The translations under genes were made by a program, and so were the position numbers. 64,000 bases of DNA, from NCBI RefSeq assembly GCF_964204645.1, contig NC_134027.1, forward strand, positions 17,136,560 through 17,200,559, in the 5' to 3' direction. This DNA is from Tubulanus polymorphus. Taxonomy: Eukaryota; Animalia; Nemertea. This document shows positions 1 to 64,000 of this stretch, one piece after another (the first letter of the stretch is position 1; every line of letters begins with the position of its first letter). The notes beneath the pieces were generated by a model. The model had not been told where the DNA came from and made no database searches. It saw nothing but the letters and a program-made list of their open reading frames with translations.

Positions 1-489
1 GTTGAAAATTAGAAGAGATGATAAATTTTTAATTAGATTTATAAAAAGTGATAGCACAAATAAAATTAAAATAAAGGTATGTGATGAATGTCAAAATGCA
101 TTTATGGCACAAAAAAACCATTAGCTAAATTGCTAGGAATTGCACCAGATACTGTTACAGGAAACATATACGGTAATTCAAATATAATGCCTTTTACACA
201 CTTTTATATTTATTGCAGTTTAATTGATCCTACAAAAACATTTGAAGCAACTAAAGATACAATTTGTAATTCTAGTATATTAAATATTTTACCATTAAAA
301 AATGTTAAACAATTTGGAACTCAAATAAATTGTAATATAGCTGGGTGTGATTTTAAACCTTTTATTCCAAAATTTAATAATTGTAACTTAGAAGTAAGAA
401 ATCATAATGGATACTTAATTGATTTAAATAACTTTCCTGTAATTTATGAATTAGTTATAAGATGTAGAGAGTACTTTTCCCCTATATAA
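1..489 (+). pseudogene. Minor capsid (penton-like) protein, C-terminal part
   Basis: THFYIYCSLIDP...LEVRNHNGYLIDLNNFPVIYELVIR, paralog of 20379-21149; frameshift near 110. Confidence 0.7.
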
Positions 490-830
490 ATAAATATAAC
501 AGTAGGACCGAGTATATGTTTTGGATTTGATTTTAAACGTGAGAAAGAAATGAGAATTAAACTAGATGATGTAATTACTGATATAAAAAGTAAATCATTT
601 AACAATGCATCAATGATTAATAAAGGAAATTATAATATACAAAAAGTAATTGGTTCAATCGAAACACCTTTAGAATATTATGAATTAAATGAAGATGGAA
701 TTACGATGATATTAAAAATATATTATCTCACATATATGATAATCATAAAAGTAGTAATGAAATAAATGTTGAAATAATTATAACTAAGATAACTAAATAT
801 TTTGAAGATGGTAATTTTTTTGATTAATAA

Positions 831-1052
831 ATGAGTGATAATAAGTGGATGATAAATGGATTATATAATGGAGCATTATTATCAGTAGGAACTGTTGGAT
901 ATACAATAGTATTAAAAAAAGTATTCAAAATGGGAAGTATTAATGTTGATAAATTTGGTATCAATGATATCTTAAAATTAACGTTAGCAGTTACTTTATC
1001 TAATTTAACAATTGATTATTTAGAAAAACAAAAATATATTCCTCCTATATAA
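831..1052 (+). CDS. 73-aa hydrophobic Polinton protein
   Basis: Intact ORF, same length and high identity to 21494-21715, starts at TAAATG. Confidence 0.75.
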   Translation: MSDNKWMINGLYNGALLSVGTVGYTIVLKKVFKMGSINVDKFGINDILKLTLAVTLSNLTIDYLEKQKYIPPI

Positions 1053-1076
1053 ATGCGTAATTTTTTTACAAAATAA

Positions 1077-1850
1077 ATGGCATCTGCAATTATAGGATCG
1101 GCAATTGTTAACGCTTTAGCATTTACTGGCGGGGGATATTCATTCAAACGCAGAAAAAAGAAGACATAACTTAGCATTAGAGAAATATAATAAAGCTGCA
1201 GAAGAATATAGAGAAAAAAAACAAAACTATATGGATTATATTAACAAAGAATTATATGATCAGAAAATTTCACATTAAGATTTTCAATCAGTTGATGAAG
1301 CTAGGAGTTTATATAACGCAGTAACAAATAAAGAAATATTACATCTATATAAACCTAAATTATCAGATTATTAGACCCCAAGTAGTAAACAGAAGAAATA
1401 TGAAATAATTTGGATTTTAGGTGGAACAGTTGTTGTTATATTTGTAGCATATAAATTTACTAATTAATTACATATTATTTTTTGTTAAATAAATGGATGG
1501 TAAAATTGATGGTGTTAATATTATTCCTCATGATATAAATAAACCAAAATTAGAATTTTTTTATTATTAGTGGTTCAGTTACAATTAGTTCGGTGATTAC
1601 ATCTCTAGCAATAGAGCAACATCTCAGTCCATTAACACCATTAGCTATATCAATTTGTGTGTTAGGATAAAGTTCAAGAGTTTTAACTGGAATAAGTTCA
1701 AAATTGAATATAAAATGTAATAAGAAAAAATAAAATCTAATAAAAATGAAATTAATAAATTAAAAAATACACTAGATTATATAATAAGTTTAAATGGAAA
1801 TATAACAATTCAAGAGCAGGATAAATTATTGCTAGAATTAATAAATTATT
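1077..1850 (+). pseudogene. Two decayed small membrane-protein genes
   Basis: Homologous to 21740-22158 and 22183-22605, with deletions and stops. Confidence 0.7.
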
Positions 1851-1868
1851 AATTTTTTTATTATATAA

Positions 1869-3025
1869 ATGGCGGATAGTTTACCAAAAGCTTTCCAATA
1901 TAATAAATCAATTAAATATAATATTCCGGCAATAGATTTTAATAAAGATATTTCATATAGAAGTGCAGTTTTAGATTCACTTATTAATTTAGATATTTAT
2001 GTTACTGAAACTAATAATTCTAATGTTAAGATGGAAAATATATTCAATATTTACGTAATTAATTTTGAAAATTTAAATGAGGCAAAAAATGGTTATTAAA
2101 ATCTAATATGAAGTATTGGCAGAACCAATTAAATTTTGCAGTTTATTGTGCAACAACAGGGTGTGGTATTTGTTGGAATGATCATTTAAATAAACAAAGT
2201 TTACCATTGATATTATCACTTTTTAGATTTCATCCATATTTTCAAATAAAATTAATATTAAATGAATTAGAGTGCCCTTTACCAGGTTCAAAATATTTTA
2301 ATGAACTAAATAATAATATTACTTTTTCTAAGTTTTATAAAATATGTAATGAATTTAATATTAATTCAAAATATGACTTTAGAGCAAAAATTGGTACAAT
2401 GGGTGGATTAGGAATATTATATACTAAAGAATTTGGTAAAATAATAACAAATACAGATTTAAGAACACTAAATTGGAATGAATTACCAAAATTTTATAAT
2501 AATATACAACAACATAATAATAATGGATGGATTAATTTCATTTTAGAAAATAGTGAAGGTTTTACTAAAGCTGGAATACAGAGAATGAATCAATCTATTC
2601 GAATATATTTAATTTCTTTTTTAGGTGCACAAGTTGAAACAAGATCCCCAATATTTGGAAATGATAATACTTTATTTGACGCGCAGAAACAATGTAAAGT
2701 TTTATTTGAAGATTCTATTCATAATGATAATAATAGATCAATTCCAGAAAATATAGTCAGGTACCAAAATTATTTAGATAAATCACATATTAGATTAAAT
2801 TATTGTATAGGCCCTTATTTGTTAATTATTTCTAATGATTTGATATCAAAAGATGGGAAATATAATTGGTTATAATAATTTAATTAAAACTGCAACAACA
2901 AATAATTCATTCGGATTAAATGACATAAATAAAAAGATTATCACTGCTCCAAAACTAATGGAAGGTGAAAAAATTAAAAAACATATTCAATCAACAGAAG
3001 CTAAAACAAAGAATATCAAATTAAA
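1869..3025 (+). pseudogene. Conserved unknown Polinton protein (WQNQLNFAVYCATTGCG family); C-terminus at 8538-8703
   Basis: Three frameshifted ORFs matching 22625-23955. Confidence 0.8.
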
Positions 3026-3059
3026 ATATAGCTGCAAAGCAGCGATAACGGGTTTTCTG

Positions 3060-3400
3060 CACAGTCTTAGAATCCTGTTCAACGGTGGATTTCAACAAAG
3101 CATTTGATAAGGCTCAACATCAGCCATTACTGAACAGGCTATTAGGAAACATTATCAATGATAGGTCGCCCAAATGGCACAGCAGTTATCTCTGAACGGA
3201 AACTTGTAACCAAAATCAACGGAACGCCTCATCTTGGAATGAGACGGTCTAACTAGTGGAGTCACGCAAGGTAGTATCCTAAGTCGTCTTCTGTTTAATG
3301 TCCTGACAAATGACATACACAGTAATCCAAAATATACCAGACCGAGTAAATTTTCAAAACAACCTTAACACACTGTTCGACCAAAAACTTAATGTTCCGA
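3060..3400 (+). pseudogene. Degenerate LINE reverse-transcriptase fragment carried in the Helentron-like element
   Basis: Translates to VDFNKAFDK and SGVTQGSILSRLLFNVLTND (RT motifs); repeated at ~52050-52395. Confidence 0.7.
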
Positions 3401-3409
3401 CAAAACCAC

Positions 3410-3642
3410 GGGCGACAAAACCAAAATTATGAATTGTCGCGTGTGAGAAAACCAAAATATTGAATTGTCACGGGGGAAAAAACAAAAATAATGAATTGTC
3501 GCGGGCATTAAAACCAAAATATTGAATTGTTGCGGGCGATAAAACCAAAATAATGAATTGTCGCAGACGACAAAAACAAACTATTGAATTGTTGCGTGTG
3601 ACAAAACCAAAATAATGAATTGTCGCGGGCAACAAAACCAAA
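3410..3642. repeat. 31-bp minisatellite (AAAACCAAAATAATGAATTGTCGCGGGCGAC)
   Basis: Tandem units visible directly. Confidence 0.95.
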
Positions 3643-4791
3643 CTAGGGGTCCAGGGACACCATGCTCACTTGGGCAGTGGTTTCAAATGCTCAACAATCT
3701 AACAATTTCAATACATAACGCCCTCTAGTGACCATATACAAAAACCAATGACCTTGAAACCCACCACAATCATAGAACATGTGAGCAGCTATGATTTTGT
3801 AATTGATTGTGATAACAAAATATGCCTCGTTACCAATTTAATATGGAAATACTAAGTTATTCTACTATTCAACGCCCCCTGGTGACCATATGCAAAACCC
3901 AATGACCTTAAAACTCACCACAATCGTAGTACATGTCATGAAATACAACTTTGCAATTGATCATAGTAACAAAATATGCCTAGGTACCAATCTAATAAGG
4001 AAATACTAAGCCATTCTACTATTCAGCGCCCCCTGGTGACTATATGGAATAACTAATGTCCTTAAAATCTCACCACAATCATTGACGATGTCATGAATTA
4101 CAACTTTGCAATGGATCATGGTAACAAACTATGCCTAGGTACCAATCTAATAAGGAAAAACTAAGCTTTTCTACTATTCAACGCCCCCTGGTGACTATAT
4201 GGAATAACTAATGTCCTTAAAAACTCACCACAATCATAGACGATGTCATGATCTACAACTTTGCCATCGATCATGGTAACAAAGTATGCCTTGGTACAAA
4301 TATAATATAGCGATACTAAGTTATTGTATTATTCAACGCCCCCTGATGGCCACATACAAAAACCAATGACCTTGAAACTCACCAAAATCATAGAACACGT
4401 TATGGGCTACAACTTTCCAATTAAATATAGTAACACAATATGCTTAGGTATCAATTAATTGTGGAAAAACTTTTTCCCACCTACGAATGAGTACTGATGA
4501 CACCAAGATGGCCGCCAATTGCGTCATAATTGGCTGATCAAAAATACCTGTCCCAGGTATAAAACATCCCTCTCTAAAGAATATCCATCAGCAATTGCAA
4601 TGAGAAATGGCAAACCAGTAGGAAGCTACAGGACCTAGCATTCTGGCCAAAATTGACATTTTTGGGCACTAAAAAGGTCATAGGACGGCCATCTTGAGTC
4701 AGATCGACCCAATTTTCTTATGCTGATGGCCCTTTGGTAGATTCAAATATAAACGAAAGATCAAGGTAATTGATCAAAGAGTCTTCAAAAT
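3643..4791 (-). mobile_element. Nested Pearl/HINE-like element with ~155-bp core tandem repeats (truncated)
   Basis: About 5 units of ~155 bp (ATTCAACGCCCCCTGGTGAC...) at 3710-4470; more complete copy at 53453-54708. Confidence 0.65.
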
Positions 4792-4796
4792 TTTCT

Positions 4797-5530
4797 TCGG
4801 GCGACAAAACCAAAATAATGAATTATCGCGGGCGATAAAACCAAAATATTGAATTGTCGCCGGCGACAAAACCAAAAAAAAATTGTCGCGGGCGACAAAA
4901 ACAAAATATAAAACCAAAATAATGAATTGTCGTGGGCGATAAAACCAAAATGTTGAATTGTCGCGGGCGACAAAACCAAACTAATGAATTGTCGCGGGCG
5001 ACAAAACCAAAAAAAGAATTGTGGGGGCGACAAAACAAAAATAATGAATTGTCGCGGGCGACAAAACCAAAATGGTGAATTGTCCAGGCGACAAAACCAA
5101 AATGGTGAATTGTCGCGGGCGACAAAACCAAAATAATGAATTGTCGCGGGCGATAAAACCAAAATAATGAATTATCGCGGGCGATAAAACCAAAATATTG
5201 AATTGTCGCGGGCGACAAAACCAAACTAATGAATTGTCGCGGGCGATAAAACCAAAATAATGAATTGTCGTGGGCGATAAAACCAAAATATTGAATTGTC
5301 GTAGGCGCCAAATCCAAAAAATGAATTGTCGCGGGCGATAAAACCAAAATCTTGAATTGTCGCCATTGTCGTGTGCGACAAAACCAAAATAATGAATTGT
5401 CGCGGGCGATAAAACCAAAATAATGAATTGTCGCGGGCGATAAAACCAAAATATTGAATTGTCGCGGGCGACAAAACCAAAATATTGTTTTGTCGCGGGT
5501 GACAAAACCAAATTAATGAATTGTCGCGGG
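4797..5530. repeat. 31-bp minisatellite array
   Basis: Period 31 (e.g. CGCGGGCGA at 5401 and 5432). Confidence 0.95.
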
Positions 5531-6047
5531 TAGGCCTAAAGCCGCGTCAAACTCGATAAACACTTCAAGCGACACAGCGAACCTTTTTGAATATCTACCT
5601 CGTCGATTTCGGCTCGCCCTCCAAGAACTACGGAAGTTAAAGACTATTAAAATATCTAAGGCTGATAAAGGTGGCAAGATTGTGATTTTAGATCTGGATA
5701 ATTATAATGTTAAAATGCAATCTCTCTTGGCTAATCCTGGTGTTTATAAGAAACTTAAATCGAATCCTCTTCCTCGTATGCAAGCTAATTTCAACAGAAG
5801 TCTTTCGGATATTATTAAACGTTTCCCCTCCGCTAAAGAAACTCTGAATAAGTTCCATTCACGTCTTCCCTCTTTACCATATATCTATGGATTGCCTTAA
5901 ATTCATAAAGATAATGTTCCACTGTGCCCTATAGTCTCCAATTGTAATTCTCCTACATACCGGTTATCTAAATTTCACTTACTTGAACGTATTAAGAATA
6001 TTATCCCTGGCAACGACAAATTCATATCATTTGATGTTACTTCCCTT

Positions 6048-7253
6048 TTGACCAATGTTCCTCTTGGACCTACTCTTGATTTCTTAAAACGCAGATTACC
6101 ATCACTTAACATTAACTTCGGCATTCCTACGGATTGTATCATCGACCTTATCTCTATTTGTACGACGGACTCCTTTTTTGAATTCAACAATTGTTTTTAC
6201 GAACAGACATTCGGTATCGCTATGGGAAATCCTCTTAGTCCTATTCTAGCTAATTTATTCCTAGAACATGTTGAATCTGAAATATTGCCTCTTTACACTG
6301 ATATTCACCCTAAAATCTGGCTCAGATATGTTGACGATGTTCTGGCTTTGGTTCCCTTTGACTTCAATGTTGATAACTTTCTTATATATTTAAACTCCCT
6401 TTACCCGTCTCTGGCTTTTACGCATGAATGGGAATCTAATAGTAAAATACCTTTTCTGGATGTTTTGATTTTTAACTGTGGATCCTTTTTGAAATTCGCG
6501 GTTTATAGGAAACCTACCAACGCTGAATCCTACCTCCATTACTTCTCTTTTACTTCTCCGGATATTAAACTCGGTTTAGCTCAAGGATTATTTCTTCGCG
6601 CTTTGAGAATTTGCGACCCCTCATTTCTACCCGATGAAATTCACCATATTAACCAATCCCTCAAAAAACTTGCCTACCCCGATTTCCTATTGAAAAAAGC
6701 TCTACTTAAAGCTCGTACTACGCATTTTAGAAATAACAACCTTAGAACTCCTACGTTGGCTACCGATAAACAGCCTATCATTGTACCGTATGTACCTTTC
6801 CTCGAGAATTCTAAAGTTTCTCTTCGGTCACTAAATAAACAACTTATCTTTAAATACAATAATAAACTTAGTAACATATTGATTAACAACAAACCGAAAA
6901 CCGAATCCCTAAACTGTGGAATTTATAAAATACCTTGTAAAGTTTGCGACAAAGTATATATAGGAGAAACAGGTCGGAATCTTAATCAACGCATAAAAGA
7001 GCATAAATTAGATGTAAAAAACTTTAAACCTGAAAGCGGAGTTGCTAGTCATGTTTTTCAGACTTCACACAATTTTGATTTTGCTAATGCTGAATTAGTT
7101 TACCCTTGCAGCGATAAAACTAGAAGACATATTTTGGAATCTGCATTAATTATTGAAAATTCGAACAACGCTGTAAACCTTAACAATGGTTTTTCACCCC
7201 ATAATAAACTTATATCAAAATTCCTCTGTAAACTGGTTAAACTCAACACTTGA
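6048..7253 (+). CDS. Penelope RT (C-terminal part) plus GIY-YIG endonuclease; upstream part 5540-6047 disrupted
   Basis: YVDD; GIYKIPCKVCDKVYIGETGR; stop at 5898-5900 upstream. Confidence 0.9.
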   Translation: MTNVPLGPTLDFLKRRLPSLNINFGIPTDCIIDLISICTTDSFFEFNNCFYEQTFGIAMGNPLSPILANLFLEHVESEILPLYTDIHPKIWLRYVDDVLALVPFDFNVDNFLIYLNSLYPSLAFTHEWESNSKIPFLDVLIFNCGSFLKFAVYRKPTNAESYLHYFSFTSPDIKLGLAQGLFLRALRICDPSFLPDEIHHINQSLKKLAYPDFLLKKALLKARTTHFRNNNLRTPTLATDKQPIIVPYVPFLENSKVSLRSLNKQLIFKYNNKLSNILINNKPKTESLNCGIYKIPCKVCDKVYIGETGRNLNQRIKEHKLDVKNFKPESGVASHVFQTSHNFDFANAELVYPCSDKTRRHILESALIIENSNNAVNLNNGFSPHNKLISKFLCKLVKLNT

Positions 7254-7562
7254 TTTCCCCCTTGATTATTTGTTATTTGTTCTCTCATCAATTTCGTCTC
7301 TGACTTAACTTGTATTCACCTTTGTTTTAAATTAAGTGCCCCCTAGTTTGTCTTTCTTTTTACTACTGACTTTAAGTTTCATTTATATTTATACTCACTA
7401 TTGTTGTTTATAATCACCCCTTAGTTTGCTTCCCTTTAATCTATTTTAGCGTGTAACTGTTTCTACGTTAATTTTCCTTTAGTTTGTATCATCTCTGATT
7501 ACTTGAATTAGTCTCTCTGTCCCTAGATTGTATATATATCTCATAATTTCTGTAGTATCTCA

Positions 7563-7610
7563 TTATTCCTGAAGATGACTATTAGGATATAGTCGAAACG
7601 TTGAAATAAA
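7563..7610 (+). ncRNA. Minimal hammerhead-ribozyme-like motif in the Penelope 3' region
   Basis: CTGAAGA-T-GACTAT-loop-ATAGTC-GAAACGTT; CUGANGA/GAAA core typical of Penelope pLTRs. Confidence 0.7.
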
Positions 7611-8537
7611 CTACTATCTCGAAGTTTCATTTTCGGACTTTTTATTATCATTGTGGGATTCTCTCCTCATCGCGTCAACACGGATATTGTGTTCTACCTA
7701 TCGTAAGTAATATATTCTTTTATTTTGATACCTCGTCGACATAACTGCTTTTCTCCGCTATATCTCTTCGGCGTGTTTAGTTTAGGCCTACGATTCCCCG
7801 GTACACTAAAGATTTATCTTAGTAAATACACGGTTAATTCGGTAAAGAAAAATAGGTATTGTTATACTAACTCCTTGAAACCTGCAGCCAAATCACTGGT
7901 AGTAATAAATTAATTTGTACTCGATTTGATTCTCATGATGAGGAGAAACTCGCAGCTGATCCCCGGAACGACGATGTAGTAACACACGTCCATTCGTCGA
8001 TGTTTACGGCTCGACAGTGCTTTTAAAATCTAAAGTAGTAAATTTTCAGTGTATCGGTAATATGATTTGATGAGGAAAATGGGCTATTGTTAAAATCACT
8101 GTTTGAAGACCGCGACTGAATTTGAAGTCTGCGGCAATAAATTAGTTCATTTATACTTGAATTGATAATCGAAGTGACAGTCGGCCTGCCGGTTGATTTC
8201 GGGATGACGACTCGAAAAACATGTCGCCCCATTGAATGGGGCTAAATTTTCGATGTCTACGGCCCGACAGCGCTTTTGTAACGATGATTCGTGAAAAAAC
8301 ACGCGGGCTATTTGTAGATCTCAGTGAGCTGAACGATATTATATGGATTGTATATGAAACAGCGGTAAGCTAACAAAGCCTATGTTCTTTTGGTAAAAAT
8401 AGTGTGGAAGAAAATAATAATAATAATAATCACGCGGATATCAATAGGGTTTTCTGTGAAATAACAGAAAACCCTAATAATAAGAAACACGCGAATCTCA
8501 ATAGGGTTTTCTGTGATGTAACAGAAAACCCTAATAA

Positions 8538-9340
8538 TGATTCTAAAATAAAAGATTACAATACTACAGAAAATATAAAAACTGATATTATTGAACATGA
8601 TATAATTAAAACTACTAATGATAATAAATCACATGAAAATGCTAAATTAGCTATAACTTGTATAGGAATTGTAATTGGAGGAATATTATATTTTAAATCT
8701 TAATCTTTTATTATATATTAATGGAAGAAGATATTCCAATGGATACTTTTGGTGACGCCCCTGGTATAAGTGATGAACCACAACCTGATTTTAATGAAAC
8801 TAATATTTATAATGATGCATCAGCATATAATAATAGTTTAAATAATGATGAAGATGATGATCCATCATATAATTCTAGTTTAGCTGATGAAGATGATGGT
8901 GTAATTGATTACGAAACGCGTGAAAAATTTAAAGAATATATGACAGCTCCCGAAAGGGAAGTTATTAAACCCGTAACATTTAGAAAAGATTTAATGAATA
9001 GATTAGTAAATACAACTGATCCTTATTTGATAAGGCAATTATATGGAATGAAACATAGAGTAATAGATACAATTATTAACGAATTATTACCAAAAGATGT
9101 AATAGATAAAGTTGATACAGAAGATATTGTAGATAAGATTTTAGAATATGATCCACATTTCATGAATAATTTAGAATTTAAAAATGATGCATGGCAGGAT
9201 CTACAATTGAACGTTCAAAAGGTGGTTCAGAATTTCTCAGAATTATATGGAATGCACTCAATAGAATAAATGAAGAAGAACCAAATGCTGATATTGATAT
9301 TAACAAATATTCACCATTTAAAAATCCAAATTTAAATCCT
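8538..9340 (+). mobile_element. Polinton-like remnant 1, right part (TM tail of conserved protein; acidic N-terminus of coiled-coil membrane protein 8721-9340)
   Basis: AKLAITCIGIVIGGILYFK and MEEDIPMDTF match 23890-24100. Confidence 0.85.
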
Positions 9341-9344
9341 AAAA

Positions 9345-11084
9345 ATTGTTTTATTTATTTTTATTAAATTGTATTTCATATTCAATTAATAAGTCACAAA
9401 AATGATTGATGTCATTTTCATTGCTATAATCATAATATTCACTTTCAATTAGTTCTGGATAATCAGATTTTATATATAATCCAAAAGCTGCAGCACTTTG
9501 ATGAATCTTTTTAATAGTATTTGTTATTAGAGGATCAAAATAATGAATTATATCATTTCAGAATTTAATTTCTTTCTTTTATGATATATTTCTTTTCTAT
9601 CTTGATCAGTTAATTCTTTATTGAGTGATTCAAAATCTCCATGTATTACAAATGGTACTTTATTTTTGTAATCACATTTTTTGAATTCTAATATCTTATC
9701 TTTTTCATTTGGTAAAATCATTTTACAATAATCATGATTATCACATAATTGTTTATGATTTAATAATGCACTTTCATTACTGAATTTATGTAAACATTTT
9801 CTACATAGATATATTTTACGAGTATAATCATTTTCTGATTTAAAAAAAAAATAAATTTGTTTAATCCACATATAATGATTCTCGTATCATAATATATCTA
9901 TAGCACCATTTGAATCATAATCTTTTGATAGGTATAAAGGTTCTAATGTATAATGTTTTATATTATTACCTTTTGTTTTTGCTAATTTGATTAAAATCAA
10001 ACACATTTATTTTTAGATCTCTTTCTATTTTTGGGATATTTTTAATTCTAACAGGATAGAATTATCTATCTCATAATTATTTTCAAATTGTTTATAATTT
10101 GTTAATCTATAAGTATGTTGATTATAATCTTCAACTGGATGTAAGCAACTTATAATTGACCATAGAAAACATTTATCATCTTCATTTTGTACATTTATAA
10201 CAGCATTAGTTTTAAATGGTAATTTGATATAACTTGATCCATTTATATTATCATCTTTATAATATGATAAATTATTTTCATCAATTGGTTTTGATTAAGG
10301 TAATTTATTATATTTTGTGTTACACGCAAGTAAAGTCATGGATATCATTTCATCAAATATTAAACTTCTTCAAAATATTTCTCTTCTAATTACTTTTTAT
10401 TTCATTATAAAATTTATTCAATTCATCATCTTTATGCTGTTTTGAAATAATATGTTGTGAATGAGAATTTATATTATGTATTGGTTTATCTTCAGATTTT
10501 AAAAATTCAACTTTAGCCGATATACTAATTTTAGGGTATTCAACACCAGTAATTATTTTTATAATATTTTTCATATTTTCTAAATGTTTTTTATTTTCTT
10601 CTAATGTTTTACCTTTATGAAATTTAAATTCAATAGCAGCTGGTCCAATATCACATTTAAATGCTTCGGTTATTTCTATTTCTTTTTTATTATCTAATGA
10701 ATTAATACAATTTCTAACATCTTCCATGTGTGGTCTTTTATTGTTTAATTTATTTCTTATTCTTTTAATTGTCTTCTGTTTCTTATCAATATCTTTATCA
10801 AAATATTCTTCGCCTAAAATATCATTATTAATATTTCTAATATGACTTTTAGATTTTTAAATGTTGTTCATAATATCTTTTTTCATTGATTGATTACATG
10901 TATCACATTTGTATGTTTCTTTTTCATTCTATGATTCTTCTAATTTAGTTTCTAATATATCATATTTATATTCTAATTTCAATTTATTCCCTAAGTGAGA
11001 TTTAGTTTTATTCTGTCTTGCTTTTTGAGATTTATCTATATTGATTTTTCATGTTGGACAGTAGTACTTTTTATTTGCTTCCAT
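9345..11084 (-). pseudogene. polB: pPolB N-terminal half (Zn fingers, OTU-like region, start of exonuclease)
   Basis: MEANKKYYC..., KCFLWS, KVPFVIHGDFES; multiple frameshifts. Confidence 0.85.
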
Positions 11085-11118
11085 TTTAATATCAATTTTT
11101 TTATTAAAATTGATTTTC

Positions 11119-11472
11119 TTATTCGAAATCTATTTCATGGTGCCCTTTTTCATTCTTACCTTTATGTATGAAATAGAAATCACTTGAACATAATTCTTCT
11201 AAATCTTCACTAGATAATCTATGAAATCTATCTAGTAAATATGTTCTGAATTTATATTTATTTCGTTTTAATCCTTCATATTCTATGTGGATAACTAATT
11301 TATCTCCATGATTATTAGTAACTGTATCAATATTTGTAATTAGATATTTCTTATGAATTGTTAGTTCAGTTAACTTCTTAAATTTATAATCTCCAGATTT
11401 GACATTTGTAATATCTTTGATTCTATCTAGAAATGATTTGTTGTTCTCACTGTGTGCTTGTTTACTCTCCAT
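11119..11472 (-). CDS. 117-aa Polinton protein (possibly OB-fold/ssDNA-binding-like)
   Basis: Intact, highly similar to 20011-20361; the fold is a guess from the beta-strand pattern. Confidence 0.7.
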   Translation of the reverse strand: MESKQAHSENNKSFLDRIKDITNVKSGDYKFKKLTELTIHKKYLITNIDTVTNNHGDKLVIHIEYEGLKRNKYKFRTYLLDRFHRLSSEDLEELCSSDFYFIHKGKNEKGHHEIDFE

Positions 11473-11531
11473 TTTAACAACATATTTTCTATCAAAATTG
11501 ATTTTAGAAGTTATTAGATGAATATTTTAAG

Positions 11532-11653
11532 AGTAATAGGGAATATGTTGTTTCAGGTTAAAGGTTGAAGGGTCGAAAAATATATTCGAGTGTGCGGGAA
11601 TTTATTTTTCGACCCTTCGACCTTTGGCCTGAAACAACATATTCCCAATTACT
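11532..11653. repeat. 122-bp terminal fold-back palindrome of remnant 2
   Basis: AGTAATAGGGAATATGTTGTTTCAGG...CCTGAAACAACATATTCCCAATTACT. Confidence 0.9.
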
Positions 11654-13659
11654 TTCATAGATGCAGCGCAGGAGTAAGTCAAGTCGACACCGTACACTTT
11701 GGTGCAGCTGAAAAGTAGCGATGTCTTTCAGAATTTCTTTGACCTTTTTGGGCACAAAAATATTAACTTGCAGGTTTTGATTTCAGCTATCATAAGTTAG
11801 AACGAATCTGGAAAGATTTGCCGAACGTACCTTCGGTACGATAAACGAGATTTAATATTAGGCTAACTAGCTTTTCTAGTAATTTAAAACTGTCTTTATG
11901 TTGATAAATCATCCAAATGATAATTCAGGCGAGTTTGAATGTTTCTTAAAAGGTTGTTTTGTGATATTTCATTTTAGGTTTGTCGTGCTACGTGCCCGTG
12001 TTCACTTTCACGGAATGATTAACTCCACTACCAATGTACCACCCAGAAATTGACACATTGTCTCAGGGGGTGTGTTATGATTATTGAAAGAAATTTTGAA
12101 TGTATAGGGTTTTTCTAAGTCGGACCTCGCCGCAGTAGGCCTACTTTCAACTTCCCGATTCCGACTCCTGTTCCTAGCTTGAAATCGAGAAACAACAGTC
12201 AACCGTCCTTTAGTTGTGGTTAGAGTTAGACTACAAAAATAAAACCGAATTATTTCAGTATCTTTAGATGCACTTGACGTAGATGCTGATTTAATATTCC
12301 GCGTAGGAGAGAATTAGTAGTTTTCAGAAAACGGTTGCTTATTCAAAGTTGGACTTCTAAGTCGGGGTATATTTCTTGGTCTCAAACTACACGTGGACCG
12401 ACAGTTTACGCACGGTCTACCGTTCTCTGCATTGGGCACGGGCGAATAGCTCTGTACTCTTCCACATCTCCTTCCTTACTTTTTGCCATGAAGGTACTAC
12501 AAAAATTGCAGACCTGGCAGGAACCGATTTCAAATTGTATTTCAGTTTGCAAATTAAGAATCATTCCAGCTGCCGCACACGGCACCGAAAAACTTTTTTT
12601 CCTCGTGAAAAAACGTTTTCGATGTTCTTTTGTTATGCCGTGTGCGGGAGAGGCAAAACAAAATGCCGAACTTAAAAACGTTTTCTGTTTCGGCGAAACA
12701 AATGTTTTGCCGTGTGCGTTGGGCTTTAGCCGAAACAAAAACTGGTTGATGTCAAATGATAACTCACATGACAACTTACAGTTTATTTCTATTATAAGTT
12801 GCACTGATTTTGGTTCTATGTGCATTAGATATAGGTTTTAAACCCCTTGATTCACATTAAATATAGGATACGAAATCCATTTATTACGATAATTTTCCGT
12901 TAGGCTTTAGAAGGCACCATGGTGCTTTCTAAAATGATTTTGTTTTGGTGTAGGGCCGGTAGGCCTACTGTTAATTAATAACATTAAATCAAAGAAATGG
13001 ACAACAGCTCAAACATATTTCTGATATCGTACGATGATTTTAATAATTGAAAATTGGGCCAGGTGAGAATCAAAATTGCGTTGTCACCATCAATTAAAGT
13101 ACATGTATATAAATCGTTTAATTTGGCTCGGTTTACATTCGGATTTTCACATATTTCGGACTAAAATTCAAGTCCGTTAACTAGGTTATTTCTGTTCAAA
13201 TGAAAATACATTATTCGCATTTCGTTCAAATGACACAATTTCCCATCACCTGCTGGTGATCCGAATTTAGCGAATTTTCTAGTCTTATGAGCAACGTAAA
13301 TCGTTTTTATTTTGATTATTTTCCAGTTGTTGCTTTTTATGTATTTTGCTATACATTTTTCTTATTGATAAACTAAATTTCAAACGTGAAAAAGTATTAC
13401 TGTATTATTTCGATCTTCACTCAGAGGTTCAGTCGTGGGGTAGATGGTCCAATTCTCTGAATTCCATGTATTCTATTCTCCACGGCCAGAACCAAAAATC
13501 AAACTTTTGGGGTTTAATCAAACAATGGCAATTACGTAGCATGAGTGGAAATTACAGTTGGAAGCGCTGATTCTACACCCGCTATGAACAGACCGCAAAG
13601 TAGGTATAAATTGCGCCCGAAGCATAATATAGGATACGAACCTACTCACACTCTATGGC

Positions 13660-15570
13660 ATTAGCTCGTCAAAAACTGATAAGATAAATAGTAATTATAA
13701 CAATCCTAAGAGGTTGTCGGAAATTATAGATAACCTCCTAAACCGCAAATGTACTACTCATTTACCATCGTGTTCCTCCAAGACTGTACTCGCCAACAAC
13801 TTTGCTAATTTCTTTCAAGTAAAGATAACCAACATCAGGGACTTGATTATCCTAGTCCTTCCACTACAGTCTTGGACGAACCCGAATTCAATGGTATTCA
13901 CTTGGATGAATTTAAGTTGGTTACAGAGGCTGAGCTGGCCAAATTTATAATGCAGTCTCCTTCTAAGCATTGTAAACTCGATGCCATTCCTATATGGCTG
14001 TTAAAAGCAGCTCTACCATACCTCATTCCGTTTTTTACTGTTATGATTAACAAACGTCTCGAGTCAGGTGTCTTTCCGGACTCTTATAAAGTTGCATATA
14101 TTCATCCACTTTAAAAAAAACCTAGTCTTGATGTTGAATGTCTCAAGAATTACCGACCAGTGTCTACTCTGCATTTCATATCAAAAGTAATGGAGCGAGT
14201 AGTAGCTTATCAGCTTAATCAACATCTTCAAAATAATGGTTTACATGAGGTTTACCAGTCGGCTTATAAGTCAGGTTGTAGTACAGAGACTGCTCTTGTA
14301 CGTGTTCAGAATGATATTTTGATGTCAATTGACCAGGGTATGGTAGTCGGGCTGGTTATGCTCGATTTGAGCGCCGCCTTCGACACTATTGACCATGATA
14401 CTCTACTCGCTCGTGTTAAACACCGAATTGGTCTGTCAGGTACTTGCTACCAATGGTTAGAATCTTACCTTACTGATCGCTATCAAACTGTTTGTATAGG
14501 CGACTCTAAGTCTGAACCATGTTTACTCAAATTTGGTGTACCGCAGGGGTCTGTTTTAGGTCCACTGCTGTACACCATTTACGTTCTTCCTATTGGCGAT
14601 ATCGTAAGGAAATTCAATTTAGATTTTCATTTTTATGCAGATGATTCACAGTTGTATATCAGGATAAAACCAAAAGTTAACGAATTGGTGTCCAAAAATA
14701 ATCTCCAACTTTGCTATACTGAACTTAAACATTGGATGGATTTAAACTTTCTTCAGGCAAACGGTGACAAAACCGAGTTCTCCCTAATTGGCTCTCCATC
14801 ACAGCTTACTAAGCTTCGCACATTTGATCTCAATCTTGATGATGCTGAAATTACTTCATCCCACTCCTTACGTAATCTCGGCGTCATTTTTGATCAGAAC
14901 ATGTCCATGGTAAAACATGTAAACCACTTATGCTCTGTAGCTTACTATCACCTTAGAACCATTAGTAAGATCAGACAGTTTTTGAATTAAGGAATTGCTG
15001 AACGCCTTATTCACGCTTTTGTGACAACTCGCCTTGACTAATGCAACTCTTTATTCTTTGGCCTCCCTGACAACATTTTAGATAAATTATAACGTGTTCA
15101 AAATTCTGCTGCCCGGATCCTGACTCGAAACTCAAAATTTTGTCACATAAGACCGATTCTACATGATCTGCATTGGCTTCCAATCAAATACCGCATCCAA
15201 TTTAAAATCTTGATCCTTACTTATAAATCCTTGAATGGTCAGGCCCCACAATATTTGAAATCATTAGTGCAATACAAGGCATCCTCCAGTGTCCTTCTAG
15301 TCATCCCTCGTGTCAATCTAGTCTCTGCGGGTCACAGGGCCTTTTCTTACTCCGCCCCACTACTTTGGAACTCCTTACCAGATGCAATTTAATCTAATCC
15401 TTCTACTGATGTTTTTAAATCGCAACTTAAAACCCATTTGTTCACTAAAGCTTTTAACTAATGATGTAAATTGTTTCTTCTATCTTTATGTTTAAATTGT
15501 GTCTTTATATTGTAAAGCCAATGAGCATATTTTATATGGATTTTAGGCTCAATAAATTATTATTATTAAT
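13660..15570 (+). mobile_element. L2-clade LINE, 5'-truncated, RT pseudogene
   Basis: LDLSAAFDTIDH, GVPQGSVLGP, YADD, LHWLP, AFSYSAPLLWNSLP; AATAAA plus (TTA)n tail at ~15551-15570; stops and frameshifts. Confidence 0.92.
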
Positions 15571-15636
15571 TGTTATTAAAAGATTCCGTTCGCAGGCAAA
15601 CATCAACCAGTTGCATTCAGACTAGCATTGAGGGTC

Positions 15637-16037
15637 AGTAATAGGGGTTTAGTTGTTCTAAGCCAAAGGTCGAACGGTCGAGAAATTTTCCAAATGTGAA
15701 AATAACAATAATTTCTACTTGAATTAGTCGCGCACACTCCTAATGCAAGTAGAAATTATTATTATTTCACATTTGGAAAATTTCTCAACCATTCAACCTT
15801 TAACCTAGAACAACTAAACCCCTATTACTCTTAAAATATTAATATATAAACAAAATTTACATGAATAACATATAAATTGATAGATTATTCAATATAAAAG
15901 TAACGAGTAATTAACGAGCTCTTATAGAATAGATATATAGATATATTTTAAACATATTTCAATATTTATATTTGTATGAGTTAGATTTTTAAACATTAAA
16001 AGTGTTAGTAAAGTGTGATTGAAATAATTCATATATA
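15637..16037 (+). repeat. Left TIR (first 193 bp self-complementary)
   Basis: Reverse complement of 38605-39005, with about 4 substitutions seen by eye. Confidence 0.95.
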
Positions 16038-16085
16038 AATCATTGAACTTCTAAAATCAATTTTAATAAAAAATTTAGTATTAAA

Positions 16086-19000
16086 ATGGAAGCAAATAAG
16101 TACTACTGTTCAACATGTAATATCAATATAGATAAATCCCAAAAAGCAAGACACAATAAAACTAAAACACATTTAGAGAATAAATTGAAATTAGAATATG
16201 AAGATGATAGATTAGAAACTAAATTAGAAGAATTAAAGAATGAAAAAGAAACAAACAAATGTGATACATGTAATGAATCATTCAGTGATAAAAGATATTA
16301 TAAAGAACATTTAAAATCTAAAAGTCATATTGGAAATATGAATAATGATATTTTAGGTGAGGATTATTTTGATGAAGATAATGATAAGAAACATAAGACA
16401 ATTAAAAGAATAAGAAATAAATTAAACAATAAAAGACCATACATGGAAGATGTAAGAAATTATATTAATTCATTATATAATAAAAAAGATATAAAGATAA
16501 CCGAAGCATTTAAAAGTGATATTGGTCCAGCAGCTATTGAGTTTAAATTTCATAAAGGTAAAACATTAGAAGAAAATAAAAAACATTTAGAAAATATGAA
16601 AAATATTATAAAGATAATTACTGATGTTGAATACCCTAAAATTAGTATATCTTCTAAAGTAAAGTTTATAAAATCTGAAGATAAACCAATATATAATATA
16701 AATTCTCATTCACAACATATTATATCTAAACAACATATAGATGAAAAATTAGATAAATGTTATAATGAAGTAAAAACTAAAATAGAAGAGAAATATTTTG
16801 AAGGATCAGGTTTAATATTTGATGAAATAATATTTATGACTTTACATGTTTATAACACAAAATATAATAAGTTTTCTAAATCGAAACCAATAGATGAAAA
16901 TAATGTATCATATTATAAAGAACCAGATATTGAAGCATCGAGTTATATTAAACTACCATTTAAAACTAATGCCGTTACAAATGTACAAAATTTTGATGAT
17001 AAATGTTTTCTATGGGCTATAATAAGTTGCTTACACCCAGTTGAAGATTATAAACAACATAGTTTTAGATTAACACATTATAAACCATTTGAAAATAATT
17101 ATAAGATAGATAAGTATCCTGTTAGAATTAAAAATATCCCAAAAATAGAAAGAGATAATAATTTAAGAATAAATGTATTTGATTTAATCAAATTGCCAAA
17201 TACAAAAGGTAATAATATAAAACATTATACATTAGAACCTTTATACCTATCAAAAGATTATGATTCAAATGATGTTATAGATATATTATATTATGAAAAT
17301 CATTATATGTGGATTAAAAGAATTGATTTATTTTTTAAATCAGAAAATGATTTTGATAATAAAATATATCTATGTAGAAAATGTTTACATAAATTCAGAA
17401 CTGAAAGTGCATTATTAAATCATAAACAATTATGTGAAAATCATGATTATTGTAAATTAGTTTTACCAAATGAAAAGAACAAAATATTAGAATTCAAAAA
17501 ATATGATTAAAAAATAAAGTACCATTTGTAATATATGGAGATTTTGACTCATTAAATAAAGAATTAACTGATCAAGATAGAAAAGAAATATATTATAAAA
17601 GAAAGAAATTAAATTCTAATGAAAATGATTTTTCAGATGAACCACCAAAAACAAATACAATTAAAAAGATTCATCAATCAGCTGCAGCTTTTGGATTATA
17701 TATTAAATCTGATTATCCAGAACTAATTGAAAGTGAGTATTATCATTATAGAAATGAAAATGTTATCAATCATTTTTGTGACTTATTAATTGAATATGAA
17801 ATAAAATTTAATGAAAAGTAAAATAAAAATATAGAAATTATAATGACAGAAGAAGATAAAGAAGCATTTGAGTTTGCAGATAAATGTTATTATTGTGAAA
17901 AGATATTTAATTATAAAGATAAAAAAGTAAGAGACCATGATCATTTGAATGGAAAGTTTAGAGGCGCTGCACATGAGAATTGTAACTTAGAAGCTAAGAA
18001 AATTAATTTTATACCAGTTATATTTCATGATCTATCAGAATATGATGCACATTTATTTATCAAACAGTTATGTCATAAAATAGAAGAAATCAATAATGAA
18101 ATAGAAAGATTAAATTCAAATAGATCAAAATATAAAATACCAACTTATAAATTTAAAATGTTAGCTAGAACATCTGAGAATTATATATCATTCCAATTTG
18201 GTTGCCTAAGATTTATAGATTCATATAGATTTTTAAATAGTTCATTAGATAACTTATCAAAATCATTAGTTGATGACGAATTAAGAATATTAAAGCAACA
18301 CTATCCAAATATTGATGATTTTCAATTAATGAGATATAAAGGAGCGATTCCATATTCTTTCTATAAAAATCATAATGATTTTAACATAACTGAATTATTA
18401 AAAGAACAATTCTATGATGAATTAAAAAATGAATATGTTAAAGATGAAGTCTATAATTGAATATTTGGAATCATTTTGGAATGAAAAATCATGGACAATT
18501 AGTAGATTTATATCTAAAATCAGATGTATTATTATTATCGGATATATTTGAAAGGTTTAGAGATGTAAACCTAAAATATTTTAATATTGATCCTTGTCAT
18601 TGTTATTCTAGCCCAGGTTTAACATGGGATTGTGGATTAAAATTTACAGATATAAAAATGGATTTGTTAACAAATATAGATCAATTACTATTATTTGAAA
18701 AATCTATAAGAGGAGGTGTTTCAGGTGTATTAGGGGATAGATATTTCAATGTAAATAATAACCCTGGATATAAGTTATTATATATAGATGCAAATAATAT
18801 GTATGGTTGGGCAATGATGGAACCACAACCTTATGGAGTATTTGAAATAAGTGAAGTTTTACAACGTGAAAATAATGATAAATTTGATTGGAAGAAAAGA
18901 ATTCTAGATATTGCAGATGTTTCAGATACCGGTTACTTCTTTGTTGTAGATTATGAATATCCTGAACATATTAAATTTAAATCTAGAAATCTAGCTTACT

Positions 19001-19981
19001 GTCCCGAACATAAAACTGTAACTCATGGTTCTAAAAAAAGTACATAGATATATTTCATTTAGTCAATCTAAATGGTTAGAAAAAATAGATTTTAACACCA
19101 AACAGAGAACTAAAGCTAAAACTGATTTTGAGAAAGATTTCTTCAAGTTAATGAATAATGCATTCTATGGTAAGACTTGTGAAAATATTAGAAATAGAAA
19201 TGATATCGAGTTAGTTAGACATGGTAAAAGTATAAGACATTTACAAACATATCCTAAATTAATTGATAACAGAATATTTGATGAAAATTTAGCTGCAGTT
19301 AAAATGAGAAGAACTTCTATGAAATTTAATAAACCAATTTATGTTGGTGTTTCAGTTTTAGAAATATCAAAGCTATTGATGTATGAATTCTATTATAATG
19401 TATTACAACCTCATTTTGGAGAAAAACATATATAAATCTTATATTTTGATACCGACAGTTACATATTAAAGATAAAAACTAATAACATAACTGATGATTT
19501 AAAAACATTAAAACATCATTTTGATTTCAGTAACTATCCTAAAGATCATGAATTGTTTAGCAATGATAATAAAAAAGTTCCCGGTAAATTCAAAGATGAA
19601 TTAGGTGGCGAAGAAATGATAGAGTTCATAGGTATTAGATCTAAAAGGTATTCATATAAAACTAAAGAACATGAAGCTAAAAAGTTGAAAGGAATTACTA
19701 AAAGTGTAGTAGAAAAGAATATTCATTTCAAAGACTACATCAATTGTATATTCAATGAAGAAGTTAGAAAGCATAAGATGAAATGTTTAAGATCTGAAGA
19801 TCATGAAATGTTTATTGAAGAAATTGAGAAGATAAGTTTGAATCCATTTGATGATAAAAGATATATTTTAGATGATGGAATTCATACAGTTGCTTATGGT
19901 TGTAATTTAGATGAATACTTAAAATTTAAAAGAGAAGAAACAAAAGAGAACGAGATAATGAAAAGAATTCTAACGTGTTAA
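16086..19981 (+). pseudogene. polB: Protein-primed family B DNA polymerase with Zn fingers, OTU-like protease and endonuclease VII-like insert
   Basis: DDKCFLWAI...ENHYMWI; YGDFD; DHDH..HENCN; FIDSYRF; YIDANNMYG; KLMNNAFYGK; YFDTDS; KGI; several frameshifts and a deletion near 19025. Confidence 0.95.
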
Positions 19982-20010
19982 TCAAATTTTAATAAAGATA
20001 TGTTATTAAA

Positions 20011-20361
20011 ATGAAGAGAAAACCAGCAAACAGTGAGAACAAATTATTTCTAGATAGAATAAAAGATACTTCAAATGTCAAATCAGTAGATTATAAATTT
20101 AAGAAGTTAAAAGAATTAATAATCCATAAGAAATATCTAATTACAAATATTGATACAGTTACTAACAAATATGGAGATAAATTAGTTATACACTTAGAAT
20201 ATGAAGGATTAAAAGGAAATACATATAAATTCAGAACATATTTACCGGATAGATTTCAAAGATTATCAAGTGAAGATCTAGAAGAATTATGTTCTGGTGA
20301 TTTCTATTTCGTATACAAAGGTAAGAATGAAAAAGGGCACCATGAAATAGATTTCGAATAA
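20011..20361 (+). CDS. 116-aa Polinton protein (possibly OB-fold-like)
   Basis: Intact; paralog at 11119-11472. Confidence 0.7.
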   Translation: MKRKPANSENKLFLDRIKDTSNVKSVDYKFKKLKELIIHKKYLITNIDTVTNKYGDKLVIHLEYEGLKGNTYKFRTYLPDRFQRLSSEDLEELCSGDFYFVYKGKNEKGHHEIDFE

Positions 20362-20378
20362 GAAAATGTGTAAAATAA

Positions 20379-21149
20379 ATGGAAAAATTAAAAGAATACA
20401 GAATATTTGTTGATTCAAGAAGGCTTACAAATTATAAATCACATAATTTACTAATACAATTAGATAGAGAATTCAAGAATTGTGTTGATTTAAAATTAGT
20501 AAATATAAGTTTATGTAATTCTTTTTACAATGTATCGGATAAAGCTATTGAACATAGAGTCTTTTTAATTCATGATAGAAATAAAAGTAAATGGTTTCAT
20601 CTTTATCTTAAACGAGGATTATATAATTTAGATACATTAGCGCAGGAAATTAATAGAAGAGCTCGGTTAAAAATGGGTGCATGTGCTGGATTTGGATTAA
20701 GACTGATTAAAAGTGATAGCTCCGATAAAATAAGAATACAATTAGGTAATGAAGATCAACATCAATTTCTAGTTAAAAAACCTTTAGCTAAAATTTTAGG
20801 AATAACCCCAGATGTAAGGATACGCAATGCTGATGCTACACAAAACTTAATACCTTTTACACACTTTTATATTTATTGCAATTTAATTGATCCTACAAAA
20901 ACATTCGAAGCAACTAAAGATATAACTTGTAATTCTGGTTTATTAAACATTTCACCATTGAAGAATGTTAAAGAATTTGGAACGCAAATAAATTATAATT
21001 TAGCCGAGTGTGATTTCAAACCATGCATTCCTCAATTTAATAATTTTAAATTAGAAATAAGAAATCAATATGGATATTTAATTGATTTGAATAACTTTCC
21101 TGTGATATATGAATTAGTTATAAGATGTAGAGAGTATTTTTTTCATTAA
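20379..21149 (+). CDS. Minor capsid (penton-like single jelly-roll) protein
   Basis: N-terminal IFVDSR, NSFYNV, GLYNL, YIYCNLI, C-terminal LEIRNQYGYLIDLNN pattern typical of Polinton/PLV minor capsids. Confidence 0.75.
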   Translation: MEKLKEYRIFVDSRRLTNYKSHNLLIQLDREFKNCVDLKLVNISLCNSFYNVSDKAIEHRVFLIHDRNKSKWFHLYLKRGLYNLDTLAQEINRRARLKMGACAGFGLRLIKSDSSDKIRIQLGNEDQHQFLVKKPLAKILGITPDVRIRNADATQNLIPFTHFYIYCNLIDPTKTFEATKDITCNSGLLNISPLKNVKEFGTQINYNLAECDFKPCIPQFNNFKLEIRNQYGYLIDLNNFPVIYELVIRCREYFFH

Positions 21150-21153
21150 ATAA

Positions 21154-21490
21154 ATGAATATAACTGTTGGACGAGTATATGTTTTGGGTTCGATTTTAAA
21201 CATGCTAAAGAAATAAGAATTAAACTAAATGATGTAATTACTGATATAAAAAGTTAATCATTTAACAATGCATCAATGATTAATAAAGAAAATTATAATT
21301 TAGAAAAAGTAATTGATTTAATTAAAACGCCTTTAGAATATTATGAATTAAATGAAGATGGAATTATTGATTTATTAAAAACATATTAACCAAAATATAT
21401 GATAATCATAAAAGTAGTAATGAAATAAATGTTGAATTAATCATCACTAAGATAACTAAATATTTTGAAGATAGTAATTTTTTTGATAAA
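21154..21490 (+). pseudogene. Small unknown ORF, decayed
   Basis: Paralog of ~490-820; TAAATG start. Confidence 0.55.
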
Positions 21491-21493
21491 TAA

Positions 21494-21715
21494 ATGAGTG
21501 ATAATAAGTGGATAATTACTGGATTATATAATGGAGCATTACTATCAGTTGCAACTGTTGGTTATCCAATGGTATTTAAAAAAGTATTTAAAATGGGAAG
21601 TGTTAATGTTGATAGATTTGATATAAATGATATCTTAAAATTAACATTAGCAGTTACTTTATCTAATTTAACTATTGATTATTTGGAAAAACAAAAATAT
21701 ATTCCTCCTATATAA
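21494..21715 (+). CDS. 73-aa hydrophobic protein
   Basis: Intact in two copies. Confidence 0.75.
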   Translation: MSDNKWIITGLYNGALLSVATVGYPMVFKKVFKMGSVNVDRFDINDILKLTLAVTLSNLTIDYLEKQKYIPPI

Positions 21716-21739
21716 ATAAATAATTATTTTACTAAATTA

Positions 21740-22158
21740 ATGGCTTCTGCAGTTATAACTATTATAGGATCGGCAATTGTTAACGCTTTAGCATTTACTG
21801 GTGGTGGATATTTATTTAAGCATATTGATAAAAAGGGATCATTAACAGAACAAAAAAGACATAACTTGGCATTAGAGTAATGCAATAAAGCTGCAGAAGA
21901 ATATAGAGAAAAGAGACAAAACTATAGGGATTATATTAACAAGGAATTATATGATCAGAAGATTTCACATAGAGATTTTCAATCAGTTGATGATGCAATG
22001 AGTTTATATAACGCGGTAACCAATAAAGAAAAATTACATCTATACAAACCTAAATTATCAGATTATTATACCCCAAGTAAAGAACAACAGAAATATGAAA
22101 TAATATGGATTTTAGGTGGAACATTTATTGTTGTATTTGTAGCGTATTGATTTACTAA
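21740..22158 (+). pseudogene. ~138-aa membrane protein (MASAVITIIGSAIVNALAFTGGGYLF...)
   Basis: Hydrophobic N- and C-termini; in-frame stops; paralog at 1077-1464. Confidence 0.7.
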
Positions 22159-22182
22159 TTAGTAATTTTTTTTGCTAAATAA

Positions 22183-22605
22183 ATGGATGATAATATTGAT
22201 ATTATTCCTCATGATATAAATAAAACTAAACTAAAAATATATTTAGAAAAACAAATATTAGAATTTGAAAGTGATTTAAAAGTTAAAAAGAAAAAATATT
22301 TAAAAAGTAAAATTATATATTATTTGATTATAAGTGGTTCGGTTACAATTAGTTCTGTAATAACATTTCTAGCAATATTTTCACCATTAACACCTTTAGC
22401 TATATCAATTGGCGTATTAGGATTAAGTTCAAGTGTTTTAACTGGTATAAGTTCAAAATTAAATATAAAAAGTAATAAAGAAAAAATTAAAACTAATATA
22501 AAAGAAATTAATAAATTAAAGAATACACTAGATTATATAATAAGTTTAAATGGCGGTATAACAGTTGAAGAACAAGATAAATTATTAAAAGAATTAATAA
22601 ATTAA
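22183..22605 (+). CDS. 140-aa two-TM/coiled-coil protein
   Basis: Two hydrophobic segments; paralog at 1494-1850. Confidence 0.75.
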   Translation: MDDNIDIIPHDINKTKLKIYLEKQILEFESDLKVKKKKYLKSKIIYYLIISGSVTISSVITFLAIFSPLTPLAISIGVLGLSSSVLTGISSKLNIKSNKEKIKTNIKEINKLKNTLDYIISLNGGITVEEQDKLLKELIN

Positions 22606-22624
22606 CAATTTTTTGATTATATAA

Positions 22625-23955
22625 ATGGTAGATAGTTTTCCAAAAGCTTTCTAATATAATGAATCAATTAAATATAATATTCCTGCAATAGATTTTAATA
22701 AAGATATTTCATATAGAAATGAAGTTTTAAATTCATTAATTGATTTATATATTTATGTTACTGAAACTAATTATTTTAATGTTAAGATGGAAAATATATT
22801 TCATGTGTATGCAATTAATTTCAAAAATTTAAATAAGGCAAAACAATGGTTATTGAAATCTAATATGAAGTATTGGCAGAACCAATTAAATTTTGCTGTT
22901 TATTGCGCAACAACAGGATGTGGAATTAGTTGGAATGATCATTTAAACAAACCAAGTTTACCATTGATGTTATCACTTTTTAGATTTCATACTTATTTTC
23001 AAATAAAATTAATATTAGATGAATTAGAATGTCCATTACCAGGTTCAAAATATTTTAAAGAATTGAATAATAATATTAATTTTCCTAAGTTTTATAAAAT
23101 ATGTAATGAATTTAATATTAATTCGAATAAAGATTTTTGAGCAAAAATTGGAACAATGGGTGGATTAGGAATATTATATACTAAAGAATTTGGAAAAATA
23201 ATGACAAATTCAGATATAAGAACACTAAATTGGAATGAATTACCAAAATATTATAATAATATACAACAACAAAATAATAATGGTTGGGTTTATTTCATTT
23301 TAGAAAATAGTGAAGGTTTTACTAAAGCTGGTATACAAAGAATAAATCAATCTATTAGAACTTATTTCATATGTATTTTAGGTGCGCAAGTTGAAACAAG
23401 ATCCCCAATAATTGGAAATGATAACACTTCATTCGATGCGCAGAAACAATTCAAAGTATTATTTGAAGATTCAATTCATAATGATAAAAATAGATCGATT
23501 CCAAAAAACATTGTAAGATATCAAAATTATTTAGATAAATCTCATGTAAGACTAAATTATTGTATAGGTCCTAATCTATTAATTATTTCTAATGATTTAG
23601 CATTAAAGATGGGAAATATAATTGGTTATAGTAATCTAATTAAAACTGCAACAATAAATAATTCATTTGGATTGAATGATATAAATAAAAAAATTATTAC
23701 TGCTCCAAAATTAATGGAAGGTGAAAAAAATAAAAAACATATTCAATCAACAGAAACTAAAACTAAGAATATTAAATTAAATGATTCTAAAATAAAAGAT
23801 TACAATACATCAGAAGATATTAAAACTGATAATACTCAACATGAAATAATAAAACTAAATGATGATGATAAATTTTATGAGATTTCATGAAAATGCTAAA
23901 TTAGCTATAACTTGTATAGGAATTGTTATAGGAGGAATATTATATTTTAAATTTT
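22625..23955 (+). pseudogene. ~440-aa conserved unknown protein with C-terminal TM anchor
   Basis: WQNQLNFAVYCATTGCGISW; present in three copies in the window; internal stops. Confidence 0.8.
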
Positions 23956-24731
23956 AATTTTTTATTATATAAATGGAAGAAGATATTCCAATGGATACTT
24001 TTGATGAACCCGGTATAAGTGATGAACCACAACCTGATTTTAATGAAACTAATATTGATAATGATGATGAATCAGCATATAATTCTAATTTAGCAGATAG
24101 TGGTGCTAAAGGCCCATCAACAGATGAATTTGATAGAAGAACTAGATCGAGAATAAATCCTGAAAATGAAAATCAAGGTTTATCAAGACAAGATTTAGAA
24201 TATAATAAAATTATTTATAAATTACAACCTGTATTTGAAAATTCTGGATATAATATAAATGCTAGAGGTGTTAGACTTTTAGTAAGAGAATTAAAACTTT
24301 AAGATAATGGTGAATATTATTATCATTTGAAAGATGATTATTATATTAATATCACTTATAAAAATCAAGTTAAAATATTAGCGGAATCAACTTTGGAAAA
24401 ATTAGAATCAGATAGAATTAAAAGAATAAGTATTAGTAATGAAATAGAAAATGTTACACAAGAAGAAATAAATCAAAATAAAATAGTATTTAAACAAAAA
24501 CATTAATGACTTATTTAAAACAATCAATAATAATTTAGAACCAGAAATGGAAGAGTATGGAGATCGATTAGATAAATTAAGATCTTCAACGCCCGAAACA
24601 TCGAGAAGAGGTATTCAACAAATGGGGCTCGCCGTCGCTATGGACACCAGGTGGCGTGTGTGCGTTAGTAGCCATCGCGTATCGACTTCCGCTCACTTCC
24701 GCGCTCGATTTCCTACTTTTAAATTGTAATA

Positions 24732-27529
24732 ATGTCAGAGAATTACGGGTCATGGACTGTACCGAAGCTGAAACAAGAGTTAAGCCGACGAGGTGCGGTA
24801 ACCTATGGGAGGAAAATCAACCTAATTGAAAGGTAATTTAAATGTCGATCATATTTCCATGCGGTTGATGGTGTTCAGTCGTTTAGTCTGCGCAAAAATG
24901 TTGCAATGATCATGGAATCAACAGTGATTTTTTGCCAAAATCATCGATGATTCTAGACCTATGCTCAAGTGAAATGAACGTGTTTTAATAGATCCAGAGA
25001 TGAAAGCTAAACCTCAGTGGGTTGTGGGTCAGGGTATAGTACAAGTTTACCGTCACCAGCCCGGGCTGCGAGGATGGCTATGGCCGGTCCCACGCGTCCC
25101 GTCCCGCGATATCTTTCATTATTTTTCGGTTTTCATGTCCGGAAAATAAACATAATGCACATAAAAGTCATCGATAAAACGTTTTTTAAATCACTATTTG
25201 ATATTATGATTGCCTTGAGAAGTTTAGATGGCAATGTTTATATCTTGAAATGTAGGGATTATTATCGGGATGTAGGACGCCTTGTCAGCTAACCATCGCA
25301 ACAGCTGAGTTACCACTGGCGCCATCTATCGAACATGAATTGAAGCTGATGCCAAATTTTACTGCCAATGTATCCATAAATCATTGGACATGTCTGCTGC
25401 TGTGTCTAGTCTCTATTGAATTTTTATATGTTATTGGAATTATAGTCAGAACCCTGATCAACTTGAGGTGACGGTAAACTGAATACCTTACTTATATACC
25501 TTCTTACCACAACACAGTTGAGTTAAATACAAATCTGTATGACCATGGACGTATAGACGTCCATGCTTGGAGTAATCATTTCGATGTAACATTTCAACTC
25601 TGGGTCAACTTTCTGTTAGTTGATTGAATGATTTTTGACATTAGATGTTTATATTTCATGATTATTTCGTGTTCATTGCAGATTAGAAGCATACGGCCGT
25701 AACAACGATTTTAGGGGACCGGCCATAACATTACCACAAGAAACAGTTCCGGAATGGCCCACATGCGGTTTCAAACAGCTTACAAATGATCATAAGATTG
25801 TATTGCCAAAATTCAATATTGACACAGTAACTGCATATTTCACGTATAGAATGGCAATGGACAACCACTGTACCAAAGACATTAAAGCTATTGAGAAGGG
25901 TCAGCAGCTCATAGAATCGCAACGTGTTCAAGCCTGCAGTATTCTCATCAAAAGCGGAATTGTTTATCTGACTGGATTAGTTGGTGCTGCTATGAAAAAA
26001 AAGGTAGGCCAGTTTTATATTTCATCAAAATAACACAATATTCCCTCCTTTAAATCCACATAAATCTGCAATACAACTGTATTCTTAAAAGGTTGTAATG
26101 TAGCAAACATTGTTGATTAGTTTATTTTTATATTTCATTGCAGATCTCATACTCGTACCAGATATCATTGTCTCAAACAACTGGTGAATTCAGAAACAGC
26201 CATTGTGAGTGCCCTGCCGGTAAGGGTCCTAATGGGACCTGTAAGCATGTCGCGGCTGTACTTTTGATGTTTGCTAATTTTGTGTCATCAGATGGGCCTA
26301 ACGCTCCCGAAATACTTAAATCGTGTACGGAAAATCTACAAACATTCCATAAGCCCAAGTCTGTTTATACTGGTAAGTTGTTTGGTTACATCGCCACCAT
26401 TCAGCAAATTCGTACCCTATATATCTTATTTTTTATAAATTCTGATGTAATGGCAATGTTTTACATAATGTACTTGGTTTTCAATTTTTAGCTCGGCTGT
26501 GACCTTGTTTAAATTTACCCGTCACTTCTTAACAGGTTCCCCTGTCAAGGCTGGTGACTTACCTCTATCAAAATCAAAGAAACGCGAGGTATCAATGGAG
26601 GATCCAAGGCCTGTGAAATACCGGAAATCAGCTGGATACGAGGATTATGTCCGGGGAATTGTCCTTAATTACTGCTCTGTATCGTCTTTAGACCTACCCA
26701 TCAAGTATAAGTACAAGAAAGCCGATATCAAAACAGCAGCAATTGACCATGATTATCTGAAAAAAACTTTGCTTGAATATTGGGTGGAAAACTCTATTAA
26801 GGTAAGTTTTTAATCAACGTGTCTGAGAGTGACCTATGTTATCCTTCCCTCTGTGCTTATAATTAATATTCCATTTTGCCTTTTCAGTTAAATGAAACAC
26901 AGGCAATATTACTAGAAAGGAGTACTAGGAAGCAGGCAGAATCTAGTCAATGGTTTCAGGAAAGGCAGCTACGATTAACTGCATCTCGTTTCGGTGAAAT
27001 TGTTTCGCTCACGAAAAGGCGCAATATCGACAAATTGTGTAAATCTCTTCACGATAATATTCCGTTGAGAAATGCTGCTGTTTGCCATGGAAAGACATTC
27101 GAAAGTAAGGCGATAGCGGCTTTTGAAGGTAAATTCTCCGTTAAAGTACAGCCTTGCGGACTTCATGTGAGGCCAGATATAGATTATCTAGGCGCGAGCC
27201 CAGATGGCCTTGTGTCTGAGGATGCCATTGTTGAAGTGAAATGTCCGTATCGCGGTAGAAATGAACTTATTGCTCCGGGGCCATACTTCAAGTTTCTTAG
27301 TGCAAAAGATAAGAAGCTGAAACGTTCGCATAATTACTATGATCAGATTCAAGGACAGTTGCATATTTGCAAACGGAAAATGTGCTATTTCGTTGTTTAT
27401 ACTCATAAGGACCTTTATGTAGAGAGGGTTTATCATGATCAAAAACACTGTGAACTATCTCTGCTTCCAAAATTAGAAATCTTTTATAGGAAGTACTATT
27501 CAAAGTATTTAACAATGCATGCGTTCTAA
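24732..27529 (+). CDS. SAP-SWIM-YqaJ (lambda-exonuclease-like) protein; 5 exons: 24732-24832, 25682-26003, 26144-26372, 26536-26801, 26888-27529
   Basis: GT-AG introns join in frame; WTVPKLKQELSRRG (SAP), CECPAG..CKH (SWIM), RLTASRF, GASPDG, EVKCP, YYDQIQGQL (YqaJ). Confidence 0.88.
25013..25521. mobile_element. Possible MITE in intron 1 of the YqaJ gene
   Basis: Perfect inverted AGTTTACCGTCACC/GGTGACGGTAAACT (~25044, ~25467) within a degenerate ~45-bp IR; TSD unclear. Confidence 0.45.
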
Positions 27530-28322
27530 AACATCTAGATTATTCCTGGAGATATAGATCGGATATTTTCCGAAGATTCCATAGTTTTTGGCATTAATAT
27601 CTTCATACAACTAAATTTGTAAATACATGTACATCCCAATTGTATGATATAGATTTCATGTCAATATCGGCTTACTATTTGTTGATACTTTTAAGTTTTA
27701 ATATTTTTTATCATCTATTATCAATATTTTTTATCATATATAGTTATTTCAAACAGATATACTTGTCAGGTTGTGTAGTTATATGCATAATTACTGACGA
27801 TGGTGGGTCAAAAGTTTGAAAATTAATGATTTACTCCTTTTCTGACCATATTTCATTACCATGATTATTTATTATTTCATTATGTGCTGCGCCTGACTAT
27901 GGCATGAATGCTTTAGTCCCAAAACTCAAACTCTTCCATTTTACATAAAATATCTGTGTTATCATGCATTTTAAAAAGATTTTATGTAGCGTTGTTGTAT
28001 TTTTGGTTTTTACCAGTTTTAAATCAATAAAAGGGTTTGTTACTGGAATGAAAATTAGTTTGTCCTTTGAATTGAAAACACTGCAAAAGAGTGGATTAAG
28101 TCAAAGTGAAATAGGTTATATTGCGCACAGATTTTGAATATCAACGACAGACAATTAATTACAGTCCAGGCCCATAATTGATATCTAAGAATTTGGGATT
28201 TACCTAAATAATCTATTAAGAGAAACAATGATGTTTCTTTAAAGCAGGGGTTTCGATGAATCTCAAAACAAAACTCAAAAATATATACTTTAGATATCAA
28301 TTAACAGACATTAACAATAAGG

Positions 28323-30025
28323 TTAAGCAAATTCGTTCACAATAGCTGGTCTGAAATTGCTTATACTGAAACAAACATAAACTATCCTAGAACCCATATT
28401 GACTTTACTAAGCGGCAGGTCTTTTTTCAAAATAAGAAAAGTTTTTGACAATCCGATTACTCTTTCTACTTGGATGCGTTTACTGGCTACTCTACGATCA
28501 TGAACTACTTGTTCAGGTTCAAGTTGACTCTTGCCCTTCAATAAAGTTGGGGTGTTCACCTTAATGTTCTTGGTAGCAAAAAGATCTTGTACCATTATAC
28601 CTCTATCGGCCATGATGCTGTCATTCGAGCTGAAGTATTTTGAGGTGTTTGAACACAGCTGGGATCGTTCAATGATTTGTCGGTCACTTGTTGAACCCGC
28701 ATAACTTTCACTTACATAACTAACGACCCCTCTCGGTGATATTCCAACCATAGTTTTAAGCGTGTTCTTATGTTTGTATGTGCTGAAAGTTGCAGTTTGA
28801 GATTTTACATTCGACGGCTTTTCAATTGGAATCTCTGTAGCATCTAAAATAACTCTGGTTGACGGAAAATGATGCTTAAAGCCACTGGGCATGAAACAGT
28901 CTATCTCTTCTCTCTCTGGCCATGTATTGATTTCACTTAATTGGAAATACATGAAGTTTACCCAGGTTAACACAATCCTAGAAACTACACTCTCTGATAT
29001 GCCGAACAGAATACTCAGTTCTATATCTTCCTTGGCACGCCTTAATTTGATTAATGTCAAGAAAAATTGATTGACCGGTGTTAGTTTCTGACATTTGTAA
29101 TTCAAATCGTACGCAGCAGGTCCTAGTACACTGAAAAACATCATCAAATGTTCATAGTCTTTAAAACTGGTGTAATATTTGATCGACCTAGGATCCACCA
29201 TAAATCTCTCGATACAGAAAAATTGATCTGAAAGGAGGGAACACTGAATATTCTTATCCAAGTTAGTGTTTTTATTGGTTGGTTCCTCTATTATGTCCAT
29301 TCTGTAATTGCTGGTATGTTGTAGGCCTATTTCAACTTCAGTGGCTATGTCATGGTGTACAGGTTCTTCCTCCAGTTTTAATCTTCGCCGACTGGCTCTA
29401 CTTTCTCTCTCTGAATCTGAGGAAACTGGTGGTGTGAAGGCAAATATACGCGGAATGGCATTCTCTTTTAATTTTCTTCTAGAACCTGAAACACATAAAG
29501 AAAAAAACATATTTCTACTCAAAGATCAACAGCTGCCAGTCAAGTCAACAACCTTTAAATTAAAAAGATAAATCTACCACATAAATTATTAGGCCTATTG
29601 TTGTTATTATCATAATTGAGTTATATCATTATCCTGTTATCAACAAACTACTATGATGATATGAAAATAAGCGCCTGGCTTTTTAAAAAAAGTTCAAAAC
29701 ATCGACATTGCATAATATCGATAGGCCCAAGCTGAGGCCTAAACGAATCAGCCTGCCTTGGATCTTGACCGCTTATTTCACCTTAGTTGGAAAACTCAAT
29801 AGGAAAGCCATATTTACCGGTAAGTGTCTGTTTATAGTCCGTTGGTAAAAAATGTCGATGGCATACGATAGCTGTATCCGATGGCTGCCATAATTTTGCA
29901 GATTTCTCGCTACTCTGTAGTCGTTTTATCGCAACAAGCCATTTCATTTTCAAATCTGTGTTCGTAGGGAACTTAAATCCGCCTACTCTTGACTTACAAA
30001 GGGGTACACAACAATAGCGAGGCAT
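28323..30025 (-). CDS. THAP plus HTH plus DDE_Tnp_4-type transposase; exons 30025-29818 and 29485-28323
   Basis: CCVPLC..FKFP..W..VCHRHF..LKENAIP (THAP); ILDATE, SYKH-like STYKHKNT, MADRG, RIQVERVIG. Confidence 0.92.
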
Positions 30026-31114
30026 TATAATAGATTCAAGCGCTTTTCAAATCGTCAATTCGCTCGAACGCGGAGATGAATAAAATGTTGTTTACAATTC
30101 AAATTCAAATCACTAGGGCCACTAACACGCGCGCGCCATCTCGCGGCAGCGCTCAGCGCGGCGAGCCCCATTGATAATGAGTCAATTACAATTAGTAAAA
30201 CATTTTGATAGCATGTTAGATACAGTTCATTCATTTGAAGAAGAGATGAATAGTGTTTTAGATACACCCGTTGCTGAAACTGGAATAAATCGAATACAAT
30301 CTTTACTAGAAAAAGGATTATTTGATTTAACTGGTGATGAATTAGAAGCATTTCCTGAACAAACGCGTAGAGAAATTAAAGGTATGCAAGAATCAGCTGA
30401 TAAAATTGCTCATGATAAAAGTATAAGAGATTTTAAAATTAGAACTTTGGAAAAAGACAGAACTGATAAAATTAAAGAAATAGAACAACTAAAATTAGAT
30501 AGAGATAATAAAGTTATTGAAGAAATCGAATTTAAAAAAAGAAATGCGTATTTAGAAAAAGAAAAAGATGATTTAGAATATTACAGAGAATTACAAAAAG
30601 AAGAAATTAAATTATTATTAAAATCATATGATTATAATATTAATAGATTAAAAGTTATTTTTAAAGATCTGTTGATAAAACCAAATTCTGAAATATCATT
30701 AAAAGATAGAATAAAATTATTATTTAAATTAGAAGGAATAACAATTCTTTCAATTCTAACAGCTGTAACTATGTTATTTACAACAATTGGTTTAGCTATA
30801 TCAAATTCTTTGAAATCTACACCAAATCCCAATAAACCGGATAAACCCCCAGATAATAATAATTCTATACAAGATAAAGTTAAAGATGGTTTAAAGAAAT
30901 AAGCAAAATATTTATTGGAACTATCTAAAAAATCTGCTGCAGCTTTACCCGGAGGTATTGCATCAATTGTTGGTTTTATATTGAAATCTGCAGGAAACAT
31001 TATTAACTTTGCTGCTGAACATATTATTTTATTTTTAATTACAGTTGTAAGTGCTATTATTTTTGGGTTAGTAAACATGATAAAAAATAAATAATTAATT
31101 TTTTCGTTAAATAA

Positions 31115-32364
31115 ATGAGTGGGAGTTATATCAATCCTTCTAAGAATCATAGAATATCTAATGCTATTAAAGCAGAAAGATCACATCATATAATTACTCA
31201 TAACCCTTCTAATATTAATCCTGAGGAAACTTTATTTGTTAGAATTCCTCGATTAACACATAATACTTTTTATGTTCCAAATAGTATTTATTTATCAGCC
31301 GATATAAAAGTAACCGGTAATAATAATAATTATGTTGTTGATAATGTTGGAAGATATTTGATTAAAAAATTAACAATAAAGATTGGCCCAGAAACAGTTT
31401 TCTCATTAGATGATTATAATTTATTTATGCATTATAAAGATTTATGGTTAAATAAAGAAAATAGAAATAATATGATATCTCAAGGCATCCAATCAGAAAA
31501 CAAAAATGAATTATGATCAGAAGCTGATAGCGCAATATTAACTAATGCTATAGATAAATTGATAAGAAGTATATATGGAAGCAAATATAAAATTCCATTA
31601 GACTTTGAATTGATAAATAATAATGCGCCTTTATATAAATACGCAATTCAAGAAGATATTATATTCGAAATAACATTTGCTCCTGTTAATGAAATTGTAA
31701 TATCTAGCGTTAATAAAGATATCGGTTAAAATTATAGAATATATGTTTAGACTGATTTAACTGTTTAAATGATGAAAATATTTCAAGTATAATTCAAACT
31801 CAATACAATCAAGGATTTTCATTATTATATGATTATATTGATAAATTTAAAACTGTAACTATTAATGCAAATGATGAAATTATTAATGAGAATATTAACT
31901 TCCCAAGAAGATCTATTAAAGGTATATTAATATTTTTTACCATTGCAACATATACTAATGGTGCAATAAATATTGATATTTATTATAATCCTGAAATAAC
32001 AAAAGTAGAAATAACTATCGAAGGAATAGCAAATAAAATATTTCGTCAAAGAATGAGAATGATTGATCAATGGCCAGAAATTAGAAAACATTTTATGAAT
32101 GAAAAAGTAAAATCATCTGAAAATTGTAATATTAATCGAATTGATTATTATACCGGTAATAAATACGCACTATGGTTAGATTTTAGAACAACAGAGGATA
32201 ATTCATTACATGGTTCTGGAAAAAAACTACAGAACACTAAAGATGGAATACAATTATTCATGACAAAGAATAAAGGAATCAAAAATTTTAAAATGCACAT
32301 TCATATTATATCTGACGCGCAATTAAATATTGTAAATTCTCAATTAAATAGTGTTATGTATTAG
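31115..32364 (+). pseudogene. Putative major capsid protein (double jelly-roll), frameshifted
   Basis: ~415 codons, beta-rich, NPSNINP..LFVRIP, LIKKLTIKIG, NFPRRSIKG, YALWLDF..LHGSG; second copy at 58790; fold inferred. Confidence 0.65.
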
Positions 32365-32396
32365 AATTTTAACTTTAATAAAAATTTATATAATAA

Positions 32397-33182
32397 ATGG
32401 AAGGAGGTAAAGTATATAAACATATTCCATACATCGATACACATGAAAATAATGATGGTTTATATTATGTAATACCTTGTAACATAGCTTTGATATTTGA
32501 TCCTATTTTCAAAATTTATAAAACTAAACTAATAGAAATCGATAATAATAAAAGTGGTGTTGTTGATAATTTAAGTAATGTAATTGATAATAATGTAATA
32601 CCTTCTACATCTAATAATGTAATACCTTCTACATCTAATAATGTAATACCTTCTACATCTAATAATGTAATACCTTCTACATCTAATAATGAAATAATAT
32701 TAAATATTAGTGAAAATAGAAATTATTGTGATTATTGTAAAGGTAAATTTTCAAACGCTCCATCAAATTGGAATAAACATATGAATACAAAGGTACATAT
32801 TACTAATGTTATAGAACGTGTTGGTTTAAGAGAATTTATAGAACACCCATTTAGATATGTTACAAAGTTTGTTTCAAATAAAAAAGTAAATGGTAAAGAA
32901 TTATATGAAGATTTATTATTAGCAACTCCTAATAAAGATGAATTAGATTTAACCGATGCTAATAAAATATTAGGATCAAACATTGTAAATGAAATATTAG
33001 GAGCAAACACTAAGAAAGATGATAATGAAAATATAGTTACAGATAAGCATATTGATATTAAAGAATATGTGGACACACTTTTGGTGAAAGATAAAGAAGA
33101 AACTATTGATGATGCGGTAGAAAGGATGAATAAGTATAACATTAAAACAACTATTGATGATAATACGGTAATAAATTGTTAG
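32397..33182 (+). CDS. Unknown protein with C2H2-like Zn finger and (NNVIPSTS)x4 repeat
   Basis: CDYC..HMNTKVH; 24-bp tandem repeat at ~32588-32690. Confidence 0.7.
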   Translation: MEGGKVYKHIPYIDTHENNDGLYYVIPCNIALIFDPIFKIYKTKLIEIDNNKSGVVDNLSNVIDNNVIPSTSNNVIPSTSNNVIPSTSNNVIPSTSNNEIILNISENRNYCDYCKGKFSNAPSNWNKHMNTKVHITNVIERVGLREFIEHPFRYVTKFVSNKKVNGKELYEDLLLATPNKDELDLTDANKILGSNIVNEILGANTKKDDNENIVTDKHIDIKEYVDTLLVKDKEETIDDAVERMNKYNIKTTIDDNTVINC

Positions 33183-33331
33183 GGTCTGATAGTGAAAGTG
33201 ATTAAAATATTAATTATATTTAACTCAAATAATATTATTGGTTGAAAATTGTATAAAATAATAGTAAATAAAAAAGGGGGTTTTAAGTATTTAAGGTATT
33301 TAAGGTATCTAATACATAGGTATATAAATAG

Positions 33332-33931
33332 TTATTTTATAAATTTATATTCATATGGAAATTGTAATCTCAGTAATAATTTTGAACCTTTATTATTCTT
33401 TAATTTATTCAGTAACTCAGTAGGTATAATTTGATTTTCTTCCAATGATTGTTGCATAGATTTTCTATCTTTGTTATAAAATAAAACTAGAAATCTTATA
33501 TTCTCCCTAAAGTCTTTAACAATTGAATTATATTTTTGAATTAAAACCCATGTTGTTATCCCAAAATGTCTCCCAGAGAAAGCTAAATAACATAACTCAC
33601 TTTCTCTCACTTTTGAATCATGTAAATTAGCGCAATCATCTATAATGAATAATGTATTTGATCCTTTTTAAGTATCAATTGCTATTTTAATACAATTATC
33701 TGAATTTTCTTTTACTGTTTTAGAATCTAATATAATAAACTTTTTTATCTTAACTATATCTCTATTATATGTTTTATTCATTTCATAAGTGGGGCAGAAT
33801 AATATTATATTATCAAAATGATTCTTATAAATAGTTTCGAACAAATCTAATATGAAATGTGTTTTACCACAGTTGGTTACACCAGTAACTAACATATTAT
33901 GCGGTTCAAATATAAATAAATCTTTATTCAT
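33332..33931 (-). pseudogene. A32/FtsK-like packaging ATPase (one internal stop)
   Basis: Walker A GVTNCGKT, Walker B LFIIDDC, GRH..Q motif. Confidence 0.9.
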
Positions 33932-35015
33932 TTATTCTTTTAATTTTACTAGATAAAATCCATTCATTAAATCTATCATCATATCCTTTATATTTCACCA
34001 AAGAATACTTTTTTCCTTTAAGAGTTTTTGTTTTCAATACTTTTTCTATTTTGTGTTCTATTTCATCTGGATTTGGTACAAGTGATAATTCTTGTTCATA
34101 GAAATAACCTAATATTTCTTCATCTTTTAGATATTCTAGTTTATAAACAAATGGTTTAGTTAATATTATCTTCTTAATCTTGAATATTTCTTCTGTAAAA
34201 TTAGGGGTATAACCTTTATAAAATGTTTTTCTATATTTAGATATTCTTACGTGTTGTCCTATTTTAAATTTAGGTTCGACAAAATCATGTGTAACAAACG
34301 CGCCATATAAATTATTCCAAACTATTTCTGAATTATCTTCTTTTCTAGCTTGGTTAGGTTTCATATTTATAGAACTATGTTTAGAATTATTATAACCTTT
34401 CACTAAATCATCTAACACATCGATATATTCATATGTTTCATTAGCAGTAAAATATTTCCACATTCTAGTTTTCAATGTTTTATTAAATCTTTCTATAATA
34501 GATGCTTTTTTATCTGAATGTGTTGAAAAATACTCTACATCGTTATCAGATAATAGTTTTTTAAAATGTTTGTTATAGAATTCCTTACCTTCATCAAATT
34601 GTATGTTACCTGGAATTGCTTCTTTAAATATTGATTTAAAAGCATTTGTCACTTCTATACCAGTTTTCTTTTTGATTGGAATTGACCATGCGTATCTACT
34701 GAATATGTCTATAACATTTAATATCCAGAAATATCTTTTGTTGTATTCTTCTAAGTTCTTCATGTCAATTAAATCAGCTTGCCATTGTTGATCGATATAT
34801 GAAACCATAACTTTTCTTGTTAAATAAGTTTTATCCATTTTCTTGTGGATTTGATATGTTGGTTGATTTTGTAACCATGATTTTAATTCACTATATTTTA
34901 TAATACCATCTTCTTTATCAGATTTAATTTTATCCCATAATTCTGAAACGTTAGAATATGATACTTCACTTTCTGGGTTATAATATAACTCTCTTAAATA
35001 TTGTTCTTTTTTCAT
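33924..35015 (-). CDS. int: Retroviral-like (rve) integrase with C-terminal chromodomain
   Basis: WQADLID, IDIFSRY, QFDEGKEF, IERFNKTLK, LVKYKGY..FNEW; uninterrupted 363 aa. Confidence 0.95.
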   Translation of the reverse strand: MKKEQYLRELYYNPESEVSYSNVSELWDKIKSDKEDGIIKYSELKSWLQNQPTYQIHKKMDKTYLTRKVMVSYIDQQWQADLIDMKNLEEYNKRYFWILNVIDIFSRYAWSIPIKKKTGIEVTNAFKSIFKEAIPGNIQFDEGKEFYNKHFKKLLSDNDVEYFSTHSDKKASIIERFNKTLKTRMWKYFTANETYEYIDVLDDLVKGYNNSKHSSINMKPNQARKEDNSEIVWNNLYGAFVTHDFVEPKFKIGQHVRISKYRKTFYKGYTPNFTEEIFKIKKIILTKPFVYKLEYLKDEEILGYFYEQELSLVPNPDEIEHKIEKVLKTKTLKGKKYSLVKYKGYDDRFNEWILSSKIKRINE

Positions 35016-35019
35016 CTTA

Positions 35020-35389
35020 TTTTAATCCATTAATAATAATTTATATTTAGTTTCAATGGTTTTATGATTTGACTTATTTTCTGGTATGATAGGTTTATTA
35101 TCGGAATCATTATTGTTATAATCAGATTTATACTTATATTTATATATTACGCCGGATAATATAATAATTGTGATTAACCCAATTGTACTATATAAGTAAT
35201 TATTTCTTCCACTATTAGAAGAATTATATGGATTATTTGAATTAATATCAGATAATTTCTGTGATTCATTGATATCAGTTAATTTCTTTTTCTTAGCTTT
35301 TTTTTAAATTCTGCAGATCTTTTACCTAATTCTCTTGCCCATTTAATTTGTTTCTCGGATCTAACCTTTTTCTTAACGCCATCACTCAT
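35020..35389 (-). pseudogene. Small basic protein with TM segment
   Basis: MSDGVKKKVRSEKQIKWAREL...; paralog begins at 62226. Confidence 0.55.
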
Positions 35390-35398
35390 TTATTTTAG

Positions 35399-35995
35399 TT
35401 AGTTTTTGTTCTGATTCATTGTCTGTTTCACCGTTTGGTTGTAGTTCGTTTCGTGTAGTTCTGTTTCGTTCTTACCTGATTTATATTCCATAGGTTTGAT
35501 ATTCGAAAATGTTATGACACCAGTAGAAATTAATGTCATAACCGGCCCTAATTGAAATGAAGCATATCCAACCCATTTTTGTAATTCAGTCATAACTAAG
35601 TAGTCATTTTTCAAATCACTATATAATTTATTTTCATCATCAATTGGTATTAACCGGTTACATAACTTAGAGTATCATTTGACAATACCATCTGAAATAG
35701 AATCATTTATTCGGGCTAATCTTGCCTCTTCATGAATCTTAAAATATTTTATTACTTTATCTGGTTTCATAGCATCTAATTCTTGAAAAGTTATTATTTT
35801 TCCTAAGAAATCCTTAGATTTCCCTCCAGCAATTAACAATTCAAGATGGTGCTTACAATTTAAATAGTATTCATAATCTATATTACAATTAACTTGAGCA
35901 CAATTAGTTACAACTGTATCTTTATTATCACTTATACCCAAATCATCTAATGTCTTTTCAATATCAATACTATTCTTACACGATTTCTTTGACAT
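35399..35995 (-). pseudogene. Unknown ~200-aa Polinton protein (internal stop)
   Basis: Two in-frame ORFs; paralog at 61689-62280. Confidence 0.7.
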
Positions 35996-36303
35996 TTATA
36001 TTGGAGAAAAAAGCGAAAAAAATATAAGTATTATAAAATGATACCAGCATCTCTTTGGGTTAATACTAGTTAGTTAAAGGTAAAGAATTTTAGTATTAGT
36101 TATTGTTTTTTTTAGTATTTTTTATTTGTGATATAAAGTATTCTCTTTTGAAAAGAATTGTAAAAGAAAATATTAAAAATTAAAATAGAAATAATGGCTA
36201 GTTGAAGGTATGTAATTTTTAATATATTTTATTTGAATTCTATTTGATATCTCACTACTTTTGTTTATCTATTAGGAGCAGTAATTATAACGGTCCAGAT
36301 AAG

Positions 36304-36987
36304 TCATTTCGGATCCTTGATATCAAATTCCTCAACGTATTGTTCATTATTTGGATTATTATTCCATTGATCAATAAATTTCTTTGCCTTTGTTAACTGT
36401 TCTAAATATAACTGTAAATCTAGTTTATTAGATTTGATTTGATTTTCTTTCTTTTCAAGAGGTCTTAAATTTTTCCAATTCCAAATAAGTTTTTTATTGT
36501 ATTCATCATTCATGTTAAATTCAGATATCGGTAACACGTGATCAATATGAAAATAATCTCCATAATTATCTATATTCATTTGACTATCGAATTGAAATAT
36601 AATCCATGATTTGAGAAATTTATCTGTACAACCCAACAAATTAGATAGTGTTTCTGAATGTGTTTCTTTGTTGAATAATTGTGTTAATCTAGTCCTTAAA
36701 CATTGTTTCAATCTAAAATTAAGATCTGTTTGATATCTTTCTCTCATATATTCTGTCATATAATCATCATAAGCTTCTCTATTATCTTCTCGATATTGTT
36801 TGGTTTAAAGTTTAAAACAAGTTTTACAGCAATATTGAAAACCATCTTTGCTCATCTTACGCTTACTAAATTCTGTTAAAGCTAATTTATCTAATTCACA
36901 CTTAGTACATTTCGTATACATATAGTATATATTTATGACACCAGTGTTATTTGTAATATTGATAGTTTGTGGTTGTTCTGGTTCCAT
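36304..36987 (-). pseudogene. Zn-ribbon plus HNH-like endonuclease
   Basis: CTKC..CKTC; HIDHVLP...NWKNLRPLEKKEN..K; frameshift near 36800. Confidence 0.75.
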
Positions 36988-36989
36988 TT

Positions 36990-37770
36990 ATTATACATAT
37001 TTTTTTACTAAATTGGTTAATATTTTAGAATCCTCTTCCATTTCTTCGACCAACGTCATCCTTTTTCATTCCTCGTTGCTTTTGATAAGTCGTTTCGATT
37101 CCTTGATATCTAAATCATACCACTAGGCAAGACCGGGCATTCAGGCCCGGTTTGGATCAATGCGCATGCGCTAATCATAATTATATATTCATTCTGTAAA
37201 TTCTGTAAAATAGAAACAACACATGCGTTACATGCGTCACATGCGGCCATTTATGGTCGGTTTTGCTTAATGCGCATGCGCTAATCATAATTATATATTC
37301 ATTCTGTAAAATAGAAACAACTGAACATAGAAAATTCAAACGCATTCATGTCCCCGTCACATGCGTTACATGTGTCAGTCACATTCGGCCATTTATGGCC
37401 GGTTTTGCTTAATGCGCATGCGCTAATCATAATTGAAACGACCGAACATAGAACATTCACCAAGTAGATTTACACAATACATATACAAGTATGTTCAGTC
37501 GTTTCTTCCAATACATCATTTGATTTCTATATATACAATTTATAATTACAAACATTTTTTCAATTGCTGGTAAATATTTAACTACATCAACAAATGTTAA
37601 ACTTAATCATTGGAGTCTTAATGTTTTTGAAATTCTTATATAGTTTCTTCGTCGATCTTTCGTGATTCTTGTGGTTCTACACCAGTTTCTATTGGTTGGT
37701 CTTCCATTGCTGTCTAATCCTCAGAAAGAGTATCTTGAGTTTCTCTATCACTTCTTGATTTGTATGACAT
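36990..37770 (-). pseudogene. Small unknown ORF interrupted by a Helitron
   Basis: Frame ..YWKKRLNILVYVLCK|WYDLDIKESK.. is restored by removing 37123-37468. Confidence 0.55.
37123..37468 (-). mobile_element. 346-bp non-autonomous Helitron
   Basis: Minus strand 5'-TCTAC...ACCGGGC-loop-GCCCGGT-CTTGC-CTAG-3', inserted between A and T with no TSD; three internal repeats. Confidence 0.75.
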
Positions 37771-37929
37771 TTTATTCAACTAAAAGATATCAGCGGTAGA
37801 ACAGGAACTACGATATTAAATGATATAAATATTTTCAAGTCTATCGTTTCTAATTATTATAGTTCAAGTTATTATCTATCTAACGTAAAATAGAATTAAC
37901 TGTATGAAGTTGTAGTTGTCAAATGCACT

Positions 37930-38410
37930 TAAAGGTTTTATATTTAGTAACCCCTTTCCCGACTTCTTAATAACAACAAAAAACAGTACTTACATTTAAT
38001 TCAAGAACCGGAAACTATTAATTATTACGCAATAACCCCCGTCTACTGTTATGGTAACTCTAGCTATCTAAAAGATATACAAAATACACTTCAATATATC
38101 GAAAGGTTTCATATTTAATAGCCCTAATAACTACAAAAACAGTACTTACATTTAGATTTAGAATTGTAAACTATAAACTCCTAATTGCGCTTCGAGAATA
38201 GAGAATATCCTAAGCGTTATGTTACACCATCTATTCAGTTCCGGTGCGATTTCTAAATGAACGCGTCTGCGATTATGACACGTCATCTAGTTCCGGTACA
38301 CCTTCTAGAATGTTCTACGCGTTTGCAGTATTATGACATGTCATCTCTATTCAGAGTTCCGGTACACCTTCTAGAATGTTCTACGCGTTTGCAGTATTAT
38401 GACTCATTTG
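37930..38410. promoter_or_regulatory. Direct-repeat region next to the right TIR (putative enhancer/origin)
   Basis: Duplicated AAAAACAGTACTTACATTTA block; three AGTTCCGGT...ACGCGT..GCA..ATTATGAC units. Confidence 0.4.
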
Positions 38411-38532
38411 TCTCGGCGTTATAGTAACAGCTGTGACAGCTGTGAATTTATAGATTTATTCCATAGCTTTTTACATGAAATGTATATAGGCTCAAATAGA
38501 ATCATGTTCTAGTATAAACAGCTATGTATTAT

Positions 38533-38535
<3 letters not shown>

Positions 38536-38611
<76 letters not shown>
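38536..38611. repeat. (TA)n microsatellite at the inner edge of the right TIR
   Basis: Seen directly. Confidence 0.98.
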
Positions 38612-38614
<3 letters not shown>

Positions 38615-39005
38615 TTATTTCAATCACACTTTACTAACACTTTTAATGTTTAAAAATCTAACTCATACAAATATAAATATTGAAATATGTTTAAAATATA
38701 TCTATATATCTATTCTATAAGAGCTCGTTAATTACTCGTTACTTTTATATTGAATAATCTATCAATTTATATGTTATTCATGTAAATTATGTTTATATAT
38801 GAATATTTTAAGAGTAATAGGGGTTTAGTTGTTCTAGGTTAAAGGTTGAATGGTTGAGAAATTTTCCAAATGTGAAATAATAATAATTTCTACTTGAATT
38901 AGGAGTGTGCGCGACAAATTCAAGTAGAAATTATTGTTATTTTCACATTTGGAAAATTTCTCGACCGTTCGACCTTTGGCTTAGAACAACTAAACCCCTA
39001 TTACT
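38605..39005 (-). repeat. Right TIR (38813-39005 self-complementary)
   Basis: Inverted copy of 15637-16037. Confidence 0.95.
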
Positions 39006-40429
39006 AGGGTCGACTATTATCAGACCTTATATATTAAATATCTTATTCCCAGTCTCCAGAGACAGGTTCTTAAGATCATAGCGTGCATCGCTGTAGGGTT
39101 TCCGATCCATATAATTGAATTTGAATTGGTGCGGTGGCGCTCTCAATGCGGAAGTTTTTGTCATTCCGAATTTTTCAGTCGGCGACGGGCAAAAGGTAGA
39201 AAGTTTCTTTTGTCTAATGTCGTATAGCGCCACCGCGGTCGAAAATCGAACTTATCTGTCAAGTCGATAATTTTGTAAGTGAGAAGACGCCGCGTTCAGT
39301 TCGCAGTACACTGTACGTACAGTTTTTCGATACACGGCTGTTCAACAAATTTGTTTTGAAGTTGAAGTTCACAGCGCGCTATTCAGTTTGCAGAAGTAGA
39401 GGGCTAAAATAACATCATTCGTAAGATCTCAGATTGAATATTTTCATCAGATTCAGAGCTCAGTTCATTGTATAAAATGTGTCATTTCATGTATTAGACA
39501 GTTACTTCTATTACTCTGACAGGAGCTTTTATGTCATAATTTTTTTACCTCATGTGTAACTCAATTATAGCAGAGTTGATAGTTTAATTATCAATTATTA
39601 ATTTATAAATAAATTAGTATTATTAATTTAATTATTGGATTGATTATTAATAAGAGATATGACAGAGACATAAACATATATATAATGCAAAGATATGGAT
39701 GTTATATATAATGCAAAGATATGGATGTTATAATGATAATGTATTTCTACTCGCATAGAAATGTTTAGTTTTTAGCGATGCAGCGGAACTAATAAGGAAC
39801 ATTTTGATATTTAACATGACCATAGTACACTATCCCTGATGGAATAATAAGCTCCACTCGACAAACTCGTTCCCGTGCATTTTTATCTCTGTTTCAGCAC
39901 ACACCCCTCTATCATCAATGCCTAACCCCTGTTCGACCAACTTTGGGCGTTTTCCTTTGAAATATAAGCCTAATTGTAAAAGATAAGCATTAACCTAAGT
40001 TAATGCTGCATCTTAATCGTGAAACCTAAGAAAGATTATTTTATTATTTAGCCCTATTCAAATTTTCTATCCACTACCACGTGGAAAAAAGACCCAGTCA
40101 AAATTGTGCATCACGCTTTGACTAAGAAATTGGTTCCAGGCTATAAAATTTACGACTCAAACGAATCTTTTTCTCAAAAAAGCCGCCTTTAGTTTGATGC
40201 AAAATGTCATTTGCTTTTAAAATGTGTAACTAGGCCTAATCAAAAGGATATTTCAAAAGCAAACTTTGCCGGGTCAAGAGCTATATTGAATTCAATTTTT
40301 TCCGAACCATTATGCCTCTTTCATCATAACATTATTTATCCTATTTCAAGATCTTAAGTAAAGAGATGGCCTACGTCGGGTTCAAATCGGAATTTTAAGA
40401 TTTATTTCATTTAATTCCAGGTTTTCACT

Positions 40430-40915
40430 GTAGATTATTAAAGACATGTGGCGTTGTGGGAGTTCATAGTTGTTTGATAATCCATCATTTGTAAGTGTAA
40501 GGCTATTTGAGGGATTCGAAACCGACATTTTGTAAATTTTGTAGCATTATTACGTTTGATTCCAGATGTTTATCATGACACAGTTCATTTTGGGGGTTTG
40601 TCAGCGAGTTGGTATGCTGTCGGCAGAAGTAGTTTGATAATTCGTTTCATGTAAGTAAACAGCTATTTGAAGGATTCGAAACCAAAATCTGTATTGTGAA
40701 TTTTTTAGTTGTATTTTGTTTGATTCTATGTGTTTATCATGAATAGGACATGATTCATTTTGGGAGTTTGTCTGCGAGTTTGTATACTGTCAAATGAAGT
40801 TTCTTTGTCAATTTGTCGTATGTAAGTATCAATCTATAAGCTATATATTAGGGGTTCGATACAGAAATTTGGTGAATTCCGCAGATTTATTTTAGATTAT
40901 TCCAGGTTGTTATCA
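40430..40915. repeat. Three diverged ~170-bp tandem units
   Basis: Recurrent TGTAAGT..GCTAT..GG(A/G)TTCGA at ~40490, 40650, 40820. Confidence 0.6.
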
Positions 40916-43216
40916 GAAAAATATGTACTTTATTTCATAGGTTGGTCTTTGATTGAAAACTAAAAATGGATGATAGTTCCAAATTTGATGTTGAATCACA
41001 TGACCAGTCAAGTAAGTATGGCTCATAAGTCTAAGAATAAGAGGCCTATTGCATTAATCCTTCAATTCAAGTTGCTATACAACCTTTTATACAGATATTT
41101 ACCTTATCAATATAAACATGTATTTTCCATTAGCCATAAAATTCAGTAAAACTTTTCCCGTCCAGATTTTGAAACACGATTTGACTAAATTGCTTTAGCT
41201 CATTCCAATGTTCGCAGTAAAAGTGAATTGTAGCATGTATGCTTCCCATCCATCAATTTTGCCTTGTTTCGTATTTTTAGCGAAATCATCTCGAAAAAGT
41301 CTGACGAGGTGGTGGCCAGAAAAAGAAATATTCTTGGGAAAGATTTATAGACGCATGGCAAACACACTTATTGTTCACTTTTTTCCTATCCTTATTTTGA
41401 AATTGAAGTATTGAAATAAACTATTGATTTATATTTGTCGACCAACACAACTGGTTTTGTTGTTTTCTTTCTTAATTTACATTTGATTTGGATGGTCATC
41501 TTGCGTAGGAGTCAGTTTGTCATCAAAGCAATACAGGCTAACTTGTTGACGTCTCAGTTGGAGCGGGGCAGGGCGGTCATTATATTGTGGACATATCCAA
41601 ATTACACTTACACAGCCCAACGTATTTCAGTGTGTAACTTCTGTCGTACTGGGCATTATAAGACAGTGAGAAATTGAGTTTTAGCCACCTGAGCCCTCGG
41701 CTTGAGTCGAGCAAATAGACAACTGACTTCACAGAATTTGATTATGAGTCAAGGATTTTCTAAATTTTTGAATGCTTTCTCTGGTTTTAAGATCAATTCA
41801 AATTCAATCTTCAATACATAAAAATTAGTCAAATAAATTTTCATTTTATTGAAAGAAATTCTACTGAAGACAGATTTTGAAATGAAGGATATATCCAAGC
41901 AAATAATTACAGCAATAATCAACTGATGATCATCAAGGTGAAGTTTTCATTCATCTTCGGCTAATTTGTCTATCCCTGATGATTGTAGCATTTTGGTTAC
42001 TCGCGCCAATTAGTCAGCCACAGTCGATTTTCATGCCATCTGACCTCTTTCCATCTGTAATTAAGCAATCAAATGTAAGAATTACTTAGTTAAGGAGCGA
42101 AATAAAATATAGATATCTTAGGAGACTAATTCAAATCATGAGTTTGTTGTGAAAATCTATTACTACAGTCTCGTAGAGCATAGACACCAAGCCACGTGGC
42201 ATTGGTATTTTAAGGGCTATTCAGTTTACTCCAAAACAAGTCTATGATTAACATTAAAACAAGTTTCATATCAAGGGTATGTCACAAGACTCGTGACGCC
42301 CATGAATTATCATCCCGTAATAACAATGAATCCAATTCTGCATGTACGTTAGCACGACTGATTACTAATCCAAATATTGCATTACAAACAAACAAAAAAC
42401 AATTACGCAGAACGTCAAGTACTTACAGCATCTGAGACAGTTACGCTTCAGTTAGAGTGTTAAGTTACGTCTTTGGCTATCAGAAAAAGCCTAATTTGAA
42501 ACATGCATTTGCGCACTGTGGTTTAATATTCCTGCAAGAATCCGCAAAGGAATTGAAGACTGTAGTGACCAGTTCATTCCACGAATAATAGCTGATAAGA
42601 ATGTAATCAAAATAAATTGTCATGCACATTCAGTGTAAACCAGGCCATAACTAGCTGCTATTAAGGCATTCCAATGACTGGCCCTACCCACTTTATTTAG
42701 GGCCTAAATCTATTCTAGGCGCATCCCCCAAAAAAGCTAGGCATTAAGTAAGTAGCCAATAATGATCATTGCTTCACCGAGTACTCATTTGCTACCATAC
42801 TCATATTATCAAATAAATCATTTAATACATTCCCTGGTTAACGGATTCTCACCTTAAAATACATAAACTCCGCTGTCGTTGTCATCGATCCCAGTCGTCA
42901 ACTGAACGCGGAAGTAAAATTCCGTGTGAAAATTCCTACAATTTCTGTCCATATCACGTTGATTTGAGCCGGAAATCTTCAGGAAATGTAGCCAACGTAA
43001 ATTGATTTACGAATAAAATTAATCAATTGACTCATTTTAGAAATCATGGTTTCGTGAAATTCATTAAAGTCCTAAAACTCGCGATAAATTTAAGCCGAAA
43101 ATGATTTCAACCATCCACCATGTTCAACCATTCACCATCAACCATCCACATTCATAAAACGATTGTTGCACGCCGGCACTGTACTGATATGTGTCCTGCC
43201 TGAATGCATGGTTTTA

Positions 43217-43280
43217 CTAGGATTCGAACCCTCAACCTCTCATTTGTGAGTCAAACACCTTATCCACCCTGCCACAGGAC
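43217..43280 (-). mobile_element. tRNA-derived SINE head / tRNA-like relic
   Basis: A-box TGGCAGGGTGG and B-box GGTTCGAATCC on the minus strand; no good acceptor stem. Confidence 0.55.
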
Positions 43281-43329
43281 AGGACGCGTGATTTTACCGT
43301 TAGTGGGAGTACGCGACACGGCGAGTGGC

Positions 43330-43589
43330 GATTGCTACTATCATCCGGTGTTATCTTACAGTAAGTAATTTTAAGTTTGAAATAGGATGGAGAGTGCATA
43401 GATAGAATCTACGCTGAGAGAATGAGCGCTATATTACTATCAGAATTCTACATTTCGATTAGAAGCTGTTAGTTGTCGAATCTGAAAGAAGATGAATTTT
43501 ATGTGCGAAAAAAAGTGGAAAATATTTAGATAATAATAATAATCAACAGAATTACAAGAGGGTTTTCGACGAAAGTCAGAAAACCCTAA
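43330..43589 (-). mobile_element. Terminal remnant of a Helentron-like element
   Basis: Similar to 44690-44985; ends with the AGGGTTTT..AAAACCCT palindrome. Confidence 0.6.
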
Positions 43590-44986
43590 ATATAGCTGCA
43601 AGCAGCGATAACGGGTTTCTGCCTTTGTGGATAGAATGTCGTTCAGGGATGCGAGCAAACATTTCACCCGAAATCAGTTCGTTACATTCCGTTTTTTGAA
43701 AGAGTGCCACCTAGGGGTCAACTCACAACATGGATAAAGTGACCCACATGTGCTACTACGCGCATGTGCTACTACGCGCAAAGTACTAATGTGCCAGGTT
43801 TGGGGGAAATAACATCGAGAAGAACGAAGCTACGGTGTTTTTACCATTCCCTAGATACAGTTTAAGCGCATATTCGGTTATTATTAGTTCCGAAAAAAAG
43901 TCGACTAGATAAGAAAACCGAATTTCGCCCAAAACACAAATTTGGCCTATAGGGTAAACTATGCAGGAGGGAAGGCCTTATAGTGTTACTATGAGTAGAG
44001 GAGTGACAAGTCAGTCTGACAAGTCAAGCGATCATATGGGGACTACAATTCACATATGAAATTGACGTCCGATAACAATTATAAAAACATAATCACGAAC
44101 GGTACCATCACTCCCCATTACTGACTGTCACTGGTCTCTGGCTAGCAACCATTCTTTATCAGTGCAGTGGGTAGGTATTTTCAACTGACTTTGTTCTTCT
44201 ATGACAATACCATCGCCGTTGCGTCACGATGTGATGTACATGTACAAGGGACCTCCAATTTGTAATGTATGTGATGTATAAACTGACTTTAGACTGTTTA
44301 ATGTCGACGATAACAAGGTATCACCGACGCTGACATTTTCTGACGCTAACTAGGATGACCCGCCATTTGGACCGAACCAATTCAATTCAATTAAGAAAAT
44401 GCGTACCGGTACAATAAATAAATAAACCGCTAATGATTTTTCGAATTATTGATACCCACGAACAAAACTATACTATTATAGAATGTTTAAAAGAAACTGC
44501 TTTTAATAACAGTATGAATAAACTTACTTCACAAACAAGGAAGTACATTTTTTACTTGTGAATGGTCGAACCCCAGTTATTCACCTGTAATTTGGATATT
44601 TTCGGAGCCTTCCTTCTTTATTTATTTATGAAATGACGTCACAAACTTTCAGATTCGCGCCAGTATGCGCGCCATTATTAATGATTGCTATTTCCACCGG
44701 TGTTATCTTTAAGTAACTTCAAGTTTAAAAGAGGAAGCACAGTACATCCATAGAAACTACGCGCAGAAAGAGACTGTTATATTATTATCAGAGTTAAACA
44801 TTTCGTTTCAAAGTTGTTAGTTGACAAATCTAATAGAAGATGATATTTATGTGACGAAACTCAGTGGAAAATATGTTAAAATAATAATCAGCAGGAATCC
44901 AATAGGGTTTCTGCCGAGGCAGCAGAAACCCTAATAATCACGCGAATCTCAATATGGTTTTCTGTGATGAAACAGAAAACCCTAAA
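43590..44986 (-). mobile_element. Helentron-like non-autonomous element, family B
   Basis: Same end structures as 3025-8537 (TATAGCTGCAAGCAGCGATAACGGGTTTCTG ... CAGAAAACCCTAA), different interior. Confidence 0.7.
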
Positions 44987-47699
44987 TATAGGTTTATTAA
45001 ATTTCATTGACGTTCTATTTAATTTTACTGCTGTTAAATAATCTTTAAATCTTTTATTTCCTAAGTGTCTAGGACTTGATTGTAAATGTCTCAATCGTTC
45101 AGAATTATTTATTAATTCAATATCATTTCTATTTCTAATATTTTCATGTGTTTATCCATAAAAACTATTATTCATTAATTTAAAAAAATCTTTTTCAAAA
45201 TCTGTTTTAGATATTGTTCTCTGTTGAGTATTGAAATCTATATATTTTTCTAACCACTTCGATTGATTAAATTCAAATATATCTATGTACTTTTTAAAAT
45301 TTCATTCCTTGTTTTAGATAAAATCTTAACATTCTATGATGAACAATATAATTATATTTATTATTTTGTGTTAATATTAATTTTTCTGTAAAAACATGGT
45401 CTTTCGGTTTTTTTTTCTGATATTCACTTAGACAACTACAATCTACGGCTAAATGTTCTGGGCAATAAGGTAAGTTTCATGTTTTAAACTTTATATTATC
45501 AGGATATTCTAAATCAACTACAAAAAAATAACCAATTGGAGCATCATCTTCTAAACTCATAGATGCGTTTTCCCAATTAGTTTTGTCATCATTTTCAACT
45601 CCTGTTTATGTAAAAATTTTATATGTTTGAGGTTGCATCATTGCCCAACCATATAAATTATTGGCGTCAATATGTAATAATTTATATTCATCATTTGCTT
45701 TAAAATACCTATCTCCCATCACACCACTAATTCCACCTCTAATCGATTTTTCAAATAATAAAACAATGTCTGGTTATTTTACTAAATCTAATTCTACATT
45801 TGTATTTATATTTTAAACCACCTTGCCAAGTTAAACCAGGACTTGAGTAGCAATAACAAGGATCACAATTAAAATGATTTGTCATAACTATTCTTTTATT
45901 TTTGTTTAATAATTGTGCAAAATCACTTTCTAATTCAATTATTTTATTACAAAATTCATTTACTACATCTTCACCCCTATAAGAAATATATTGACTTTCA
46001 TATAATTCAGGATAATTTGATTTTATATAAATTCCATAAGCACCAGCTCTTTGATGAACTTTTTTAATCGTATTTATGATTGGTGGGTCTTGAATTAAGA
46101 CATCATTTAATTCATTTCCTATGTCCATTGATTTTAAAAATTGCTTTTTGTTATATATTTCTTTTCTATCTTGATCAGTTAATTCTTTATTTAACGATTC
46201 AAAATCCCCATAAATTACAAATGGCACTATATATTTAAATTTGTAATTAGTAAGTTTATGTTTTAGTACGCATTTTCTGTCATAAATTTAGATAAACATT
46301 TTCTACATAGATAAATTTTATGATGGTGATCACGTTCTGTTCTAAAGAATAAACCTATTTGTTTTAACCACATATAATGTTCATTTTCATCTTTTTTGTA
46401 ATAAAACAAATCTGTAACATTTCCATCATCATAATATTCTGTTAAAAATAAAACTTCTAATGTATAATCTGTAATATTTCCACCTTTTGTCTCTGGTAAT
46501 TGCATTAATTCGAATTCATTTATTTCTAAATTATTAACTTTTTCTATTTTAGGAATCATTTTTATAGTTACTGGATATTGATCAATTTTATATAATGTTT
46601 CATATTTCCGATAATCTGTTATTCTACAAACATTTTCCTGAGTTGGGTGTAAGCAATTAATAAGTGACCATAGAAAACATTTATTAACTTCATTTTGAAC
46701 ATTTATTACCGCTTTTGTTGTAAACGGTAATTTAATATAAGATGATGCTTTAATGTCCTTTTCTGTTGTAAAGTTTGAATCATTTTTAAACATTTGCTTT
46801 ATTCCTTTTTGTATTATAAATATTTAAATCTAAAAATATAATTTCATTCAAAGTTAAACCAGAACCCTCAAAATATCTTTCTTTAATATGACGTTTAAAT
46901 TCATTTTATATTTTATCTAATTTCTCTTTTATTTGTGTTTTTGAAATGATTTCTTCAGAATGTGTTTGAATTATATATTCTATTTTTACTTCTGATTTTG
47001 TAAAACTTACTTTTCCAGAAATACTAATTTTTGGATATTCAACATCTGTTACAAGGTCCATTATTTTTTCCATTATTTCAATATATTTGCTATAATCTTC
47101 CATTGTTGAACCTTTAAAAAATCTAAATATAATAGCTGCAGGACCAATTTTACTACTAATGTTTCTGAAAATTGTATCTTTTTTTTAATGAATCGATATA
47201 AATTTCTTTCTGTATTTTTTAACATTTTCCATATAAGGTTTATTTGAAATAGATTTAGTTTTTGAAACTATTTTTTTTTTAACTTGTTGAGGTTTATCAT
47301 CAAAATATTCTGTTCCTAAAATATTTTCATTCAAATTTTGTTTGTGTTTTTGTGATTCGAGATGTCTTTTATAATTTTTTTTTTTGCTATAAATTCATTA
47401 CAAACATCACATTCAATTTTATCTTTCTTCATATCATTTAATCGTTCTTTTCTTTCATTAGAATTTTCTGGAGTTTCAAAATCTATAACATTTTTTTTTA
47501 TGATTTGCAGTTTTTTCATGTCGAAATTTTTGAGATTCATCGATGTATTTTTTACAATATGGGCAATAATATTGATTTTTATTAACATCAATTTTTTCTG
47601 TCTGGAAATCACTGTCTCCCATTTATAAGTAAAAAAATTACTTGTGGTGATTTGTCGACCTCTCGACCTCTGATCTGAAAGCGCACTTTTCCAATTACT
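44987..47699 (-). mobile_element. polB: Polinton-like remnant 3: diverged pPolB pseudogene (47622-44987) and terminus
   Basis: KCFLWS, PFVIYGDFES, SSPGLTW, IDANNLYG, KLMNNSFYG, KFNKPI; internal deletion near 45880; ends TCGACC..TCGACC..CCAATTACT at 47699. Confidence 0.9.
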
Positions 47700-48489
47700 C
47701 TAACCTTATTTATCTGTATTCCATTAGAACTATCACTTTTATTAAAGGCCGAGGAGTATGGATGCTAGTTAACCGGGTGGCAAACACTTGAGATCGGCCG
47801 TCCCACTTTTACAGTATCTTGTTTATAATGTTTAGAGTGAGCGAGGTTGGCTCACAACAGAAAAGCAGGTCACACACAGTTAAATTTGACAAATTCATAA
47901 AAGTTTTCATATCAAGTTCTAAACTAATTTTAAAAAATCTAGTCATAGTGGGAATGAAAATCTGATGCTAGCGATCTTTTTATGTAGAGATAGGGCCAAG
48001 ATTGAAGATTTTAGAGACATTTCAAATTTTTTGAAAATCATTAATTTTTATCCGATTTCGATGAAATTTGGACACAACACTGATGGTAGATAGCTAAGTG
48101 TACGAGATTTCAGACTGATCCATTGACCATAGAAAAAGTTTTGATGTTGCCAAATTTTTGTATTATGAATGAGGCTATGTTTTGTTTATGTATACTGATG
48201 ACTATAGGTATCAAATTACTGTAAATGTGCTCTGTGAGCTACACTAATTCACTGGATAACTCCTCCCTCTATGTCATTCAGAGATTCAAATTTTGAAGGA
48301 AATACCAACTAAAAAGCTTAATTTCTCGAAGAGGAGGGCCTAAAACACATTTTTCACTGCAGAAATGAATATATTACACATTGATACATATGTCTGACAA
48401 AAAGGAGGGTCCAAATCGGATAACTGACAGAGAAAATAGGAGATTTCCAGTTTCAACCGTTGGAGCTCTCCACTGCACTATTGCTTCAT

Positions 48490-48867
48490 GGGTACTGCCA
48501 TCTTTGATATTGATTGGGCTTTTATACTGCTCCTCGGCCTTTAAATCTAATTTCAAATTCAGTAGATTTTCCTATTTCAAACGAGCTCTTCTATTAATTT
48601 CTTGCGCTAATATTTCTTAATTGTATAATCCTGGTTTTAGATATAGAGTATACCATAAATTTTTATTTCTAACAAAAATTACAGAACCTACATGATAAAA
48701 AGTTTTATCCGATATATCATAAAAAGAATTACATAAACTTACATTGACTACTTTTAAATCAACACAATTTTTAAATTCTCTATATATTGTACTAGTAAAT
48801 TATGAGATCTATGATTCGTAAGTTTTCTAGAATCTACAAATAGTCTATATTCTTTTAATTCTACCAT
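48490..48867 (-). pseudogene. Minor capsid N-terminal fragment (diverged)
   Basis: MVELKEYRLFVDSRKLTNHRSHNLL matches the start of 20379. Confidence 0.75.
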
Positions 48868-49399
48868 GTATTACTAAAATAAAAATTACCTTGAACCCCA
48901 AAAAGTAAGTTTTCTAGTCTCGTTGCAAAACCACTCAATCTCAACGTGAAATTTCCAACATGTCGTTCAACGTCAGTTCAGTCACAGTAGGAAAACATCT
49001 GTTGCACAATATTGATTCGGTCAAAGCCGCTTCTTACGATATCTTTCCATCAGCGATAGATTAATAGTTGTGCCATATTTTACCATATGGCACTTGCTGA
49101 GCGAATAAACTGGCACATTTAAATATCTGTTTCATATACTCGCGTGAAAAACAGGAAATATTTCTCTCTCGTGATATAATTCGGAGTTTTAGGTTTGTGA
49201 GGTAAATTTGCTAAATATTCTTATAAATGCTTGCAAAAACCGCCCTATCTCCTCGACCCTCAGAGTTTTTCGGGATTAAGCATCCCATAAATGATAGGCG
49301 CCACGAGATACTTATACCCGAGCATTTCTACTTACATCCCTGCTACTGACGTCTCACGAGCTCTTCTTCAATGATTGATAGAAATCATATTCAAGGCGC

Positions 49400-50090
49400 C
49401 TAATATAATGTCTACCAAACTCAAAATTCGAAACCGAAGGAGAAACCCGGAGAGTGGACAAAGATGCATAAAAATAGTAATCTAAAAAAATGTATTCATA
49501 TTAATGATTTAACGATTTTTATTTAAAAAACCTGAATTAACAAAAGAAGATATGGAAAATATAAAAGAAACATTCACAAAAATATTAAATTATTGCGCGG
49601 AAAATAATATAAAAGATTCAATTATTGTTATGAATTCGTTTTAAATAAGATCTTACATTTTTTAAATATCGATATTATAATTCCATTTAATGAAATAACA
49701 AACAAAAAGAATCAAATTTAGCGAGATGAAATGTGGAAAAATATAAAACTTTATCAAAAACAAAAAATGAAATGGAAGAACCTAAAGAAATAGAAAAACA
49801 ATTAGATGAATATTTAGATGAAAAATAGAAACACAGAAAATAATTATTATTCACCTAGAAGAAGAATGAAAACAATACGTTTTGAACTAAGTAATTTAAA
49901 AAATCGTAATTATCATATCAAACATGAATATTCTTTATGAAACAATTTCATGATAATATGAATAATTGATAACCATGTGGTAATGTTTTTATTCCATCAT
50001 CTAAGGTATATGTTTTATCATCGAATGGATTTAAGCTCGTTTTTTCAACTTCAATAATATACATTTCGTGATCTTCTGATCTAAAACACT
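49400..50090. pseudogene. Polinton debris: decayed + strand ORF and pPolB C-terminus (minus, ~49970-50090)
   Basis: RSEDHEMYIIEVEKTSLNPFDDKTYTLDDGIKTLPHG matches the pPolB C-terminus. Confidence 0.65.
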
Positions 50091-50719
50091 CGATCACCAT
50101 ACAGTCACGTACGAATAACAACTACGTACTAAAAATGGTATTGGCTACAATATAATAGGCCTATAGACAAATAAATACCGGTACTGCGGCGGTAGGCTTT
50201 CTTAGCTTCCACACTTCACAACTGAACCAACTGACCAACCAGTATATTTAGTCCCAGTACGCACCAACCGGCACAGGCCTAACACTGTTTGTCAAATGTG
50301 TGTACCGTTGTAGGCTATCGATAATCACCTGATACTTTTCTGTCGTTGGTTTTCTCTCTGAGACGAACATAATTCTAGCAGCCCTCCGCGACTCAACGAC
50401 CTTGATTTAAACTTGACCAATTCAAAATCTGTTTATTGACGCTTTTGGTTACATGAACTGATCAGCAATATACTTAAATAAAATAACCGGAATAACAAGA
50501 AATCAAAGATATTAAAGAGGTAACAAACAAATGCCCGTAAACCTGTCAGACACGCGAACGCCGGACTCGTAAACTCTTGAACTCGGACCCGCTGAGCAAT
50601 AAATTCATAAAATTGACTTTGATATTGATTGTGGAGAAGAGAAGTAATTATTCGATAGCTCTTCCTCGAAAAGAAGAGAGAAATATCGGAAAGAAAACAC
50701 AACATGGCTACTAATTGAA

Positions 50720-50958
50720 CGGAGCCAAATTTCCGATGTTTACGGCTCGACAGTGCCTTTATAACGTGGATTTATCAAAATTCCCATGCAGTATCTGGAG
50801 ATTGAAGTGAGCTGAAGGATATCATACGGATTGTATCGGCGACAGCGGTAAGGTAAGGAAGTCTTTACACTTTTAACAAAAACTATGTGGAAAAGGGAAA
50901 AAACAATAATCACGCAAATTTCAATAGGGTTTTCTGTGAAGAAACAGAAAACCCTAAT
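50720..50958 (-). mobile_element. Diverged terminal remnant of the Helentron-like family
   Basis: Similar to 8240-8480 including the terminal palindrome. Confidence 0.65.
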
Positions 50959-52399
50959 AATGATTTTAGAGCAAAAATTGGAACAATGGGTGGATTAGGA
51001 ATATTATATACTAAAGAATTTGGTAAAATAATAGCAAATTCAGATATAAGAACACTAAATTGGAATGAATTACCAAAATATTATAATAATATACAACAAA
51101 ACAATAATGGTTGATTAATTTCATTTTAGAAAATAGTGAAGGATTAACAAAATCAGGTATACAAAGAATAAATCAATCTATTAGAACTTATCTGATATGT
51201 ATTTTAGGTACGCAAGTTGAAACAAGATCACCAATAGTTGGAAATGATAACACTTCATTTGATACACGGAAACAATTCAAAGTTTTATTTGAAGATTCCA
51301 TTCATAATGATAAAAATGGATCGATTCCAGAAAATATAGTAAGATATCAAAATTATTTATTGTATAGGACTCAATTTATTAATTATTTCAAATGATTTAG
51401 TATTAAAGATGGGAAATATAATTATATATGATAATTTAATTAAGACTGCAACAATAAATAATTCATTTGGATTGAATGATATAAATAAAAAGAATATTAC
51501 TGCTCCAAAACTAATGGAAGGTGAAAAAATGAAAAAACATATTCAATCAACAGAAACTAGAACTAAGAATATTAAATTGGATAATTATTCTAAAATAAAA
51601 GATTACAATACTACAGAAAATAGTAAACATGATATAATTAAAACTAATAACGATAATAAATCCCATGAAAATGCTAAATTAGCTATAACTTTTATAGAAA
51701 TTGTAATAGGAGGAATATTATATTTTTAATTTTAATTTTTCTATTATATAAATGGATGTAAAAGGTGGAGAAGATATTGGAATGGATACTTTTGATAAAC
51801 CCGGTATAACTGAAATACAACAGCCTGTTTTTGATGAAACAAGTTTTAGTAACGATAATGAAACAGCATATAATTCTAATTTAGGTGAAGATGATGATGG
51901 AATTAATACCGAAGTATGTGAAAAATTAAATAAATATTTAGAAGCTCCTAAAATTGGTAGAATTTCAACTAGAACAGAATGAAAAGAATTAATGAATCTA
52001 TTAGAAAAACAACAAGAAATATAGCCGCAAAGCAGCGATAACGGGTTTTCTGCACAGTCTTAGAATCCTGTTCAACGGTGGATTTCAACAAAGCATTTGA
52101 TAAGGCTCAATATCAGCCATTGCTAAACAGGCTATTAGGAAACAGTATCAATGATAGGTCGCCCAAATGGCTCAGCAGTTATCTCTGAACGGAAACTTGT
52201 AACCGAAATCAACGGAACGCCTCATCTTGGAATGAGACGGTCTAACTAGTGGAGTCACGCAAGGTAGTATCCTAAGTCGTCTTCTGTTTAATGTCCTGAC
52301 AATTGACATACACAGTAATCCAAAATATACCCGACCGAGTTAATTTCCAAAACGACCTTAACACACTGTTCGACCAAAAAACTTAATGTTCCGACAAAA

Positions 52400-53452
52400 C
52401 CACGGGTGACAAAACCAAAATTATGAATTGTCGCGGGTGACAAAACCAAAAAATTGAATTGTCACGGGCGACAAAACCAAAATAATGAATTGTCTCGGGC
52501 GACAAAACCAAAATAATGAATTGTCGCGGGCGATAAAACCAAAATAATGAATTGTCGCGGGCGATAAAACCAAAATATTGAATTGTCGCGGCCGATAAAA
52601 CAAAATTAATGAATTATCGCGGGCGACAAAACCAAAATATTGAATTGTCGCGGGCGACTAAACCAAAATATCGAATTGTTGCGGGCGACAAAACCAAAAA
52701 AAGAATTGTCGGGGCGACAAAACAAAAATAATGAATTGTCGCGGGCTATAAATCAAAATTAATGAATTGTCGCGGGCGATAAAACCAAAATAATGAATTG
52801 TCGCGGGCGACAAAACCAAAATGGTGAATTGTCGCGGGCGACAAAACCAAAAAGGTGAATTGTCGCGGGCGACAAAACCAAAATGGTGAATTGTCGCGAG
52901 CGACAAAACTAAAATAATGAATTGTCGCCGGCGATAAAACCGTAATAATGAATTGTCGCGGGCGATAAAACCAAAATAATGAATTGTCTCAGGCGACAAA
53001 ACAAAAATAATGAATAATCGCGGGCGATAAAACAAAAATATTGAATTGTCGCAGGCGATAAAACCAAAAAAGAAAATTGTCGCGGGCGACAAAAACAAAA
53101 TATAAAACCAAAATAATGAATTGTCGCGGGCGACAAAACCAAAATAATGAATTGTCGGTGGCGATAAAACCAAAATAATGAATTGTCGCGGGCGATAAAA
53201 CCAAAATATTGAATTGTCGCGGCCGATAAAACAAAATTAATGAATTATCGCGGGCGACAAAACCAAAATATTGAATTGTCGCGGGCGACTAAACCAAAAT
53301 ATCGAATTGTTGCGGGCGACAAAACCAAAAAAAGAATTGTCGCGGGCTATAAATCAAAATTAATGAATTGTCGCGGGTGACAAAACCAAAATATTGAATT
53401 GTCGCGGGCGACAAAACCAAACTAATGAATTGTCGCGGGCGACAAAACCAAA
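52400..53452. repeat. 31-bp minisatellite array
   Basis: Seen directly. Confidence 0.95.
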
Positions 53453-54708
53453 CTAGGGGTCCAGGGACACCATGCTCACTTAAGAAGTGGTTTCAAATGC
53501 TCAACAATCTAACAATTTCAATACATAAGGCCCTCTAGTGACCATATACAAAAACCAATGACCTTGAAACCCACCACAATCATAGAACATGTGAGCAGCT
53601 ATGATTTTGTAATCGATTGTGATAACAAAATATGCCTCGTTACCAATTTAATTTGGAAATACTAAGTTATTCTACTATTCAACGCCCCCTGGTGACCATA
53701 TGCAAAACCCAATGACCTTAAAACTCACCCCAATCGTAGTACATGTCATGAAATACAACTTTGCAATTGATCATAGTAACAAAATATGCCTAGGTACCAA
53801 TCTAATAAGGAAATGCTAAGCCATTCTACTATTCAACGCCCCCTGGTGACTATATGGAATAACTAATGTCCTTAAAAACTCACCACAATCATAGACGATG
53901 TCATGAACTACAACTTTGCAATTGATCATGGTAACAAAATATGCCTTGGTACAAATATAGCAATACTAAGTTATTGTATTATTCAACGCCCCCTGATGGC
54001 CACATACAAAAACCAATGTCCTTGACACTCGCCAAAATCATAGAACACGTTATGGGCTACAACTTTCCAATTGAATATAGTAACACAATATGCTTAGGTA
54101 TCAATTTAATGTGGAAAAACTTTTTCCCACCTACGAATGAGTACTGATGACACCAAGATGGCCGCCAATTGCGTCATAATTGGCTGATCAAAGATACCTG
54201 TCCCAGGTATAAAACATCCCTCTCTAAAGAATACCCATCAGCAATTGCAATGAGAAATGGCAAACCAGTAGGAAGCTACGGGACCTAGCATTCTGGCCAA
54301 AATTGACATTTTTGGGCACTAAAAAGGTCATAGGACGGCCATCTTGAGTCAGATCGACCCAATTTTCTTATGCTGATGGGCCTTTGGTAGATTCAAATAT
54401 AAACGAAAGATCAAGGTAATTGATCAAAGCGTCTTCAAAATTCCCCACGAAAACTTCGAAAATGTTTAAAAATTGCTGATTTTGGCAAACAACAATGGCT
54501 GCCAGTCGGCCATCTTGAATCTGACAGGGCCAGTTTTTGGGCTGACGATGTGTCTAGGGTAGATACATGTATAAACCAAATATCAAGACATTACCTTGAA
54601 GCGTCTTCAAAACTTCCCAAAATAACTGGATTCCGTCTATGGACGGACGGACGGACGAAAAGTGAACGCAATAGCCCGCTGGGACTAACGTTCCAAGTGG
54701 ACTGAAAA
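53453..54708 (-). mobile_element. Nested Pearl/HINE-like element with ~155-bp repeats, (GGAC)n and terminal hairpin
   Basis: About 4 core repeats, GGACGGACGGACGGACG at 54641, hairpin at ~54675-54703. Confidence 0.7.
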
Positions 54709-56463
54709 ATAATTGTCGTGGGCGACAAAACCAAAATATTGAATTGTCGCGGGCGAAAAAAAACAAACTAATGAATTGTCGCGGGCGACAAAACCAAACT
54801 AATGAATTGTCGTGGGCGATAAAACCAAACTAATGAATTGTCGCGGGCGATAAAACAAAAATATTGAATTGTCGCGGGCAATAAAACCAAAATAATGAAT
54901 CGTCTCGGGCGACAAAAACAAAATATTGAATCGTCGCGGGCGTCAAAATCAAAATAATGAATTGTCGCGGGCGACAAAACCAAAATAATGAATTGTCGCG
55001 GGCGATAAAACCAAAATAATGAATGGTCTCGGGCGACAAAACCAAAATAATGAATTGTCGCGGGCAATAAAACCAAAATATTGAATTGTCGCGGGCGACA
55101 AAACCAAAAAAAAATTGGCACGGGCGATAATAACAAAATATAAAACCAAAATAATGAATTGTCGTGGGCGATAAAACCAAAATATTGAATTGTCGCGGGC
55201 GATAAAAACAAAATAATGAATTGTCGCGGGCGATAAAACCAAAATAATGAATTATCGCGGGCGATAAAACCAAAATATTGAATTGTCGCGGGCAATTAAA
55301 CCAAAATAATGAATTGTCTCGGGCGACAAAACCAAAATAATGAATTGTCGTGGGCGATAAAACCAAAATAATGAATTGTCGCCGGCGATAAAACCAACAT
55401 ATTGAATTGTCGCGGGCGATAAAACAAAATTAATGAATTAGCGCGGGCGACAAAACCAAAATATTGAATTGTCGCGGGCGACTAAACCAAAATATTGAAT
55501 TGTTGCGGGCGACAAAACCAAAAAAAGAATTGTCGGGGCGACAAAACAAAAATAATGAATTGTCGCGGGCTATAAATCAAAATTAATGAATTGTCGCGGG
55601 CGATAAAACCAAAATAATGAATTGTCGCGAGCGACAAAACCAAAATGGTGAATTGTCGCGGGCGACAAAACCAAAATGGTTAATTGTCGCGGGCGACAAA
55701 ACCAAAATGGTGAATGGTCGCTGGCGACAAAACCAAAATGGTGAATTGTCGCGAGCGACAAAACTAAAATAATGAATTGTCGCGGGCGATAAAACAGTAA
55801 TAATGAATTGTCGCGGGCGATAAAACCAAAATATTGAATTGTCTCAGGCGACAAAACAAAAATAATGAATAATCGCGGGCGATAAAACAAAAATGTTGAA
55901 TTGTCGCAGGCGATAAAACCAAAAAAGAAAATTGTCGCGGGCGACAAAAACAAAATATAAAACCAAAATATAAAACCAAAATAATGAATTGTCGCGGGCG
56001 ACAAAACCAAAATAATGAATTGTCGGTGGCGATAAAACCAAAGTAATGAATTGTCGCGGGCGATAAAACCAAAATATTGAATTTTCGTGGGCGACAAAAC
56101 CAAAATATTGAATTGTCAGAGGGCGACAAAACCAAACTAATGAATTGTCGCGGGCGACAAAACCAAACTAATGAATTGTCGCGGGCGATAAAACCAAACT
56201 AATGAATTGTCGCGGGCGATAAAACCAAAATAATGAATCGTCTCGGGCGACAAAAACAAGATATTGAATCGTCGCGGGCGACAAAATCAAAATAATGAAT
56301 TGTCGCGGGCGACAAAACCAAAGTAATGAATTGACGCGGGCGATAAAACCAAAATAATGAATGGTCTCGGGCGACAAAACCAAAATAATGAATTATCGCG
56401 GGCGATAAAACCAAAATAATGAATTGTCGCGGGCGACAAAACCAAAATATTGAATTGTCGCGG
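54709..56463. repeat. 31-bp minisatellite array
   Basis: Seen directly. Confidence 0.95.
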
Positions 56464-58789
56464 AATGATGCAATCGTGAGTTGAAATAATACCTGAACAA
56501 ATCGATGCACAGACATTTACTTTATATATCTACTTGAACAATCGAGCCTACTCAGTAATATACTCAGTTTTTACGAAACCTGGAGTTTTTGTTTCAGAGA
56601 AATTTGAGTATCAGTATCCGATGCTATATACTAACGTTAACGTTAGTTATCATCGCTCCGTCATGCTAAGTTATACATTTCATGTCAACCAGTATCTAAA
56701 GGCAGCTGTACAGTGTGTACACACTATATCTGAATACGAGGCTGGAATAACAGGCTCACTTCACGTAGGTTCATGATGAGGAGAAACTCGCAGCTGATCC
56801 CCGGAACGACGATGGAGTAACACACGTCGAATCATCGATGTTTACGGCTCGACAGTGCTTTTAAAATCTAAAGTAGTAAATTTCCAGTGTATCGGTAATA
56901 TGATTTGATGAGGAAAATGGGCTATTGTTAAAATCACTGTTTGAAGACCGCGACTGAATGTGAAGTCTGCGGCAATAAATTAGTTCATTTATACTTGAAT
57001 TGATAATCGAAGTGACAGTCGGCCTGCGGGTTGATTTCGGGATGACGACTCGAAAAACATGTCGCCCCATTGAATGGGGCAAAATTTTCGATGTTTACGG
57101 CCCGACAGCGCTTTTGTAACGATGATTCGTGAAAAAACACGCGGGCTATTTGTAGATCTCAGTGAGCTGAACGATATTATATGGATTGTATATGAAACAG
57201 CGGTAAGGTAACAAAGCCTATGTTCTTTTGGTAAAAATAGTGTGGAAGAAAATAATAATAATAATAATCACGCGGATATCAATAGGGTTTTCTGTGAAAT
57301 AACAGAAAACCCTAACACGCGGATATCAATAGGGTTTTCTGTGAAATAACAGAAAACCCTAAATATATCCTGACCAACAACTGCAATTATATTTTATGAA
57401 AGAAAAAGTAACAGAAACAGTTGTAGAAGAATTATTACCAAATGTGATAGATAAAGTTGATTCAGAATTTATTGTAGAAAACATTTTAGAAGATAACCCA
57501 TTTTTCATGAATAATTTAGTATTTAAAAATGATTCATGGTATTATAATGTTGAATTAAATAGGAAAACTGTATCAATTCAATTATCTAAAATGGGACAAG
57601 AAAATATGTGCCATCCTGGAATGTTAGCAAGATCTACAATTGAAGGTTTAAAAGGCAGTAGAGAATTTCTCAGAATTAAATGGAATGCACTCGAAAGGGT
57701 AAATGAAAAAGAACCAATTCCTAATATTGATATTAACAATTTTTCACCATTTAAAAATCCAAATTTAAATCCTACTTATGTTGATCCAGAAATGGAAGAG
57801 TATGGAGATTAATTAGATAAATTAAGAACTTCAACACCAGAAACATCGAGAAGAGATATTCAACAAATCGATAATGTTTCAAGTCAATTACAATTAGGAA
57901 AACATTTTGATAGAATGTTAGATACAGTTCATTCATTTGAAGAAGAAATGAATAGTGTTTTAGATACACCCGGGACTGAAACTGGAATAAATCGAATACA
58001 ATCTTTACTAGATAAAGGATTACTTGATTGAACTGATGAAGAATTAAAAATATTTCCTGAATAAGCACGTAGAGAAATTAAAGGTATGCAAGAATCAACT
58101 GGTGAAATTTCTAATATTAAGATGAGATTTACTAAAATAACAATGTTAGAAAAAGAATTGACTAATGCAAATGAAGAATTAAAACAATTAGAATTAAATA
58201 GAGTTATTCGAGTAATCGAGGAAGCTGATTATGAAAGCAGAAAGTTAGCTTTAGAAAAAGAAATAGATGATTTAAAATATAACAAAGAATTTCAGGAAAA
58301 AGAAAGAGATATATTATAAGAGATAAAGATATTTTAAAAAATTTGTTGATAAAACCAAATTCTGAAATATCATTAAAAGATAGAATAAAATTATTATTTA
58401 AATTAGAAGTTATATACAATTCTTTCAATTCTAACAGCTGTAACTATGTTATTTACAACAATTGGTTTAGCTATATCAAATTCATTAAAATCTACGCCTA
58501 CACCCAATAAACCGGATAAACCCCCAAATGATAATAATTCTATACAAGATAAAGTGAAAGATGGATTAAAGAAATTAGCAAAATATCTATGGGAATTATC
58601 TAAAAAATCTGCTGCAGCTTTACCCGGAGTTATTGCATCAATTGTTGGTTTTGTTTTAAAATCTGCTGGGAATATTCTTAATTTTGCTGCTGAACATATT
58701 ATTTTATTTTTAATTACAGTTGTAAGTGCTATTATTTTTGGGTAAGTGAATATGATAAAAAATAAATAATTAATTTCTTTGTTAAATAA

Positions 58790-59785
58790 ATGAGTGGGAG
58801 TTATATCAATCCTTCTAAGAATTCAAGAATATCTAATGCTATTAAAGCAGAAAGATCTCATCATATAATTACCCATAATCCTTCTAATATTAATCCTGAT
58901 GAAACTTTATATGTTAGAATTCCTCGATTAACACAAAATACTTTTTATGTTCCAAATAGTATTTATTTATCAGCTGATATAAATGTAACTGGTAATAATA
59001 ATAATTATGTTGTTGATAATGTTGGAGGATATTTGATAAATAATAACGCACCTTTATATAAATACGCAATTCAAGAAGATATTATATTTGAGATAACATT
59101 TGCTCCTGTTAATGAAATTTTAATATCAAGTATAATTAAAGATATGGGTTATAAATTATCGAATATATGTTTAGAATATGATACAGTAACCGATGAAAAT
59201 ATTTCAAGTATAATTCAAACTCAATACAATCAAGGATTTTAATTATTATATGATTATATTGATAAATTTAAAACTGTAACTATTAATGCACATGATGAAA
59301 TAATTAATGAATATATTAACTTCCCAAGAAGATCTATTAAAGGTATATCAATATTTTTTACCATTGCAACATATTCTAATGGCTCAATACAGGTCGATAA
59401 GTATTATAATCCTGAAATATCAAAGGTAGAAATAACTATTGAAGGAATAGCAAATAAGATATTTGCAAAGGAATGAGAATGATGGATCAGTGACCAGAAA
59501 TTAGAAAACATTTTATGAATGAAAAAGTGAAATCATCTGAAAATTGTAATATTAAAAAAAAATGATTATTATACCGGTAATAAATATGCATTATGGTTAG
59601 ATTTTAGAAGAACAGAGGATAATTCATTACATGGTTCTGGAAAAAAACTACAGAATACTAAAGATGGGATACAATTATTCATGAAAAAGAAGAAAGGATG
59701 CTTAAATTTCAAAATGCACATTTATATTATATCTGACGCGCAATTTAATATTATAAATTCTCAATTAGATAGTATTCAATATTAG
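58790..59785 (+). pseudogene. Putative major capsid protein with ~250-bp internal deletion
   Basis: Near-identical to 31115-32364; deletion at ~59037 between TTGAT microhomologies. Confidence 0.65.
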
Positions 59786-59815
59786 AAATATTAAGTTAAA
59801 ATTAACGATATACAG

Positions 59816-60941
59816 ATGGGTGGTAAAAAAACTCCTAATACTAAAGAACAATATTTAAGAAATTTATATTACAACCCTGAGAGTTCGGTTGCTTATTCTT
59901 CTGTAAAAAATATATGGCGTCAAGTAAAACAAGATAAATTAGATAAGATAATCCCACAAAATTTAGTTAAATATAAAGATATAAATGAATTTATATTAGA
60001 ACAACCAACATATACAACACATTAAAAAATTGTAAGAAAATATAAAACTCGTAAAACTATGGTAAGTTATGTAGATCAACAGCGGCAAGGAGATTTATAT
60101 TGATATTAAAAATGTTAAGAAGGATAATGATGATTATTGGTGGATATTGAATATAATTGATATTTTTAGTCGTTATGTATGGAGCTTCCCCTTTTATAGA
60201 AAAGATGCTGTACAAACATCAAATGTTTTAAGAAAATTTCTTTCGGATGATAAACTAAAACCAGAAAAAATACAATTTGATGATGGAAAAGAATTTGATA
60301 ATTCACTTGTTCATGAACTCTTAGATAATCATAATATTAAATATTTTTCAACAAAATCGGATAAAAAAGCAGTTGTTGAACGATTTAATAGAACATTAAG
60401 AACAAGAATGTGGAAATATTTTACAGCAAATAATACCTTTAAATGGATTGATGTTTTATCAAAATTGACAGATGGTTATAATAATTCTTATCATTCTTCT
60501 ATTGGAATGAAACCTATTGATGCTAGAAAACCTGAAAATGCTGAAATTGTTTGGAATAATTTATATGGAGCATTTCTTGTAGAAGATTTTGGTGAACCTA
60601 AATTTAAAGTTGGTCAAAATGTTAGAATTTCTTAGTATAAAAAGATATTTGACAAAGGATACGGTCGAAATTTTACTAGAGAAATATATAAAATAAAAAA
60701 GGTAATAACAACAAAACCATATGTCTATAAATTAGAAGATTTAAATGGTGAAGAAGTTGATGGGTATTATTATGAAGAAGAATTGAGTTTAACTACTGAA
60801 AATCTAGAACAAGAATATAAAATTGAAAAAGTATTAAAAACAAAAACTATTAATAGAAAAAAATATTCTTTAGTAAAATGGGTTGGATGGCCAGATAAAT
60901 TTAATGAATGGATATTATCAAGTAAAATTAAAAATATATAA
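59816..60941 (+). pseudogene. int: rve integrase with chromodomain
   Basis: IDIFSRY, QFDDGKEF, VERFNRTLR, LVKWVGWPDKFNEW; stops and frameshifts. Confidence 0.9.
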
Positions 60942-61550
60942 ATGAATAAGGAATTATTTATATTTGAACCTCATAATATGTTAATTTCTGGTGTAACAAA
61001 TTGTGGAAAAACTTATTTTATATTAAATTTATTAGAAACTGTTTATAAAAACTATTTTGATAATATAGTATTATTTTGTCTAACATATGAATTTGATCAA
61101 ACTTATGATAGAAATATTACTAGAAATAATACATTTATTATATAAGATCCTAAAACAGTTAAAGAAAATTTAGATAATTGTATTAAAATAGCAATTGGTA
61201 TATATAAAGGATCTTATACATTATTTATCATAGATGATTGTGCTAATCTTCATGATTCAAAAGTTAGAGAAAGTGAGTTATGTTATTTAGCTTTCTCTGG
61301 GAGACATTTTGGGATAACAACATGGGTTTTAAATCAAAAATATAATTCAATTGTGAAAGATTTTAGGGAGAATATAATATTTTTAGTTTTATTCTACAAT
61401 AAAGATTGAAAATCGATGAAAAATGCACTTGAGGAAAATGATATTATTCCACATGATTAACATAATGAATATATGGATAAATTAAAAAATAATGAAAGAT
61501 CAAAATTACTATTTCGATTACAACACCCATTTAAATATGAATTTATTTAA
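60942..61550 (+). pseudogene. Packaging ATPase
   Basis: GVTNCGKT, IIDDC, GRHF; stops. Confidence 0.88.
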
Positions 61551-61688
61551 ATTCAACTAGCTTGTTAATCTAGTATATTTTTAGTTACATTCTAGTTGAA
61601 ATCTAGTTATTGGTAGTTGAAACAAAAAAATAAATAAAAACAACAATATTTTAACTAGCTTGACACAACTAATCGGTTTGTTATATAA

Positions 61689-62320
61689 ATGGGAGGTGAA
61701 AAGAAAAAAAATCTAAAAATTGTGATGTTCCAATTGAAAAAACTTTAGATGATTTAGGAATGACAGAAACAAAATTAACTCCAGATGATGGTGCTTTAAA
61801 TAATGTTACAACAAATAATAATTATGAATATTATCTTTATTGCAAACATCAATTAGAAATATCAATAGTATCTGGGAAATGTAAAAATTTTATTGGTAAA
61901 AATTTATCTTATAACGAATTAGATACAATGAAACCAGATCAAATTATTAAATTATTTAAGATTTACGAAACTGCGAGAATCGATAGAATTAATGATGCGA
62001 TATCAGAAAATGTAGTAAAAGGTTATAGTAAATTATGTTAATATATACTACCAATCGAAGATGAAAATAGATTATATTCCGATTTAAAAAATGATTATTT
62101 ATTTATGACTGAATTAAACAAATGGATTGGATATTTATCATTTCAATTAGGTGGATTTATGACATTATTATCAACTGGAGTTATAACATTTTCAAATATT
62201 GAAAGTAATAATTTTTCTATAATAAATGAGCAAGGTGGAAGAAGTGAAGAAAAAACCGAGAACTCCGAAACAAATTGAATGGTCTCGGCAATTAGGAATT
62301 AAATCACAAGAATATAAAAT
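61689..62320 (+). pseudogene. Homologs of 35399-35995 and the start of 35020-35389
   Basis: YEYYLYCKHQLE..ELDTMKPD; RTPKQIEWSRQLG. Confidence 0.7.
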
Positions 62321-64000
62321 AATAATAATGATAATAATCTTTATTTTTCAAAGAAATTGAAACAATTTATAACATGATATCCATACATTAATATAAATAA
62401 GTATAAAATGTGCCAATATCAAATGAAGGAACCCAGTGAAGCAAATGCTTGTAGATCTGGGCACCCACTCTACACACATTCATTCTTCACAAGCATGCAG
62501 ACATTCACAGATTCACACACAACATACCAGTACAGTAAACATGGCTCAGATAAATGATTGTTTGAAATTCAGTATTTTAAGAGTTTATTGCTTTTAAATG
62601 ATTGTTTGAGGGAATTTAGTGATTTTTTTTATTTGAGGTTGTAATTGGAGTTTTGCCACATTATTGGAATTAAATTGAGGAAACTTTTATTATAAATGCT
62701 TTTCTTATGGTGAGCGTTTCGGGGATGATTGTGCTGACGAGTATTGTACTGATGATATACCGAATTCTTTTGAAATAAGTCTATGATCGGTGCTGGTAGT
62801 TCATTGTTGATAAGCTGATATGCGTGTCTAAGTATTTCTAACTGGATCATATCTTGGAATTTTAGAATTTTTAATTTGCGAAAGATTGGATCTGTGGGGC
62901 TATTGTATGCTGATTTAGAAATAATTCGAACGGCTTTTTTCTGTAATTTTTCTAATCTGGACAGGTTTCTTTTTAAGATAAGAGGGCCCCATGAGATGAG
63001 TGAGTACGTAAAATGGCAATGGATATAACTGAAATAAAGTTGTCTTAAACAATATGTAGGTACTAAATGTTTAACAGAGTTAATCAAATAAATTTGACTG
63101 GCTATTTTGGTGCAGATTTTACTAATGTGTAAATTGAAATCAAGAAACTCGTATCAATGTAATCCAAGGAAGCATGTTGATGATACTAAATTAAGTTCCT
63201 TGTTGTCTACTTTTATCGTATAATCTTGATTCTTAATATTTTTAATTCTATTTGGTTTAAAAAGAATTACTTTTGTTTTAGAAATGTTAACAGTTAAATT
63301 ATTAGCAGTAAACCAATCTTGTAGTATATTCAAGTCATTTTCAATGGTTTGTATCAGATAATCAATTGAGCTTCCACTAATATATACGGTCGTGTCGTCG
63401 GCGAATAAGATAGGTTTACATTTTTTCAGACACATGTATACTAAAAACAGTAATGGTCCTAATACGGAACCTTGAGGTATACCGTAGTTAATGTGTGATA
63501 TTTCAGATTGAATACTGGAGTAGTTAACATACATTGAGCGCTTTTCTAGGTAACTTTTAAACCATGACAAAACATTTCCTCTTATACCATATACATATAA
63601 TTTATGAATTAGATATTCAATATTTAGGCAATCGAATGCTTTACTCAAATCAATAAATGCGGCTAGTGTAAAACAGTTACATTCAAATGATTTTATTATA
63701 TTTCCTATTAGTTCCATGCTAGCATGGCTGGTAGCATGGCCAGTTCTAAAACCATATTGACTTTTATATAAGATAGAGTACTTATCCAAATAGCCATATA
63801 ATCGCTTGTGTATTATCTTTTCAAGAATTTTAGAGATGGTTGGCAATAGTGATATCGGTCGATAGTTTTCAAAGCTCCTTTTATCGTCTCTTTTATAGAT
63901 AGGTGTAACACTGGCTATTTTAAATGCGTCCGGGAAGATTCCAGTTTCTATTGATTTATTAAACATTGTAACAAGAGGTTTTGCAATTATGTTACCGATG
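62320..64000 (-). mobile_element. CR1-group (Crack/Daphne-like) LINE RT, runs off the window end
   Basis: YRPISLLP, QYGFR, DLSKAFD, GIPQGSVLGP, FADD, LQKKAVRII; AATAAA plus (ATT)n tail at ~62320-62350. Confidence 0.9.

What the first reader, a model, noticed from the sequence alone, without database searches (positions are those of the whole stretch)
38813..39005. Polinton ends are long fold-back hairpins with strand-specific G-T wobbles: candidate self-priming telomere
Seen: the outer 193 bp of each TIR (15637-15829; 38813-39005) is itself an inverted repeat, AGTAATAGGGG...CCCCTATTACT, with ~90-bp arms and a GAGTGTGCGCGA loop. Counting only differences shared by both TIR copies, the arms differ at 7 substitutions plus one 1-nt bulge. 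All 7 form G-T pairs on the strand whose 3' end is the terminus and A-C mismatches on the other strand. Because both TIRs share them, they predate integration. Known: canonical Polintons are thought to use protein priming from simple TIRs, whereas snap-back 3' hairpins prime parvovirus replication. Inference: the folded 3' end pairs flush with the inner AGTAAT and could prime copying of the whole genome, or form a cruciform or structured RNA. This would imply a non-canonical replication/excision mode.
Basis: partly seen in the sequence, partly recalled or inferred. Interest (0 to 1): 0.85.

Follow-up and report, generated by a model that had tools for sequence, protein, structure and literature searches.

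The report
Fixed-orientation hairpin ends on a Polinton
Each end of this virus-like jumping gene (a Polinton) is a 193-base palindrome whose seven shared mismatches are all G-T pairs on the strand with the free 3' end; the family keeps it in one orientation and keeps the motifs of its protein primer, so it likely serves as a folded starting site on single-stranded ends rather than as a parvovirus-type flip-flop telomere.

Summary
Observation confirmed: 193-nt flush palindromes at both ends of a 23.4-kb Polinton (6-bp TSD); the 7 shared substitutions are all G·T on the 3'-end strand. It is a family trait. A diverged copy in the window (122 nt) and a relative (L004, 257 nt) have flush hairpins of other length and sequence. 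Between the two window copies both arms changed together at 8 sites, while three wobbles (27, 28, 35 nt from the tip) stayed. No A·C occurs on the 3' strand in three complete hairpins, but 'wobble only' is not general (3 of 5; 3 of 8), and one end lacks the hairpin. Reads show many insertion sites, no free MITE and no 50:50 flip/flop. The polymerase keeps its terminal-protein serine and vOTU residues. Best reading (0.45): a folded 3' end that restores a duplex origin for protein priming. Self-priming with asymmetric resolution: 0.22. A 2026 preprint already proposes hairpin priming for protist virophages/PLVs, and this scan noted similar ends on other DNA (17 notes, at least 10 genomes).

The parts
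15637..39005 (.). Whole Polinton copy E1 (23,369 bp including a nested transposon); ends 5'-AGT...ACT-3'
15631..15636 (+). Left target-site duplication AGGGTC
39006..39011 (+). Right target-site duplication AGGGTC
15637..16040 (+). Left TIR, 404 bp
   Evidence: I3; 5 differences to the right TIR
38602..39005 (-). Right TIR, 404 bp, ending inward at a (TA)n run
15637..15829 (-). Left terminal palindrome; the minus strand carries the 3' end and the G·T form
38813..39005 (+). Right terminal palindrome; the plus strand carries the 3' end and the G·T form
38901..38916 (+). Hairpin loop (centroid structure); its core is kept in the same orientation in E2 and in read joints
   Evidence: table 5c
38963..38981 (+). 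Outer-arm core with wobble positions 25-43 (family-wide ones at 38979, 38978, 38971); two direct GGTCGA-type motifs when read from the tip
38837..38855 (+). Inner-arm core, partner of the above (T at 38839, 38840, 38847)
16086..17510 (+). N-terminal piece of pPolB: two zinc fingers, TP-type domain (residues ~136-256, Ser241 at 16806-16808), vOTU domain (Cys307, His406)
17507..19981 (+). Rest of pPolB, broken into pieces by stops and frame changes; endonuclease VII-type HNH insert near 17876-17992
   Evidence: (PF02945 E 1.5e-5; PF03175)
31115..32364 (+). Major capsid protein gene, in pieces
   Evidence: PF16903 E 6e-4, under the curated cut-off
33332..33931 (-). A32-type packaging ATPase, two pieces
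   Evidence: PF04665
33924..35015 (-). rve integrase with chromodomain
   Evidence: PF00665 E 1.4e-8
24624..30179 (.). Nested insertion (DDE_Tnp_4 transposase and a YqaJ-like gene); borders approximate, from the gap in the match to the third copy
11532..11653 (+). Terminus of a second, diverged copy E2: flush 122-nt hairpin with the same three wobbles and loop orientation
47645..47699 (+). Terminus of a third copy E3: outer-arm-like sequence only, no long hairpin, 77 nt from the pPolB start

Best explanation
The palindrome is a conserved, fixed-orientation end structure of this Polinton family, and it likely folds on the 3' end of single-stranded genomes to restore a short duplex origin from which the element's terminal protein would prime new synthesis. 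Shown: the hairpin is flush with the tip, recurs in diverged relatives with both arms changed together, has no A·C pair on the 3' strand in three complete examples, occurs in one orientation, and sits in elements that keep TIRs, AGT/ACT ends, a 6-bp TSD and a polymerase with TP-serine and vOTU motifs. Inferred: (1) strand-displacement replication or excision exposes a full-length single strand; (2) its last 100-250 bases snap back locally, doing the job that the long-range TIR panhandle ('racket') does in the standard model; (3) TP-primed synthesis starts on the tip, displaces the inner arm and copies through, so no nick is needed and no flop isomer arises; (4) the inner arm also templates repair of a nibbled 3' end, as in Streptomyces telomeres, and such copying or template switching keeps the arms alike; (5) the three kept differences make the outer and inner arms distinct as duplex binding sites, and G·T is the form of difference that costs the folded 3' strand least.
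For: Flush hairpins at 3 of 3 complete termini types: E1 193 nt, E2 122 nt, L004 257 nt; L001 holds an inner arm of the same polarity. E1 vs E2, first 50 nt: 8 sites changed in both arms, 3 in one arm, hypergeometric p 7e-7. Five partner-site variant pairs in reads, unphased. Transition mismatches on the 3' strand: E1 7 G·T/0 A·C, E2 3/0 (shared with E1), L004 3/0. One orientation: same polarity in E1 left, E1 right, E2, L001, L004 and the outer arm of E3; about 90% of read depth at the inner end runs on into element sequence (1386 to 1249), and none of the six positions of the three kept wobbles is among the 40 variant rows shown of 79. Ser241 in 78 of 79 aligned rows, Cys307 78 of 78, His406 76 of 78; in the model Ser241 lies between the second helix (215-239) and last strand (244-256), the place given for linking residues in 10.1101/2024.03.18.585575 section 6; the two domains match LF/PAD (Z 8.0, rmsd 3.0, 103 aligned) and vOTU (Z 7.4, rmsd 3.5, 99 aligned), as that paper reports. 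Precedent for a fold-back 3' overhang used with TP priming and end repair: PMC5449611.
Against: No experiment or free genome was seen; folding in vivo is inferred. A flush recessed 3'-OH is a good primer for any polymerase, and nothing found here would stop its extension. TP motifs are needed at open duplex ends under the self-priming model too, so they do not exclude it. In L004 only 3 of 8 stem substitutions are G·T and the two DNA strands fold equally (-69.5 vs -69.4); in E2 3 of 5. E3 has no long hairpin, although its 77-nt tip-to-ATG distance suggests a deletion. Template switching homogenises inverted-repeat arms without selection (PMC8604942 abstract), so co-variation alone does not show function. 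Fold Z-scores of 7-8 are middling by the tool's own note.
Confidence: 0.45

Rival explanations
1. Self-priming with asymmetric resolution. The folded 3'-OH is extended directly and gives a closed-end duplex; TP priming from the other end makes a dimer bridge; the kept arm differences let a nuclease (candidate: the endonuclease VII-type HNH insert of the polymerase, or the integrase) act on one arm only, so one orientation is kept, as at the left end of MVM-type parvoviruses.
For: 3' end pairs flush in all complete hairpins; G·T polarity favours the 3' strand; HNH insert with Cys/His/Asn motif in 7 of 7 full-length relatives examined and in the window; asymmetric dimer resolution with a flip-only left end is described in PMC1185569; same priming model proposed in 10.64898/2026.07.28.741278; 65 reads change strand at 15727/15732.
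Against: No HUH/Rep nickase was found among the ORFs scanned. HNH inserts occur in other pPolB2 Polintons for which no hairpin is mentioned (PMC10748475: 0 occurrences of hairpin or palindrom). The preprint links palindromes mainly to non-pPolB elements. The strand-change reads can be a subfamily with a more perfect palindrome or a library artefact.
Confidence: 0.22
2. By-product. A copy-back event once duplicated the end; template switching keeps the arms alike; the kept differences matter only as duplex binding sites, and the G·T polarity comes from strand-biased deamination (C to T and A to G on one strand both give G·T).
For: Arm homogenisation by template switching is known. Six of 7 wobbles are T in the inner arm; 3 of 7 are at CpG. 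Four of the 7 vary in the family (position 43 is a normal pair in 662 of 971 reads, position 70 in 558 of 1492). E3 lacks the hairpin.
Against: The hairpin persists in relatives at 66-70% polymerase identity (L001, L004) although long palindromes are unstable (PMC7999016 and PMC3855049, abstract starts). Template switching also inverts spacers, yet the loop keeps one orientation. Flanking DNA shows no CpG depletion (o/e 0.94-1.18 in 3 stretches) and 4 of 7 wobbles are not at CpG. In strand displacement the 5'-end strand is the one exposed longest, which predicts the opposite polarity (inference).
Confidence: 0.18
3. RNA structure. An outward transcript from the TIR reads the 3'-end strand and folds into a 60-120 bp G·U hairpin that acts as terminator, small-RNA source or decoy.
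For: Strand difference is larger with RNA parameters and holds in all three hairpins (E1 -134 vs -104; E2 -82.8 vs -71.3; L004 -117.3 vs -103.0). G·U bias is the usual mark of RNA stems (own knowledge). The polymerase's N-terminal fingers resemble zf-met/JAZ fingers.
Against: The fold is flush with the DNA tip to the base, which an RNA does not need. Whole blocks are gained or lost in both arms, which needs DNA-level copying. Genes next to both ends point inward. No Rfam match.
Confidence: 0.1
4. AAV-like hairpin transfer: one nick opposite the old 3' end moves the hairpin to the new strand.
For: Flush 3' hairpin at both ends.
Against: It must give two isomers in equal amounts. All six termini seen have one polarity, and reads allow at most about a tenth of inner-type arms at host junctions.
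Confidence: 0.03

Closest known systems
Palindrome-ended endogenous virophages (subtypes 1, 2, 5, 6) and PLV subtype 4 of Halocafeteria seosinensis (bioRxiv 10.64898/2026.07.28.741278; passages and section 7 read)
   Same: Palindromes inside TIRs next to the TSD in rve-integrated double-jelly-roll viruses; hairpin priming proposed.
   Different: There 52 nt in the example and mostly with non-pPolB replication genes; here 122-257 nt in a pPolB Polinton with TP and vOTU motifs. The text read says nothing on mismatch polarity, arm co-evolution or isomers; its supplements were not seen.
Polintons/Mavericks (adintovirus-like) with pPolB2-type HNH insert (PMC10748475, PMC8097293 passages; 10.1101/2024.03.18.585575)
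   Same: pPolB with TP-vOTU, rve integrase, ATPase, MCP, TIRs, 6-bp TSD, AGT...ACT ends; best viral fold match is Drosophila-associated adintovirus 2.
   Different: Those texts give simple end motifs and contain no occurrence of 'hairpin' ('palindrom' also 0 in the two where it was asked); here the outer half of the TIR is a fold-back.
Streptomyces telomeres (PMC5449611 passages)
   Same: 5' terminal protein plus a palindromic 3' single strand that folds back, templates repair of lost end bases and is then opened for TP priming.
   Different: Bacterial; several short palindromes, internal origin with end patching, Tap/Tpg proteins; no integrase. A functional analogy, not homology.
Parvovirus terminal hairpins (MVM/LuIII; PMC1185569 passages; AAV recalled)
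   Same: Flush 3' hairpin with kept mismatches; MVM left end has one orientation.
   Different: Needs the HUH nickase NS1/Rep, not found here; AAV-type ends give flip and flop, not seen here.
Poxvirus hairpin telomeres (PMC8956199 abstract)
   Same: Imperfect terminal hairpins whose mismatches are kept and matter.
   Different: Covalently closed, flip-and-flop, role in packaging; not integrated.

Membership tests
Polinton/Maverick | Protein-primed PolB gene | tested here: met
   PF03175 hits; pieces match intact relative P0002 over residues 8-998 and 1045-1363; broken in this copy
Polinton/Maverick | rve integrase and 6-bp TSD | tested here: met
   PF00665 E 1.4e-8; TSD AGGGTC
Polinton/Maverick | TIRs of 100-1500 bp with AG(T)...(A)CT ends | tested here: met
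   404 bp, AGTAAT...ATTACT; not the exact (AGT)2 motif of PMC8097293
Polinton/Maverick | Packaging ATPase and major capsid protein | tested here: met
   PF04665 above cut-off; PF16903 E 6e-4, under cut-off
Polinton/Maverick | Adenovirus-like maturation protease | tested here: inconclusive
   No Pfam protease hit in the ORFs scanned; broken or short ORFs may hide it
Protein-primed replicon | TP-fold domain with Ser/Tyr between last helix and strand, followed by vOTU with Cys and His | tested here: met
   sequence and predicted structure only
Protein-primed replicon | Protein covalently bound to 5' ends | not testable with these tools
   needs free genomes
AAV-type rolling-hairpin replicon | Flip and flop isomers in equal amounts | tested here: not met
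   one polarity in 6 termini; read bound about a tenth; integrated copies only
Parvovirus-type rolling-hairpin replicon | HUH/Rep nickase gene | tested here: inconclusive
   none among the ORFs scanned against Pfam; several ORFs have no family
Independent MITE | Copies with host DNA on both sides | tested here: not met
   all window matches lie at Polinton ends; about 90% of depth runs on into element sequence at the inner end; no whole genome was held
Rfam RNA family | Match above gathering score | tested here: not met
   0 matches in 38000-39200

The most novel reading that the evidence does not exclude
A hybrid replication mode in an animal-type Polinton: the 3' hairpin self-primes, the terminal protein fires only at open ends, and the polymerase's built-in endonuclease VII-type domain resolves the resulting dimer bridge asymmetrically, guided by three conserved G·T sites, so that a single orientation is integrated. 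This would join protein priming and rolling-hairpin replication in one element and give the unexplained nuclease inserts of pPolB2 enzymes a job.
Probability: 0.15. Interest if true: 0.85.

Novelty: new variant of a known kind. Interest (0 to 1): 0.52.

Why it matters
How Polintons leave the chromosome and start replication has never been shown; the standard picture is a long-range TIR 'racket'. A flush, co-evolving, strand-polar, single-orientation hairpin in an element that still encodes a terminal protein narrows the options to a few that short oligonucleotide assays and long reads of free genomes can tell apart. It also extends palindromic ends from protist virophages/PLVs with other replicases to pPolB Polintons.

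Tried and rejected
No whole genome was held and the loci had no searchable genome, so termini could not be collected genome-wide. Viral contigs gave nothing: terminal pattern 0 hits; protein queries 0 confirmed of 3, 111 and 6 candidate stretches; a looser pattern gave 36 loci, none with an inverted repeat of 40 nt or more, so these were dropped as chance. Of 6 metagenome loci one holds a full terminus (L004), one an inner arm (L001), two start too near the gene (L002, L003), L006 shows no inverted repeat, and L005 has a different one. Three genome-contig loci (L007-L009, 26-29% identity) showed no terminus. No RNA holder listed. The sigma-70 scan is not relevant to a eukaryotic element. CpG decay after insertion rejected: shared by both TIRs, none of the 5 TIR differences is a transition, flanks not CpG-depleted. 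A hidden 2-nt end extension paired to the inner flank was considered and dropped because the inner flanks of E1, L001 and L004 differ. The strand-change joint at 15727/15732 (65 reads) could not be assigned. Look-up of the terminus among earlier scan notes by sequence found nothing.

Full report
1. Observation. The element runs from 15637 to 39005, with the 6-bp duplication AGGGTC on both sides and 404-bp TIRs that differ at 5 positions. The outer 193 bp of each TIR is a palindrome that starts at the first base. The arms differ at seven positions common to both ends (25, 27, 28, 35, 39, 43, 70 from the tip) and one bulge. On the strand whose 3' end is the terminus all seven are G·T; on the other strand all are A·C. 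As DNA the 3' strand folds at -79.1 (right) and -77.5 (left) kcal/mol against -68.6 and -67.1 for the 5' strand; 0 of 200 shuffles come near (z -19.9). Seven of seven on the named strand has probability 0.008 if all changes were transitions and 2.5e-5 under the spectrum seen between two copies.

2. The element. Pfam finds pPolB pieces with an endonuclease VII-type insert, an A32 ATPase, an rve integrase with chromodomain and, weakly, a major capsid protein. A DDE transposon is nested inside. The polymerase, ATPase and capsid genes are broken in this copy. No protease was found. The best viral fold match of the N-terminal piece is an adintovirus protein. The host was not determined; an invertebrate animal is likely (inference and the surrounding repeats).

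3. Other termini. A second copy in the window (E2, 89% identical in pPolB) ends at 11653 in a flush 122-nt hairpin. Over the first 50 nt, E1 and E2 differ at 8 sites in both arms at once and at 3 sites in one arm (hypergeometric p 7e-7), and E1 has about 35 more bases in each arm. Yet the wobbles at 27, 28 and 35 and the loop orientation are the same. E2 also has an A·A and a T·T, so 3 of its 5 stem mismatches are G·T. Of 6 metagenome loci, L004 carries a flush 257-nt hairpin beside an intact polymerase (P0002, 66% identical): 3 G·T, 0 A·C, 3 C·T, 1 A·A, 1 G·A and small indels in the first 85 or so positions; its DNA strands fold equally (-69.5 vs -69.4), its RNA strands do not (-117.3 vs -103.0). 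L001 begins inside a hairpin and has an inner arm of the same polarity. A third window copy (E3, tip at 47699) has an outer-arm-like sequence but no long hairpin and only 77 nt before the polymerase start, where E2, L001 and L004 have several hundred bases and a small gene; a deletion is likely but not shown. Counting shared sites once, there are at least 9 transition-type mismatches, all G·T on the 3' strand (0.5^9 is about 0.002; my arithmetic).

4. Reads. Raw reads of a run with the same species label (X6; about 12 in 100 of the run read) give depth 871 just inside the tip against 4.4 on the flank, and 402 loose ends at the tip agree at only 0.38, so the family has many insertion sites (similar). 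At the inner end depth falls only from 1386 to 1249, so about nine tenths of inner arms run on into element sequence. That rules out a free MITE as the main source and bounds flop ends at roughly a tenth. Of 79 variant rows at 8% or more, 40 were shown (lowest about 20%; the ranking rule is not stated); none is at the six positions of wobbles 27, 28 and 35, so a 50:50 flip/flop is not present, but alleles under about 20% are not excluded. Five pairs of partner sites vary in complementary ways (15653/15813, 15662/15804, 15715/15752, 15716/15751, 15718/15749), unphased. Against a general wobble rule: position 43 is a normal pair in 662 of 971 reads and position 70 in 558 of 1492, so four of the seven wobbles belong to this subfamily only. 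Sixty-five reads change strand at 15727/15732; these may be a more perfect palindrome, snap-back DNA or an artefact. These reads come mostly from integrated copies and say little about free genomes.

5. CpG decay. Three of seven wobbles are at CpG, four are not; flanking stretches have CpG o/e 0.94-1.18; the wobbles are shared by both TIRs and by E2. Decay after insertion does not explain them. Older strand-biased deamination is not excluded.

6. Priming machinery. In an alignment of 80 sequences (the window piece, 72 chosen of the 150 hits listed for having sequence upstream of vOTU, and 7) Ser241 is kept in 78 of 79 rows, Cys307 in 78 of 78 and His406 in 76 of 78; in the 20-sequence alignment all three are invariant. 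The model (pLDDT 85) puts Ser241 between helix 215-239 and strand 244-256, where 10.1101/2024.03.18.585575 places TP linking residues (section 6 read). Residues 145-261 match the LF/PAD domain of Y-family polymerases (Z 8.0) and 292-415 viral OTU (Z 7.4), the two folds that paper assigns to TP and vOTU (passages); the Z values are middling. P0002, next to the L004 hairpin, has TP, vOTU, exonuclease, HNH and polymerase motifs intact. Hairpin-ended members have therefore not given up protein priming at the sequence level.

7. Mechanism. Any model must explain a flush fold, a preference for the 3' strand, arms that copy each other, a few fixed asymmetries, one orientation and a retained TP. The simplest is that the 3' end of a displaced or excised single strand folds locally and gives the duplex origin that the standard model gets from pairing the two TIRs (that model as summarised in the figure legend; adenovirus panhandles recalled). 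TP priming then needs no nick and makes no isomer, and the inner arm can restore lost end bases, as shown for Streptomyces (PMC5449611 passages). Its weak point is that the recessed 3'-OH could simply be extended. If that is the normal route, a dimer bridge must be resolved on one arm only, as in MVM (PMC1185569 passages); the fixed asymmetries and the HNH insert would fit, which is the main rival. Template switching can homogenise arms without selection (PMC8604942 abstract), which keeps the by-product reading alive, but it also inverts spacers, and that is not seen. An RNA role is untested. Confidence: 0.45, 0.22, 0.18, 0.10; AAV-type transfer 0.03.

8. What is known. bioRxiv 10.64898/2026.07.28.741278 reports palindromes in TIRs next to TSDs in protist virophages and one PLV subtype and draws the hairpin-priming model, mainly for elements without pPolB (supplements not seen and could show mismatch patterns). 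The texts of PMC10748475 and PMC8097293 contain neither 'hairpin' nor 'palindrom'; nor does PMC12721341; PMC11296320 mentions hairpins only for poxvirus ends. Six searches on Polinton, Maverick or adintovirus ends showed no paper on wobble polarity or fixed orientation in a pPolB Polinton; subscription papers, Kapitonov and Jurka 2006 and Repbase entries were not read. Earlier notes of this scan describe similar ends in other genomes (17 notes in at least 10 genomes); my reading was on record before I saw them and I did not test theirs.

9. Verdict. Real, family-wide and probably functional; a new variant of Polinton end rather than a new replication class. The new points are the kept G·T polarity, the single orientation and the co-occurrence with intact protein-priming motifs. 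Interest 0.52.

Noticed in passing
window:8430-8545 and window:57260-57385: The same ~30-nt palindrome with a shared upstream stretch occurs twice in tandem at both places, inside or beside Polinton remnants.
   Followed up: no
L005:656-1025: In a distant relative (37-39% identity) an inverted repeat of 54-nt arms lies between pPolB and a divergent gene whose homologue sits near the right end of E1; could be a circle or head-to-tail junction, or another gene order.
   Followed up: partly
window:19996-20361: A small unknown gene lies after pPolB in E1 but between the terminus and pPolB in E2, L001 and L004.
   Followed up: no
window:38963-38981: The conserved core 25-45 nt from the tip resembles a nuclear-receptor DR1 site (recalled motif, no call) and lies where adenovirus ITRs carry host-factor sites (recalled).
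   Followed up: no
window:16086-16400: The polymerase begins with two matrin/U1-type zinc fingers (zf-met, under cut-off; fold neighbours TUT1 and JAZ), a class known to bind duplex nucleic acid (recalled).
   Followed up: no
L007-L009; P0004: Polinton-type polymerases lie on contigs or records labelled Sedimenticola and Sulfurimonas; likely host DNA in bacterial bins.
   Followed up: no
window:15840-16046: Many reads skip about 185-200 nt of the inner TIR, so subfamilies with shorter TIRs (like E2) are common.
   Followed up: partly
window:24624-30179: Nested DDE_Tnp_4 transposon with a YqaJ-like gene inside E1.
   Followed up: no
window:6222-7253, 14190-14990, 63154-63966: Reverse-transcriptase remnants, one with GIY-YIG (Penelope-like), between the Polinton fragments.
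   Followed up: no
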